IMG/VR virus record: IMGVR_UViG_3300020472_000016
Location: 17,535 to 81,534 of that record
Length of the DNA: 64,000 nt
Strand: one strand, 5' to 3'
DNA from: a virus
Part shown: in pieces, positions 1 to 64,000 of the stretch
Layout: each line of letters begins with the position of its first letter
Numbering within the stretch: the first letter of the stretch is position 1
Made by a program: the position numbers and the translations under genes
The notes under the pieces: generated by a model
What the model saw: only the letters and a program-made list of their open reading frames with translations
What the model was told of the DNA's origin: nothing
Databases searched by the model: none

Positions 1-210
1 AGAATCGAAGTCAACAGTCAAGAGTGTTTTGCAGTTGTTAGAGCAAAGAATCTAACAGAGGAACTGATCCAATTGTCCTCAAAATTAGAAAGACAAAGTT
101 ATGTTACAAAACTGCTCAAGAAACTGTACTCTGAACTAGACTATCAACATGAGTTACTCAAGAATCCATCACTCAAACAACTCAAATCCAATGATTCTTG
201 GTTAGACTAA
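1..210 (+). CDS. 3' end of hypothetical protein (5' truncated by window)
   Basis: Frame-1 reading frame open from base 1 (RIEVNSQECF...SNDSWLD) to TAA at 208-210; not in ORF track because it has no start. Confidence 0.65.
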   Translation, partial: RIEVNSQECFAVVRAKNLTEELIQLSSKLERQSYVTKLLKKLYSELDYQHELLKNPSLKQLKSNDSWLD

Positions 211-237
211 ACAAACCCAATTCGCATAGGTGAATCA

Positions 238-1374
238 ATGACAACTAAACGAGGTGCTGGCAGTACTGCCGACCATTACATCCAAGACACTGCTGAGATA
301 TACTTAGCAGCACGATTACAAGAGGAAGCAGAAAAGAATGGAGTTGCAATTAGTCACTGTTCAGCAGCACAAGAAGGACAATGGACAGAGTATGCCACAT
401 CACGCAATGTACTCTCTAAGTTCATTGGATCCAAGTATAAGACAAATGTTGATAAAACAGTCAGTGGAATTACATCTGATCTTATCAAGAAGTATCCTGG
501 ACGCAAGTTTTACTTTACATGCGTAGATGCTGAGTATAGAAATAAGAATCTAAAAGGTGATTTACTCATTACATTTGATAATTGTGAGCAAATATCTATC
601 TCAGTTAAGAACTATAAGAATGGATATGATAGTTTACAAGTATGCTCAGGCACATTTAATAGTACTCTAGTTAACTTCTTATTTGAGAATACTGATTGTA
701 CACCAGGTACATATATTGGCACAGATAATAAGAAATTTAAAGGAAGTAAGAGATCAGTTAGAGATAGATATGTCAAAGAGATTGCACCACAGTTATTACC
801 TTTCTTTTGGGAGTTAGATACAATTAATGATGATATTCGTTCATTCTATATTAATAGTGTAGAAGCAGAACATTGGGATAATGTATCATCTAAGTGGAAG
901 GAAGATTGCACATCTATTGGTAAATCAGTAGCACAAACTGTGTGTGATGCGTTATCACTAATTGACAACAAATTAGTGCTTAAAAGGTTACAGAAACAGA
1001 CAGGAATTGTAGGTGATGAGCATCTACTTTGCATTGGTAAAGGTGAATACTTATTCTCACTAACTAATGAGAAATATGAGACACTTAAGAATAGATTAAC
1101 ACATGCAAATAAGGTAGACATTCGTGTTAGTGGACAATCACTTTTCTATGATATATGTGATTTAGATGGTATAATATTAACCATAAATCAACCATGTACT
1201 CTACAAAAGAATGGTGCTTGGCATGCACTTAATGAGGACAAATTTGATGGACTAAGAGAGAAGAATGATAAGGGCAAGAAAGTATTACTTAAGTGGGGTC
1301 AACGTAGACCTGCTAAGAGTAAAGAACTTGCAACCTCAACTAACACTTACCTACGCATAAAACAGGCACTATAG
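238..1374 (+). CDS. putative PD-(D/E)xK nuclease, type II restriction endonuclease-like
   Basis: 378 aa; N-terminal helix with acidic residue (QDTAEIYL) and KGDLLITF...ISISVKNYK (D...SxK variant of the PD-(D/E)xK motif). Confidence 0.5.
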   Translation: MTTKRGAGSTADHYIQDTAEIYLAARLQEEAEKNGVAISHCSAAQEGQWTEYATSRNVLSKFIGSKYKTNVDKTVSGITSDLIKKYPGRKFYFTCVDAEYRNKNLKGDLLITFDNCEQISISVKNYKNGYDSLQVCSGTFNSTLVNFLFENTDCTPGTYIGTDNKKFKGSKRSVRDRYVKEIAPQLLPFFWELDTINDDIRSFYINSVEAEHWDNVSSKWKEDCTSIGKSVAQTVCDALSLIDNKLVLKRLQKQTGIVGDEHLLCIGKGEYLFSLTNEKYETLKNRLTHANKVDIRVSGQSLFYDICDLDGIILTINQPCTLQKNGAWHALNEDKFDGLREKNDKGKKVLLKWGQRRPAKSKELATSTNTYLRIKQAL

Positions 1375-1375
1375 T

Positions 1376-1936
1376 ATGAAAACTCTGTTCCCTATACAAT
1401 ATCATCATGTACATATTAGAGACCATAAAGAAACATTTGGTAAACTATATGATTCATGCAAAGATATATGTAAAGAGGTAGATGGTAAATGGAATTGTTC
1501 AGTTAATAGCACATTCTTTGATGAGAATGATATCGTAGCACCTGAACAATTGGGTGCATTGTTATCACCTTACTTGTATCAATACTTCCCACCTGAAGTA
1601 GAATTAAAAATAGTTAATTCATGGTTAAATGTATACAATAAGGGACAACATCAAGAACCTCATCATCATGTACAGTTTCCAGAGTTTATTAACTTTAGTG
1701 GTGTAATCTTCCTTAATTATGATAAAGAAAAGGATGCACCATTTTACTTTGAGAATATGAACTTAGATCATACGATCTCAGGGTATACTCATATCTTTAA
1801 ACAGAACCCCATCATGTACCCACAAGTAAGACAAGGTGATCTAATCGTCTTCCCTTCATTTGTGCGTCATGGTGTACTGTTACAGAAAGAGGATTCTAAC
1901 CGTACCACATTATCATTTAATTTGGACGTGAGGTAG
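1376..1936 (+). CDS. 2OG-Fe(II) oxygenase superfamily protein (cyanophage TIGR02466-like)
   Basis: SWLNVY..HQEPHHH..FSGVIFL, GDLIVFPSFVRHGV, RTTLSFN: HxH...H...RxxxSFN jelly-roll signature. Confidence 0.85.
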   Translation: MKTLFPIQYHHVHIRDHKETFGKLYDSCKDICKEVDGKWNCSVNSTFFDENDIVAPEQLGALLSPYLYQYFPPEVELKIVNSWLNVYNKGQHQEPHHHVQFPEFINFSGVIFLNYDKEKDAPFYFENMNLDHTISGYTHIFKQNPIMYPQVRQGDLIVFPSFVRHGVLLQKEDSNRTTLSFNLDVR

Positions 1937-1992
1937 GACAGTTTGCAAAGTGCACACTACATGCTGACAAGGGCATCGAACTCGTGTATATT
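1937..1992 (+). promoter_or_regulatory. early sigma70-type promoter P1 with upstream palindromic box
   Basis: GACAGTTTGCAAAGTGCA 1937-1954; -35 CTGACA 1964-1969; 17-bp spacer; -10 TATATT 1987-1992. Confidence 0.7.
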
Positions 1993-1996
1993 ATAA

Positions 1997-2096
1997 GAGT
2001 GGAAAACAAAACGAGGCATGGGTCTCGACATTGTGGGTAAATTGTCCTACTAAGAGCATCGAGTTTAATTCGAACCTCTCGTTTTTGTTTTCCCTC
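1997..2096 (+). ncRNA. candidate structured RNA / 5' leader
   Basis: GGAAAACAAAACGAG (2001-2015) pairs with CTCGTTTTTGTTTTCC (2078-2093); internal hairpins GACA/TGTC (2027-2046) and TCGAG/TTCGA (2059-2073); begins at predicted P1 start site; no credible ORF. Confidence 0.5.
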
Positions 2097-2122
2097 ACCT
2101 AGTCCCTTCTCTTCATTACATT

Positions 2123-2194
2123 ATGACAACTTATGATGCCACCATGTATGAAGAGATACTCAAATACCTAAAGGAGTCTCAAAATGGCATTTAA
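2123..2194 (+). CDS. very small hypothetical protein (23 aa)
   Basis: MTTYDATMYEEILKYLKESQNGI*; first ATG after the structured leader; overlaps next ORF. Confidence 0.35.
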   Translation: MTTYDATMYEEILKYLKESQNGI

Positions 2195-2282
2195 TGCACA
2201 ACAAGCACTTGTTGCACGTCTAGTGGCAGCAGAATCAGGTTTCGAACTTCTTTCTATTATCGATGAGTATCTCAACAACTAA
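2184..2282 (+). CDS. small hypothetical protein (32 aa)
   Basis: AAGGAG Shine-Dalgarno at 2171-2176; MAFNAQQALVARLVAAESGFELLSIIDEYLNN*. Confidence 0.55.
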   Translation: MAFNAQQALVARLVAAESGFELLSIIDEYLNN

Positions 2283-2472
2283 CACACAGTATGCATGGGG
2301 GTCAGGGGACGTAAGTCCCTTTGCCCCTTCTCTTACAACTGAGGAGTACGAAGAGATCATTACATGCATACATGAAAAGATCAAGAGTGAGTACAAGGAC
2401 GATGAAACTTGTAGGTTTTATTCTCATCTCTTGGGTAAACTCCTAGTCCTGGCAAATCAAGAGGAACAATGA
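2263..2472 (+). CDS. hypothetical protein
   Basis: 69-aa ORF in tightly packed early cluster; ATGA overlap with next gene. Confidence 0.65.
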   Translation: MSISTTNTQYAWGSGDVSPFAPSLTTEEYEEIITCIHEKIKSEYKDDETCRFYSHLLGKLLVLANQEEQ

Positions 2473-2654
2473 ACTACACAGTCAATTTTAATCATGGTGA
2501 GTTGTACCGTCTTCTAGAAATCATGGAAGGTGAGTATAACCAACTCAAAGAATCAATTGTTAAGTATAAAGATGATGATTTCTTAAGTGATAACATAGAG
2601 GATTATATTTCACACGATATCTATCACAAACTCAAGCAATCTTTCACCAAATGA
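2469..2654 (+). CDS. hypothetical acidic protein
   Basis: 61 aa; GAGG SD; ATGA overlaps at both ends. Confidence 0.7.
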   Translation: MNYTVNFNHGELYRLLEIMEGEYNQLKESIVKYKDDDFLSDNIEDYISHDIYHKLKQSFTK

Positions 2655-2875
2655 CTGACATTAACTGGGAAATCTTCACTAATGAAACTGATGACAAGCA
2701 GCACTCAATTGATAATATGGGTGATACTTTGTTAGAGAAACTTGAGGCACATATAAATGTAAACAATTTGGAAGAGGCACGAGCAATATTTAATGAGTGG
2801 ATTGTAGATGGAGACGACCCCGAAGACAATGAGTATGAATTCCTATTTTTGGATGCACTCGTAGACACTCCATAA
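2651..2875 (+). CDS. hypothetical acidic cyanophage protein
   Basis: 74 aa, AIFNEWIVDGDDPED motif; translational coupling to upstream ORF. Confidence 0.7.
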   Translation: MTDINWEIFTNETDDKQHSIDNMGDTLLEKLEAHINVNNLEEARAIFNEWIVDGDDPEDNEYEFLFLDALVDTP

Positions 2876-2919
2876 ACTGTCCACCATTCACCCCATTAGG
2901 TGCCGTTTATGCTTATAAT
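2864..2919 (+). promoter_or_regulatory. early promoter P2 with upstream palindromic box
   Basis: GACACTCCATAAACTGTC 2864-2881; perfect TATAAT 2914-2919; no good -35; GGAAAACAAAAC at 2928, same offset as in P1. Confidence 0.7.
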
Positions 2920-2925
2920 GACAGT

Positions 2926-3087
2926 ATGGAAAACAAAACAGATCAAATGACCGTCCTCAACCTCACTCAGTCCGAAGCAGCACTTCTCAACAGCATTTTC
3001 GCTTCTGTCGCTGATTTGGATCTCACCGAGCATATGGACGATGAAACAGAATTCGACACCCTATGGGACAAAGTTTGCAAACTTTGA
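2926..3087 (+). CDS. small acidic hypothetical protein (53 aa; alternative start 2947)
   Basis: MENKTDQMTVLNLTQSEAALL...FDTLWDKVCKL*; directly follows P2. Confidence 0.6.
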   Translation: MENKTDQMTVLNLTQSEAALLNSIFASVADLDLTEHMDDETEFDTLWDKVCKL

Positions 3088-3100
3088 TCCCATTTTTTAT
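3069..3100 (+). terminator. perfect 18-bp palindrome followed by T-tract (possible terminator or operator)
   Basis: CAAAGTTTGCAAACTTTG 3069-3086 is its own reverse complement; TTTTTT at 3093-3098. Confidence 0.35.
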
Positions 3101-3129
3101 TATAAATCACTATCACGGAGTTACTAACA

Positions 3130-3276
3130 ATGAGCACCTTAAATCACGAGACAATTCTAGAAACAATCTATGATGAATTCATAGATGAAGCAACACAAAC
3201 AGGCAACATCTCAATGTATACACAAAAAGAGATTGAGTCCATTGTTTATCAACGTTTCGAGGATCTTTGCCAATGA
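3130..3276 (+). CDS. small hypothetical cyanophage protein (48 aa)
   Basis: GGAG SD at 3117-3120; MSTLNHETILETIYDEF...YQRFEDLCQ*. Confidence 0.7.
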   Translation: MSTLNHETILETIYDEFIDEATQTGNISMYTQKEIESIVYQRFEDLCQ

Positions 3277-3302
3277 TTAACAATCACAATGAAATCAGTA
3301 TC

Positions 3303-3530
3303 ATGGCAAGAAAACGTTATGATACAGTCTTATCTTCTCACTTTGGCATGACATTTTGGTTAGATGATGATAACGACTTCTGTTATTGTCCTACCTTTAA
3401 TGATAACAAACCAGATAAAGATAACTGGGGTTATGTATGTGAATGGGATACAATTACATCTACTGATTTAGATAAATTGTTCTACATTCATAAAGAATGT
3501 GTATTAAACAAAGCATCAATCTGGGCATGA
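3303..3530 (+). CDS. hypothetical protein (track start 3267; ATG 3303 preferred)
   Basis: MARKRYDTVLSSHFGMTFWLDDD...; ATGA overlap with next ORF. Confidence 0.65.
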   Translation: MARKRYDTVLSSHFGMTFWLDDDNDFCYCPTFNDNKPDKDNWGYVCEWDTITSTDLDKLFYIHKECVLNKASIWA

Positions 3531-3874
3531 ATTATTATCAACAAGCAAATCCAAATGCTACTAACTCAGAGTTAGATAGTAAGGTAATCATTAGGAGAGA
3601 TTGTTTTAAAGAATGCAAGAGATTAGACATTCCTGGATATCATGAAGAGTTGTTCATTCATGGTGACAATGTTACACTTAGTCCTGCATTTACCATCAAC
3701 TCCGTTGATAACGAGTATCATGTAATGCAACGTCTTAAGTTAACAACAACTAACCAAGAATGCTATGTGTATGAAAAGATTTATCATGCAGATACAGTTG
3801 CTGATTGTAAAGAATATGTGCTACAATATATACAAGAACCTATTACTTTGGAGATCATAAATGGGGAAAGATAA
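3527..3874 (+). CDS. hypothetical protein (track start 3497; ATG 3527 preferred)
   Basis: MNYYQQANPNATNSELD...; ATG overlaps upstream TGA. Confidence 0.7.
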   Translation: MNYYQQANPNATNSELDSKVIIRRDCFKECKRLDIPGYHEELFIHGDNVTLSPAFTINSVDNEYHVMQRLKLTTTNQECYVYEKIYHADTVADCKEYVLQYIQEPITLEIINGER

Positions 3875-4055
3875 AGAGAAACTACGTGCACAAGTTAAGT
3901 CACGTTTCTATTACCTATTTTGGGGAATTGCCACGATCTCAGTTGTATCAGGTCAAATACTTGTAGCATCTGGTTATAACAAATTTGCTAACACATTAGA
4001 TCGCTTGTTTGATACTATTGAGATACAAATTGATGACCCTATTAATTACTATTAG
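3861..4055 (+). CDS. small membrane protein
   Basis: basic N-terminus then hydrophobic FYYLFWGIATISVVSGQILVA segment; GGAG SD. Confidence 0.7.
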   Translation: MGKDKEKLRAQVKSRFYYLFWGIATISVVSGQILVASGYNKFANTLDRLFDTIEIQIDDPINYY

Positions 4056-4061
4056 ATCATA

Positions 4062-4199
4062 ATGTACAAGAACGTTTGTTTAACTTTGTTAGTTGCAATT
4101 AGTGCCACTAACTTATACATGAATACCATAGAACCACGCATCCGTCAATATAAAATAGACACTTTACAAAGTGTCCAGTATGCACACCATTTCCCCTAG
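4062..4199 (+). CDS. small hypothetical protein with hydrophobic N-terminus (45 aa)
   Basis: MYKNVCLTLLVAISATNLYM...HHFP*; fills the gap between neighbouring genes. Confidence 0.45.
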   Translation: MYKNVCLTLLVAISATNLYMNTIEPRIRQYKIDTLQSVQYAHHFP

Positions 4200-4213
4200 A
4201 TTGTGTGTATAAT
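4158..4213 (+). promoter_or_regulatory. early promoter P3 with perfect palindromic box
   Basis: GACACTTT-AC-AAAGTGTC 4158-4175; TATAAT 4208-4213; no good -35. Confidence 0.75.
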
Positions 4214-4244
4214 AAGTATAACAAACAAACACAGACTTTCACCC

Positions 4245-4568
4245 ATGCGTAAGATCGAACAGCAAATGAATCGTGCTCTAGTTAGTAAAAAGAACTGGGC
4301 AGGATCTAACACCACTGTTTCATACAATGAAAACACAAATTGCTCACAAGTCTTATTACATGGTCATCAAATTGCATCATACGATCATAACACTAACGCA
4401 ATCAAATTAGACTCTTGTGGATATGAAACAGTGACCACAAAGAGCAGACTAAATGCACTTTTAGATGAAGTAATGTATGGTGCTAAAGTATTCCAAAGAA
4501 ATTGGACTTGGTTCGTTAGTTATAACAATCAAACAGAATCTTTCGTTGATGGAATGATACTTATCTAG
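4245..4568 (+). CDS. conserved hypothetical phage protein (MRKIEQQM family)
   Basis: ATG 4245 preferred because track start 4203 lies inside promoter P3; LHGHQIA...TVTTKSRLNALL...VFQRNWTWFV. Confidence 0.8.
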   Translation: MRKIEQQMNRALVSKKNWAGSNTTVSYNENTNCSQVLLHGHQIASYDHNTNAIKLDSCGYETVTTKSRLNALLDEVMYGAKVFQRNWTWFVSYNNQTESFVDGMILI

Positions 4569-4610
4569 CACAATCTCCCATTACTAAATATCATTAAACC
4601 AACACAATCT

Positions 4611-4730
4611 ATGCTAGTTAAAGTATCAACAACTCAACAGACTCGCCCCACTAAGTATCAACAACCTGTACAACTCCAAAGTGTATACAATCCCCCTAAA
4701 TCACGTAAATTAAGTATACTTAATGATTAA
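4611..4730 (+). CDS. small hypothetical protein (39 aa)
   Basis: MLVKVSTTQQTRPTKYQQPV...ILND*; late-promoter-like CTAAATA at 4584-4590. Confidence 0.4.
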   Translation: MLVKVSTTQQTRPTKYQQPVQLQSVYNPPKSRKLSILND

Positions 4731-4758
4731 ACAGTTCTTTACACTTTTCCACAACATT

Positions 4759-4977
4759 ATGTCACTTGTTATTACACCAATTGAGTACACAATCGCTGCA
4801 TCAATTAATAACACTTTAGCAGATGAATATCCTGACTTAGATGATAACGCAATTGCTGAATTATCTAAACAAGTTGCAAACAATTATGACTATTCCGCAA
4901 TTTACGATGATATCCTATTTCTTGCAGATGAGCATATTAGATATCTAACAACAGATGCAAGTTTGTACACTAATTAA
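4759..4977 (+). CDS. hypothetical acidic protein (track start 4723; ATG 4759 preferred)
   Basis: MSLVITPIEY...YDYSAIYDDI... Confidence 0.65.
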   Translation: MSLVITPIEYTIAASINNTLADEYPDLDDNAIAELSKQVANNYDYSAIYDDILFLADEHIRYLTTDASLYTN

Positions 4978-5110
4978 CAATGAGTTTTCCACAGGTTATT
5001 AACACTTTTCCACAGCATTGTGTAGTATTACGGTATTATTTTAAATGTTTAATTTAATATGGTTAAGTGTTAGATAGATGAGTTAATCTTGCTGACTGTT
5101 GTTGTCTAAG

Positions 5111-5166
5111 AGTGTACTCTATTATGTAGGAGTTGTCAACATTTAAGGGACACAACACAAAATGTC
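5111..5166 (-). promoter_or_regulatory. leftward sigma70 promoter P4L
   Basis: Minus-strand TTGACA (5139-5134), 17 bp, TACACT (5116-5111); GACA box half-site starts at 5166, 50 nt before the -10. Confidence 0.7.
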
Positions 5167-5204
5167 ATATAGGGGTTGACTTTTCAGCGAATCCTATATA
5201 CAAT
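5149..5204 (+). promoter_or_regulatory. rightward sigma70 promoter P4R
   Basis: GACACAACACAAAATGTC 5149-5166; TTGACT 5176-5181; 17 bp; TACAAT 5199-5204. Confidence 0.75.
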
Positions 5205-5245
5205 AGGTACAGTTACAAAGTTACACTTAGTAATCGAATTTACCC

Positions 5246-5425
5246 ATGGGTAGGACATACAAACGTAACGACACGTATAAGTCAAATAGACCGAAATCTA
5301 TTCGGGAAAAGAGACAACAATCGAGTCGTAATCGTCCACGGTACAATGATACTTTTTCCACAGACTATGGGGAAAAGTATAACAAACCCACCAGACAGTT
5401 TAATTCACATAGTGATGACAATTAG
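5246..5425 (+). CDS. small basic hypothetical protein (59 aa)
   Basis: MGRTYKRNDTYKSNRPKSIREKRQQ...SDDN*; first ATG downstream of P4R. Confidence 0.65.
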   Translation: MGRTYKRNDTYKSNRPKSIREKRQQSSRNRPRYNDTFSTDYGEKYNKPTRQFNSHSDDN

Positions 5426-5501
5426 TCTGTGCACAGTGTAAGATAGTAGAGATAATATACAGGTCAATTCTTTACACTTTCTCTTGCTCTAATTGCCCCT
5501 C

Positions 5502-5669
5502 ATGACTAAAACTTTAACTCTCGAAACTTCACCCCCAGTTAGTGTTAAACTGTGGGCAAAGGGTTCTAAACACTTTTGGGCGTATGATTACCCACAATGT
5601 AATAAGAATGGTCCATTCAGTTCTTATCAACAATGTCTGAAAGATTGCCAGGAGTATAGTAACAAATGA
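5502..5669 (+). CDS. small hypothetical cyanophage protein (55 aa)
   Basis: MTKTLTLETSPPVSVKLWAKG..HFWAYDY..NGPF..; ATGA overlap with the 5666 ORF. Confidence 0.7.
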   Translation: MTKTLTLETSPPVSVKLWAKGSKHFWAYDYPQCNKNGPFSSYQQCLKDCQEYSNK

Positions 5670-5866
5670 GCACACAATCTATACCCCGTTCGTTATCATT
5701 TTTAATGGAAATGTATGACCTTGGTTCTCTACCAGCAGACGAACAGATAGTATTAGCGCAGGGACTAATTGACTGTGGTCTCGATGATACTTTACATGGC
5801 AAATATCAGCAACTATGTGATTACTTTGTTGCAGAGGGTTTGTGTTACTATGTCCCTGACGATTAG
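5666..5866 (+). CDS. hypothetical protein
   Basis: 66-aa ORF coupled to upstream gene; ends in hairpin TGTCCCT/AGGGACA (5851-5871). Confidence 0.7.
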   Translation: MSTQSIPRSLSFLMEMYDLGSLPADEQIVLAQGLIDCGLDDTLHGKYQQLCDYFVAEGLCYYVPDD

Positions 5867-6029
5867 GGACAGTAAATGATATCGACAGTTGGTTAATCAT
5901 CATCGTTGCTTGTTACATAGGGCGTTATTAAAAAAGTACCTAACGCTAAGCTATAAACGTATCCCAGAGCGGTTGTTATATTTAAAAGCATTTTAAAAAA
6001 TTTTACAATATAAAAAAAGGTCACAGAGG

Positions 6030-6188
6030 TTGGACGAGCAAAAAAGAAAATCAGATAGGAAAGCTGCTAAGAAAATTATTAAACAAGCGAAAGAGCATCC
6101 TGGATATTATACCAAAGAGGATGTGAGGTATGCTAAACTTATTAAACGCCGCACGAAGAAGCGCAAAACTGAGAATGATAAGACATGA
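6030..6188 (+). CDS. small very basic protein (52 aa, TTG start)
   Basis: (M)DEQKRKSDRKAAKKIIKQAKEHPGYYTKEDVRYAKLIKRR...*; not in ORF track. Confidence 0.6.
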   Translation: MDEQKRKSDRKAAKKIIKQAKEHPGYYTKEDVRYAKLIKRRTKKRKTENDKT

Positions 6189-6241
6189 ACTCTCATATGT
6201 TGCGATAACCACGTACGCACTCCTAAAAATACTACTACATC

Positions 6242-6730
6242 ATGGCAAGAAAACGTTACGACGAAGTTTACGAGGTATGGAAGGATTACATAGGCATACC
6301 GTGGTGGAGAGAAAAGAAAGCAATCGGAGGGTGTTATGACATCATCCTGAAGTTCTATAAGGAACAGTTCGGGATGGAGTTGTTTGACTACCCATCAGAG
6401 AAGAAGTATCTTTTTAAACCTGAGTACATCGAAGCAGAATCACAACGTCAGGGAGGGAGCATAGTTGTCTACACTGGTAGAAACGATGAGTCCTTCGATA
6501 TGAATATAATGCAGTTCGGTGATGTAATGATCATGCATCTGTTTATCGACCCACTGGCGGGGGGTTACAGGGTCGATGGTAAGCGTTTGTGCAACCATAT
6601 CGGTATATACCTAGGAGATGGATGGATGTTACACCACCCTTACCAGTGCGAATCTGATATTGTCGATCTACATGACAACAACTGTTCGTGGTATTGCACT
6701 AACACAGAGTTGGTTCTGAGAAAAAAGTAA
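6242..6730 (+). CDS. NlpC/P60-family cysteine peptidase (phage tail-associated type)
   Basis: YIGIPW...GGCYDII (catalytic Cys), QFGDVMIM, NHIGIYLGDGWMLHH (His/His). Confidence 0.85.
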   Translation: MARKRYDEVYEVWKDYIGIPWWREKKAIGGCYDIILKFYKEQFGMELFDYPSEKKYLFKPEYIEAESQRQGGSIVVYTGRNDESFDMNIMQFGDVMIMHLFIDPLAGGYRVDGKRLCNHIGIYLGDGWMLHHPYQCESDIVDLHDNNCSWYCTNTELVLRKK

Positions 6731-6764
6731 ACACTATATAAAGTGTTATTGAGAAATAATTCCT

Positions 6765-6950
6765 ATGTCAAATCGCTATACCTTCCAGATAGATTCTGAT
6801 GAACATGGGGAGCTCTTTATTACATTTCCTGATGATCTGATGGATGATCTAGGTTGGAAGTTCGGTGATGTGTTAGAATATGAGGATGAGACCGACGGTA
6901 GTCTAATTATTAAGAAGTCGGAAGACTCTCCTAAGTTAGAAGACCTTTAA
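6765..6950 (+). CDS. AbrB/MazE/SpoVT-like small DNA-binding protein
   Basis: GELFITFPDDLMDDLGWKFGDVLEY...GSLIIKK swapped-hairpin signature. Confidence 0.7.
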   Translation: MSNRYTFQIDSDEHGELFITFPDDLMDDLGWKFGDVLEYEDETDGSLIIKKSEDSPKLEDL

Positions 6951-6973
6951 AAAAATACCCCCGAAAAACCACC

Positions 6974-7684
6974 GTGGACTTGATATGTATTCAGTGTGCT
7001 GCTATGGCAGCAAGATTCGATATGCAAGGGGAAAATGTCATAGAGACTTGCCCAGGTCGCCAACCCACCAACAACGAGAAATTGTATAGATGGTCGAGTT
7101 GGCAACCTAAAACACCTTTCGCTCCTACGTGGGATTGTCCCATGTATATGGATACGGTAGATAGTGCGTTGTGTAATACTATCCTTACGGGCTTAACGAA
7201 AATAGAAGAAAAGATTGGTCATTGGACTACCTATAACTTTTTCTTAACTGATGATCCTATAGCACTTCAGTTAAAAGAACGTATAAAGGAGTCCCTATAT
7301 GAGTTTGGAGACGAATTAAAAATAACCTTTTCCGACCAACTGTGGATCAGAGGTTGGATGCATTGTACGAAGATAGGAGAGAAACTACCTATACATTCAC
7401 ATTCGATGCATGAGAATACATTCTTATCTGGTAACCTCCTGCTTCATAATAGTAATATACAGACAGAATACATAATCCCACACTATAGTACGTACTGTGG
7501 GAACTTTAAACCTGAGGCAAAATGTGGTAAGATGTTATGGTTCCCTTCATGGGTAGAACACTATGTACCTGAATGCAATGAGAATAGATATTCTATAGCA
7601 TGGGATATTTACACCAATGAAGCAATGGAGTACATGGCAGAGAACCATCCTGAAGACTCAATGAGTTTAAGTTGTTTATTATGA
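6974..7684 (+). CDS. 2OG-Fe(II) oxygenase superfamily protein (start may be ATG 7004 or 7022)
   Basis: IRGWMH...PIHSHS...FLSGN, WFPSWVEHYVP, RYSIAWD. Confidence 0.8.
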   Translation: MDLICIQCAAMAARFDMQGENVIETCPGRQPTNNEKLYRWSSWQPKTPFAPTWDCPMYMDTVDSALCNTILTGLTKIEEKIGHWTTYNFFLTDDPIALQLKERIKESLYEFGDELKITFSDQLWIRGWMHCTKIGEKLPIHSHSMHENTFLSGNLLLHNSNIQTEYIIPHYSTYCGNFKPEAKCGKMLWFPSWVEHYVPECNENRYSIAWDIYTNEAMEYMAENHPEDSMSLSCLL

Positions 7685-7857
7685 ATGAGCAAATGAAAAA
7701 AGAGATTCCCGATTGGGAGAAAGAATATCTCACCATGAATAAGAACCTCACTGAACGGCAGAAAGAGATTCTTAAAGGTGCTGAGATCAAATCTCATGAG
7801 GGCATGCTATTTGGTGGCATGTATTCTGATTGGAAGAGGCAAAAAGGTTATGAGTGA
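7681..7857 (+). CDS. conserved hypothetical cyanophage protein
   Basis: ATG 7681 overlaps upstream stop; IPDWEKEY...IKSHEGMLFGGMYSDWK. Confidence 0.7.
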   Translation: MNEQMKKEIPDWEKEYLTMNKNLTERQKEILKGAEIKSHEGMLFGGMYSDWKRQKGYE

Positions 7858-8098
7858 AAAATCATTTGAGGATATCTATGCTGAACACATGGAGATGATC
7901 AGCAAGGCAATAGAGAACCTAGCAGAGCGTCAGAAGGGTATAGAAGAAGCGTTTGGGCATATACCTAAACCTGGTGCTGATATGATTAAGTACAAACCAC
8001 CTGAGTATGAGGATTATCTTAATCTCACGCAAATCTTTGACGATCTGTATACTAGACTAAATATGTTGGAGGGTCGTATTAAAGAATTAGAGAAGTAA
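7850..8098 (+). CDS. hypothetical coiled-coil protein (track start 7778; ATG 7850 preferred)
   Basis: MSEKSFEDIY...YKPPEYEDYLNL...; TAATG coupling to the 8098 ORF. Confidence 0.7.
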   Translation: MSEKSFEDIYAEHMEMISKAIENLAERQKGIEEAFGHIPKPGADMIKYKPPEYEDYLNLTQIFDDLYTRLNMLEGRIKELEK

Positions 8099-11000
8099 TG
8101 GCTTCTTATATCATTGAGACAGGTCGTGGATATCCAAATGCCGTTAGTCAGCAGACGTATACGAATACGTATGATCGTCCTAGTAATGGCAACTATCGTA
8201 GTCACGATTACCACTCAGGTCCTGGAACAAATTATAATATAACATTTAATGACTTTGGTCCTGGTACCATGGTCATGGGAAAGGATATTGTCTATTATAT
8301 TGGTGATGAAGAGGAAACTTGTGTAGGAGCAAACTGTGATGGGTATAGGAGGGGCATATACAGGTGGTACAGAGGCAAATATACAGACCATAAGTATACA
8401 GATACAAAGTACTTTGATTATGATTATGACTTCCCAGGTGAATCTAACAGTGGAAGAGAGAAAGTAGGTAGAGGATATAATAGAGAACCTCGTGATGGAC
8501 GTGCTGTCTTTTGGTTATCTAAAACAGATATAGCAGGAAAGACTACACCATTGGTGTCTTACTACAATAACGACATCAATGATACGTTGTTGAGTACTTC
8601 ACCTACTACCGTTACTCCAACCTTTGATGCATCTGGTAACTTAGTTGTTGGTGGTACAGGGACTGGAACTATAGAATTTAGATTCAGTTGGAATGATAAT
8701 CCTAATACTGCTGGAGTTGCACTTGGAACTTATGCGATTGCTTCTCTTGGAATATCCTTCACACAGACATCAGGTGTACAAACTGGATCATTACCAAGTC
8801 AGCAAGCTACTGTAACAGCAGGTCAGACATATAACTGCACCATTACTAATGGTAATGCTGCTGGATTCGATGTAATAAATGGTAATCAGACTCTATGCTT
8901 TAAGGATGGTCATGGTAACGATTGTAATGCAACGCTATCCATTGGTTATCCAGGGGATTATGAACGAGTAAGCACCATAGGACACATATGGACATCATTG
9001 GCAAATGCACAAGAATATGCAGTAGCTGGAGAGACACCCGTCCCTTTATATGAATACCTGTGGAATACAAATACTACACGTCGAGATCATCTCTACACGA
9101 TATCTCCACAAGAGGAAGTGAACCTGCAGACGGGAATTGCTGGAGTCCCAGACTGTAAAGATCCACGAGATCAGAATTATACTTACATTGGGATAATAGG
9201 GTATGTCTTTTCATTAGACAGATCTACAGCAGCAAAGAAACTCATGAGAGATATTGCTGCTATTGGTCCCACAGGAGAATGTAATGTCAATAGGTCGGAC
9301 TGGTATCAGTGGAATAATGAATGGACACTATTAAAGTATCTTCGTGAACAGAATGGAGTACCTGCGATACAAGGTTGGGGTAACCCTGCTAATGTAGCAG
9401 GTGTTAATACTACGGATGCATTGTTCGAATGGTTCTATGGTAGGAATGGTGCAGTCAAGGCAGCACTTCCTAGATACCTATCTTTTGAGACTTCATATGA
9501 CTCACAGTTCGTTTACTATCTGTATGATACGTCATACCCATGGAACGGACCAATTTTTGGTATCAATTTTTCGTTAAGTGATGCAGCATGTTGTCCTAAC
9601 TCAACTGATGCTGAAGGATGTCCGTCTTGTGTACCTGTACCTATAGAGTATAGTAGGTTCTATGAGATCCGAGAGGACTCATGGGAGACTATGAAAACCA
9701 AATTAGTACTGTCTGATATGGCATCAGAGAATATTAATGAGTCTTATAACGTTTTTGATACAGAATCCCGTAGGATTCTCTTCAGATATACTACTACATC
9801 AGGTTCCTTTTACATCGGTGAAAAGATCAACGGGTGGGATATTACTCAATTGCGCTATTTTGGTGATGAACTCAAGGTAGGATACATGGAATTGAGTGGT
9901 GAAGGCAATGCTTTTAGTTATAATCAGGCATTTACCTCTACAGATAATGGTGCTATCGTAGTTCTTGCGGGCTTTGGTATACCAGATAAGGCGGGCTTTG
10001 CTGGTGTATACGAATTTCCGAAGAAAATTCAGTACTATCAGGTAGAAATTGACCCAGAACAACTAATTGCTACCCGTACTTTGGACAAAGCAGAGATAGT
10101 TGCGAACATAAACAACAAAGGACAGGTCGCATCTATCGATATTATCAATGGTGGCTTCGGATATATCAAGCCTAAGATCGATATTGAGCAGCCTGCAGTG
10201 CTAACTGAACTAGGTGCTAACGATTTATCACGTAAAACACTACATGGTATGGGTGGTTGGAGTGGTCAAACACTAGAAGCACCTGAAGATCCCGTGTATA
10301 ACCCACGTGGTGACAAGAATAACTTCATGATGAAGGACATTAAGGAGAAGCAATCCGCTATAGCAAACGAAAAGAACGAAGAAACGTATCAAGAAAGAGA
10401 AAGATTGATGCCTTATTCGGAGAATAGTGATGTTCAGCTCTCAGGTACTGACCAAACAATAAGTGTAGAGAAGAAAAAACTACGTCGTCAGACTGGTGAG
10501 GGTAAAGGAAAGACAGAATTTAGGAAAGCAAAGTTACAAATCACCAAACTAGACGACAATGGAACCATAGAAGAGATACTAATTACCGACAGAGGGTCAG
10601 GATATGACTTCGATCCCGACAATAAACCTCAAATTTATATCGTTGACGTGGAAACAGAGACCTATAAGATCAGAGGTCCTAACACACAACCGCAAGTAGA
10701 AGATTATAAGACAGCAATTAGGCACCCAAAAGGTCTTAAGCAGGAACTTAAGAAGAGTACTACTGCTAATGATGAGGAAATGGACGTTATGGACATCGGT
10801 GTTATCGGTGGACTTAACACTTTAATGAACGGATTCACTGCTCAATACCCTGTTGGGTACTTAAGAATGAACGATATAGACAGAGAAGAGGAAACTGCTC
10901 TGTGTAATAACCTCCCTGCAGGGTGTATTAACATAGAATTTCCCAAAGTTATTGAGGATGCACTGTTTACAGTCGAAGATGTGCAAGGAATGATTGAGGG

Positions 11001-12225
11001 AAGTGATGAATTTGCTGAGTTTATGGACAATCAATACCCTACATTGCTAGCTGCATCTAGAGATGGGGACGGAACAGCAGATCAAGTTGGTGGTTTGTAT
11101 GGATTTAATGGTGGACAAAAGTGTGTTAAGATAGGACAACCTAAATTTTACTCTGCAACTAGGTTCTACGACATACCTTGTCCGTATATTAAGACCAATG
11201 ATGATGGTGATAACCGAGCATTTGGGTATATGGTACACAAGTACTGTGCTTCTAAGTCGGATAATGCCAGTTTTAGAGTATCAATGGTCACTGAGGGACA
11301 TACAACTGGTGCTCAGGGGCAAGAATTTATGAATTTCCTTAGGAATTTGCCCGAACCTAAACTTACAGAGACCAGAAAGACCCCTCCAGGCGGTTCTAGT
11401 GACCAAAAATGTTGGCCATGCAAACGTGGTAGCATAGAAGGACGTTGTTATAGGGACTCAAACAACCAAGCGGACATAATTTTCGTTCCTGTGGGTAGTG
11501 ATGAGAACACTTATGACTGGAATAGGCAAGGATTTTCGGAATATGAACAGTTTAAAGTTTGGTTAGGAGATAATCTTACAAATCATTCACCAGGAACTTC
11601 ATATACATGGATTGCTCATGAGGAAGATCCTGAAACTGGGCAAGAACTTGATGTACGACAATGGAGTTATACAGATATAACTGTAGCAATGCCTGCTGCA
11701 GGTACAATGACCCCTCCTAACGAGTGTTGGGACACTTATCTCAGAACCACTCAGAACACCATAGGACCGTTAGATGCATTCTGTGGGTACAATCCATCCG
11801 AACCTCCTCCAGGCACCGATAAGACCGCCACAGGAGGGTACTGGGACGTTGGATACATTGCCACTCCTCCTTGTGCAGGACATTTAGCACTCGATTTTGT
11901 ATCTGACGCAGCAATTGCTGTAAATCCTAGACTTTGTAGTGAATTTGAGGTTATTCTAGGACCTGTTAATGGTACTATGGACGTTAAAAATTATAATACT
12001 GGTGCAACTATAGTATTTGGTGATACAGTACGTAATGTAGGTAACCCTTACTTCACTGAATGTGATCTAGTCTTCGGTCAAATGACTTCTATTGTCAATC
12101 CTCCTAAATTACTTAAAGGGAAAGAGCGAATTGCGAAGGTATCATGGGATCCTTCTGATCCAGATCGACCCGAATACGATCCTAACTTTAAAATACCTGA
12201 AACTAACTTGGAGCATGCTGAATAA
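8098..12225 (+). CDS. large virion structural protein (baseplate/hub region)
   Basis: 1375 aa; three PLYxY..DHxYT-type repeats with an inserted beta module; IDIINGGFGY / ILITDRGSGY repeats shared with the other baseplate proteins; immediately upstream of PAAR and gp25. Confidence 0.7.
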   Translation: MASYIIETGRGYPNAVSQQTYTNTYDRPSNGNYRSHDYHSGPGTNYNITFNDFGPGTMVMGKDIVYYIGDEEETCVGANCDGYRRGIYRWYRGKYTDHKYTDTKYFDYDYDFPGESNSGREKVGRGYNREPRDGRAVFWLSKTDIAGKTTPLVSYYNNDINDTLLSTSPTTVTPTFDASGNLVVGGTGTGTIEFRFSWNDNPNTAGVALGTYAIASLGISFTQTSGVQTGSLPSQQATVTAGQTYNCTITNGNAAGFDVINGNQTLCFKDGHGNDCNATLSIGYPGDYERVSTIGHIWTSLANAQEYAVAGETPVPLYEYLWNTNTTRRDHLYTISPQEEVNLQTGIAGVPDCKDPRDQNYTYIGIIGYVFSLDRSTAAKKLMRDIAAIGPTGECNVNRSDWYQWNNEWTLLKYLREQNGVPAIQGWGNPANVAGVNTTDALFEWFYGRNGAVKAALPRYLSFETSYDSQFVYYLYDTSYPWNGPIFGINFSLSDAACCPNSTDAEGCPSCVPVPIEYSRFYEIREDSWETMKTKLVLSDMASENINESYNVFDTESRRILFRYTTTSGSFYIGEKINGWDITQLRYFGDELKVGYMELSGEGNAFSYNQAFTSTDNGAIVVLAGFGIPDKAGFAGVYEFPKKIQYYQVEIDPEQLIATRTLDKAEIVANINNKGQVASIDIINGGFGYIKPKIDIEQPAVLTELGANDLSRKTLHGMGGWSGQTLEAPEDPVYNPRGDKNNFMMKDIKEKQSAIANEKNEETYQERERLMPYSENSDVQLSGTDQTISVEKKKLRRQTGEGKGKTEFRKAKLQITKLDDNGTIEEILITDRGSGYDFDPDNKPQIYIVDVETETYKIRGPNTQPQVEDYKTAIRHPKGLKQELKKSTTANDEEMDVMDIGVIGGLNTLMNGFTAQYPVGYLRMNDIDREEETALCNNLPAGCINIEFPKVIEDALFTVEDVQGMIEGSDEFAEFMDNQYPTLLAASRDGDGTADQVGGLYGFNGGQKCVKIGQPKFYSATRFYDIPCPYIKTNDDGDNRAFGYMVHKYCASKSDNASFRVSMVTEGHTTGAQGQEFMNFLRNLPEPKLTETRKTPPGGSSDQKCWPCKRGSIEGRCYRDSNNQADIIFVPVGSDENTYDWNRQGFSEYEQFKVWLGDNLTNHSPGTSYTWIAHEEDPETGQELDVRQWSYTDITVAMPAAGTMTPPNECWDTYLRTTQNTIGPLDAFCGYNPSEPPPGTDKTATGGYWDVGYIATPPCAGHLALDFVSDAAIAVNPRLCSEFEVILGPVNGTMDVKNYNTGATIVFGDTVRNVGNPYFTECDLVFGQMTSIVNPPKLLKGKERIAKVSWDPSDPDRPEYDPNFKIPETNLEHAE

Positions 12226-12755
12226 TGGCTTATGGAATGTTACTACCAGTCGCACCTTACACGGGCTTGCCGTGTTCAGGGCATGGTATATGCATCCCAT
12301 CTACTGTACATAGTGTACAGGCATGTGGAACTCCACCAATTCCTTACACGATTAGGATAAAGGAGTTCACTTGCTGGTGGCCACCTTTCCCAATGATACT
12401 CACTGGGACATTAAGTCCACTCAAAGCAACGGTACTAACAAACTTTCTACCGACTTTGACCTTTGGTGATATGTTTATTAACCATCCATCACCGTGTACT
12501 AACATAGTCATATACATGTGTCCTTGTGGAAAGGCAATGTGCCCTATCCCAACACCCATTCCCTGCTCAGTATTGACGATTGAGGATATGGGTATAGGTC
12601 ATATGAGGTTCTTATGGGCCACTACCTTCGCTACATACTGTACCAAGCTACCAATAGGTAGAATTTTGGATCCATTGGGAATCGGATTCCCAGGATTTAG
12701 TTATCCTTGTTCATCCGTAGTTGCGTATGGAAGTCCAAATGTGTTATCATCTTAA
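12225..12755 (+). CDS. PAAR-type spike tip protein (T4 gp5.4-like), Cys/Pro-rich
   Basis: CSGHG...GD....HPSPC...GH...PIGRILDPL...CSSVVAYGSPNV; position before gp25. Confidence 0.75.
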   Translation: MAYGMLLPVAPYTGLPCSGHGICIPSTVHSVQACGTPPIPYTIRIKEFTCWWPPFPMILTGTLSPLKATVLTNFLPTLTFGDMFINHPSPCTNIVIYMCPCGKAMCPIPTPIPCSVLTIEDMGIGHMRFLWATTFATYCTKLPIGRILDPLGIGFPGFSYPCSSVVAYGSPNVLSS

Positions 12756-12770
12756 AAGTTAGAGATTATT

Positions 12771-12920
12771 ATGGCAAAAGCAACAGCAGGTGCATGGGGA
12801 ACTGGTAGTTATGTACCATCCACACCGAAAATGACTAGACAAGGTACTAGTAAGAACACAAAGTATGCTGCTACTTCTAGAAATGGTGCTAGAAAGAAGT
12901 ACAGAGGGCAGGGTAGATAA
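12771..12920 (+). CDS. small basic protein (49 aa, KKYRGQG family)
   Basis: MAKATAGAWG...PKMTRQG...TSRNGARKKYRGQGR*; stop overlaps the SET start (TAATG). Confidence 0.75.
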   Translation: MAKATAGAWGTGSYVPSTPKMTRQGTSKNTKYAATSRNGARKKYRGQGR

Positions 12921-13213
12921 TGTACAAGGCACTGCCTAATTGTTTACATGTGAAAGATAGCTCTGTCGCAGGACAGGGCTTATTTGCTACACAAGATATA
13001 CCAGATGATGTGTATCTTGGCATATCACATGTTGTAGTAGATGAAGAGATTATGAGGACACCTTTGGGTGGTTTTGTGAATCACAGTGAAGAACCCAATT
13101 GTATCAAGGTTTATGAGGAAGAAGATTGGGGAAAGATATACCATATGAGAACTATTAGAGCAATTAAGAAGGGTGAAGAACTGTTCTTAAAGTATACTTT
13201 CTACAAAGTGTGA
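12920..13213 (+). CDS. minimal SET-domain protein-lysine methyltransferase
   Basis: SSVAGQGLFA (motif I), GFVNHSEEPNC (motif III), IKKGEELFLKY (motif IV). Confidence 0.9.
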   Translation: MYKALPNCLHVKDSSVAGQGLFATQDIPDDVYLGISHVVVDEEIMRTPLGGFVNHSEEPNCIKVYEEEDWGKIYHMRTIRAIKKGEELFLKYTFYKV

Positions 13214-13219
13214 TAAATA
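13213..13219 (+). promoter_or_regulatory. T4-type late promoter
   Basis: ATAAATA about 30 nt upstream of the gp25 start. Confidence 0.65.
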
Positions 13220-13248
13220 AAAGATAAAGTGAGTAATAACCACGAATA

Positions 13249-13671
13249 ATGCCTGCCTATAGGTTTAGATCAGAGAAATTTTTCTCAAGAGCGTTTAAGG
13301 ATTTCGCTATTTCATTTAAAGCGAACCCAAACACTAAGGATTTTAGTTCTGTCAGTAATGACAATGCCATAAAACAGTCCGTTCGAAACCTAGTGCTTAC
13401 AAATTTCGGTGAGAGACCTTTCCAAAATGAAATTGGATCTAGGGTTACTCAAATGTTATTCGAACCGTTTGATGTGTTCCTACAAGAGGATCTTCGGGAT
13501 GAAATTAGAAATACTATAGAAAGACTGGAACCTCGTGTCGAGACTGTTTCAGTAGTAGTGAGTTCTCCAGAGAGCTCATCAATTACTAATGACGTTGACG
13601 TTTCTGTTGAGTATAAAATAGTAGGTCAATCACAAGTCCAGAATATCGAGTTCCTATTAGAAAGAACCTAA
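13249..13671 (+). CDS. gp25: baseplate wedge subunit gp25
   Basis: AIKQSVRNLVLTNFGERPF...LFEP...IERLEPRV. Confidence 0.92.
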   Translation: MPAYRFRSEKFFSRAFKDFAISFKANPNTKDFSSVSNDNAIKQSVRNLVLTNFGERPFQNEIGSRVTQMLFEPFDVFLQEDLRDEIRNTIERLEPRVETVSVVVSSPESSSITNDVDVSVEYKIVGQSQVQNIEFLLERT

Positions 13672-13672
13672 A

Positions 13673-15763
13673 ATGCCTGCGATTCCATCAGAATTAACCT
13701 CGCTAGATTTCTTTGAGATCAAGGAATCGATCAAATCTTACTTGCGTACACGTACTGAGTTTACAGATTATGATTTTGAGGGATCTTCTGCGTCATATCT
13801 GATCGATACTTTAGCATATAATACTTACTACACCGCATTTAACGCTAACATGGCGATGAATGAGGCGTTTTTAGAATCTGCAACCGTAAGAGATAACATT
13901 GTTCGGATTGCAAAGCAATTAAATTATACACCTAGGTCAATAAAAGCGGCAAGAGGGTGTATACAAATGGTAATACAGTGTGCAACACTGCCTGGAGGAC
14001 AAACTTACCCTGATACTGTAACGATTAAGAAGGGTGATGTCTTCATTTCTAGAAATAATACGGACACATTTCCATTTTGCTTGTTAAAAGATACTCAAGC
14101 ATCGGTTGATCAGAATACTGGTCTTGCAACTTTCTCTAAAATGATTGTTTATCAGGGAAACTTGCTTTCATATCACTATACTGTTGATGATACTCAGAAA
14201 CAGAACTTCGTTATACCCGCAGAAAACGTAGATACTGAGATTTTGACCGTTTCTGTTAAACCAACAGAGCAATCAGTAGAAGTTGACGAGTATTCTTTAT
14301 CTACAAACGTTGTAGAATTGACATCCACCTCTAGAAACTACTTTTTAGAGGAAACTGAAGACCTTAGATACAAGGTAGTTTTTGGAGATGGTGTTTTAGG
14401 ACGTAAATTAATCGATAATGAGTTCATCATACTCAAGTATGTTGTAACATCTGGTGAAGCTGCTAACGGATGCACTAAATTCTCCTTTATTGGGCAAGCA
14501 ATTGACTCTGCAGACCGTCCCATATCCCCTGCCAGCATGTCTCTAGGGACTATAGACAGTTCGGAAGATGGCACTGACAGAGAAAGTGCATTATCTGTTA
14601 AATTCCGTGCTCCTAGGTCATTCTCAACGCAGAACAGAGCAGTCACAGAAGACGATTATGCTTATATCGTCTCTGACTTATATCCTCAAGCAGCTGCTGT
14701 AACTGCTTATGGTGGTGAGAAACTAAATCCCCCTATTTACGGTAAAGTTTACATAGCAGTTCGTTCTAAGTCAGGTGTAAACCTAAACACTACGACTAAG
14801 ACTCGTATTAAGAACCAACTACTAAAGTATTCGATGGCATCAATTGAGCCAGTCATCGTTGACCCACGTATCTTCTATATTGTACCTAAAGTTTATCCGT
14901 TCTTTAATGGTAACGAGACTTCTAGGTCAGCAAATGAGTTGGCAACGGAAATCTTAAAATCAATTGACAAATTTAACACACAAAATAGAGACGCTAGATT
15001 TGGTGATCGTGTAGAAGCATCTAAGTTTAATTCCATGGTTGATGCTTCTGATGATGCCATTAGTGGTAGTACCACACAGTTTACTATGGGTCAAAACCTT
15101 GATCAATTCACTTTCGGTAATATCTTTACCCAATGTCTTGATTTTGGTAATCCTATTACTAACCCAAGTGATACTGGTGGTAACACCGCAGGAGATTCTA
15201 CTTGCCCACCTAAGTTCTCTGCCATGAAGTCTGGTAAGTTTTATGCTACTGGATATACAGAGAATCTTGCTGATCTAGTGGCTTCTGGTGAGACTGCATA
15301 TGAAACTGCAACACCAGCAGACGAAGTAATCTACGCATCTGGTACAAGGACAACTGAGGTTCTAGTTCCTGTAAATATCAGAGACGATGGTAAAGGCAAC
15401 TTATTGTTAGTTGCTACTCGTAATGAGAAAGAGGTTGTGCTGAACGCAAGCATTGGTACTATTGACTACGGTCAGGGTATTGTTTGTGTAGGACCTCTGA
15501 ATGTAGCAGATACTGGTGATGGTACGACAAGAATTCCTGTAGTGGTTCATCCTGCTACTGATTCTATCATTATTCCTCCTGGAGTTGATCCTACGGTCTT
15601 TAACCCAGAAGTTTATCCTATTGACTTTGTTACTAACCCAACTACTGTCAGTAACTTTGACCCTAATAACTTTAGCGGTTGGAGCTATGGTGGAACCCCA
15701 ATAAATATTATCGAATATCCAGTGGATGCATTTACGTATCCCGAAATCACGACGTGTTTCTAG
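13673..15763 (+). CDS. gp6: baseplate wedge subunit gp6
   Basis: LDFFEIK...FTDYDFEGS..LIDTLAYNTYY..NEAFLESA; FGDGVLG; QNRAVTEDDY. Confidence 0.93.
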   Translation: MPAIPSELTSLDFFEIKESIKSYLRTRTEFTDYDFEGSSASYLIDTLAYNTYYTAFNANMAMNEAFLESATVRDNIVRIAKQLNYTPRSIKAARGCIQMVIQCATLPGGQTYPDTVTIKKGDVFISRNNTDTFPFCLLKDTQASVDQNTGLATFSKMIVYQGNLLSYHYTVDDTQKQNFVIPAENVDTEILTVSVKPTEQSVEVDEYSLSTNVVELTSTSRNYFLEETEDLRYKVVFGDGVLGRKLIDNEFIILKYVVTSGEAANGCTKFSFIGQAIDSADRPISPASMSLGTIDSSEDGTDRESALSVKFRAPRSFSTQNRAVTEDDYAYIVSDLYPQAAAVTAYGGEKLNPPIYGKVYIAVRSKSGVNLNTTTKTRIKNQLLKYSMASIEPVIVDPRIFYIVPKVYPFFNGNETSRSANELATEILKSIDKFNTQNRDARFGDRVEASKFNSMVDASDDAISGSTTQFTMGQNLDQFTFGNIFTQCLDFGNPITNPSDTGGNTAGDSTCPPKFSAMKSGKFYATGYTENLADLVASGETAYETATPADEVIYASGTRTTEVLVPVNIRDDGKGNLLLVATRNEKEVVLNASIGTIDYGQGIVCVGPLNVADTGDGTTRIPVVVHPATDSIIIPPGVDPTVFNPEVYPIDFVTNPTTVSNFDPNNFSGWSYGGTPINIIEYPVDAFTYPEITTCF
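15701..15707 (+). promoter_or_regulatory. T4-type late promoter
   Basis: ATAAATA 60 nt upstream of the giant ORF. Confidence 0.55.
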
Positions 15764-15767
15764 ATAG

Positions 15768-18700
15768 ATGTTTGCAAAAACAGTAAATATTTCCGATAGG
15801 GTCGAGAATCAACTTCCCGCCTTTATCAGAGAAGAGGATGAACAATTTGTCAATTTCTTATTTGAGTACTACAAGTCTCAAGAGAAGACAGGTCGTCCAT
15901 ACAATATTCTAAATAATCTTCTTAATTATTTGGACTTAGATGACTATGACCAGAAGGTCTTAGCATCAACTACAGTTCTAATTAAAGACGTTGACCCAAC
16001 AAATACATTAATCGAAGTAGAGTCCATCGATGGATTCATGGATCGTGATGGATCTGTGATGATCGATAATGAAGTAATATATTACGAGAACACAGTTCGT
16101 GGTCCTGATGCTATCCTCACTCCAGGACTATCATTAGAAGAATTTAATAAGAAAAGACAAGAACTAGAAAATCCAATTCAGGAATTTGATGGGGTTAGAA
16201 CTACATTCCCTCTTAATTTCCTAGGTACCCCTGTATCACCTGTTTCTGCTGAACACCTTGCAGTTACAGTTTTTAATGTTAGTCAGGTTCCTGGTGTTGA
16301 TTACTCCATTAGTGGTAGTCAGATTACATTTACTAATCCACCTAGAGCAAGGATCGGTACTGACTCAGTTGGATCATGTCAGATTGTATATTATATCGGT
16401 TTTGCAGATGCTGTCGTTAAGGAATTAACTTATCCTAACGTATTTGATATTGCTGGTGATGATTCTATGGCATTGAGCTATGAGAGTCTTTCATATTCAC
16501 CAATTTCTGAAATTGGTTTGATTGTTAACCGTAATGGTACTCTTCAGCAACCATATATCGACTATGTGTTGACTGACAACAATAGTAAAATTAAGTTTTT
16601 TGTTAATATCACTAATCAGGATAATTTCCATATTCGTTCTATCGAATATGTGTCTGCTTCCTTTGGTACTGGTGCACATGCAGTTACCAGTGTTGGTGTA
16701 AATGGTCAAATTGAGGCAATTAATGTTAAGGAGGGTGGTAAAGGTTATAAACTGAACTTTGCTCCTAAGGTTGCTATCACATCTAGTACCGAAAAAGGTA
16801 CTGGCGCAGCAGCGAGGACGTTAGTTGCTGGAATTAAAGATATAAGATTAATTAATGGAGGTCAAGGTTATACTTCATACAATCCACCGAAGGTTAAGAT
16901 CACACAACCATCCGATATGGTCAATGGATCTGGTGCTACTGCTTCTATTCAGGTAGATGATACAACTGGAACAGTTTCATCTATTAAGATTACTAACTCA
17001 GGTTCTGGATATGACTTTATACCTGCCATTACCTTTGTAAATCCAAGTGGTGCTATTATTACAGATCCTACCATCGATGGTGAGGGTCGTTTAGACGGTG
17101 CATCCATCACAATCACTGATGGTGGTATAGGTTATAGCAATCCACCTGTAATTTACATTGATCCTGCACCTACAGGTGGTATTGATGCTGTTGCTGATTG
17201 TACAGTATCTCCAGATGGTGAAATTGTAGCTGTTAATATCTCAAATAGAGGTCGTGGATACTTAACACCACCTAGAGCAAGAGTTGTGCAACCAATTGGT
17301 GCTCAAGTTTTAGACGTTACGGTTGCGAATGGTAGTGTTACTAATATCAACCTCCTAACTGGTGGTAAAGGATATACAGATGCACCTTCTGTCTACATTG
17401 TAGATGATCGTAAGGGTTCATTAGGTGAAGCAATCGGTGGTACTGGTGCTCAAGCAGCAGCAACTATCTTTAATGGTGAAATTACTGATATTAACATTAT
17501 AAATTTTGGATCTGGTTATTCAGATAGTGAACCACCTAAGATTTACGTTGCAGAACCATTAGCAGCACAGGCATCTTGTGATGTTGGATTTGGTGAAGTC
17601 ACTGGATTTACTATTTTATCATCTGGTAAGGAATACGAACCTTCTTCTCTTAACGGATGTTCTAGAGGAGTATCTGATGTTGTCACTTTTGACAAATACA
17701 ACAACCAGATCTTTGCAAAAGAGTCACAACTTGCTCAGAGTGACCATGTTTCTGGTTCTTCAGTTAAAAACCTTGATTCCCAGATTATTAGTAAGGTATT
17801 TGACAAGTTCCGTCGTCAATACATGCCTACAATCAATATTGACTACACTCAAGTCAATCCGATTCAGGTTATTAAGACAATTAAGGATTTCTACCTTGCT
17901 AAAGGTACGAAAACTGCTGCACAGTACTTATTTAAGATTCTATTTGGTGAAGAAGTCGATATCTTCTATCCTAGAGATGAATTAATCAAACCATCTGATG
18001 CTTCTTGGGTTGTTGACACAATTTTACGTGCTCAACTGATTTCTGGTAACCCTGCTAACTTGACAAATGCTCAATTGGTTCAGGAAGCAGATGTTGTTGA
18101 CCAAAATGTTAAAGATGCATCGGTTTTGATCGAAAATGTCATTTCCATCATCGAAGGAACTGATATCATCTACGAATTAGCAATATCTGAAGAAACTCTG
18201 ACAGGTGTCTTTAAGATTCCTTATAAAACAGGTCTTGTAGAACCATTAACAACTACAGAGAACATAATTACCGTTGACTCGACTATTGGATGGCCCGAAA
18301 AGAACGGAACCATCATTATTAACGATCAAGAGATTGTTCAGTACAAAGAAAAGTCATTAAACCAGTTTATTGAGTGTACTAGGTCTAAAAATGCCATTGT
18401 AGAGGATTGGGATCCTGGCACAATCATTTATTCGGACATTTTCGTCTATGCAAACAAAGGAACTGATGAAGAAGTCAAATTACGTGTTCTAGGTATCGCA
18501 GAAGCGGGTACAACCGTCTTAGAAGACAGTGGTTCCTACTATTTGCCTGGAGATAAGTTAAATGTTGCTGCTTTAGGTTCTACTGCTGATGATGAGCGTC
18601 TACAATCATGGTTATACAACGTTAAGAAGTTAATTAGCGTTACTAGCATCACTCCTGGTGGTCTTAACAACCAAACTGCAACTGTTATTACAGGCAATGC

Positions 18701-21700
18701 CCATGGTTTGCTTGTAGAAGACAAAGTTACCATTTATGGTGCAAACCCTGCTGTCTATAACGGTACATTTGAGGTTACTGCTCGTCTAGACGACTATTCG
18801 TTCTCTTATAGTATACCTACCCCAATGACTATTGTCCCACAGGGTAATATACTACTTTCTGTTGACCTGAACCGTGGTAAATCCTCAGTATCAACTATTA
18901 ATGAGGTAATTTCACTATTCACCTCTAACGTACAGAACTCTTTCTTTAATAACGATTACGTTTACGTTGCTGCCTCTGGATTGCCCAACTATAAGGTTGG
19001 TCCTTTCACTGGGTCTGCTATGATTCCAGGAAACCAGCGTAAACTGCTTCGTTTCCCTAGAACAGTCTCTACAATCTCCACAAGAACAGAAGTTGCTCCA
19101 AATAGTCCAATTGGATCATGGGTTAACGGTGTTTCTGCCTGGTCTTACAAATCTTCCGAGTTTGTTACTTTTGGTCCTCTAACTGGTATCAATATCAATA
19201 GTGGTGGTGAAGATTATGATGCTGGATCAAAACCAGCACTAGAAATCACTGGTGGTGGCGGTACAGGTGCTTTAGCGACTGTAACCGTTAATGGATCACT
19301 CGATTCAGTCGAAGTTACTGCAGAAGGTACTGGATATACAGAACAACCCCTAATTTCGATTGTTGGAGGTGGTGGTACTGGTGCTACTGCTCAAGCTGTT
19401 GTTACTAACGGTAGAGTAACAAGAATTCTTGTAGAAAACCCAGGAACTGGATATACTGCTCAACCTACTATATCAATCACTGGTGGAAACGGTGCTGGTG
19501 CCCTCGCTGTTGCCTCTGTAAGAGGTCCAATCAGTGCAGTGACCCTATCTAACTCTGGATCAGGATATACCTCAAAACCGACCATTAAACTGAACTCTGG
19601 TGAAGGTGCATTAGCACAACCCATCGTTATCAATGGTAGAATCGTATCTATCGCTATTATTAACTCTGGAGATGCCTATACTTCAGCACCTAAGGTTTAT
19701 ATCAATGGTGATGGATTTGGTGCTCAAGCAACTGCTATTATTGGAACAATTGGTGAAGATAAAGGTAAAGTAATCTCAGTATCCATTACTAACAAGGGTG
19801 TTGGTTATACCCAAGGTATGACATCCGTTAGAATGGAAGCAATCGGTCAATTAGCAACATTTGCTGCTGATGTGTACCAATGGAGAAAGAATGTTGAGTA
19901 TGACTTATCATCTAAGTATGACGTTGCTCGTGGATACGTATTTACGGGATTTAATAACCAATACGGTGGCGAATACGCTCATGTCTCAGATCCTAAGGAA
20001 CTACGTTATGTAGTTGGTGATAATGTATTCTTAAATCCTGCCACACAGAATTTCCAAGAAGTTCCATCAAATATCGAACACTCTCCTATCATTGGATGGG
20101 CATTTGATGGTAACCCAATTTATGGTCCTTATGGTTACATTGATCCAACAGATCAGAACAGTGGCATTCGAAGAATGCGTTCCTCTTACACTTTAAAATC
20201 AGAAGTTGTATATGATATTGACACCAACCCCACTCCAGCTAGAACTGACGGCCCAGCTCTTGCCACATATCCTGCTGGTAATTTCATCAACGATTATAAG
20301 TACACCTTCCAACAAGGAGATCTAGACCCTTACAATGGACGTTTCTGTAAGACTCCAGATTATCCTGCTGGTACATATGCATACTTTGTAACGATTGACG
20401 AGTCAGATGCTGGTATTCCAGTATTCCCTTATGTTATTGGTCCTGAGTACAACTCTGTTGTTGACACATGGAACCTTTCACTTAGTGCTGTACAGGAGAA
20501 CATTCCTGCAGACGTTGCACGTTTCAGAGATCCATATACTAACGTTGATATCGATATTGATCGTCAACCTAACCAAGAATCTGATTCATTTGTAACTGAG
20601 AAGGAAGGAGACCTTCTTATCTTCGAAATTGAGGATATAGACGGTGATGCTATCATTTCACCTTCTGAAATTGCTAATGAGCAAGCTATAACTGAGGAAG
20701 CTGCTCTAGAAATCTATGATTACTTCCCAAGTGTCTCTACTGAGTCAAGAGTTGACATCGAAGTTGATACAACGACTAAATTCGAGAATGCAAGGATTGA
20801 TGGATTTGTTGTAGAGAATGCTGGTTCTTCTTATCAGGTAAATGACACTTTATACTTTGATAATACAGGAACCGACGGTTTTGGTGCTTCTGCTATCATT
20901 GAGTCTGTACAGGGACGTACTATTAATGGATATCAGAAAGAAATCATTAATGACATCTCATATGGTAAAATTACGACTGCAACTGAGCACGAGTTAGTAG
21001 CACAGGATGAGATCATCGTTAATTCGAGAGTTATCACTGATAACACGAATAAGCGTTTCTATATGTCTGTTGTAACAGGTATCGAAGATATTACCGTTAC
21101 TCAAGTTGGTATTGGTTATAATACTCAACTTCCACCGACATATGAGATTATTACCTCTCAAGGACAGGATATTAACTTTAATATCATCCTAGACGAGACT
21201 ACAGGTAAAGTTGGTGAAGTTAACATCATTAACTCTGGTTATGGGTATGATGTAGACAATCCACCTCAAATTAGGGTTTCACATCCTCAACAATACAAGA
21301 AAACTTACTATTGGTTGTCTGAGTACTATGAAGCTGCTGGAAGTATAGAAATATTCGATATTGTAATGGCAACTGACCGTTACATGTATGTTTGTGGTGA
21401 ATTAACTCAAACTAATGGTGATACTGCTGCATTCCTTGCTAAGTTCACCGATTTGGGTGTAATGGTCTGGGATAGAACCCTTCTACCTAGTGCATCTATT
21501 AAGAAGGCACGTTGGAAGTCTATTTACCTTGATGAGACATCTGAAGAGAATAATCTTCTGTATATGATTGGTGAAACCGAATCTCAAGGTACTGCGACAT
21601 ATAATCCAGATATTTTGATTGCTAAGTACGAATCTGGGTTTGATAACTCTAATGCACCTGAAGGTATTGTTAGATGGCAGAAAGAGATCGCTGGTGTCTC

Positions 21701-24700
21701 TGGTGCAGCACGTAGAGACTATGCTGGTGACATCTTCATGGATGACGAGCAAAGAGTCTATATTTGTGGTTGGACAGACACTAATGCTGTAGATGCCTAT
21801 GATATTTGGGTTATGCAGCTCAATAACACTGGTGATGTTGTTGAGAAGAGAAAATTCGCTTCTAATAGCGAAGGTGAGAGAATGGAGCAACTCCATTACA
21901 TCGGAAACAACAAGATGCTCTGGTGTGGTGTTGATCAGGACAATAATGACCTCATATTCGGTGAAATGGAGTACGATGGTGCTAACATCGAACTCAACTA
22001 TGTTAAGAGACTTGCTATAAGTGGTGGTGACGTAAAACGTCCTCGTTTCCAGATTGATGAGTATAACGATCTCTTCTTTATCTGCGATATGTGGAATGGA
22101 ACCAAATTCTATGGTTGTTCCTTCCTTAAGATTGCTTTAAATCAACTTTCCACAAACCCAACAACTCCTGAGTACTATTTCTCTAAGACTATCCAACCTA
22201 GTGGTAATTTTGAGTCTATTAATCATGCAGGACTCAGTATTGATGTATTTGGTAACGTTAGTATCGCTACTGATGTTAAGTACAGTGATAATGACTTACA
22301 AGCGGTTGTTATGTCGTTTAAGTACGATGGAACCCTTCTTAAGAGTACTAATATTAAGGATACTGATGATATTGGATTTAAGACAAGAAATCATATTGTA
22401 GATAACTCTGGTGATGTTATTATTGCTGCTAATAAGCAGAAACCAATTCAGACAGTAGTCAATCGTTTTGATTCTGCACCTATCTCCTTTGCTGGTGATA
22501 TTGCTTCTGGTGCTGCAACTGTTACTAATGTAAGTAATGCTACTAGTCTTGCAACTGGAGATGTTGTCTCAATCACCAGTGGTGCTGGATCAGTAACCCT
22601 TGCTGCTGGTGTAAAAGTTCTAACAGCAACTGGAACTACAGTAACTTTAGACACTAATTTCGGTGGTAGTGGATCTGCCACAGGTGCTATCCTTTCTGCA
22701 GTAGATGTTAGTGGTCTTATAGAAGATAGTAGTAAGCAAGCAAATACAACTGCTACCTTCTCAGATGTAACTAAAGTCATGCATAACACTGCAGACTATA
22801 AGTTTGGTAGTGGGTCACTTAAGTTCTCTGGTGGTCCAACCTATATGAAGCATGCTGGTGCAGGTCTAACAAGTAATTGGACTGCTTCTGTATGGAGTTT
22901 GATGGAAGCATCTCATGCTTCTAACAACCCTAAAGTTGAGATGATCACTATTGATGATGCTTTAGGAAACGGTATAGTAGTAACAGTAGATGGTAATGCT
23001 GCTAGTGGTAACTTAGGTAAGATCGAAATGACCATCGCACCTCAGGGTGGTGGTGGATCAACTATTGCTTCTGTTGGATCTACTTATTGGACAACTTTAC
23101 AAGATAGTGCATTCCACCATTGGGCAGTAGTTAAAGAGACACCTTCTCTTGGTTCTTACACCTACTCTGTTTATTTTGACGGTGTTCAGGTATGTACAGC
23201 AACTGTTGCAACTGAAATTGGTCTTAATGATCTTTATATTGGTGCTAATAAGACTTCACCTGCTACTGGTAACTGCTTCTTAGGTAGTATCGATGATGTA
23301 GTTATCGAACCTAACTCAGTCTTTACTGGTGCTTCATTTACACTACCAACAACTCAATTTGCTATTACCTCTAATAATTCTCAACTCAATCTAATCAAAT
23401 TTGATAGATTACATGATAAGAGAGGTGCTTATAGTGCATTCCCATCAACAACATATACTAAGGCATTAACATTTACAGAGACTAGTGGAATCAATGTTAA
23501 CAATCTTACTAATCCTGTAATCACAGTTTGGGCAGAAGGTTCCTCTGGTTTACAGATCCTTGACATGTCAGATACTATATCAACTCTGGCACCAGGAACT
23601 TATACATTTACCAATGCAACTCATCAATTTGCTTCTAAGACCTCTACAGTACCTTCACCATTAGGTGTAAAACTAAAAGTAGATGCTATTGTCATACCGA
23701 AGTACTATGTTAGAGATGCTGGATTCCAGAAGATTGATAACGTATTAGAATTCCAATTTAACCAAGATGTCAGGTTTACTAAGGGAACTATACTACAGCA
23801 GTATAATTCTCAGGGTGTTGTACAGGCATATGGTACTATTGTTGAGGTTCCAACTGGTACTCTAGATGAACCAGGATTGGGTGATAAGTATAAGATTGGT
23901 AAGATGTTTGGTAACTTTAATGATACCGATCTCTTTAAGAACAATACAGGTGAAGAAAATATAATTAAAGACGTAATTTTCCAGCCAGAACGGGCACAGG
24001 CCGAATGGTTAACTGCTACAGCATATACCACAGATGATCAGGTTTGGAGTGATGGTAAGATCTATAAAGCAACTAATACTGCTACTTCTGGTGCTACTGC
24101 TCCTACCCATGAGATTGGTAACGTAACTGACGGTTCAGTTATATGGCAATACATCAGTGCTGCTGGTCCTATAGAAGTTGCACTAATAGATCATCCATGG
24201 CCAGTTCCTTCCGAACCACTATGGCAAGCAACTAAATCTTATGCTCTTAATGACTTAGTTTACTTTGGTAGACAGAAGTATAAGTGTACAACTGCTGGTG
24301 TAACAGGATCTGTTGCTCCTACTCATACTAGTGGTACTGCTACTGATGGTACTGTGGTCTGGACATGGCAGTCTCAATATGATTCTATACATGCTTATGC
24401 TAGATTCCGTCCATATGATGCTGGTGATTATAAGGTTAAGATCCTAGAAGTCTATAGTGGATCTGACTTTATAGTTGGTGACGTTATCTCACTTGGTGGA
24501 TCTGTAACTACTGGTCCTAAAGAAGGTGATCCTAAGATTGGTCAAATTAATGGTGTAACTACTGTTAAGAAGGTAGAATATGTTGTAAATCTAGATAAGG
24601 ACATTATTAGAAGTGCTAATACACGTACTGACCTTATCTACTGTCAAGCACTATCTCCTCATAGGTTCCTTGCTGGAGATATCCTCTTTGTAGAAGGATT

Positions 24701-27700
24701 TACTACTGCACAGTTTAATGGTTCATTCTTCGTAGAAGAAGTGTTCTCTTCTAGAGACTTCCTCTATAGAATGAGAAATGCTGCTGATAGTGAACCAGTA
24801 TTCTACAATAATGCAATATTTAACGTTAAGATATCATCCAAGCACCCAACATTGATGTTGGTAAGGAATCACTCTTACGTTTTTGATATGAGTGATGCTT
24901 CCAACTTTGGATACTTCCTATCATTCTCCCAAGACAACCAGTTTAAACTTGAGTACTCATTTAACGTTATTGAGAGATCTGGAACTCCTGGTTTGTCCTC
25001 TAACACCGAGACTCCTATAGTCAACTTTACAATCGGTGGTGAAGTTACAAATATCACGTACTATTTTGATCCAAGCCGAACATTATCCTCTAACTCCCCA
25101 GTAGGCACCAACTCCTTCATTGACGTTATTAAGACACCATATGACGGAACATTTAAGATTGCTGAGGTTATAAGTGAGACTGAATTCAGATTCCCACTAG
25201 AAATCGAACCAGAATTTAATAATGCTGAAATTGGTTTAGATGATCAAGATAACCCCAATTCCTACTATTCTACAACGTCTACGAAGGCAATTGGACCAAT
25301 TAACACTATTAAGTTGATCTCTCCAGGTGGATTCTATAGGAAGCTACCAATTATCTCTGATATTGCTTCAGATCGTAAGATTGAGAAGATTAAGATCAAG
25401 AATGGTGGTACTGAGTATGCTGTTGGGGTATATACTCAAGTTCCTATTATTGGTGATGGTGAAGGTGGTCTTTGTATCATTACCGTCGAACTTGATGTAG
25501 AAACCAATTCTGGTACTATAACTGATGTTAATTTAACTGATCCAGGCAAAGGATATACATTTGGATCGATTGATGTTGATGGTATTACAGGAATCTTAGG
25601 ATCTACCCTATCTGGTTCTGGTGGTGAATTAGATGTCGTTATACCTGATGAAGGTACAGGTGCTTCTGTATTCTTAACTGGTACAGAGATTGGTAAGATC
25701 AAAACTCTTAAAAACAATGAATTTGGTTATGGTTACTCTCATGACTATACTTTACGTCCTGAGATTGCATTCCCAGTCAACTTACAACTCTTTAACACCT
25801 CAATTCTCTCTGAGATCAAAATAACTGACCCAGGTGCTGGATATACCTCTGCACCAGTTGTAGTCATCTCTGGTGGTGGTGGATTAGGTGCTGATGCAGA
25901 AGCAATTGTTAAAAACAACAGATTGTCTGAAATCATTGTTAAAGACCCAGGTGCTGGATATAGTTCTCAACCAAGTGTTTTACTTAAGTCAGAATTTACA
26001 TATGTTGTTAACTTAGACCTCAATTACTTACAGTTTAACTTCCCTCATGGTATAACCACTGGTGCTGCTATTCAGTTCCGTGCAGAGGATATTGGTAGTG
26101 ATGTTGGTGAATTACCAAAACCAAGTAGTGTTGGTTTGACTTCATTGTCATCCACAACAATATACTATGCTATTGCTGGTAACGTTGCTGGTTTAGAATC
26201 TGACCAGTTGAGATTTGCTTTAACACCTGCTGATTCTGAATCAGGTAACTATATTACTTTCTTAACACAAGGTAATGGTAGACAGGTGCTATTAACCGAG
26301 GTATTCGGTGGTAAAGCAGAAGCAGTCGTAGAAACTTCTAGATTCTTAGAATCTGAAGAAGTATTCCAAGGTGAGACCTATGAATTGGCAAATGCCTTCG
26401 GTACTGTATCAACTAACGATGGTTGGCAGATTGGACCTAAGATTCTTAAGGTTGTTAATCCTAAGGGTGTTTTTGTCAAGGGTGGTAAGGTTCAGGGTGT
26501 AATTTCTAGAGCATCTGGTATTATCGATAATGTACAGATTGCTAAGGGTATTCTAAACATTGATGCTATCACTAAGACCTCTGGTAGGTTTATTGATGAC
26601 GTTGGTAAGCCTTCTGAGATTGTACAGAAGATTCAGGACTCTTACTTCTATCAGAACTTCTCATACGTTATTAAGTCCCAAATTCCGATCAACCGTTGGA
26701 AGAAACAGATATTAGAGAATAACCACCCAGCTGGCTTTAATATGTTCGGTCAGTTGGAATTAACGGGCGGTAAGGACATCTCAGGCCGAAAAATTGGTAC
26801 TGAGTTTACTAAGCAGGTAAACATAGATGAATACACGAATGTTAACCAAATTACGTCCTTTGGTGCTGCTCAACCGATCTATTCTACCTTTAACAACTCT
26901 GAAGTTTTATTCAGGAAGAAAAGACTAACAAACTCCGAGGAAATTCTAACTTCTATCGTTAAGAAGATTGATAGCATTTCTGATCAGTTTGATGGTGCTA
27001 CAAAGGCATTTAACCTTACTGTAGAAGGTGATCAGGTTATTATTAAAGAAAATCAGATGTTGGTCACCTTAAACGGTGTTATCCAATCTCCTGGTGAAGC
27101 ATATCAAATTGTTGGTAATCAGATCGTATTTGCTGAAGCACCACGTCCTGATTCTAAAGTTATCTACAGAAATGTCGATATTACCGTTTTACCGATTAAG
27201 AGACTTAACTTAACTCAGATTGGTGGTATTTTCCCACAAATCGGTGATATCATCACATCTAAGTTTAATAACGTTAACTCAAGTGCTAAAGTCATTGATA
27301 CTAGTACTAATACTGTTGATATCATCCAAATCATCGGTACAACGTTTGTAAACAACGCTAGAGTCGATGTAAGTAGAACTGGGTTCAGTGCGTTCATTGG
27401 AAGCATCGATGACGTTAATCAGTCAACTATTTTCGAATTTGGCGAAACAGTTACTAAAGTTGATCTAGCTGGCGAAACAGCAATTATAGAAGAGACAAAC
27501 CTCGATTTAGATGGTAATCTCGATAATAGTCTTGTACTTTCCAAAACTTCTGGTACTGCACAGTATGAAACTGGTGCTTACAACATTTTACTCAATGATG
27601 TCATATATTCGGCAGGATCGAAGATTGCAGCTCAAGTAACTGGAATTTCACCTTATAGAGACCCAGTTACCTCTATTAACCTTGCACAAGCAGTTGCATT

Positions 27701-30700
27701 CGAAGAAGACCAATTAATCACTGGTGGAAGTTCTGGTGCTCAAGCACTAGTTGTTAGAGTGGATGCAGAAGCTAATCCACCTGTTCTTTACTATGTTAAG
27801 AAAAATACCCCCGATTTCGTAGATGGAGAAACAGTAACTAACCAAAATGCTGTTAATGGAGTTATATCGGGTGAACCTAAGGTTGGGGACGTTGTAGACA
27901 CTTTAATCATCAACAAAGGTTCTTCATTCTTTGGATTGGTCTTTGAGCGTCTTATTTCACTTTCTAACCAGAATGTCATCCTAGATAACATTTCAGAGAC
28001 TACAATTAGTCCTGTTGAGTTAAACAATGCAGCAAATCGTATTAACGCTGATTTCTTGGATTATGAAGAAGTTCGTTCTACAGAGATCGAATATAGCGGA
28101 TTAAGTGGTGGTTCACTTGCCGTTAACGATGTTATCCGTTCTATCAACGTAACTTATGGTAACCCTGTAACTGACGCACTTAACAGATATAAGGATGCTG
28201 CTAGAAGTATAAGAAATAATAGACAAGAAATTATCGATTTTGCAACATCACAGATTGCAATTGACTATCCTGGTTTCTACCACACTGGTGACAATCAAAT
28301 TGCCCAAATGGGTAGATTTAAGGATGCTTATCGTTTAATCCAGAAGAATAAGGAATGGATCATTGCTAAGTCTTATGATGAGATGATTACTCAATATCCT
28401 GGTACTACTATTCCTAGTGCTACTAAGTGTAAGAGAGACCTTGGATATTTCATCGATGCTCTATCCAGAGACACAGGATGGGGTGGAACAGTCTATACAC
28501 GTAAATTGTGTAATATGTTCTTCCCAGATGGATCTACCTTCCAATACGTTAATTCTCAAGCTAATGAGATTAACTATGGTTATGGTAAGGCATATGATCA
28601 TATGGTCGAAGCACTTACTAACACATTAAGTGGTTCTGAGACAATCGATTCTGTTGCATATACGAAGTATAATGAACAATCTACAGGCGGTTCTGGTGGA
28701 TCAGGAATTACTGCTGACCCATCTCCAGGAGATAACTACGGTACTTCTGGTTCTAACGCCACCAATAATGGTCCTAATAATTGTGCTGATGTTACAGCAG
28801 CACTGAACACTCTTTGGACTAATGTATCAGAGGTAATACTCTCTGCTTCTTTAACTGACCTTATTGATCTTTCACAACCTGTTGCACTAACACCATTAGA
28901 AACTAAGTGTACTCGTGACACTGGTTACTTCATCGATGCTATTGCTGATGACCTAGATGGTGATGGTAACTATTATATGGTTGAGTTCACTAAGAAGTTC
29001 TTTAATACTGACGGTGTATTCATAGGTCTTCCAGAAACACAGGAAGCAATTACAGCATTTAATGCTGCTAAGGATCTGTGTAAGAATGCAATGAGAAATA
29101 TCATGTATGAGCAAACACTTGCTACTGCTGGATATAACCTCAATGATCCTACAACATATTCTGCACCTTACTTAAACAGTTCTTCTACTGCCCAATATTA
29201 CGATCCTAACTACTCTTCAGGTAGTAACCAAGGTGGTACTAATTGTGCAAACGTAGCAACTGCTATTGACACATTAGCAAATATTGCAACTACTTCCTTC
29301 ACAGGTGCTCAATTTACACCATCTGCTGCATCATACACTGCTGCTACTGGTGACTTAATTCTAACAATTGGATCACATAGTTTGACAACTGCTGATACCG
29401 TTAGGATAGAACCTAATTCATTGACATTCACTTGTGCGATGGACGGCAATACTGCCAATAAGACATATCCTCGTTCTAGTGACCCAACCTACAACCAGCA
29501 GATTGCAATTACTGCTGTAGGTGCTACAACTATTACTGTTAACGTCGGTGCATCACCTATTGTTAACCACACAGTAACTGGTGCTACTTACGACCCAGTA
29601 TCAGGTGTCATGGTATTGACCATTGGTGCTCATACTTTAGGAGTTGGGGAAAGTATTAAGATTGCTACTGGATCATTAACCTTTAGTTGTGATCAGGGTG
29701 GTACTGTTGGAACTGGAACTTATCCTCGTTCTACTGGAGCAAGTACTGGCGACGGTGAGGACTATGCATACGACACCGCTATAGAAATTACCGCCAAGAC
29801 TGATACTACAATCACTGTTAACGTTAACGGTGGACAGGGTGCTGTTACTAACACCAATGCACATACATTTGTATCTGCTACACCTAACGGTATACAGAGT
29901 GGTGGTAACTATACACACACCTTTGTTTCTGCTGGTACTAACTCAGTATCTGAGGGTGGTGGTCTTGCATATATTAATTCACTCGCTACTGTTACCGATG
30001 GTACTTACGAGGAAGGTGAGAACATAAGGGTTTATAAGTTTGCTTATAAGGATAGAGCTGGACTTGGATTCTTTACTCCTGGTGATACCATTAAGGGTCA
30101 TAAGTCTGAAGCAAACTTCTCATGTAAGGGTGCTAACTCTGGATTACGTTGGCTCTATACTAATGCTCTAACTGGTACATTCCAGAACAGAGAGTATATT
30201 ACAAATACAAAACTTACAAATGTTGCTGGTGCATCTAACGTTACTGTTACACCAACAAACGCAACCTATGATGCTGCTACTGGACATTTAACAATAACAG
30301 TTGCTGCTCATGGATTCTCTACAGGTAATGAAGTTTCTATTGCTGCAAATGCAATTAGATTTACTTGTGGTATGGATGCTAATGCTACTCAGCATGATTA
30401 TCCAAGACTTACTGACCCTGTTGCTAATAATGTTAGATTACCTATCATTAAGACAACAGCAAGTACATTTACTGTAAACGTTGGTTCATCTCCACTTAAG
30501 CATTACACACCAACTGGTGTTGATTATCAACCAGATACAGGTGTAATGTCAATTACCATTGGACCTAACAATCTTAACGTTGGTGAGAAGATTAGATTTA
30601 AGCCAGAGTCATTAGTATTCACATGTGACCAAGATGGTAACCAAACAGAGCATGCTTATCCAAGAAGTTCTGACCCATTCTATAATACTTCATGTAACAT

Positions 30701-33700
30701 TGATGGTATTACATCAAGTACTTACTCAATTACTGGTGCATCATATCTTCCTGCTAAGGGAACTTTAAATCTTACCATTGCTAATCATGGATTCTCGAAT
30801 GGTGAGATGATCAAGATTGCTGATAATTCATTAACCTTCACTTGCACGAACGATAATAATGCTACAAACCATACTTATCCAAGAACAACTGATCCAGCAA
30901 GTTATCAGTGGTTACCTATTTCAGTAGTTGATAATAATACTATTGGTGTTCAGATTGGTGTTTCTACTGATATTTCAGTTCACACCTTTGTAAGTGCAAC
31001 TTCTAATAATATTACGAAACAAGATGGTGGTGTTATCGTTGTTAATGTACTAAACAGTTCTCCTTCTACTAACACTACTTTACACACCTTTGTACGTGGT
31101 GAAGATGCCATTATCACTGGTGGTGACTATGCTCACACCTTTGTAAGTGCAGTATCTAACTCCTTCACTGTATATCCAGCGAAGGCAAGATTAACTTCAC
31201 TCGATAAGCGTAGTGGAAGTAACTCTCTAGTATTAGAATCAAATGCATATCTTACTCATGATCTATCTGATGTAAATGCATTTGGTTCTAGCAACTTTAC
31301 TGTAGAGATGTGGATCAAGGCCAAGGCAGTAACTGGTGGACAGTATTTGTTCGACTTCCGTACAAGTGGACTTAGTGAGACTGGATCTTTAAGTCTATAT
31401 CTTGATGGTGGTAGTATCAAACTTGCTTACGATAGTGCTGATGTTATTAGTGGTTCTCATGGAATCAGTGCTGGTACATGGACTCACGTAGCAGTATCTA
31501 AGACTTCTGGTATTACTAAGGTATGGGTTGGTGGTGTTCAGGTTGGAACAGACTACAGTGACAGCAACACTTATTATGAAAGAAAGATAACCATTGGTGC
31601 TGCTCAAGATGGTGCCAACTTCTATCAAGGTCATATTGATAATTTTATTATTACTAAGGGAGTATCTAAGTATCAAGCATCATTCACTCCTCCTGTCATC
31701 TTTACTACTAATGATGATATATCATTCTCTATGAGTAATGAGCATCCTATCATTATGAGTGATAAGGATAGTTATGCAACCTTCACTGGTACTACAAACT
31801 CTGCTGCTGCAGCCAAGAAGGTCAATTACGCTAATAAAGAAATAATTGTTGAGGATGTTCAGCTCTCTAGAGATGAGCATCGTAGAGCTGCTGATATGCT
31901 CGAACTTAACAGAGCATGGATTGCCGAAACAGCAGTTAATAAGATGAAGGCTAAGTATCCTGACCTCTTGATGCCAGGTGATACTGCTGATGGTATTGGT
32001 CCACAACAGGGTACTACATTCTGTTTAAGGGATACACAAGAGTTTATCCTTAAAGGTATCATAGATGATATCCGTTATGGTGGTAACTATAACAGTACAA
32101 TTGCTGCTAGATCTTACTTAACTGCTTATGAAGGTCTTGAGCATATTGCTAATGAAGTACTTCAGTCGATTTACACATATAGAGAATTAGCACCTATCTG
32201 TAACTATGTTCTAACAACTACAAGTACAGATCTTGAGAACTATGGTGTTGATGGTGATGGTAATCCTATCAAGTACACTGACATTCTTCGCATACCTAAC
32301 AACTTCTCTTCACCTATAGCTCAGACTATTCAGGATGAGATTGTAGCACTTGGAGATGAGATTGGTGACATCATTGGACCTACTGGACAGAGGTTCAGAG
32401 ATGCTGGTGATATGATCTGGAAGAACCGTGATGTAATTGCAAACGAAGCAGTAGGTTGGTTGGAAGCAACTTATCAGAAAGATATTAATGGTACTGTTTA
32501 TGACTTCTATACAAACCCCAATGCGAACGCTAATAAGTGCACCCATGAGATCAAGACTTATATACTTCCAGCTATCGTTGCTGACTTGGTTACTGGTGGT
32601 AATTCTGGAATACGGAACGTTACCGCCAAGTTCCTAAATGCGAATGGCGAACTCTATTCTGTTGATAATGAGTTAAGTGCTGTATTGGATGTATATGAGT
32701 ATGTTGGTAAACTTTGTAAGCATGCAATCAATAACACTCTAGTAACTAAGGGTAGTACTGCTGCTGAACTTGGTGTACCATCTGAGTATCAAGATGATTA
32801 TCATGTTAACGAGTATACCGAACTGACTGTATACAGAGATGATACCATTACTATTGACTCTGAAGGTTACAATGCTTTCAGAACTTCTAACGATAGACTG
32901 TTAGATGCTGCAGATATGCTTGAGCGTAATGCTAATGTCATTGCTTGGGAAGCAGTTCATACCATGAATGATCTATCGAAGTATCTTAACTTCGGTGTTC
33001 CTGATGGTGCACAGAATTGTGTAGATGATGTTCTCGATGTATTAGGTGCTGTTGTTCATGATATAAGAAAAGGTGGTAACTCTAAGACTTGGGATGCTGC
33101 TAGTCTCTATCTTAATAAAGAAGATAAGTCTCTTATCCAGTTAAATGGTCGTCAACACACTCATCAGTATGTAAGATCAGAACTTGACGCTATTTACACT
33201 GGTGGTAACTACGATCATACCTTCGTTACTGCTGCTACTAACGCTGTAGTAGATGATGGAAGTAATAATTTCACTCCAACTAACGTAGTTTACACTCCTG
33301 GAGACGGTAAGTTAGTTATTACCATGCCTAATCATGGATTAGCTACATCAAATACTATTACTATTGCAGAAGAATCACTAACATTCACCTGCTCAATGGA
33401 TGAGCATGCTTCGAAGCACAAGTATCCAAGAAAAGGTGACCCTGCATACGGTAAATCTATTGCTATTCTTGAGACTACAATCTCCACAATCACTGTTAAC
33501 GTTGGTGCTTCACCAATAGTTAACTATAATGTCTCCAATGCTGACTATAACGCAGTAACTGGTGATCTAACAATGAACGTTGGTGCTCATACATTGCAAC
33601 CTGGTACTTCTATTAGGTTCAGAGATGGTGCTTTAACCTTCAGTTGTGATAGAGATGACTATGCTACAGAGCATTCTTATCCTCGTATTAGTGATCCTGT

Positions 33701-36700
33701 ATATAATACCTCTGTAAATGTCTCTAGTGTTGGTACAACCACATCTACACCTACCGATGCATCATACGATACATCAACAGGTATTGTAACGATCACTCAG
33801 AATGGTCATGGATTCACTGGTGAGACTACAGCAAGTACTTCTGATGCTGCTTACAATCCTAATACTGGTATAATGACCATTACATCCAATGGTCATGGAT
33901 TTGCTGCTGGTGATAGCGTTAAGATTGCTGGAAATTCACTAACATTCACATGTGGTTTTGACGGTGACCTCTCTAACCACACATATCCAAGGTCAACTGA
34001 CCCTGCATACAATTCTTGGTTACCTGTACTTAACGTAACTACAAATACATTTGATGTTCAGGTACTAAAAGAGATTCCATCTACTAATGTTACCGTTCAT
34101 ACCTTCGTTTCTGCTACTGCTAGTAACATAACCAAGGCAAATGACTATGTAATGATCGATGAGAATGCATTATCAATGAGTTGTGATACTGGATCTGGTG
34201 CTCAGACTAAGACTTATCCAAGACCACAGGATCCTGCATACAAAGCATGGTTACCAATATCAAATGTACAGTTAAACACCTTTGATATACAAGTATTATC
34301 AACAGTACCATCTACAAATACAAATGCTCATACATTTGTGTCATTTGCATCTAATGGACTGTCTAGACAGACTGGTAATATTACAGTTAATGTCGGTGTA
34401 GCACCTGGCGAAGACGCTGCTGCTATTAGTGTTCTTAAACTTGCTACTGAGATGGCAATAATGACCATGCGTAATGCATTTGGTCGTGAGAATCTCTATA
34501 TCTTCGACCCAGAACCTGACCCTGACGGTGATACTACACCTGCAGGTGGTGATGAGTCTATTGATAACGTTGATGTTGAGTCTTATGAGCGTAATGCTGT
34601 TAAGGATAGGTTCATTAACGCTGCTGATCTCATCGAAAGAAACATTCGTTTGATTGCTGAAGAGTCTATTGCTGCTGCTTTAGTACAATATCCTTCACTC
34701 AACATTCCTGGTGGTAACATCAACTGTGTTCATGACTTAACTGACTTCTTGGATTCTATGGTTTGGAACCTCCGTCATGGTGGTAACAACAAGGTCTTCC
34801 ATGCTGCTGAATACTATGTCAATGAAGGTCTGACACATAACACTGAAGCAACTTGGATCACTAATTACGCCAGAGATCTCGCCATCCAGGTGATGAGGAA
34901 CGAATCTCTTGCACTTAACTATGGTAGAGACCCTGCATTTGATACTGCTGTACCTATTGTATCTGTTGCCTCTACTCAACACACTGCTACTGATGCTTCT
35001 TACGATGCTGGTACTGGTTTACTGACTTTAACAGTAGCTGGTCATGGTTTTGCAGAGGGTAATAGAGTCAATATTGCTGACAATTCATTGACATTTACCT
35101 GCTCAATGGACGGAAATTACAGTAATCACACCTATCCTAGACTCTCTGATCCTGTAAGTAACCAGTGGTTACCAATTATTTCTACATCTACTGACACATT
35201 CACAGTCAATGTTGGAGTATCAAGGATCAAGAAATTTACTCCCACAGCAATTAGTTACGAGCCGAACACTGGTAACCTCATAATGACTGTGGGAGTTCAC
35301 GACCTTGCGGTTGGAACTAACCTAAAAATCGAACCTAATTCACTCACATTTACTTGTGCAATGGATAATGGTGCTACTAATCACACCTATCCAAGAATTA
35401 CTGACCCAGTACATGACGAGCCAATTGAGATCGTAGGTGTAACTGAAACTACTGTTACTGTTAACGTTGGTACTACTGGCATCACAAACTTTGATATACA
35501 TGATGCTGAGTTTAATCCTACTAGTGGTCAACTTGATATCAATATTGGTGCTCACACCTTTAGAGAAGGAGAGAGTGTTAAGTTAGGTACTAATGCATTA
35601 ACCTTTACTTGTGCAATGGACAGTCATGCGACTGACCATGCATATCCTCGTGCTTCTGGTCCTGGTGGTCCTGATGCAGGATATAATACTTCCATATCAA
35701 TCGATAAGATTGGTTTAGACACCTATGATATAACCAATGCTGGATATAATCCAACAACAGGTGTTATGACAGTGACTATTCCTAGTCATGGATTTAAAGG
35801 AAGAACTACTCATACTCCAACTGGTGTAGAATACACACCTGCAACTGGTAAGATGATTATCAGTCTTGCTAATCATGGATTCCAGAATGATGACAGAGTT
35901 AAGATTGGTCAAAATGGTTTAGTATTCACATGTGGTATGGATGGACATACAACCAACCATGCTTATCCTAGAAATTATAATTCTTCTGCTCCTGGTGGAG
36001 AAGACTATGCATATGACAAGTGGTTACACGTTACTAATGTAACTCAGAACACATTTGAGGTTAACGTTGGTGTATCTTCTAATCAGACTGAGCATACATT
36101 TGTCAATTCAGTAACTAACTGTTTGACTCATGCTGGTGATCACGTTAAGGTCTGCACTAAGGCTATTGGATTTAAGTGTACTAAGGATGGTAACTCCACT
36201 ACTCACTCATATCCAAGACAGTCCGACCCATCATATGATGAGTGGTTACCTGTTACTAACGCAGGCACAGATACATTTGACATCTTTGTTGGATTCTCTG
36301 GTCCTAATGACAACTATACTCACACCTTTGCTGCTAATACTGATTTAACACCTACTAACGCTGCTTACGATCCTAATAGTGGTAAGATGACTCTTACCGT
36401 TAACGATCACGGTATGCAGAATGGTGATACCATTTGGATCGAAGACGGTGCTGTAACCTTTAGATGTGGTGAAGATAGTCAGAGTTCAGACCACGCATAT
36501 CCAAGAAATATTACTGATACATTTACTATCACTGGTGCAACATATGATGCTGCTGCTGGTGTTATGGAATGTACTGTTGCCAACCATGGATTTGGTAATG
36601 GTGCGATGGTTAAGTTTGCACCTGGGTCTATCAAGTTCACTTGCTCGATGGATAATTATGATACTACTCATGCTTATCCAAGACATGACGATCCTATCGC

Positions 36701-39700
36701 TGACAAGTGGATTCCTGTATTTAATGTAGAGACAAATACTTTCCAAGTTCGTGTTGGACAATCAATAGAGAAGCAATGGACTCCTAGTGCTGCTGCTTAC
36801 TCACCAACAACAGGTGTTATGGATCTGACTATTGGTGCTCATAATTTCCGTGCTGGTGCATCATTAACACCTTCTAACGCTGACTATAACCCAACATCAG
36901 GTATCATGAGATTGACCATTGCTGGTCATAACATTGCTGAAGGTGAGCATATTAAGATTGCTGATAATGCACTGACATTCACATGTACATTAGATGGTGG
37001 TAGTGCACAGAAGACATATCCAAGACCTTCTACTATTAGTCACACAGCAACTACTGGTACTACACATGATCCTTCTACAGGTATCTTACATATCAATACT
37101 ACGTCTGCACATGACCTAACCAATGGAGATTGGGTTAAGTTTGCTGACAACTCCTTGACATTTACTTGTGGTTTAGATGGAGATCAAACCAACCATTCTT
37201 ATCCTAGGGCAGATGACCCAATGAGCGGTAAGTGGGTACAGATTTCTAATGCTACTGCTAGTGGATTTGATGTACAAGTTCTAAACTCAATACCTCAGTC
37301 TAATACTTCTACTCACGTATTCGTATCTGCTACATCTAATGGTATCCAAACTAGAGACCCCTTCAGTGGTCGTTGGATGGAAGTTAGAGAAGTTGGTACA
37401 GATTGGATTGATGTTAAAGTTCTAACTACTGCACCTTCTACTAATACTAATCCACACACCTTCATAAGTGCTGCTGCTAATTGTATCCAGACATCTGGTG
37501 ACTCTGTAAGAATCTCTGCAAACTCTATTACCTTCACATGTAATAAGGACAGCAATGCTACTCAGCACACATACCCAAGAGCAGCAATGAATGCTGCTGG
37601 TGGTGCTGACCCAGTATATAACGGTGCTGCTAAGATTGTTGCTGTTACTGATACTACTATCAGTGTATGGGTTGGTACTTCTGCTAACACTACATCGCAC
37701 TCCTTTGTTTCTGCTGCTGCTAATGCAGTTAGATCTGGTGGTACATATACACACAACTTTGCATCTGCTGATGCTAATGGTCTTTCACAACAACGTGACT
37801 GGGCACATAACAACTACATTCCAATTTCCGATGTAACTACTAACACATTTAGTGTACAGTTACTACAGAAGATTCCTTCTACTAATACTACTACACACGT
37901 ATTCCAGTCTGCTGCTTCTAATAGCATTCATAGAGGTGTTATACAGAAACAAAATGGATGGATCCAACTTAATGTTGGTACTTCATCTAATACTTCATGG
38001 CATGGATTTAAGTTCGCTGATTCTGGTGCTCTGATAAGTGGTGGTTACTATGATCACTCATTTATATCTGCATCTACAGGTGCTGTACATACAGGTGGTG
38101 ACTATATTCACGACTTTGTATCTGCTGTCACTAATGGTATTACCAGACAGAATCCTTCAGGTATAGTAACACTTGATATTGGTGCTTCTGGACCTAATGA
38201 TCAGTATACTCATACCTTCGTATCTGCTGCTAACGGCGCATTGATTACTGGTGGTAACTATGCTCACAAGTTTGTATCTGCTACAGACCGTGCATTGGTA
38301 AGTGGTGGTAATTATGAGCACACATTTGTATCTGCTGCATCTAACTCAGTTAATGTAACTGGTGGATCTCAGTTAACTCCAACTAATGCTGCTTATGATC
38401 CTCTAACTGGTCATCTAACATTGACCTTTGGTTCTGCTCATGGGTTGACTGCTAACATCAATACAGTCACAATTGATAACAACGCAATACAGTTCTCTTG
38501 TGAATTTGATGGTAATTCATCCACTCATGGATATCCAAGATCAACTGATCCTGCTTCGGGTACAACTTTAACTATAATTTCTAACACAACAGATACTATT
38601 ACTGTTAATATTGGATCCACTCCTGAGGTTAACTTTAACGTAACCGACGCTACCTATGATGCTGGTACAGGTAACCTAACACTTGATATTGGGTCTAATA
38701 GTCTACAAGGTCCTACACTTGGTTTAACACCTACTGATGCCGCTTACAACCCCACTACAGGTATCATTACACTTACTATCAACGGTCATGGATTCGCTAA
38801 CGGTGAATACATTAAGATTGCTGATAATGGATTAACTTTCACTTGTACTCAAGGTGGTGGCAACCACTCATATCCAAGAGTTACTGACCCTGCATCTGGT
38901 AAGTGGTTAACAATTTCTAATGTACAGACAAATACATTTGATGTACAGGTATTAGATACAGTTCCTTCCACCAACACAACAACTCATACACTGGTTAGCA
39001 TTGCTAATGGTTGCGTTGATAAGGCAGGTGAATCTGTCATGGTTAGACCTAATTCTTTGACCTTCACATGTCAACAGGATAACTACTCTACTAACCATAC
39101 ATATCCTCGTGCTAAGGATCCATCATTCGATAGACCTATTCCTATTGTTGGTAAGTCTGGTCAGACTATTACTATCGATGTTGGTAACTCTGCCATCGTT
39201 ACATATACTCCAACAAATGCAACATATGATGCTGCAACTGGATATCTAGCAGTAACAATTGGTGCACACGGATTGTCAACAGGAACTACTGTTAAGTTGG
39301 CACCTAACTCCTTTACATTCACATGTACAAGAGACGGCAATACTGCTCAGAAGACATATCCTAGAGGTGGTCATACCTTCGCTCAGAAGTTCTATGCTGA
39401 TCTTGACTTCTATCCTTACAATCAAGGTGAATATGTAATCACTGCTGATACTGCTAATCCTAAGTGTGCTGACGTAGCATCTGCTATTACATCCTTGATG
39501 GGTCTGTATACTGATGCTATTGCTACACCTGCAAGTCTAACTGACGGTACTATTAGTAAGACTCTACCAAATATTTGGCCAGTTAAGTACGCTTCAGAAA
39601 TGGTAATGCGTGATGTTAGTGTCACCTTCGATCAGAATGGTGCTACTACTGGTGATTGGAATACTACTTGTGTTGGTGTTGCAGATAAGATCGAAGGATT

Positions 39701-42700
39701 GATGGATATTGTCATCAATACTATAGAACTTGCATCTGGTGGTGGTGGTAGTCACTTAGATGCTGTAGAACGTGAAGTTCCATGGAGATTTAACAACAAC
39801 TATCAGTTCTATACATGCTATAACGTAACATCAGCAACTGACACACTCTTTGATGTATTGTTAAGTACTCTTGGTGGTGGTTCTAAATCTGATAAGCATT
39901 GTGCACGTCACATACTCTTTAATTATCATGCTATTACTGCTAAGGCATTTGAGAGAACTCAAAATAACCATCCAGATACTACAGCAGATATAACATTTGC
40001 TGAGAATATGGTAAAGGCTTTGATGTACGACCTGAATACAGGTGGTAACCAAGGTATGCTGAAGTTAGCTAACTCTTGGTTCGATGGTGAAGGTAACTTC
40101 ATAGCATTCGGGAATATCGTTAGACAGCACTTACTCTTCTATGTTACACGTATACGTGAGTATGTTAAACGTGGTTTATATGACTACAACAATGATACAC
40201 AGTGGGCAGGATATGATCTATATCTAGAACCATCCAATACTGCTGCTATTAATAATAGATTTGAGTATGAGAAGGAATCTACAGAATTTACAATTGATAG
40301 TTCTATCAACCTTGCATTCCATGCACTGAATAGATCTCAAGCACCTTCCACTAATAAGATTGATTATATCAATAGTGATAATATCACTAACATGACTAAT
40401 GTATATGATGAAGGTGAAGATTATAATACTGATCCAGAATTGATCCTATTGACTCCAACTATTGAGGTTGGATTTGAGAGAAGAGAGAACACTGTAACAG
40501 TACATAAACCTAACTTCTTCTCACGTGGTGATGTCCTTGCATACGTTCCTGCTTCTCAGGATTTGGATCCTAATTTACAGGATCAGGAATACTATTATGT
40601 CCTTAATGCTGAGGCAGATTACTTCGAAGTTACTCGTGAGAAGCGTCATGATGCAAGATATAGACAGTTTGCATTCGATCAATCTTTAAAAGGTCAGCAA
40701 AGATTGCAGACAGTTGTACGTACTGGTATCAATATGCCAGCAATGGTTTCACCTGTAAGGGATAACGCTCAACCAATTAGTGCTGGATTTAACACTGCTG
40801 ATTATCTAGTTGGATCTACTTCTAATGCTTCTTCTGAGGTTGTTCGTACAATGAACAATGAAGCAGATATCATTAAACTCTATAAGAAGTTTAATATAGA
40901 CGCAGCAACTGGTAGGTTTACTAATGGTGAGACCATACAAGTACAGGGTGCAACAGCTAATAACGGTATTGTTGTTCAGACTTCTGCGTTAACAGGTGAT
41001 CAGAGCAATGAAGGGTGGATATATGTTGAGGATATGAATGGAACATTCTCTGATAATGATGTATTAGAGGGTGTAACTAGTGGAATCACTAATGCTGTTA
41101 ATGGTACTAGTGTTGAGCGTATGCTAATTAACACCTCTAGAGGTGCATTTAAGCAAGATGAGAAGATCTTTAACAAAGGTAATAGTGCTGAGGCAGACAT
41201 CGTTAAGTATGAAAACTCTGCTGGTGCTCTTGTAGGTAACAGTGGTGGACGTATTACTATCGATATCGAAACTATCCAAGATGACTTTACTGATGGTGAC
41301 GTTATCTATGGTTCTATAACTGATAAGATCCTTGATATAGCATATATCACTGCTACTGGATTCGAAGAACTAACTCTTAACCAGTACGTACATGCAGAAT
41401 CTCAGGTAGAATGTGATGTAAATAACATCATTCGTGATGGTGGATATGCAGGAAACTTTACTGCTGGTGATGTAGTTTATCTCCTCGCAGGTACTACCAT
41501 TAAGCAACCAGGATTCACTGCTGTTGTCACTAAGTATCAAGCATTTGATGATAGTGTTACTCCTAACATCCCACATAAGATTTGGATTGCAAACCTCAGA
41601 CCATATGGAACTAACTCTCAAGGTGAGGTAGTTACACCTGATCCTCAGGAGTTAGCCTCTGGTGGTACTGCAATTGGTAAGTTTGAGAACCTCAATAACT
41701 TCCCAATTATCCTCGCTGAGATGAGTAGTGTAACAGTCACTAACTACAATTCTTACGGTAGGGTTTCTGGTAAGGATATTACTGGTGACACAGGTAGGAT
41801 TTGGTTGGAAGATGTTGTAGGAGATTTCCCAAGCAATATCACAATTAAGTCTGATGCTGGTTGGTACGCTGGTGTTACTCAATCTAAGGGTCTAGTTGGA
41901 CGTTGTAACAGATTCTTTAGAGGATTTGATGGTACACAAACATCCTTTAAACTTACTACAAATAACGGAGAAGCATACTTCCCAGATCCTGCTGGACACC
42001 TATTGGTATTCACTAATGGTGTTCTACAACCTCCAGGTGGTACACAAGCATACACAGCATTCTCTGATCAGATTCAGTTCACTGAACCTCCAACAATCGG
42101 TTCTGAGTTCATCGGATACTACGTTGGTAAACTTAGACAGTTGGATGATATCAGCTTTGAGTTTGACTCGTTACGTTCATCCTTTAACCTCAGGTACGCT
42201 GGTGGATTCTACTCCTTGACACTGACTGAAGGTGTTTCTTCTAGCACTATACTTCCAGAAAACAACATTGTTGTTTCTCTGAATGGTGTTATTCAGGAAC
42301 CTGGAGTTGGTTATGAACTGGTTGGTTCACGTATCATCTTCGCTGAAGTTCCTCGTGCGGGATCAACATTCGTTGCATTCTCCTATATTGGTTCTGACGC
42401 AGACGTTATTGCTGCTACAGTCGTACCTCCAATTGAGGCAGGAGACTTATTACAAATTGATGGAGAAGGAGAGAATCGTGAAGTTGCTCTAATTGAGTCT
42501 TCTAACTCTTTGATTACCTTCGAGTACACAGGAACTGTTAAGGGTCGTGGTGCTGCAGCACTTGCTCAGATAACCTCTGGTGAAATGACAACAGCAATTA
42601 TCACCTCTCCTGGTGATGGTTACTCTTCACGTCCAAACGTTGATGTTATATCATCTTCTGGATTTGATGGTCGTGTTCGTGCTCTAATGGGTCTCTTGAG

Positions 42701-43226
42701 GATTGATGTTAAGACTGCTGGTGTTGGTTACGCTCAACCACAAGTTGCAATCCACAACGTTGTTGAGGATGACTGGACTGCACCTGAAGGTCCTGCTATG
42801 AACGGTGGTTATGACACCTACGCAGGTGAGGGTACTGACCAAGATGGTAATCCAATCGTAATCGTTGATGGTTATATAACTATCACTTCACAACCTGTTA
42901 ACGTAACAGTTAACCAAGGTCAAATGGCAGGATTTACTGTACTCGCTACGTTTAATCTTTCATCTGATGGTTCTGTAGGATCTACTCCTCTGAACTACCA
43001 GTGGCAACGTAAGCAGTATGGTGAGACCACATGGGCAAACATAACAGGTGCTACAGGTGGTGTTTATACTACTGACTCTGCTGAACAGGCAGACGATGGT
43101 GATGAGTTCCGTGTAGCAATAACTGCTGCTGGTGCTTCACCTGTTTACTCTAACTCTGTAATCCTCTCGGTACAGACTGGTGCAACAGTTATTTCTAACT
43201 TCGTACCAACTCAAATATTCCAATAA
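15768..43226 (+). CDS. gp7: giant baseplate wedge initiator / virion structural protein (gp7-like, 9152 aa)
   Basis: Between gp6 and gp8; QLPAFIRE..FLFEYYKSQE N-terminus, IKDFYLAKGT..LFKILFG and IQDSYFYQNFSYVIKS..HPAGF wedge motifs; many GxGY repeats, YHYH-like, beta-propeller, two LamG, CBM-like and Ig-like modules. Confidence 0.8.
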   Translation: MFAKTVNISDRVENQLPAFIREEDEQFVNFLFEYYKSQEKTGRPYNILNNLLNYLDLDDYDQKVLASTTVLIKDVDPTNTLIEVESIDGFMDRDGSVMIDNEVIYYENTVRGPDAILTPGLSLEEFNKKRQELENPIQEFDGVRTTFPLNFLGTPVSPVSAEHLAVTVFNVSQVPGVDYSISGSQITFTNPPRARIGTDSVGSCQIVYYIGFADAVVKELTYPNVFDIAGDDSMALSYESLSYSPISEIGLIVNRNGTLQQPYIDYVLTDNNSKIKFFVNITNQDNFHIRSIEYVSASFGTGAHAVTSVGVNGQIEAINVKEGGKGYKLNFAPKVAITSSTEKGTGAAARTLVAGIKDIRLINGGQGYTSYNPPKVKITQPSDMVNGSGATASIQVDDTTGTVSSIKITNSGSGYDFIPAITFVNPSGAIITDPTIDGEGRLDGASITITDGGIGYSNPPVIYIDPAPTGGIDAVADCTVSPDGEIVAVNISNRGRGYLTPPRARVVQPIGAQVLDVTVANGSVTNINLLTGGKGYTDAPSVYIVDDRKGSLGEAIGGTGAQAAATIFNGEITDINIINFGSGYSDSEPPKIYVAEPLAAQASCDVGFGEVTGFTILSSGKEYEPSSLNGCSRGVSDVVTFDKYNNQIFAKESQLAQSDHVSGSSVKNLDSQIISKVFDKFRRQYMPTINIDYTQVNPIQVIKTIKDFYLAKGTKTAAQYLFKILFGEEVDIFYPRDELIKPSDASWVVDTILRAQLISGNPANLTNAQLVQEADVVDQNVKDASVLIENVISIIEGTDIIYELAISEETLTGVFKIPYKTGLVEPLTTTENIITVDSTIGWPEKNGTIIINDQEIVQYKEKSLNQFIECTRSKNAIVEDWDPGTIIYSDIFVYANKGTDEEVKLRVLGIAEAGTTVLEDSGSYYLPGDKLNVAALGSTADDERLQSWLYNVKKLISVTSITPGGLNNQTATVITGNAHGLLVEDKVTIYGANPAVYNGTFEVTARLDDYSFSYSIPTPMTIVPQGNILLSVDLNRGKSSVSTINEVISLFTSNVQNSFFNNDYVYVAASGLPNYKVGPFTGSAMIPGNQRKLLRFPRTVSTISTRTEVAPNSPIGSWVNGVSAWSYKSSEFVTFGPLTGININSGGEDYDAGSKPALEITGGGGTGALATVTVNGSLDSVEVTAEGTGYTEQPLISIVGGGGTGATAQAVVTNGRVTRILVENPGTGYTAQPTISITGGNGAGALAVASVRGPISAVTLSNSGSGYTSKPTIKLNSGEGALAQPIVINGRIVSIAIINSGDAYTSAPKVYINGDGFGAQATAIIGTIGEDKGKVISVSITNKGVGYTQGMTSVRMEAIGQLATFAADVYQWRKNVEYDLSSKYDVARGYVFTGFNNQYGGEYAHVSDPKELRYVVGDNVFLNPATQNFQEVPSNIEHSPIIGWAFDGNPIYGPYGYIDPTDQNSGIRRMRSSYTLKSEVVYDIDTNPTPARTDGPALATYPAGNFINDYKYTFQQGDLDPYNGRFCKTPDYPAGTYAYFVTIDESDAGIPVFPYVIGPEYNSVVDTWNLSLSAVQENIPADVARFRDPYTNVDIDIDRQPNQESDSFVTEKEGDLLIFEIEDIDGDAIISPSEIANEQAITEEAALEIYDYFPSVSTESRVDIEVDTTTKFENARIDGFVVENAGSSYQVNDTLYFDNTGTDGFGASAIIESVQGRTINGYQKEIINDISYGKITTATEHELVAQDEIIVNSRVITDNTNKRFYMSVVTGIEDITVTQVGIGYNTQLPPTYEIITSQGQDINFNIILDETTGKVGEVNIINSGYGYDVDNPPQIRVSHPQQYKKTYYWLSEYYEAAGSIEIFDIVMATDRYMYVCGELTQTNGDTAAFLAKFTDLGVMVWDRTLLPSASIKKARWKSIYLDETSEENNLLYMIGETESQGTATYNPDILIAKYESGFDNSNAPEGIVRWQKEIAGVSGAARRDYAGDIFMDDEQRVYICGWTDTNAVDAYDIWVMQLNNTGDVVEKRKFASNSEGERMEQLHYIGNNKMLWCGVDQDNNDLIFGEMEYDGANIELNYVKRLAISGGDVKRPRFQIDEYNDLFFICDMWNGTKFYGCSFLKIALNQLSTNPTTPEYYFSKTIQPSGNFESINHAGLSIDVFGNVSIATDVKYSDNDLQAVVMSFKYDGTLLKSTNIKDTDDIGFKTRNHIVDNSGDVIIAANKQKPIQTVVNRFDSAPISFAGDIASGAATVTNVSNATSLATGDVVSITSGAGSVTLAAGVKVLTATGTTVTLDTNFGGSGSATGAILSAVDVSGLIEDSSKQANTTATFSDVTKVMHNTADYKFGSGSLKFSGGPTYMKHAGAGLTSNWTASVWSLMEASHASNNPKVEMITIDDALGNGIVVTVDGNAASGNLGKIEMTIAPQGGGGSTIASVGSTYWTTLQDSAFHHWAVVKETPSLGSYTYSVYFDGVQVCTATVATEIGLNDLYIGANKTSPATGNCFLGSIDDVVIEPNSVFTGASFTLPTTQFAITSNNSQLNLIKFDRLHDKRGAYSAFPSTTYTKALTFTETSGINVNNLTNPVITVWAEGSSGLQILDMSDTISTLAPGTYTFTNATHQFASKTSTVPSPLGVKLKVDAIVIPKYYVRDAGFQKIDNVLEFQFNQDVRFTKGTILQQYNSQGVVQAYGTIVEVPTGTLDEPGLGDKYKIGKMFGNFNDTDLFKNNTGEENIIKDVIFQPERAQAEWLTATAYTTDDQVWSDGKIYKATNTATSGATAPTHEIGNVTDGSVIWQYISAAGPIEVALIDHPWPVPSEPLWQATKSYALNDLVYFGRQKYKCTTAGVTGSVAPTHTSGTATDGTVVWTWQSQYDSIHAYARFRPYDAGDYKVKILEVYSGSDFIVGDVISLGGSVTTGPKEGDPKIGQINGVTTVKKVEYVVNLDKDIIRSANTRTDLIYCQALSPHRFLAGDILFVEGFTTAQFNGSFFVEEVFSSRDFLYRMRNAADSEPVFYNNAIFNVKISSKHPTLMLVRNHSYVFDMSDASNFGYFLSFSQDNQFKLEYSFNVIERSGTPGLSSNTETPIVNFTIGGEVTNITYYFDPSRTLSSNSPVGTNSFIDVIKTPYDGTFKIAEVISETEFRFPLEIEPEFNNAEIGLDDQDNPNSYYSTTSTKAIGPINTIKLISPGGFYRKLPIISDIASDRKIEKIKIKNGGTEYAVGVYTQVPIIGDGEGGLCIITVELDVETNSGTITDVNLTDPGKGYTFGSIDVDGITGILGSTLSGSGGELDVVIPDEGTGASVFLTGTEIGKIKTLKNNEFGYGYSHDYTLRPEIAFPVNLQLFNTSILSEIKITDPGAGYTSAPVVVISGGGGLGADAEAIVKNNRLSEIIVKDPGAGYSSQPSVLLKSEFTYVVNLDLNYLQFNFPHGITTGAAIQFRAEDIGSDVGELPKPSSVGLTSLSSTTIYYAIAGNVAGLESDQLRFALTPADSESGNYITFLTQGNGRQVLLTEVFGGKAEAVVETSRFLESEEVFQGETYELANAFGTVSTNDGWQIGPKILKVVNPKGVFVKGGKVQGVISRASGIIDNVQIAKGILNIDAITKTSGRFIDDVGKPSEIVQKIQDSYFYQNFSYVIKSQIPINRWKKQILENNHPAGFNMFGQLELTGGKDISGRKIGTEFTKQVNIDEYTNVNQITSFGAAQPIYSTFNNSEVLFRKKRLTNSEEILTSIVKKIDSISDQFDGATKAFNLTVEGDQVIIKENQMLVTLNGVIQSPGEAYQIVGNQIVFAEAPRPDSKVIYRNVDITVLPIKRLNLTQIGGIFPQIGDIITSKFNNVNSSAKVIDTSTNTVDIIQIIGTTFVNNARVDVSRTGFSAFIGSIDDVNQSTIFEFGETVTKVDLAGETAIIEETNLDLDGNLDNSLVLSKTSGTAQYETGAYNILLNDVIYSAGSKIAAQVTGISPYRDPVTSINLAQAVAFEEDQLITGGSSGAQALVVRVDAEANPPVLYYVKKNTPDFVDGETVTNQNAVNGVISGEPKVGDVVDTLIINKGSSFFGLVFERLISLSNQNVILDNISETTISPVELNNAANRINADFLDYEEVRSTEIEYSGLSGGSLAVNDVIRSINVTYGNPVTDALNRYKDAARSIRNNRQEIIDFATSQIAIDYPGFYHTGDNQIAQMGRFKDAYRLIQKNKEWIIAKSYDEMITQYPGTTIPSATKCKRDLGYFIDALSRDTGWGGTVYTRKLCNMFFPDGSTFQYVNSQANEINYGYGKAYDHMVEALTNTLSGSETIDSVAYTKYNEQSTGGSGGSGITADPSPGDNYGTSGSNATNNGPNNCADVTAALNTLWTNVSEVILSASLTDLIDLSQPVALTPLETKCTRDTGYFIDAIADDLDGDGNYYMVEFTKKFFNTDGVFIGLPETQEAITAFNAAKDLCKNAMRNIMYEQTLATAGYNLNDPTTYSAPYLNSSSTAQYYDPNYSSGSNQGGTNCANVATAIDTLANIATTSFTGAQFTPSAASYTAATGDLILTIGSHSLTTADTVRIEPNSLTFTCAMDGNTANKTYPRSSDPTYNQQIAITAVGATTITVNVGASPIVNHTVTGATYDPVSGVMVLTIGAHTLGVGESIKIATGSLTFSCDQGGTVGTGTYPRSTGASTGDGEDYAYDTAIEITAKTDTTITVNVNGGQGAVTNTNAHTFVSATPNGIQSGGNYTHTFVSAGTNSVSEGGGLAYINSLATVTDGTYEEGENIRVYKFAYKDRAGLGFFTPGDTIKGHKSEANFSCKGANSGLRWLYTNALTGTFQNREYITNTKLTNVAGASNVTVTPTNATYDAATGHLTITVAAHGFSTGNEVSIAANAIRFTCGMDANATQHDYPRLTDPVANNVRLPIIKTTASTFTVNVGSSPLKHYTPTGVDYQPDTGVMSITIGPNNLNVGEKIRFKPESLVFTCDQDGNQTEHAYPRSSDPFYNTSCNIDGITSSTYSITGASYLPAKGTLNLTIANHGFSNGEMIKIADNSLTFTCTNDNNATNHTYPRTTDPASYQWLPISVVDNNTIGVQIGVSTDISVHTFVSATSNNITKQDGGVIVVNVLNSSPSTNTTLHTFVRGEDAIITGGDYAHTFVSAVSNSFTVYPAKARLTSLDKRSGSNSLVLESNAYLTHDLSDVNAFGSSNFTVEMWIKAKAVTGGQYLFDFRTSGLSETGSLSLYLDGGSIKLAYDSADVISGSHGISAGTWTHVAVSKTSGITKVWVGGVQVGTDYSDSNTYYERKITIGAAQDGANFYQGHIDNFIITKGVSKYQASFTPPVIFTTNDDISFSMSNEHPIIMSDKDSYATFTGTTNSAAAAKKVNYANKEIIVEDVQLSRDEHRRAADMLELNRAWIAETAVNKMKAKYPDLLMPGDTADGIGPQQGTTFCLRDTQEFILKGIIDDIRYGGNYNSTIAARSYLTAYEGLEHIANEVLQSIYTYRELAPICNYVLTTTSTDLENYGVDGDGNPIKYTDILRIPNNFSSPIAQTIQDEIVALGDEIGDIIGPTGQRFRDAGDMIWKNRDVIANEAVGWLEATYQKDINGTVYDFYTNPNANANKCTHEIKTYILPAIVADLVTGGNSGIRNVTAKFLNANGELYSVDNELSAVLDVYEYVGKLCKHAINNTLVTKGSTAAELGVPSEYQDDYHVNEYTELTVYRDDTITIDSEGYNAFRTSNDRLLDAADMLERNANVIAWEAVHTMNDLSKYLNFGVPDGAQNCVDDVLDVLGAVVHDIRKGGNSKTWDAASLYLNKEDKSLIQLNGRQHTHQYVRSELDAIYTGGNYDHTFVTAATNAVVDDGSNNFTPTNVVYTPGDGKLVITMPNHGLATSNTITIAEESLTFTCSMDEHASKHKYPRKGDPAYGKSIAILETTISTITVNVGASPIVNYNVSNADYNAVTGDLTMNVGAHTLQPGTSIRFRDGALTFSCDRDDYATEHSYPRISDPVYNTSVNVSSVGTTTSTPTDASYDTSTGIVTITQNGHGFTGETTASTSDAAYNPNTGIMTITSNGHGFAAGDSVKIAGNSLTFTCGFDGDLSNHTYPRSTDPAYNSWLPVLNVTTNTFDVQVLKEIPSTNVTVHTFVSATASNITKANDYVMIDENALSMSCDTGSGAQTKTYPRPQDPAYKAWLPISNVQLNTFDIQVLSTVPSTNTNAHTFVSFASNGLSRQTGNITVNVGVAPGEDAAAISVLKLATEMAIMTMRNAFGRENLYIFDPEPDPDGDTTPAGGDESIDNVDVESYERNAVKDRFINAADLIERNIRLIAEESIAAALVQYPSLNIPGGNINCVHDLTDFLDSMVWNLRHGGNNKVFHAAEYYVNEGLTHNTEATWITNYARDLAIQVMRNESLALNYGRDPAFDTAVPIVSVASTQHTATDASYDAGTGLLTLTVAGHGFAEGNRVNIADNSLTFTCSMDGNYSNHTYPRLSDPVSNQWLPIISTSTDTFTVNVGVSRIKKFTPTAISYEPNTGNLIMTVGVHDLAVGTNLKIEPNSLTFTCAMDNGATNHTYPRITDPVHDEPIEIVGVTETTVTVNVGTTGITNFDIHDAEFNPTSGQLDINIGAHTFREGESVKLGTNALTFTCAMDSHATDHAYPRASGPGGPDAGYNTSISIDKIGLDTYDITNAGYNPTTGVMTVTIPSHGFKGRTTHTPTGVEYTPATGKMIISLANHGFQNDDRVKIGQNGLVFTCGMDGHTTNHAYPRNYNSSAPGGEDYAYDKWLHVTNVTQNTFEVNVGVSSNQTEHTFVNSVTNCLTHAGDHVKVCTKAIGFKCTKDGNSTTHSYPRQSDPSYDEWLPVTNAGTDTFDIFVGFSGPNDNYTHTFAANTDLTPTNAAYDPNSGKMTLTVNDHGMQNGDTIWIEDGAVTFRCGEDSQSSDHAYPRNITDTFTITGATYDAAAGVMECTVANHGFGNGAMVKFAPGSIKFTCSMDNYDTTHAYPRHDDPIADKWIPVFNVETNTFQVRVGQSIEKQWTPSAAAYSPTTGVMDLTIGAHNFRAGASLTPSNADYNPTSGIMRLTIAGHNIAEGEHIKIADNALTFTCTLDGGSAQKTYPRPSTISHTATTGTTHDPSTGILHINTTSAHDLTNGDWVKFADNSLTFTCGLDGDQTNHSYPRADDPMSGKWVQISNATASGFDVQVLNSIPQSNTSTHVFVSATSNGIQTRDPFSGRWMEVREVGTDWIDVKVLTTAPSTNTNPHTFISAAANCIQTSGDSVRISANSITFTCNKDSNATQHTYPRAAMNAAGGADPVYNGAAKIVAVTDTTISVWVGTSANTTSHSFVSAAANAVRSGGTYTHNFASADANGLSQQRDWAHNNYIPISDVTTNTFSVQLLQKIPSTNTTTHVFQSAASNSIHRGVIQKQNGWIQLNVGTSSNTSWHGFKFADSGALISGGYYDHSFISASTGAVHTGGDYIHDFVSAVTNGITRQNPSGIVTLDIGASGPNDQYTHTFVSAANGALITGGNYAHKFVSATDRALVSGGNYEHTFVSAASNSVNVTGGSQLTPTNAAYDPLTGHLTLTFGSAHGLTANINTVTIDNNAIQFSCEFDGNSSTHGYPRSTDPASGTTLTIISNTTDTITVNIGSTPEVNFNVTDATYDAGTGNLTLDIGSNSLQGPTLGLTPTDAAYNPTTGIITLTINGHGFANGEYIKIADNGLTFTCTQGGGNHSYPRVTDPASGKWLTISNVQTNTFDVQVLDTVPSTNTTTHTLVSIANGCVDKAGESVMVRPNSLTFTCQQDNYSTNHTYPRAKDPSFDRPIPIVGKSGQTITIDVGNSAIVTYTPTNATYDAATGYLAVTIGAHGLSTGTTVKLAPNSFTFTCTRDGNTAQKTYPRGGHTFAQKFYADLDFYPYNQGEYVITADTANPKCADVASAITSLMGLYTDAIATPASLTDGTISKTLPNIWPVKYASEMVMRDVSVTFDQNGATTGDWNTTCVGVADKIEGLMDIVINTIELASGGGGSHLDAVEREVPWRFNNNYQFYTCYNVTSATDTLFDVLLSTLGGGSKSDKHCARHILFNYHAITAKAFERTQNNHPDTTADITFAENMVKALMYDLNTGGNQGMLKLANSWFDGEGNFIAFGNIVRQHLLFYVTRIREYVKRGLYDYNNDTQWAGYDLYLEPSNTAAINNRFEYEKESTEFTIDSSINLAFHALNRSQAPSTNKIDYINSDNITNMTNVYDEGEDYNTDPELILLTPTIEVGFERRENTVTVHKPNFFSRGDVLAYVPASQDLDPNLQDQEYYYVLNAEADYFEVTREKRHDARYRQFAFDQSLKGQQRLQTVVRTGINMPAMVSPVRDNAQPISAGFNTADYLVGSTSNASSEVVRTMNNEADIIKLYKKFNIDAATGRFTNGETIQVQGATANNGIVVQTSALTGDQSNEGWIYVEDMNGTFSDNDVLEGVTSGITNAVNGTSVERMLINTSRGAFKQDEKIFNKGNSAEADIVKYENSAGALVGNSGGRITIDIETIQDDFTDGDVIYGSITDKILDIAYITATGFEELTLNQYVHAESQVECDVNNIIRDGGYAGNFTAGDVVYLLAGTTIKQPGFTAVVTKYQAFDDSVTPNIPHKIWIANLRPYGTNSQGEVVTPDPQELASGGTAIGKFENLNNFPIILAEMSSVTVTNYNSYGRVSGKDITGDTGRIWLEDVVGDFPSNITIKSDAGWYAGVTQSKGLVGRCNRFFRGFDGTQTSFKLTTNNGEAYFPDPAGHLLVFTNGVLQPPGGTQAYTAFSDQIQFTEPPTIGSEFIGYYVGKLRQLDDISFEFDSLRSSFNLRYAGGFYSLTLTEGVSSSTILPENNIVVSLNGVIQEPGVGYELVGSRIIFAEVPRAGSTFVAFSYIGSDADVIAATVVPPIEAGDLLQIDGEGENREVALIESSNSLITFEYTGTVKGRGAAALAQITSGEMTTAIITSPGDGYSSRPNVDVISSSGFDGRVRALMGLLRIDVKTAGVGYAQPQVAIHNVVEDDWTAPEGPAMNGGYDTYAGEGTDQDGNPIVIVDGYITITSQPVNVTVNQGQMAGFTVLATFNLSSDGSVGSTPLNYQWQRKQYGETTWANITGATGGVYTTDSAEQADDGDEFRVAITAAGASPVYSNSVILSVQTGATVISNFVPTQIFQ
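28182..40080 (+). repeat. phycobiliprotein-like helical repeats within the giant protein
   Basis: R..DAA..I..N...IA.EA......YP....P...C.RD....I.A...D...GGN units with Cys codons at 28428, 28908, 32022, 32538, 33018, 34725 plus a degenerate unit near 39890; C-terminal CADV..AI.TL helices at 28782, 29244, 39465, 39669, 39816. Confidence 0.65.
29310..39390 (+). repeat. 23 copies of a ~100-aa beta-domain (FTCxxDxxxxxxHxYPRxxDP ... HTFVSA)
   Basis: Counted directly in the translation in three blocks (about 29.3-31.2, 33.2-34.4 and 34.95-39.4 kb); diverged at DNA level. Confidence 0.85.
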
Positions 43227-43229
43227 ATA
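43223..43229 (+). promoter_or_regulatory. T4-type late promoter
   Basis: ATAAATA overlapping the giant-ORF stop, 10 nt before the next ATG. Confidence 0.65.
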
Positions 43230-43239
43230 ATTAGAAACT

Positions 43240-44838
43240 ATGGCTGCCACGTCATCATACAACGCAGGAACAAAAATGCTCACAGTGGATGGGGATGGAC
43301 TCCCCGATCCAGTGTTGTATGGTACGTTCCCTAATAACGACAATCCTAATGCTGTAACAGAGCAGGATTTTGAGCATACTTTCTATTTTAGAGGTGGTTC
43401 ATTTGGTACTGCTCGTACATTTGATACTCCTTCATTCACACAGAATGGTTATCTTGTAGATGTACCTTTGTCTACAGCAGACAATGATTTGTTAGGTGTT
43501 GAGATCCAAGTAGGGGACAGGATTCTGTTTGTTTTTGATAAGCAAACTGCTAATGAGAAGAAGCAAGTATTTGTGTATAGAGGAACTAGTCAAACTGTTA
43601 CTCCTGGTGAGTTTTGGAGAGAGACATCAAATAATCTTGAGTTAGTTGTAGACTATAGTAGAAGTAATCATACTGGTACTCTAGAATATTTTGATCAAAG
43701 AAATGCTAGATCAAATGTACCTTTAGGTATTGTTGGTGTTACTGCTAATGGTGTAGCAATCTTTAATCCTAGTGCTGGAGCAGGTGGTAACCCACCAACA
43801 GGATTTCAGTGGAATGCACATTATGAAGACTCTCCTGTAGATTTTGGAGATGATTCATGTGGTGGACACCCAGAGAATACAGGACAGTATCACTATCACG
43901 ACACACATTTCCTAGAGTGTTGGCAGAATAATGCTGTGATGGCAGGATATAATGATTACTATGGTTCTAGTCAGTTTAATGGTGATAATTTAAGACATCC
44001 AGACGGTCATTCTAAGATAATTGGTGTTTCGTTTGATGGTTTCCCTGTATATGGACCGTATATTTACTCTAATCCATGGGACAATTCATCATCTAAAATT
44101 TTAGCAAGTAGTTCATATAGAGTTAGATCCGAAGAAGCACCAGGTAGACCTACTTACGGTAATACTACTGCCAACCCTCCTGCTGGATCATTGATGCAGG
44201 ATTGGGAATATGCAGAAGGTACTGGTGTTCTTGATTTCCATAATGGAAGATTCTGTGTAACACCAGAATATCCTACAGGAACATATGCATACTTCTTAGC
44301 AACTGAAGAAGGTAATGAAGGTGCATTAGATCCACAGTTCCCTTATATGATGGGAACTACTTCTCGTGAAACTCTCAATAAACCAGCCAATGATGGTGCT
44401 GCTGCACCTCCAGGAGACGGTGGTGATGGAGGAGGAGAGGCTCCACCTGCTACTATTCTGATTGGTGCACAACCACAGAATGCTACTGTTGCTCAAAGTA
44501 CAACAGCTACATTTACGATTACTGCCTCTATCAGTCCTGAGGATGGACCTAAGACTTATCAATGGTACAGATCTACAGACGGTGGATATTCATTCGCTGT
44601 TCTTACAGGATCTACTGCTAATAGTCTTACCTTCACTGCGTTGTCATATATGTCTGGATACAAATTCAGATGTGTAATTGAGGGACCAATCGGTGCACCT
44701 GCTGCACAGAACTCTCCTCTAACAACTGACGTTGCTACTCTCACCGTAACTGGTGGAGGCGGTGGTCAGCAAGCAGAGAACTTCGATGGTACTAATGCTA
44801 CCTTCGATACTACTGGTATCACCTTCGATGCCACCTAA
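43240..44838 (+). CDS. YHYH-domain virion protein with C-terminal Ig-like domain
   Basis: GVTANGVAIF...CGGHP..GQYHYH...HSKIIGVSFDGFPVYGPY...LDFHNGRFCVTPEYPTGTYAYF; QPQNATV..TYQWYRS..YKFRCVI. Confidence 0.85.
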   Translation: MAATSSYNAGTKMLTVDGDGLPDPVLYGTFPNNDNPNAVTEQDFEHTFYFRGGSFGTARTFDTPSFTQNGYLVDVPLSTADNDLLGVEIQVGDRILFVFDKQTANEKKQVFVYRGTSQTVTPGEFWRETSNNLELVVDYSRSNHTGTLEYFDQRNARSNVPLGIVGVTANGVAIFNPSAGAGGNPPTGFQWNAHYEDSPVDFGDDSCGGHPENTGQYHYHDTHFLECWQNNAVMAGYNDYYGSSQFNGDNLRHPDGHSKIIGVSFDGFPVYGPYIYSNPWDNSSSKILASSSYRVRSEEAPGRPTYGNTTANPPAGSLMQDWEYAEGTGVLDFHNGRFCVTPEYPTGTYAYFLATEEGNEGALDPQFPYMMGTTSRETLNKPANDGAAAPPGDGGDGGGEAPPATILIGAQPQNATVAQSTTATFTITASISPEDGPKTYQWYRSTDGGYSFAVLTGSTANSLTFTALSYMSGYKFRCVIEGPIGAPAAQNSPLTTDVATLTVTGGGGGQQAENFDGTNATFDTTGITFDAT

Positions 44839-44841
44839 ATA
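44835..44841 (+). promoter_or_regulatory. T4-type late promoter
   Basis: CTAAATA 22 nt upstream of ATG 44864. Confidence 0.6.
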
Positions 44842-44863
44842 ACACTGTACAAACTGTAGAAAC

Positions 44864-46363
44864 ATGGCAAAACAGCTAGTTGGTATCGGTTCTTCGGCAA
44901 ATGATGGCACAGGTGACACCCTGCGGGACGGTGCTATCAAGTATAATGCCAACTTTGACGAACTATATCAGAAATTAGGTAATGACACGGACATCCATAT
45001 AGATATCACTGCTGGTATAACGGATGGACAAGTACTTAAATGGAGTAGTACACCAACTCCTGCATTCCGAGGTGCAGACTTTAATCTTTTAAGTGCGAAT
45101 TTAGATACGAATGCTCATCAGATAATTTGTGACGGTACAGATGATATTGTAGTTAAGCAGACTGGTACTGGTGATATTAAACTTTGGGGTGGTGGATCAG
45201 GTTCAGCATACACTTATATTGATGGTGCTGATGGATACTTTAAATGGTATGCACCATATGCAAATGCTGCTGCTCTACCAAATGCTACTAACCACCATGG
45301 TATGTTTGCACATACACATGACACTGGAAAGGCACACTTCGCTCATGATCCTGATTGGATCCAATTAGTAGATGTAAACGATAGTATTAATATCCTGTCT
45401 GATGTAGACACCACTGTGAACGGTGGTCCTTCAGGTGGGCAAGTTTTAAAGTGGAATGCGAGTACTACAAAATGGGAGCCAGCGAATGACGAACAAGGAT
45501 CTGGAGGTGGAGGAGGTACTACACAGAATTTATTCGAAACAGTTACCGCTGACACTGGCACAACAACTGCTTCCGCAGCTAACGATACTCTCATTATTGC
45601 TGGTGGTACTAATATCTCCACCACTCTTGTTGGCGATACTCTTACTGTAGACATGACAGGAGCACTTGGTGCACCTGATCAGAATCTATTCTCAACTTTC
45701 TCTGCAGATAATGGTAGCACTTCTGCTACTGTAGCTACAGACACCTTGTCTATTGCAGGTGGTGCTAGTATCAGTACAAACTTAAGTACCAATACTATTA
45801 CCATTACTAACGATGCACCTAACATCGTACAGAATGTTCTACAGACAATTACTGGTAACAGTGGATCTTATACGTCAAATTCTTCCACTGCTTCTGTTGC
45901 AATAGAAGGTTCTAATGGAATTACTACTTCGGTATCAGGATCCACACTGAGTATTACTTCTACCAGATTACTTCCATCAAATACTTTGGAAGGTAAATCA
46001 ATTTATTATGATGGTGAGAATGATGCATGGGAAGTAGGAGATGGTCCTGTATACTTCTATTCATTTACTGCACCTAGCGATATGATATATCGGGTGTCAG
46101 GTCCAGGAGTTGATTCTGGGACAGATAATCCTGGTTTAGTTCTCTTTAGAGGACATACTTATAAGTTATACAATACTACTGGTGCTAATCACCCACTGAA
46201 GCTACGTGTATCTTCAGGTGGTGCTGCAGTTACCGATGGTGTGAACGCAATGTCTAATGGCACTACAACATACACAGTACCTATGACCGTTGCTGCTGGT
46301 ACGACTTATGTCTATCAGTGTGAATTACATTCAGCAATGATGGGTACCATAACAATAGCATAA
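44864..46363 (+). CDS. baseplate-attached fibre (T4 gp9/gp10-type N-terminus) with C-terminal cupredoxin-like domain
   Basis: IGSSANDGTGDTLRDGAIKYNANFDELY; two GQVLKW motifs; three TADTGTTTA..NDTL.IAGG repeats; NHPL...YQCELHSAMMGTI. Confidence 0.75.
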   Translation: MAKQLVGIGSSANDGTGDTLRDGAIKYNANFDELYQKLGNDTDIHIDITAGITDGQVLKWSSTPTPAFRGADFNLLSANLDTNAHQIICDGTDDIVVKQTGTGDIKLWGGGSGSAYTYIDGADGYFKWYAPYANAAALPNATNHHGMFAHTHDTGKAHFAHDPDWIQLVDVNDSINILSDVDTTVNGGPSGGQVLKWNASTTKWEPANDEQGSGGGGGTTQNLFETVTADTGTTTASAANDTLIIAGGTNISTTLVGDTLTVDMTGALGAPDQNLFSTFSADNGSTSATVATDTLSIAGGASISTNLSTNTITITNDAPNIVQNVLQTITGNSGSYTSNSSTASVAIEGSNGITTSVSGSTLSITSTRLLPSNTLEGKSIYYDGENDAWEVGDGPVYFYSFTAPSDMIYRVSGPGVDSGTDNPGLVLFRGHTYKLYNTTGANHPLKLRVSSGGAAVTDGVNAMSNGTTTYTVPMTVAAGTTYVYQCELHSAMMGTITIA

Positions 46364-46364
46364 G

Positions 46365-48212
46365 ATGACAAGAACAGTCCCTGGAAGTGGAGCCACAATC
46401 GAACCAGTCTTTAACAGTGTATATGGTGTTAAAGATGTAATCGTTACTAACCCTGGACAGGATTATGATCCAAATGATCCTCCTAGACTTAGTATCGCAA
46501 ATTGTGGTACACCTATAAGGGACGCTGTACTTCGTGCAAATATTGGTGTTAACGGTGATCTTCTATCAGTAGACGTTGTAGATCCTGGTGAAGGATATGA
46601 TCCATTAAGATTAATTATTGATAGTGATGATCCTGGCATTGTACAAGGGGATGCAAATATATTCCTTAAGGATGATGGTACTGGGGGACTTTCCCACCTA
46701 CAGGTAAATCAACCTGGTGATGGATATTTTAGTGCTACTGCTGCTATTGCTGGTGGTGGTGGATCTGGTGCAGAACTAGTTCCTGTCACTGGTGGTGTTA
46801 CTGGTCTTGCTATCGAAGCAAAAGGAAGAAACTATACTGCAGAAGATATTACTCTTGTCATCTCTGGTGGAGGTGGAGGAGACGGTGCTACTGGTGTTGC
46901 TGAGGTAGAACAGTTTGGTAGTGTTACCAATATCAATATCAGTGATGCTGGAGAATTTTTTGAGACACCTCCTATTATTCAGTTAATTGGTGGAGGTGGA
47001 TCAGGTGCTGAGGCAGAAGCTAAGATTAACCTCGGTGCTATTACAAGTATTGACATACTCAATCCTGGTGGTGGATATGTTAACCCACCAAGTGTTATCT
47101 TTACTAGGGATACTAACTTAATCAGGACACAGAGAAATAGAACCTCTTTAGAGGGAACAGTATACAACCTGACAGGTCTTATCCGTAATGCTACTGCATC
47201 AGATCAGACTTTCTATGTACAGACAACTAATGCATATTCAGGTTCTGGTAAGTTCCAAATAGGTGGAGAGATCATTAGATATACTGGTAAGACTGTTAAT
47301 AGTTTTACTGGATGTACTAGAGGTATTAACTTCCGTTATGACCAAAGGGTTGTATTGGATACTCTGGCAGATCAGGGTGGTATATCTGGATATGCTTTTA
47401 CTGTGTCAGACAGACTCAGAAGAGTAGAAGAGGATAAGTCCAATAAGGTTGCCATAGTATATGATTGGAACCCTGCAACTAGAGAACTATTCGTAACATT
47501 CGAAGTTGATGAATTAGCATTTATAGATGGTGGTCGTTCTAATGAAAAGACTGCTGTGATTCAGTTTATTGCTGGTGTTGCTAGTTCTTCTGGTACTGGT
47601 GTATCAGCACACGTCCTACTTGAGGATGTTAATGGTGTTATTATAACTTTCGAAGATCCTATTAGTACCTTAACTGGATTTGTCTTCGAAGATAACGATG
47701 AATTGGATGGTGCTGGTGATGGCATCATTGACCTGGTAAATACTGATACAGACTTTGCTGATGAAATTAGTTTAGATGGTGGTATTGCATCATCTCTATA
47801 TGGTATTGAGGAAACTATAGGTGGTGAGAACACAACTCTGTTCCAACAGGGTGATCAGTTATATGATTCTAACTTAGTTCCACTAGTCTCTACTGTGTCT
47901 GCTGCTGGTGCTCTTGCTGATGGTATAGCACACAACGGAACTGCCATTATCATTGCGAAGTCATGGAATAGTGTTAACTATCAGATTGGTGAAACAATAA
48001 CGGGTAACTCTACTGGAGTGACTGCCCAAGTTGTTTCATTTGATAATGATTATGCAACTGGTTATGTCAAATTAGAGGTAGATACATTAACTAATAATGG
48101 CAATACCTACAAGTTTACCACCTCCGACACACTTACTGGTGGAGGATCGGGTGCAACTGCTGTATTCTGGAAACAGGAGTTCACTAACCTAGTTAGAAAC
48201 GAACCAGAATAA
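46365..48212 (+). CDS. virion structural protein with GxGY/GGGGSGA repeats
   Basis: 615 aa; same repeat family as the gp7-like protein; GKFQIGGEIIRYTG..FTGCTRG motif; lies before gp8. Confidence 0.75.
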   Translation: MTRTVPGSGATIEPVFNSVYGVKDVIVTNPGQDYDPNDPPRLSIANCGTPIRDAVLRANIGVNGDLLSVDVVDPGEGYDPLRLIIDSDDPGIVQGDANIFLKDDGTGGLSHLQVNQPGDGYFSATAAIAGGGGSGAELVPVTGGVTGLAIEAKGRNYTAEDITLVISGGGGGDGATGVAEVEQFGSVTNINISDAGEFFETPPIIQLIGGGGSGAEAEAKINLGAITSIDILNPGGGYVNPPSVIFTRDTNLIRTQRNRTSLEGTVYNLTGLIRNATASDQTFYVQTTNAYSGSGKFQIGGEIIRYTGKTVNSFTGCTRGINFRYDQRVVLDTLADQGGISGYAFTVSDRLRRVEEDKSNKVAIVYDWNPATRELFVTFEVDELAFIDGGRSNEKTAVIQFIAGVASSSGTGVSAHVLLEDVNGVIITFEDPISTLTGFVFEDNDELDGAGDGIIDLVNTDTDFADEISLDGGIASSLYGIEETIGGENTTLFQQGDQLYDSNLVPLVSTVSAAGALADGIAHNGTAIIIAKSWNSVNYQIGETITGNSTGVTAQVVSFDNDYATGYVKLEVDTLTNNGNTYKFTTSDTLTGGGSGATAVFWKQEFTNLVRNEPE

Positions 48213-48217
48213 GTTTA

Positions 48218-48224
48218 CTAAATA
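48218..48224 (+). promoter_or_regulatory. T4-type late promoter
   Basis: CTAAATA upstream of gp8; AGGAAGG SD follows. Confidence 0.65.
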
Positions 48225-48245
48225 TAAGGAAGGTATTAAAGCGTA

Positions 48246-49781
48246 ATGGCACTTCTCACAGATCAATTTAGAATTTTTACTGCGGAGAGATTTATTAAGT
48301 CTCTAGAGGGTGCCGACCCATCGCAGTCCGACCTCGTGGCAGGAACCTCTAGGGACAGGTTATATGTTTTCATCGGTAGACCACAAGAGTGGGATAACGA
48401 GAACGCACCACCTACTCCAGTGGATTCATTCCAAGAGTTTTCAGACACTTTCTCTGATATGATATCAATGAAACGTGTTCTTGCTAACGACACGGTTCAG
48501 GTTGTACGTCGTATCGACTGGACACCCCCAGAACAAACTACTGGTGGTTTAGGTTATGTTTACGACATGTACCGTCACGACTACAGTTCTACTAAGACTG
48601 CATCGTCTGGTGCTACTAAACTATATGATGCTGACTTTTACGTAGTTAACAGTCAATACCAAGTATATAAGTGCATATATAATGGCACATCTCCTTCTGA
48701 TCCCAATGGTAAACCTTCGACAGTGGAGCCGACAGGCACTTCCACAAGTATTATCACTACCTCCGATGGCTATCGTTGGAAGTATCTTTATACTATACCT
48801 GTTGGTCAGGTCTTAAAATTCTTCTCAAACGACTACATGCCTGTTCTCAGCGACGTTGCTGTTACTGGTGATGCAGTTGGTGGTGAGATTGATAGTGTTG
48901 TTATTCAGGCATCTGGTACTGGATATAACAACGGAACCTATGAGAACGTACCTATTAAAGGTGATGGTGTAGGTGGAAGGGTATCACTAGTGGTTGATGG
49001 TGGTAGAGTTGTATCTGCTACTGTTACATCTGGTGGATCTGGATATAACTTTGGTAAGATTATTATTGATGAAGTGAATGGTATTGGTGCTGGTACAGGT
49101 ACTGGTGCTTCTATCGATGTTATTATTCCTCCTGACAGTGGTCATGGTGCTGAACCAGACTCTGAGTTGGGTGGTTATAGAGTTATGATTAACACGAAGT
49201 TCACCTACGATGAAGGATCAGGTGACTTCCCTACAGATAATGACTATCGTCGTATTGGATTGGTAATCAATCCTAAGCAATATGGTACTACAGAACTTAC
49301 TTCTGCTATTACCCTATCAGGAACTAATGCTGTTATCTTCAGTCCTACTTTCACAGGACAGTTCCAAACTGATGAAATTGTAACCCAGTCCCGTACTGTT
49401 GGTGGTCAGCAAGTGACTGCTAGAGGTCGGGTCATTTCATGGAATGACACAACTAAAGTTCTTAAATACTATCAGAACAGAGTTGACGGTGTATTCCCTG
49501 AGATCACTGGTAACTTAACAGACTTTGAGGGTGGTAACCCTGTCGTAGGTGCTACTTCTGGTACATCTGCTGACCCAGACATCAACTTCCCAATTGTATC
49601 TGGAGCCTCCACACGTATTATTAATAACACTGAATATGACCTTGGTATGTCATTCACCAACGGATATGCCAAACCTGAGATCGAACCTAACTCTGGTGAG
49701 ATCATCTACATAGACAACAGAGGAGCAATTTCTCGTGCTGGTGACCAAATCGAAGATATCAAGATCGTAATCGAATTCTAA
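48246..49781 (+). CDS. gp8: baseplate wedge subunit gp8
   Basis: LYVFIGRPQEW..PPTP, VRRIDW, YQVYKCIYN, DGYRWKYLYTI, SGEIIYIDNR..Q.EDIKIVIEF. Confidence 0.92.
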   Translation: MALLTDQFRIFTAERFIKSLEGADPSQSDLVAGTSRDRLYVFIGRPQEWDNENAPPTPVDSFQEFSDTFSDMISMKRVLANDTVQVVRRIDWTPPEQTTGGLGYVYDMYRHDYSSTKTASSGATKLYDADFYVVNSQYQVYKCIYNGTSPSDPNGKPSTVEPTGTSTSIITTSDGYRWKYLYTIPVGQVLKFFSNDYMPVLSDVAVTGDAVGGEIDSVVIQASGTGYNNGTYENVPIKGDGVGGRVSLVVDGGRVVSATVTSGGSGYNFGKIIIDEVNGIGAGTGTGASIDVIIPPDSGHGAEPDSELGGYRVMINTKFTYDEGSGDFPTDNDYRRIGLVINPKQYGTTELTSAITLSGTNAVIFSPTFTGQFQTDEIVTQSRTVGGQQVTARGRVISWNDTTKVLKYYQNRVDGVFPEITGNLTDFEGGNPVVGATSGTSADPDINFPIVSGASTRIINNTEYDLGMSFTNGYAKPEIEPNSGEIIYIDNRGAISRAGDQIEDIKIVIEF

Positions 49782-49785
49782 AGAG

Positions 49786-52700
49786 ATGCCACAGAATACT
49801 AATCTGAATATCGCTCCATATTTTGACGATTTCAGTAAAGACAAAAACTTTTATAGAGTTCTCTTCCGACCAGGATTCCCAATCCAGGCGAGAGAACTTA
49901 CCACTATGCAATCGATTCTGCAGAATCAGGTCGAAGCAATGGGGCAGCACCTATTTAAAGAAGGTGCTATGGTCATTCCTGGACAGATTGGATATGACCT
50001 TAATGTACACTGTGTTCTTATACAGCAGGCATTTTTAGGAGTTGACGTTGAGACTTATCGTACTCAGTTACACGGAAAGATTGTTGAGGGTCTAACCACT
50101 GGCATCAAGGCTAAGGTTCTCTTCTCTATCCCTGCTACTGAATCAACTGCTGGTTATATTACATTCTATCTGAAGTATATTGAGTCTGGTGACACAACTT
50201 CAGATACTTCTACAAAGGTATTCCAGAACAATGAACAGTTAATTTGTGAAGAAGAATTAACGTTTGGTAATACTTTGATTGAGATTGGATCTCCATGGTC
50301 ACAGTTACTACCAGTTGAGTCTGCAAGAATTGGTTCCACAGCATATATCAATGAAGGAGTCTATTTCATCCGTGGTCACTTTGTTGACATCATCTCTGCT
50401 TATATTATTCTTGATCAGTATACCAACAATCCATCCTACAGGGTGGGGTTTGAGGTATCAGAATCTATCATCACCCCAGAAGACGATCCATCCTTAACGG
50501 ATAATGCGATTGGATCATCTAACTACTCTGCTCCAGGTTCACATAGGTTTAGAATTAAGACACAGCTTGTTAAGAAAGCAATTGCTGATGATACTGATAA
50601 GAACTTCATCGAATTGTTGCGTCTAAACAACTCTGTTGTAGAAAACTTTGTTGATCATACATCATACAACGAGATTGAGAAGTCTATTGCTCGTCGTACT
50701 TATGAGACACATGGTGACTATGTTGTTAATACCTTCGATGTTCGTGCTAGAGAGCACTTAGATGACTTCTTTAATAATGGTGTATATAAAGCAGGTGTAA
50801 CATCTGCTGATGGTAATGTTGCTAGTGAAGAATGGTGTGCAATGGAGGTTGGTCCAGGTAAAGCATACGTTAAAGGATATCGTACAGAACTATTAGCAAC
50901 TAACTATGTTGACTCACCTAAACCTCGTACTTTCTTAGGTCGTCAGAACCAAATTATTCCTATTGACTTATCACAGTCATGTGAGGTATATGATGTTTGG
51001 GGATGGCCAGAGATCTCTGGAGAAGGTGTAACTAACTGTTATCAGGTATTAGAATTACGTGATAGCTGGTCAGGTGCAGGTCCTTCTAACTCTGTACAAG
51101 GACAGCAGGTTGGTGTAGCAAGATGTTTACAACTTGAGGTTGATGGTACTAAGTATCGTCTGTTTATGTTTGACATACAGATGTTTACTGCGATTAACTT
51201 TGCAAACTCTCAGACAGTCAATGCTGGAGAGGTTCTAATTGGTCGTACATCTGGTGCTAAAGGATTTGTTCACAGTGGTAGTGGTGAGGCTGCATTGCTT
51301 CATCAAATATCTGGACAGTTCCAGATAGGAGAGGTTCTACTAAGAGATGGTAGAGTTCTAGACACTCTAGATGCAATCTATTCTTATGAGCAATCTGATA
51401 TTCGTCAGGTAGTAGGTAAGGATGGTGCTACCGTTATCTTTACTGCATCATTAACTCTTAATGATGTTCAGTCACTTAGTGGTAATACTATTACTATTGA
51501 TCAAGCAGGTGGTGCTGATATAGAAGGGTATGGTACTCGCCTATCAGCAGACATTCGTGCTGGTGAGGTTATATCTCCAACTGCTACAGACTTTAAAGGT
51601 TCTAAGTCATTACGTATTAAGAGAATTGACTATACAGATATAGGATATACTACTGCTAACAGAAGAGATGCTGGTACTGCTGTAGTATTTGATTTTGCTG
51701 CACAAAATGCAAAACTAGATACAAGTTTAACTAAAGGATCTATAACTGATGCTGAATATCAAGCAGGTCAGGTAGTTCGTTTACGTCCTTACTTTACTCA
51801 GAAACCAGTACAGGATGGAGAACTTGTGATTGACATGCCTAAGCAGGCAATTAAGTCAATTTCTGACGAATCATTTATCGTAATGAAGACTTTTGCTAAC
51901 AAGCAGTTGTCATCTGGTGACGTTACATTCACACTTCCAGAAAACGAACAGTTCGCAACTCTAGATGGTGAGAACTATATCCTCACAGTCACACAAGGTG
52001 CTAACAGTAACACTGGATATGCGTGGGTTGTAGGTAGTGTATTGGATATAGAAGCAGAATCTGAGAAAGCGACACCTACACTTAGTGTAGCTTTTGGTGC
52101 TAACCGTCAATCCATGCAGATCACAGGCATGAACGATGGTTCTGGTGGTTCAGCGAACATATCTGAAGTAACACTAACTGCTGCTGTATCGGTTAATAAT
52201 GTTTCTAAGAAGATTAAGACTGCTGCTAAGATGAGAACGATGAAAGTCGTTCGTACTAGGGACAATAATGATGTTCAGAACTATGGTCTAACATATGGTA
52301 ACCTATATGGTACTCGTATCGAGGATGAAGAGATTTCATTCGCACTGAATGATGTCTATAAAGTTCATGCTGTCTTTGAGTCTGGGGATGAGAATGATGC
52401 TCAGGTTCCTTATGTTGTATTAACAGAGAACGTCTTCTTTGACAATGGTTCTGTTGTTGTTGGTAGAACATCTGGTGCTCGTGGTAGAGTTGTTTCCTTT
52501 AATTCCAACAACCTTAGACTATACATAGTTCCATTAAGTAGTGGAACCTTTAACTCAGGTGAAACTATTGATGGTTTTGATGATGATCTCAATGTTCTGG
52601 TTGGTGTTATTGATGACGCTGACGGTTCAGTAGAGAGAGGATCGAAAAATATTACAGCGAATTTTGATTTAGATTCTAACTATACATCCTATTTTTATAA

Positions 52701-55700
52701 TGTTTCGAAACTTGTTAGGAAAGGTGGCACAGCAGAACCACGTAGAAAGTTGGCTGTTGTCTTCGACTATTTCATCCATGAAGCATCGGGTGACTATTTC
52801 TCTAACCAATCTTACTCTGGAATCGGTTTCACTGAAATTCCTAGATGGAGAGGTGAAAATAATAGTAAAGTCCTTACAGATAATATAGACTTTAGACCTG
52901 CTGTTGGTGAACTAGCATCTGGATCTGGTACTGTAGAGCAACCCTACTATGTCAATTGTGTAAGTTTAGACTTTGACTCAAGAGTATTCACTAGTACTGG
53001 TGGTGCTGGTGGTTCTACTATCTTTAATATACCTAAGGTAGAAGAACAGTTCCGTTGTGACTATGAATACTATCTACCAAGGCAAGACAAATTATTCATG
53101 ACCCATGATGGGGATCTGAAACTATCACAGGGTGTACCTGCTGAAGATCCTCCAGAAGCAGACGATCTTGACAATGCTATGATGATAGCAAAGATACGTT
53201 ATGCTCCTTATGTTTATGATGTAGATGAAGATATTCTCATATCACTACACCAGCAACGTCGTTACACGATGGAAGACATCGGTAACATGGATAGACGTTT
53301 GCAGTCTGTTGAGTATTATACTTCTCTTACTTTATTAGAGAATGATGCAAGAAACGTAAAGGCATTTGATGCTGATGGTTTTGACCGTCTGAAGAATGGT
53401 TTTATGGTGGATGACTTCACCGATCATGGTACTTCAGATACTGATAATATTGACTATAAGTGCTCTCTTGACTTTACTGAGGGTGTACTACGTCCTTCAC
53501 ACTATACAACTAACGTTGCATTAGAGTGGAGTTCTGCTCTGTCAACTAATGTCAATAAGCCTGTTGCTAATATTTTGACACTTCCATATACGGAAGCGAT
53601 GATTATTAACCAACCATATGCTTCACGTATGGAGAACGTTAACCCATTTAACGTCTTTACCTTTATTGGTCGTATTGACCTAACTCCAGCATCTGATGAC
53701 TGGACTGATACACGTCGTGCTCCTGTTCGAGTAACATCTATCGAAGGTAACTTCCAAGCAACCCGTCGTAGATTGCGTGTGAACCAGCAAGGTTTTGCAC
53801 CTGTACAGTGGAGAGGTTGGAGGACTGCATGGACTGGTACTCGTAGATCAGGTACTAGAACGTGGAGAGAACAAACATTTGCTCGTGGTGTACCTCGTCG
53901 TGTGTTACGTGGTGAGACTATCACTACTACCCGTCGTCAGGTAAGGAGTGGTGTTAGAACTCGTGTTGTACCAAGGATTGATAGAAGATCCTTAGGAGAC
54001 AGCATTATTGATAGTACATTTATCCCATGGATTCGTTCTAGGAACGTATCATTTGATGTACAAAGAATTAAGCCAAAGACAAGAATGTATGCATTCTTTG
54101 ATGGTGATCAAGTAATTAATTACGTTACACCTAAACTGATTGAGATCGTTAAGAACTCTACAGAAGACACCAGAACTAACGAAACACCTTTCGTTATTGG
54201 TGAGACAGTTATTGGTGTAACATCTGGATCAAGATTTAGGGTTGCTGCTCCTAACAATGGATTAAGCACTAACCCATATAGTCAAACAAATAATGCATTA
54301 CCAGACTCATATGCATCACAGACTGATATCATAAACGTTGATACTGAAGTGATGGCAAGGACTGTCTCTCCTGATTATTATGGTAACATTGCCATTGGTG
54401 AGATCCTAGTAGGTCAGACCTCAGGTGCACGTGCTGTTGTTAAAGACCGCCGTCTGATGTCAGACTTGACTGGTAATATGCACGGTGTATTCTTTATACC
54501 TAACCCACAGAACAGTTCTAACCCACGTTGGGCAACTGGTAGTAGGGTCTTCCGTCTATCGTCTTCTGACACAGATAGCAGACTTCCTGGTGCAGTTGAT
54601 TCAGCTGCTGAGGCAGAATATACAGCAAGAGGTACACTTAATACTGTACAGGAAAATATACTTGCTGTTAGAAATGCACAGATTGTTAGAGATACTGTTA
54701 ATGATCGTCGGACAGTTCGTTCTGTTCGTACCAATGTTAGACAGGTTGGTTGGTGGGATCCACTTGCACAATCATTCCTGCTTGAGGAAGAGGGTGGTAC
54801 ATTTGTTACTGGTGTAGACATCTACTTCGGTACTAAAGATAGTAACATTCCTATCTCTATGCAGATACGTCCTATGGAGAATGGTTATCCAACTAAGGAT
54901 ATCTTACCTTTCTCTGACGTTACTATAGAACCATCAGGTGTTGAGATATCAGAGAACGCATCGATTGCTACGAGGTTTAATTTCCCTGCTCCTGTTTATA
55001 TTCCAGCATCAGAAGAACATTGTTTTGTATTGTTCTCCGACTCTAACGAGTATAAGGTATGGATATCTAGGATGGGTGATATTGATATCACTGGTACTAG
55101 AACTATATCTGAGCAGCCATATGCTGGTGTTCTGTTTAAATCACAGAACGCATCTACGTGGACTGCTGACCAGTATGAAGACCTTAAGTTCTCGTTATAT
55201 CGAGCACAGTTTGACACCAGTGTTACAGGTCGTGCTATCTTTAATAACACCAAATTAGGTCTGGCAAATGACGGAATATTAAGTTTGGTAAATAATCCTG
55301 TAACAACGATTAAACCAAAACAGTTAATCACCCTACCTACAGGCACAAGTTACAACTTTACAGTTGGTGCTCGTATCATACAAAACCCATCATCTGCTTC
55401 TGCAACTGTTGTAGAATTTGATGCTGCTGCAAACCCACAGACTATACTGGTAACAGATATTGTCGGAACGTTTGCTCAGGGTTTCATTGATGGTAATGGT
55501 GATCCCTTCCAGAGTCTTAAGTCTTCACAGGGTACTGCAACCATAGTCATGTCCACTGTTAACAACGGTGTATTTGAGGTTGGTGATGTAATCACAGGTT
55601 CTTCGTCTGGTGCAACTGCAATCGTAACCAACTATGTAAGTGGAACCTCAACTATTACAGCGAATTATGTTGACAGTGAGTTTGATGTATCAAACGACAC

Positions 55701-57150
55701 CCTATCAGAGCCTGGCGGAGTTTCTGGTACTTTGTCTAGTGCTTCCTACGGCGGTGACAGCTATATCGCCTATCCCGCTTTAACACCTGCACCTAGGACT
55801 ACTGATAAGAAGATTCAGATCTTCCATCCTAACCATGGTATGCACAATCGTTCTAACAATGTAACGATTACTGGTGTTGAGTCTGAAGTACCACAAACAA
55901 CATTAACTTCTACACTGTCATCTACAGCAACTTCTATTAGTGTTCAGGAAGCAGGTGGTTTCCATAAGATCATTAATGGTCAGAACATTGGTAACACTAA
56001 TCAAGGATATATTAAGATCGTTGCTGCTTCAGAAGCGACTCCGATGTCTGCTATTCCTGGAGAAGATGAAGCAACTGAGGCATGGAGGAATTGGAATCCA
56101 GAGCATGAAATTATTGCTTACAGTACAATAAATGATACTGGTACTACTATAACTGTTGCTACCTCTGGTAGAGGAGCAGCATCTACTGCAGCAAAAGAAT
56201 GGCCATCAGGTAGTGTAGTTTATTGCTACAACCTTGACGGTATTCCTTTGACAGAAATCAATAAGGTTCATACTGCTATAGATGATCCTACACTTGATTC
56301 TTATACATTAGCAACTACTTCTATTTCTACTGTTGGTATTCGTGCAGGTGGTGCTGGTACTACTGCAACTCAGAACGTACCGTTTGAGATGATTACTCCT
56401 ACCATCCAAGTGATGAACTTTAAGGAGACTTCCATCCAAGCATCTGTTAATACTACTTCTGGTACATCAATAGGTACTGGTGGTACTATTGCTGACCAAG
56501 CATCATTTATTAATAATGGTACATATGATATCATTCAGATTAATGAAGAGAATCAGTATGATAATCCAAGGATTATCTGTTCACAGATCAATGAAGATAA
56601 TAAGCTAGAGGGTAATAAGTCCTTCATTATGAGAGTTGATATGCAAACTGAGAAGGCAAACCTTACTCCAGTTATTGACCTAGACCGTGTGTCTGCTATT
56701 ACCACAAGTAATAGGGTCAACAGTTGGCCAGGTGGTGCTCAAGTCCTAGGACTTCAGTCTGAGATTGATACTACTTCTAGTGTTTCTTTACTCCCATCTG
56801 GTGATCAGAACGAAGCAGTTTACTTGACTAAGATTGCTAAACTGTCCAATATCTCTCGCTCCATCAAAGTGATGATTGCTATGCAGAGATTTGGTGATTC
56901 CAATATATCACTCTATTATAGAGTACAGAAACCAGGCTCTGACAAGGCAATGCGTGACATTGGTTTTGTTGCTATACCTATTCCTGATGTTGGATCAAGT
57001 AACGTTGGTGAGGAAGAGTGGGAAGATTTTGAGTACACTGTAGAGGGTGAGGAATTCCAAGCATTCCAAATTAAGATTGTTATGAAGTCTACCAGTCAAG
57101 CGAAAGTACCTCTAATTAAAGACTTCCGTGCCATTGCCTTTGCTTCATAA
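49786..57150 (+). CDS. vrlC: VrlC-like (DUF4815-type) large structural protein
   Basis: PYFDDF..KNFYRVLFRPG.PIQARELTTMQSILQNQ; ARRTYETHGDY; RYTMEDIG..RLQSVEYYTSL; KNGFMVDDF; NVNPFNVF; DPLAQSF; WTADQYEDLKF. Confidence 0.85.
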   Translation: MPQNTNLNIAPYFDDFSKDKNFYRVLFRPGFPIQARELTTMQSILQNQVEAMGQHLFKEGAMVIPGQIGYDLNVHCVLIQQAFLGVDVETYRTQLHGKIVEGLTTGIKAKVLFSIPATESTAGYITFYLKYIESGDTTSDTSTKVFQNNEQLICEEELTFGNTLIEIGSPWSQLLPVESARIGSTAYINEGVYFIRGHFVDIISAYIILDQYTNNPSYRVGFEVSESIITPEDDPSLTDNAIGSSNYSAPGSHRFRIKTQLVKKAIADDTDKNFIELLRLNNSVVENFVDHTSYNEIEKSIARRTYETHGDYVVNTFDVRAREHLDDFFNNGVYKAGVTSADGNVASEEWCAMEVGPGKAYVKGYRTELLATNYVDSPKPRTFLGRQNQIIPIDLSQSCEVYDVWGWPEISGEGVTNCYQVLELRDSWSGAGPSNSVQGQQVGVARCLQLEVDGTKYRLFMFDIQMFTAINFANSQTVNAGEVLIGRTSGAKGFVHSGSGEAALLHQISGQFQIGEVLLRDGRVLDTLDAIYSYEQSDIRQVVGKDGATVIFTASLTLNDVQSLSGNTITIDQAGGADIEGYGTRLSADIRAGEVISPTATDFKGSKSLRIKRIDYTDIGYTTANRRDAGTAVVFDFAAQNAKLDTSLTKGSITDAEYQAGQVVRLRPYFTQKPVQDGELVIDMPKQAIKSISDESFIVMKTFANKQLSSGDVTFTLPENEQFATLDGENYILTVTQGANSNTGYAWVVGSVLDIEAESEKATPTLSVAFGANRQSMQITGMNDGSGGSANISEVTLTAAVSVNNVSKKIKTAAKMRTMKVVRTRDNNDVQNYGLTYGNLYGTRIEDEEISFALNDVYKVHAVFESGDENDAQVPYVVLTENVFFDNGSVVVGRTSGARGRVVSFNSNNLRLYIVPLSSGTFNSGETIDGFDDDLNVLVGVIDDADGSVERGSKNITANFDLDSNYTSYFYNVSKLVRKGGTAEPRRKLAVVFDYFIHEASGDYFSNQSYSGIGFTEIPRWRGENNSKVLTDNIDFRPAVGELASGSGTVEQPYYVNCVSLDFDSRVFTSTGGAGGSTIFNIPKVEEQFRCDYEYYLPRQDKLFMTHDGDLKLSQGVPAEDPPEADDLDNAMMIAKIRYAPYVYDVDEDILISLHQQRRYTMEDIGNMDRRLQSVEYYTSLTLLENDARNVKAFDADGFDRLKNGFMVDDFTDHGTSDTDNIDYKCSLDFTEGVLRPSHYTTNVALEWSSALSTNVNKPVANILTLPYTEAMIINQPYASRMENVNPFNVFTFIGRIDLTPASDDWTDTRRAPVRVTSIEGNFQATRRRLRVNQQGFAPVQWRGWRTAWTGTRRSGTRTWREQTFARGVPRRVLRGETITTTRRQVRSGVRTRVVPRIDRRSLGDSIIDSTFIPWIRSRNVSFDVQRIKPKTRMYAFFDGDQVINYVTPKLIEIVKNSTEDTRTNETPFVIGETVIGVTSGSRFRVAAPNNGLSTNPYSQTNNALPDSYASQTDIINVDTEVMARTVSPDYYGNIAIGEILVGQTSGARAVVKDRRLMSDLTGNMHGVFFIPNPQNSSNPRWATGSRVFRLSSSDTDSRLPGAVDSAAEAEYTARGTLNTVQENILAVRNAQIVRDTVNDRRTVRSVRTNVRQVGWWDPLAQSFLLEEEGGTFVTGVDIYFGTKDSNIPISMQIRPMENGYPTKDILPFSDVTIEPSGVEISENASIATRFNFPAPVYIPASEEHCFVLFSDSNEYKVWISRMGDIDITGTRTISEQPYAGVLFKSQNASTWTADQYEDLKFSLYRAQFDTSVTGRAIFNNTKLGLANDGILSLVNNPVTTIKPKQLITLPTGTSYNFTVGARIIQNPSSASATVVEFDAAANPQTILVTDIVGTFAQGFIDGNGDPFQSLKSSQGTATIVMSTVNNGVFEVGDVITGSSSGATAIVTNYVSGTSTITANYVDSEFDVSNDTLSEPGGVSGTLSSASYGGDSYIAYPALTPAPRTTDKKIQIFHPNHGMHNRSNNVTITGVESEVPQTTLTSTLSSTATSISVQEAGGFHKIINGQNIGNTNQGYIKIVAASEATPMSAIPGEDEATEAWRNWNPEHEIIAYSTINDTGTTITVATSGRGAASTAAKEWPSGSVVYCYNLDGIPLTEINKVHTAIDDPTLDSYTLATTSISTVGIRAGGAGTTATQNVPFEMITPTIQVMNFKETSIQASVNTTSGTSIGTGGTIADQASFINNGTYDIIQINEENQYDNPRIICSQINEDNKLEGNKSFIMRVDMQTEKANLTPVIDLDRVSAITTSNRVNSWPGGAQVLGLQSEIDTTSSVSLLPSGDQNEAVYLTKIAKLSNISRSIKVMIAMQRFGDSNISLYYRVQKPGSDKAMRDIGFVAIPIPDVGSSNVGEEEWEDFEYTVEGEEFQAFQIKIVMKSTSQAKVPLIKDFRAIAFAS

Positions 57151-57401
57151 TGACTGCTTTTACTGGAAAAAGATTTGTACCCGTCGAGGGTGATGAAAAC
57201 AAAGGATACTGTAGGGATACAGAGTCCAATGCTATCGTAATGACCGATACAGACGAGTACTCTAAATACATGCAGTCTTATAGTGAAAGACAGAAATCTA
57301 AACGTAATTTCACCTCTTTACAAAAGGAAGTGAATGAACTAAAATCAGATATGTCTGACATAAAAGGACTACTATTGCAATTAGTAAAGGAGAAACAATG
57401 A
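57150..57401 (+). CDS. conserved hypothetical protein following VrlC
   Basis: VPVEG..YCRDTESNAIV...EVNELKSDMSDIKGLL; TAATG coupling. Confidence 0.8.
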   Translation: MTAFTGKRFVPVEGDENKGYCRDTESNAIVMTDTDEYSKYMQSYSERQKSKRNFTSLQKEVNELKSDMSDIKGLLLQLVKEKQ

Positions 57402-57625
57402 TGCCTGCTGACGTGACGGAGCAACAATCCCCAGAAGAACTACTACAACAGTTCAGGGATCGTTATAATACCCTCCAAGGAGAAACACAAAAATTACAAC
57501 AAAAGATTCGGGATAATGAATCTACTGCTCTAAAACTCTTGGGAGCAATAGAAACTTTAGAATACTTACATCCCCCTGCAGAGGAACCTCCAACGGAGAC
57601 ACCAGCAGAGACCACAACTGAATAA
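57398..57625 (+). CDS. small coiled-coil protein (possible fibre chaperone)
   Basis: 75 aa; AAGGAG SD; LKLLGAIETLEYL motif. Confidence 0.75.
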   Translation: MMPADVTEQQSPEELLQQFRDRYNTLQGETQKLQQKIRDNESTALKLLGAIETLEYLHPPAEEPPTETPAETTTE

Positions 57626-57629
57626 ACCT

Positions 57630-57653
57630 AGAGTCCCTCTGGGACTCTTTTTT
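57630..57653 (+). terminator. rho-independent terminator
   Basis: AGAGTCCC-TCT-GGGACTCT followed by T-tract. Confidence 0.85.
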
Positions 57654-57658
57654 GTAGC

Positions 57659-57665
57659 ATAAATA
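57659..57665 (+). promoter_or_regulatory. T4-type late promoter
   Basis: ATAAATA between the terminator and the fibre gene. Confidence 0.7.
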
Positions 57666-57701
57666 AACAAGAGACCAGTGACTAGCTAGCGTTACTTACA
57701 A

Positions 57702-60700
57702 ATGGCAAATAGAATACAATTAAGACGTGACGGTGCACAGCAGTGGGCTAACGTCAATCCAATCCTTGCTCAGGGTGAGTTGGGTATCGAATTAGATACT
57801 TCTCGACTGAAGATAGGAGATGGTGTAACCCCATGGAACTCACTTAAGTATGAGCGTCCACTAGAAACAGAATCGAACACTGCTAATACACTTGTTAAGA
57901 GAGATGCTGACGGTAACTTTGAGGCAGGTGCCATTACTGCTTCACTTATCGGAAACTCTGCTACTGCAACTCGTCTCGCTTCTGCACGTAGTTTCACCTT
58001 AACAGGTGACATGTCTGGTTCTGCTAGCTTTGATGGATCAGCAAACATTAATATTACTGCAGAATTAAACTATCAACCTGGATTACCACACTACGATCCT
58101 AATAATTTATCTGCTACTGGTACATATACACAATTAGTAATTGACTCTAGAGGTCGTGTTGTTACAGGTAGTACTCCAACGACTTTGACTGCTTATGGTA
58201 TTGCTGACGCTCAACCATTAAACGGTGAGTTGACATCTCTATCATCCATGTCGGGATTTGGTTTCATATCACGTTCTGCAGATGACACTCTAGTCAATAG
58301 ACAGATCGTTGGTAGTGCTGCTCGTATATTAGTTGCTGATGGTACTGGACAAAGTGCTAACCCAACTATAGACTTAGCAGATACCACTGTTGTTGTGGGT
58401 AGTTACAACCCTGTTGGTAACTTAGACACACCATTGGTGTCAGTAACTTCGGGTGATGAGACAGTTAACACAACCAACTTTACGGTTGATAGATATGGTC
58501 GTTTAACGGCTGCCACTACGTCTGCTATTGCTACTGCTACACAAGGTACAGAAGCAGCAGCGTATGATAATGCTACAGTATATGCAAGAAATGCACAGGT
58601 CAAAAACTCAAGTGATCGCTTGTATCAGGCTATCCTTGCTATTAACGCTGGTGGCGGTGAACCGAGTCACACGGACACCTCCGATACAGGCTCTTGGAGA
58701 TATCTCGGATCTGCTCTAAGTGCTCAGAAAGGACTAGCAGCATTTGATCAAGAAGATTTTGATGTAACTACTTGGTCTGCTGGTAGTGATGAAGGTGGTT
58801 TCGTTAAGATTGCTGATGCTGGTGTAGATAATAACCAGTTACAGAACAGTAGAGTATCATTTGCTGATGGGAATTCTAAAGAAGACTTCGATTTAGATCA
58901 GGAGTTAACAGCAACTACTGGTTATAGAGGTTTTAATTACTTAAACTATGCCAAGATCAACGATACTTCGGGCAACCTCCTCTTCAGTGCTAATAATACT
59001 GGTGATGGTGGTGCTGGTGAAGTTGATATTAATGTAAGAACTGTCTTAAGTGATGCTGATATATTCCTAGATGGTGCTTTAGATCAGTTAATAGAGAAGA
59101 ATGGAGACGGTAGTCTTCAGGTTAAAAATACACAGAATAGTTCTGACGATAGATCATTTAACATCTATTCTACCAACAGTGGAGCTGGTAAGGCATCACT
59201 AAACCTTATTGCTGATGATGGTATAACACTTCATGCTACTGATGCATCAGGTGGTTATCAGCATGGTCGTGTATGTTTTGAGGCATTTCACACCAAGCAG
59301 AATGTACTAGCGTGTGATCCTGTAGGTAACCTTATACTTGACCCCAATGATACTAATGATGCATCATCTGGTGTTGTTGAGATCTGGGGTGACCTCTTAG
59401 TTCAGGGTACAACTACTACAGTTAACAGTACCACATTGACTGTAGATGATCCTATTATTACATTAGGTGGAGATACTGCACCTGTTGCAGATGATAGCAA
59501 AGATCGTGGTGTAGAATTTAGATATTATGACACACAAGCAAGACTCGGATTCTTCGGTTGGGACGAGAGTTACACAAACGCTAACCTATGGTCTGGCACT
59601 GGCGGGATTAGGTTCCTCTACAACGCCACTAACTCCTCTGAAGTTTTCTCTGGCACTGACGCTCCTCTCATTGCTGGCAACCTCGCACTCACAACAAACA
59701 CAGGATCCACCTCGACGACGACTGGGACTCTGGTAGTCACTGGTGGTGTAGGTATATCAGAAAAAGTAAATGTTGGTGACACAGTAACTATTGCTGGTCA
59801 GACAGAAGTTAATAATAATGTATTACTTAAGGCAGATAATAAGTCATTTAATATACAGACTGCTGCTGGAGTAGATAAGTTTACAGTTGATTCTGATAAT
59901 GGTAATACCGTTATCGAAGGTACACTTGATGTACAACTAGAGTCAACAGTAACCGACAATCTCTATGTACAAGCAGACGCTAAAGAATTTGCAGTTAAGA
60001 ATGCTGCTGGCAACACTCAGTTCGTTATCGATTCCGATAATGGTAATACAATTACTGAGGGGACACTTAACGTTAAACTTGGCGTTGACTTTGACACGAC
60101 ACTCAATGTTGATGGTAAGGCAGACTTTAACGCAGACCTTGAGATAGATGGTGACATCACTTCCCATAATGATATAACCATTGATACTACTGGTAAGTGG
60201 TTAAAACTCAATAATGGAAGTGATGATAAGTTCACTGTATCCTCCACAAATGGTAACACAGTTATAGAAGGTACGTTAAACGTAACTAGTGCTACTACAC
60301 TCGCTAACAACTTCACCGCTAATGGTGGTTTGACAACTATTGGTGATGCCAATACTGATGTCTTCACTGTTAACTCAGTCACTACGTTCACTGATAACAT
60401 CACTGTTAATGGAACAGTAGACTTTGACACCACTCTCAATGTAGATGGTGCGGTTGACCTGAATAACACCGTAACGATAGATGGTACAACTACTATCTAC
60501 GACGATGTTATTTTCCAAAGCGACAATAAAGTTTTTAACATAAGGAACAATGCGGCTCAAACACAGTTTGCCATTGATTTTGATAATGGTAACACTGAAA
60601 TTGGTAGGAACGGTCTGGGTTCTGCAACGGTTGGTCTTCTAACCGTTCATGGTGACACCCTATTAAACCGTGACTTAGTAGTTGACGGTGATACTACTAT

Positions 60701-63700
60701 TGGTGATGCCTCTGGAGACTCTCTAACAGTCAACGCAACCCCAACATTTAATGCTAACGTCTCTCTTGCTACTGGAGTTGACCTTACTGTTGGTGGTAAC
60801 GCTACTGTAGATGGTAACCTTGTAGTACATGGAACTACAACTACAGTGAACAGCACTGTGGTGACATTAGATGATCCTATTATTACCTTGGGTGGAGATA
60901 CTGCTCCTGGTTCTGATGATGGTAAGGATCGTGGTGTTGAGTTCAGATACTATAGTGGTTCTGCTAAGGTGGGTTGGTTCGGTTGGGACAACTCTGCTAG
61001 TCGTTTTGCACTCTTTAATGATGCAACTAACTCTAGTGAGGTCTTCGATGGAACTAGATCAGGTATCGATGCTGGTAGTTTAAAACTCTTTAACACTACT
61101 AATGCTACTAACTCTGCTACAGGTACTCTAATAGTTGGTGGTGGTGCTGGTATTGGTCTTGACCTATTTGTTGGTGATGATCTAACAGTTACAGATGATG
61201 CTTCTATCGGTGGAAACCTTGATGTCACAGGAGATTTCGATCTAACTGATGACTTTAGAATTAATACTGCTAAGTTTACAGTTGCTGCCTCTACTGGTAA
61301 CACTGTTATTGCTGGCACAGTCCAAGTAGATGGTAACGCAACCATTGGTAACGGATCAGGAGATCAGCATAGCGTTACTGGAACAGTAACCTTTAACCAA
61401 GCAATTACATCAACAGACATTACTGCTGATAACATTAAGATCGGTGTTGATGCTGCTAATGAGATAAGCACAACTACAGGTAACTTAGTTCTTGACTCTG
61501 ATGGTGGTACAGTTAATGTCACTGATGACCTAGACGTAGACAACAATCTAAATGTTGATGGAAACGCTAAAGTCGATGGTACTCTTACAGTTGATGGTAA
61601 TGCCACTATCGGTAATGCTTCTGGTGACGCACACAGTGTTACTGGAACAGTTGCCTTTAACCAAGCCATTACCTCGACAGATATTACTGCTGATGATATT
61701 AGGATCGGCGTGGATGCTAGTAACGAAATTAGTACAGTTACTGGGAACCTTGTCTTAGACTCTGCTGGTGGTAAAGTACACATCACAGACAATGCTGAGG
61801 TAGATGGAACGTTCCAAGTAGATGGAAATGCTACTATTGGATCTTCTTCTAGTGATACACATAGTGTCACAGGTACGGTTCAGTTTAACCAAGCATTAAC
61901 TACAACAGATATCACGGCTGATAACATTAAGATCGCTGTCGATGGTTCATCTGAAATTAGCACTAGCACTGGTGACTTCACTATAGACTCTGCAACTGGT
62001 GAGACTATAGTCGATGACAACCTCACTATAAATGGAACTCTTGACGTTGATGCATTAACTACGATTACTGATTCGTTTAACGTTAAGGCAGACAACAAAT
62101 TACTTACAGTACAGACTGGATCTGCTGCAACAGTATTCAGTGTTGATACTGACAATGGTAATACTGACATCCAAGGAACTCTGGATGTTAATGGTGCAAC
62201 AACCATTACCAACACACTTAATGTCACACAGGCAGTAGACCTAGACACTACACTGAATGTAGATGGTACTGCAACAATACAGGATGACTTGATTGTTAAG
62301 TCTGATGCCAAGTACTTTAAGGTGCAGACTGCTGCTGGTGCAGATAAGTTTACAATTGATACTGATAACGGAAATACCGTTACAGAGGGAACTCTAGATG
62401 TAAATGGTGCAACGAATGTCACCAATACATTAGGAGTAACTGGACTTACATCCCTCACCAATAACACTAACCCAACATCACTATCTGGCAATGCTGCTTT
62501 GATGGTAACTGCTGGTGGTGTAACTGTTGACGAAGATGTATACGTTGGTTCTGATCTATTCTTAGGACCTAACGCTGCTACTACTATCACTCTAAACGGT
62601 GCTTCTGGTAATGCCAACTTTGGAGGAACCCTTGATGTAACAGGTACTTCCACACTAACCACAGTCAATGCTTCCAGTGTAACCACAACTGCTGGTGTAA
62701 CAGTCGGTGGTTCTATTATCGTTAACTCTACTAAGTTCACAGTTGCTGGTGCAACTGGTAACACAGTTATTGACGGTACTTTAGATGTTAACGAAGCAAC
62801 AACAGTCACTGCTGACCTTAATGTAACAGGTGCAGTTGACTTTGATACTACTCTGAATGTAGATGGTAACTCCACATTCAGTGGAACTATCACACAGAAC
62901 AGTACATCACTCTTTAAAGATGATGTTGTACTAAGAGGATCTACTAAGACATTAAAACTTCAGAATGGTTCTAGTACAACTAAGGTAGAACTACAATCCA
63001 CCTCAGGTAACATTATTGCTGCTGGATTAACCACAACTAATAGTCTTGACGTAACAACCAACACCACCATTGGTGGCACACTCGGTGTAACGGGACAGAT
63101 CACTGGTAATGTAACTGGTGCTCTGACTGGTAATGCTGATACTGCAACTCTAGTTGGTATTACAGACACTACCTCATCAAACTTAACTTACTATCCTGCA
63201 TTCGTTTCTTCGAATACAGGTAATACTGAGGTACGTACAGACTCTACTAACCTTACCTATAACCCATCTACTAACAGACTAACAGTTAGTAACTTCAGAT
63301 CAACTACTGACTTTGAGGTTCAGGGTAACTTAACCATTACTGGTACGATTACATACGGTCAGTCACAGGTTGGTAGTATTGCTAACCACGACACTGATGA
63401 TCTATCAGAAGGATCAGCGAACCTATACTTCACTAATGAGAGAGTTGATGATAGAGTCGATGCCCTAATCACAGGTGGTACAGGTATTACTGCGACTTAT
63501 GATGACGCAGGTAACATCTTGACCTTGAGTACTACTCAGGCAGATATTAATACCGACAATGTTACTGAAGGTTCCACCAACCTATTCACAACTGCTGCAA
63601 GAACTAGAGGACACTTTACATATGGTACTGGTATTACTCACAGCGGTGGTACTCTTTCCGTTACTCAGTCTGATATTGATACCGACAATGTAACTGAAGG

Positions 63701-64000
63701 ATCTACTAACCTCTTTACTACTGCTGCTAGGACTCGTGGACATTTAAGTGTCTCTGGAGATCTAGCATACAACGCATCTACTGGTGTATTCTCATACACA
63801 ACTCCAACTACTATCGCATCTCTATCCAACCATGATACAGATGATGTAGCAGAAGGATCAAATCTATACTATACAGATGAGAGAGTTGATGACAGATTAA
63901 ATGCTGTTATCGTTGCTGGTACTGGTGTTACTAAGGTCTATGACGACGCTGCAAACACTTATACATTATCTGTTACTCAAGTCGATATCAATTCTGATAA
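57702..64000 (+). CDS. long tail fibre protein (3' truncated, about 2100 aa in window)
   Basis: ATG 57702 MANRIQLRRDGAQQWANVNPILAQGELGIELDTSRLKIGDGVTPWNSLKY (Mtd/hyaluronidase-type fibre N-terminus); frame still open at window end, hence absent from the track; many internal repeats. Confidence 0.88.
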   Translation, partial: MANRIQLRRDGAQQWANVNPILAQGELGIELDTSRLKIGDGVTPWNSLKYERPLETESNTANTLVKRDADGNFEAGAITASLIGNSATATRLASARSFTLTGDMSGSASFDGSANINITAELNYQPGLPHYDPNNLSATGTYTQLVIDSRGRVVTGSTPTTLTAYGIADAQPLNGELTSLSSMSGFGFISRSADDTLVNRQIVGSAARILVADGTGQSANPTIDLADTTVVVGSYNPVGNLDTPLVSVTSGDETVNTTNFTVDRYGRLTAATTSAIATATQGTEAAAYDNATVYARNAQVKNSSDRLYQAILAINAGGGEPSHTDTSDTGSWRYLGSALSAQKGLAAFDQEDFDVTTWSAGSDEGGFVKIADAGVDNNQLQNSRVSFADGNSKEDFDLDQELTATTGYRGFNYLNYAKINDTSGNLLFSANNTGDGGAGEVDINVRTVLSDADIFLDGALDQLIEKNGDGSLQVKNTQNSSDDRSFNIYSTNSGAGKASLNLIADDGITLHATDASGGYQHGRVCFEAFHTKQNVLACDPVGNLILDPNDTNDASSGVVEIWGDLLVQGTTTTVNSTTLTVDDPIITLGGDTAPVADDSKDRGVEFRYYDTQARLGFFGWDESYTNANLWSGTGGIRFLYNATNSSEVFSGTDAPLIAGNLALTTNTGSTSTTTGTLVVTGGVGISEKVNVGDTVTIAGQTEVNNNVLLKADNKSFNIQTAAGVDKFTVDSDNGNTVIEGTLDVQLESTVTDNLYVQADAKEFAVKNAAGNTQFVIDSDNGNTITEGTLNVKLGVDFDTTLNVDGKADFNADLEIDGDITSHNDITIDTTGKWLKLNNGSDDKFTVSSTNGNTVIEGTLNVTSATTLANNFTANGGLTTIGDANTDVFTVNSVTTFTDNITVNGTVDFDTTLNVDGAVDLNNTVTIDGTTTIYDDVIFQSDNKVFNIRNNAAQTQFAIDFDNGNTEIGRNGLGSATVGLLTVHGDTLLNRDLVVDGDTTIGDASGDSLTVNATPTFNANVSLATGVDLTVGGNATVDGNLVVHGTTTTVNSTVVTLDDPIITLGGDTAPGSDDGKDRGVEFRYYSGSAKVGWFGWDNSASRFALFNDATNSSEVFDGTRSGIDAGSLKLFNTTNATNSATGTLIVGGGAGIGLDLFVGDDLTVTDDASIGGNLDVTGDFDLTDDFRINTAKFTVAASTGNTVIAGTVQVDGNATIGNGSGDQHSVTGTVTFNQAITSTDITADNIKIGVDAANEISTTTGNLVLDSDGGTVNVTDDLDVDNNLNVDGNAKVDGTLTVDGNATIGNASGDAHSVTGTVAFNQAITSTDITADDIRIGVDASNEISTVTGNLVLDSAGGKVHITDNAEVDGTFQVDGNATIGSSSSDTHSVTGTVQFNQALTTTDITADNIKIAVDGSSEISTSTGDFTIDSATGETIVDDNLTINGTLDVDALTTITDSFNVKADNKLLTVQTGSAATVFSVDTDNGNTDIQGTLDVNGATTITNTLNVTQAVDLDTTLNVDGTATIQDDLIVKSDAKYFKVQTAAGADKFTIDTDNGNTVTEGTLDVNGATNVTNTLGVTGLTSLTNNTNPTSLSGNAALMVTAGGVTVDEDVYVGSDLFLGPNAATTITLNGASGNANFGGTLDVTGTSTLTTVNASSVTTTAGVTVGGSIIVNSTKFTVAGATGNTVIDGTLDVNEATTVTADLNVTGAVDFDTTLNVDGNSTFSGTITQNSTSLFKDDVVLRGSTKTLKLQNGSSTTKVELQSTSGNIIAAGLTTTNSLDVTTNTTIGGTLGVTGQITGNVTGALTGNADTATLVGITDTTSSNLTYYPAFVSSNTGNTEVRTDSTNLTYNPSTNRLTVSNFRSTTDFEVQGNLTITGTITYGQSQVGSIANHDTDDLSEGSANLYFTNERVDDRVDALITGGTGITATYDDAGNILTLSTTQADINTDNVTEGSTNLFTTAARTRGHFTYGTGITHSGGTLSVTQSDIDTDNVTEGSTNLFTTAARTRGHLSVSGDLAYNASTGVFSYTTPTTIASLSNHDTDDVAEGSNLYYTDERVDDRLNAVIVAGTGVTKVYDDAANTYTLSVTQVDINSD

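Follow-up and report, generated by a model that had tools for sequence, protein, structure and literature searches.

The locus described here, which we call the module, occupies an intergenic region between two genes on the + strand and contains two predicted divergent promoters, an AT-rich tract, several DnaA-type boxes, and a dyad (Table 1). It lies in a stretch of 64,000 nucleotides (the window) that forms the final 64 kb of an 81.5-kb virus contig from IMG/VR with an estimated completeness of 44%. Based on predicted proteins that include gp25, gp6, a PAAR protein, and several 2OG-Fe(II) oxygenases, the contig is assigned to a T4-like cyanomyovirus (Kyanoviridae). The closest cultured relatives found using BLAST against cultured phages are Synechococcus and Prochlorococcus phages of this family. 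Megablast against phage records gave no matches, and searches for tRNAs and Rfam families gave none either. The ORF map showed that the + strand carries nearly all genes up to 57.6 kb and that the module is not at a switch in transcription direction. The first-pass annotation of this DNA had described the region as the longest intergenic stretch in the window, which was not correct: when ORFs of 45 aa or longer are mapped, there are longer gaps at 1937-2262, 58604-59526, and 63170-63664. The + strand also contains two giant ORFs, 15768-43226 (9152 aa) and 49786-57150 (2454 aa), in the baseplate/fibre region just past gp6; the 9152-aa ORF is of unusual length even among cyanomyoviruses.

Table 1. 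Features of the module and its borders, in window coordinates.
Feature	Position	Strand	Remarks
DnaA-type box TTTTCCACA	4745..4753	+	upstream 72-aa gene has its ATG (4759) 6 nt downstream
DnaA-type box TTTTCCACA, distal box of left cluster	4985..4993	+	retained in close relatives
DnaA-type box TTTTCCACA	5006..5014	+	21 bp from box 4985; 56 nt ahead of the invariant core
AT-rich tract, candidate DNA unwinding element	5032..5075	.	holds the core GTTAAGTGTT at 5062-5071
Conserved TTGTTGTCT block	5100..5109	-	holds the predicted leftward start site (~5104)
Leftward promoter PL (predicted)	5111..5139	-	TTGACA (5139-5134), 17-nt spacer, TACACT (5116-5111); -35 inside near-invariant GAGTTGTCAAC; no downstream gene
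Dyad GACA-N10-TGTC	5149..5166	.	midway between PL and PR; member of the promoter-cassette dyad family
Rightward promoter PR (predicted)	5176..5204	+	TTGACT (5176-5181), 17-nt spacer, TACAAT (5199-5204)
Predicted 5' leader of the PR transcript	5211..5245	+	35 nt; 31-36 nt across lineages
Small basic protein gene	5246..5425	+	59 aa, MGRTYKRND..., phrog_1464; first PR-driven gene
Right box pair inside the small gene	5354..5376	.	TTTTCCACA at 5354-5362 (+), then facing TGGGGAAAA at 5368-5376, one mismatch

Using the flanking small proteins as queries, a DNA pattern for the AT core, and BLAST against cultured phages, we gathered ten lineages that contain the module as a single copy. These are the window group, L021, L034/L081, L072/L078/L082, L038, and the phages ACG-2014d, S-SZBM1, S-WAM1, P-TIM40, and Sf-FS3. 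The scan with the AT-core pattern yielded 70 matches, comprised of 16 true homologues with boxes, a conserved -35, or both, and 54 chance matches with neither. The order of elements is constant. From left to right there is an upstream gene, zero to four DnaA-type boxes, the AT tract with GTTAAGTGTT, a TTGTTGTCT-like block, and the -10 of PL, followed by the 17-nt spacer, GAGTTGTCAAC with the -35 of PL, approximately 36 bp, PR, a leader of 31-36 nt, and usually the MGRTYKRND protein (phrog_1464). The copy of this protein in ACG-2014d is encoded 9.5 kb away from the module.

The left flank of the module is variable. In S-WAM1, S-SZBM1, and P-TIM40 an oxygenase gene adjoins the module. The orthologue of this gene in the window contig is located approximately 10 kb further left and has an identity of 69-72% with those of S-WAM1 and S-SZBM1 and 47% with that of P-TIM40. 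The intervening 10 kb (contig 12445-22500, corresponding to window -5090 to 4970) contains more genes, including a small-ORF island with promoter cassettes. This separation indicates that the left edge of the module is a hot spot for insertions. Many related metagenomic contigs terminate 0-2 kb from the module. The island to the left is thus hypervariable, and the module forms its fixed right border. According to the title of a study listed in PMC3016281, T4 origins coincide with recombination hot spots.

PL and PR, which had been proposed in the first-pass annotation and whose sequences and positions agree with it, are predicted sigma70-type promoters for the host RNA polymerase. In a 12-kb scan, matches to sigma70-like promoters were not enriched (36 found versus 42.6 expected), and PL and PR are credible only because the relatives conserve both. 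The -35 of PL is exact in nine of the ten lineages. A -10 of the form TAnnnT at a distance of 17 nt is found in eight of ten, including the lineages with no boxes, and the sequence of the spacer drifts; ACG-2014d and the L072 group have a degenerate PL. In all lineages PR resembles TTGAC(T/A)-17-TAnAAT, with TATAAT in several. The leader of the PR transcript can be drawn by eye with a hairpin of 5-8 bp at the same place in four lineages (including the window, L021, L081, and L072), with differing sequences and registers. RNAalifold did not recover this hairpin, and the one structure that it returned was a 5-bp stem that surrounds the start codon and is invariant.

The dyad between the two promoters was present as first annotated, and both -10 hexamers begin exactly 50 nt from its ends. 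The annotation had treated it as a feature of an origin locus, and this did not hold, since the dyad is not specific to the locus and is part of a repeated promoter cassette. Other copies are located at 1937, 2864, and 4158 in the window and at 14681 and 15041 of the contig, upstream of the window, and each copy in the family is approximately 50 nt before a -10. The cassette consists of the dyad (best copy GACACTTTACAAAGTGTC) approximately 50 nt ahead of a TATAAT-like -10, in most cases with no -35. This lack of a -35 suggests that the cassettes are activator-dependent early promoters in the small-ORF island. Among relatives, the left half of the module dyad is retained in most, and the right half is retained in three and altered elsewhere; in L072 it has turned into the -35 of PR. 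Given its membership in the cassette family and its partial conservation at the module, we rejected the dyad as an origin mark. It is most likely a site for a promoter-associated factor.

The 9-mer TTTTCCACA had been annotated as the cyanobacterial DnaA box, and this agrees with the literature, where the general DnaA box consensus is TT(A/T)TNCACA and the 9-mer of cyanobacteria is TTTTCCACA (PMC4674748). The window contains four copies (4745, 4985, 5006, and 5354), all on the + strand and all exact matches to the consensus. Shuffled sequence contains a mean of 0.85 copies and a maximum of three copies per 64 kb versus the four observed. A count over the whole 81.5-kb contig, which had been suggested as a check, found that these four are its only copies and that all are within 620 bp. 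Simple arithmetic gives a chance of approximately 2e-6 for all four copies to fall within 618 bp. This cluster of consensus boxes is unique in the contig, as is expected of a bacterial oriC-type origin. The 21-bp spacing between the boxes at 4985 and 5006 was verified. Among the additional boxes listed in the first-pass annotation, those at 4745 and 5354 are as described, whereas the one at 5368 is imperfect here (TGGGGAAAA) and perfect in close relatives. The box at 4745 is located within a 29-nt repeat (4734-4762) with 86% identity to 4995-5023. We also considered whether this repeat is an RpaB (HLR1) or Pho-box element and rejected this reading on inspection: only one copy (4739-4756) resembles half of such a direct repeat, and the relatives do not contain that part.

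The boxes also cluster in the relatives. All five copies of TTTTCCACA in a related 61-kb contig are within 630 bp, and all three copies in a 65-kb contig are clustered at the module. In complete genomes, the copies at the locus are four of six in ACG-2014d, four of eight in S-SZBM1, and three of six in S-WAM1. The number, position, and orientation of the boxes vary by lineage; the 9-mer and a phasing of 11 or 21 bp persist, and the offsets of the boxes from GTTAAGTGTT likewise differ by 11 or 21 bp. This phasing was also found in S-WAM1, L072/L078, and ACG-2014d. The left cluster is comprised of two direct copies in the window, four boxes arranged head-to-tail with an exact 11-bp period and in the opposite orientation to the window in ACG-2014d, converging pairs in L072, L078, and S-SZBM1, and three direct boxes, the last two abutting, in S-WAM1. 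The abutting pair of S-WAM1 matches the arrangement in oriC of S. elongatus, which is reported to contain two abutting boxes (PMC8287927). Variants in the relatives, TTATCCACA (L078), TATTCCACA, GTTTCCACA, and ATTTCCACA, are within the consensus of PMC4674748 or one step off it, and judged by sequence they are variants that DnaA tolerates. As a host-side control, a cyanobacterial genome was found to contain five boxes, two of them forming an 11-bp pair, clustered 130 bp ahead of dnaN. In a scan of bacterial genomes, tandem boxes were present in many phyla among the matches listed. ACG-2014d has a second box group (37665-37735; positions 4860-4930 in L016) that contains one imperfect reverse copy and two direct copies 11 bp apart. 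This group abuts the -35 of a TTGACA-17-TAAACT site and is 900 bp to the right of the main module.

The facing box pair inside the small gene provides information about what is conserved. The two boxes begin at nucleotides 109 and 123 of the gene. In L021 the first in-gene box is shifted by one base so that the peptide changes from FST to VFHK while the DNA box remains intact. Since the box is conserved in another reading frame, the DNA motif is under selection. The boxes are, however, not found in all lineages. P-TIM40, which infects Prochlorococcus NATL2A, and Sf-FS3, which infects Synechococcus WH8102, retain the AT core, PL, and PR, yet have no boxes at the locus and no box cluster genome-wide. 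These box-less cassettes lead us to conclude that the boxes are accessory and that DnaA is not part of the core mechanism.

Boxes that are selected and also dispensable in some phages are what an accessory take-over function might produce. One such function would be that of a DnaA sponge like datA, where the box clusters of the multiplying phage genomes sequester host DnaA and thereby keep the host chromosome from starting further rounds of replication. The 4-7 consensus boxes per genome copy, arranged in phased arrays, are consistent with this; this is a low number of sites per genome, and the boxes are always at the module beside the AT tract and PL, whereas a sponge could be anywhere. That their phasing and their position relative to the core stay constant points to an architectural role at the site itself and argues against titration, which we consider very unlikely. 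We also considered whether a phage protein uses the 9-mers as iterons, as with lambda O at ori-lambda or T4 oriE with repEA/repEB. One candidate would be the adjacent small and very basic protein (phrog_1464) encoded directly after PR in most lineages, with some of the sites within its own gene, and T4 oriE has both iterons and small adjacent rep genes (PMC3016281). Against this, the sites fit the host DnaA consensus, its tolerated variants, and an oriC-like spacing, ACG-2014d has the richest array and its copy of the protein 9.5 kb off, and P-TIM40 has the protein and no boxes. This makes an iteron function highly improbable.

The very AT-rich tract noted in the first-pass annotation was confirmed, with A or T at 30 of 33 positions from 5034. 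The tract at 5032-5075 ranks second to fourth among the least stable stretches of 30-60 bp in the 81.5 kb and begins approximately 30 nt past the predicted start of PL. Its 10-nt core GTTAAGTGTT occurs once in the contig, is invariant in eight of the ten lineages, and is slightly altered in S-WAM1 and Sf-FS3. The annotation had drawn an analogy between this locus and T4 origins that use a promoter and a downstream unwinding element. This analogy is supported for the anatomy: minimal T4 oriF and oriG consist of such a pair, with an R-loop transcript that primes leading-strand synthesis (PMC3016281), and PL is predicted to fire into a tract with nearly the most extreme AT richness. Origins of this type are further characterized by a promoter that is active in early infection and that no gene needs for its expression, by an R-loop that persists, and by plasmids with the element replicating autonomously during infection. 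The unwinding element of T4 does not depend on a particular sequence (PMC3016281). The core of the module is, by contrast, invariant, suggesting that it has a sequence-specific function involving either a protein or an RNA. The sole 40-bp stretch of the contig that is less stable than this tract is at 5977-6016. It contains TTTAAA-17-TACAAT just 5' of an ORF for a very basic protein of 52 aa (6030-6188, phrog_14921).

As the first-pass annotation stated, the leftward transcript contains no credible gene. There is a 14-codon ORF across the boxes that is not conserved, and no conserved ORF was found in the predicted PL transcript among the lineages. RNAalifold found no conserved pairs in this RNA, the z-score of its fold was -0.34, no terminator was found, and there was no match in Rfam. 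We thus rejected the possibility that PL drives a structured small RNA gene. An unstructured regulatory RNA that acts antisense to the upstream early gene, or in trans with the core as a seed, is a further reading of PL. PL is conserved and gene-less, the short invariant core within a variable transcript resembles the seed of an sRNA, and contigs from four marine RNA libraries aligned to 3500-6500 cover the intergenic region and its flanks. These contigs are from relatives and are weak evidence because they contain no strand information; they also have no end information and thus reveal no start site, and their depth cannot be used to rank regions. The lack of conserved secondary structure, terminator, and Rfam match counts against a regulatory RNA, as does the upstream gene, the proposed antisense target, which differs among lineages. 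Such an RNA would also leave the DnaA boxes unexplained, and we think it quite unlikely to be the function of PL.

We examined the locus for two other properties of origins. The first-pass annotation had predicted a minimum of cumulative GC skew here, and this prediction failed. The skew rises near-monotonically over the contig, ACG-2014d, and S-WAM1 with no inflection at the module and with only small local dips in the small-ORF island. The C-rich + strand at 2-5 kb that had been seen by eye is real, but it reflects a local dip, and the curve rises everywhere else. In T4, oriE, oriF, and oriG are at switches of transcription direction or skew, and oriA and oriC are outside skew shifts (PMC3016281). 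The missing inflection is therefore weak counter-evidence. The second property is the basal unwinding grammar of bacterial oriC, in which one box or a pair of boxes is followed, in a fixed orientation, by a short GC-rich spacer and then by three or more DnaA-trios (PMC8287927). No conserved DnaA-trios were found behind the boxes across lineages; the window has a weak run of three trios that is lost in the close relative L029. The box nearest the AT tract faces the tract in the window and S-WAM1 and faces away from it in five other lineages. With trios not conserved, orientation not fixed, and no skew switch, we rejected a DnaA-dependent origin with the grammar of bacterial oriC.

Variable orientation of the boxes suits a roadblock or architectural role better than directional unwinding of an origin. 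This raises the possibility that the module has no origin function and that DnaA on the boxes acts in transcription control only, as a repressor, roadblock, or insulator. Bound DnaA would then block read-through from the upstream island, limit antisense transcription from PL, and tune PR so that early expression tracks the DnaA state of the host. The positions of the boxes on both sides of the promoter pair are consistent with this, and one box of the window is inside a weak promoter-like site (4999-5028). In addition, the second box pair of ACG-2014d is next to another promoter-like site, and no terminator was found after the upstream gene. Transcription control leaves unexplained why box-less phages retain a gene-less promoter and an invariant AT core, and why so few stretches of the contig are less stable than the tract. 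We regard it as unlikely.

The reading that we tentatively prefer, and to which our comparison gives a little less than an even chance, is that the module is a transcript-primed origin like T4 oriF/oriG where docking of host DnaA is optional. The first-pass annotation had proposed a transcript-primed origin that may use host DnaA. Part of this proposal is supported by the conserved, gene-less PL that points into the AT tract and by the unique box cluster, whereas the absence of a skew inflection and the existence of box-less phages are against it. In a transcript-primed origin, the PL transcript would form an RNA-DNA hybrid within the AT tract and prime leading-strand synthesis by the phage replisome. 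Divergent transcription from PR could add negative supercoiling and make melting easier. The boxes, spaced 11 or 21 bp apart, would be an optional add-on at which host DnaA docks in phase beside the tract. Bound DnaA might help to open the tract or to keep it open. Alternatively, it might stall the polymerase so that the end of the RNA remains at the tract, or couple the start of phage replication to the host initiator's state. The module is the best candidate, although unproven, for the replication start of T4-like cyanophages. The wider proposal that T4-like cyanophages begin their first round of replication at the module and that most lineages recruit host DnaA there is unlikely to hold as a whole.

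Comparison with known systems places the module closest in anatomy to oriF (in uvsY) and oriG (in gene 34) of T4. In both cases a T4-like phage has a promoter for host RNA polymerase, a predicted one in the module, followed within approximately 100 bp by an A+T-rich unwinding element (PMC3016281), this promoter does not serve a gene, and a hypervariable, recombination-prone flank adjoins. The module differs in that its promoter is of a plain sigma70 type that is not MotA-dependent, its tract has an invariant sequence core rather than being sequence-independent, it contains host DnaA boxes, and it is not at a switch in transcription direction or skew. With cyanobacterial oriC, which is found beside dnaN, the module shares the 9-mer, the tolerated variants, spacings of 9, 11, or 21 bp, mixed orientations, and an adjacent AT-rich tract (PMC4674748, PMC8287927). 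Unlike oriC, it has no conserved DnaA-trios, fixed box orientation, or skew switch, its boxes are missing in two phages that retain the rest of the module, and it is carried by a phage with its own helicase, primase, and polymerase. T4 oriE, which has iterons and repEA/repEB, is similar in having phased short repeats, with no proven role, beside small early genes (PMC3016281). The repeats of the module are, however, host DnaA boxes rather than private 12-mers, and the small protein is not always adjacent.

Host DnaA boxes on a non-chromosomal or non-origin element, as in the module, are also found in datA-type titration loci, P1 oriR, and lambda. Unlike the module, elements of the P1 oriR and lambda type need their own initiator and the host replisome. 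No T4-like phage is known to require DnaA. A large fraction of marine Synechococcus and Prochlorococcus cells is killed by T4-like cyanophages. In the literature we found no paper on DnaA boxes or mapped replication origins in T4-like cyanophages, nor any on the module.

The module provides a precise, single-copy target of approximately 250 bp in the cultured phages S-WAM1, S-SZBM1, and ACG-2014d. Because P-TIM40 and Sf-FS3 are natural box-less controls for this target, both the start of replication and the use of the host initiator are directly testable. Should DnaA be involved, phage replication would be linked to cell-cycle control of the host; should it be uninvolved, the boxes would still be a new case of a phage borrowing the sites of a host regulator. 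If DnaA is recruited to an origin at the module, phage DNA synthesis would be gated by the replication and light state of the host. A T4-like phage would thereby have its first known origin coupled to a host initiator, and the most abundant group of marine cyanophages its first mapped origin.

A further repeat was found in the genes around the module. A 23-nt sequence occurs at 3300-3322 and 6239-6261 with 96% identity and spans a start codon and the first seven codons (MARKRY). One site belongs to an NlpC/P60-like gene (6242-6730) and the other is in the interior of an 87-aa ORF (3267-3530). This repeat may be a trace of cassette shuffling.
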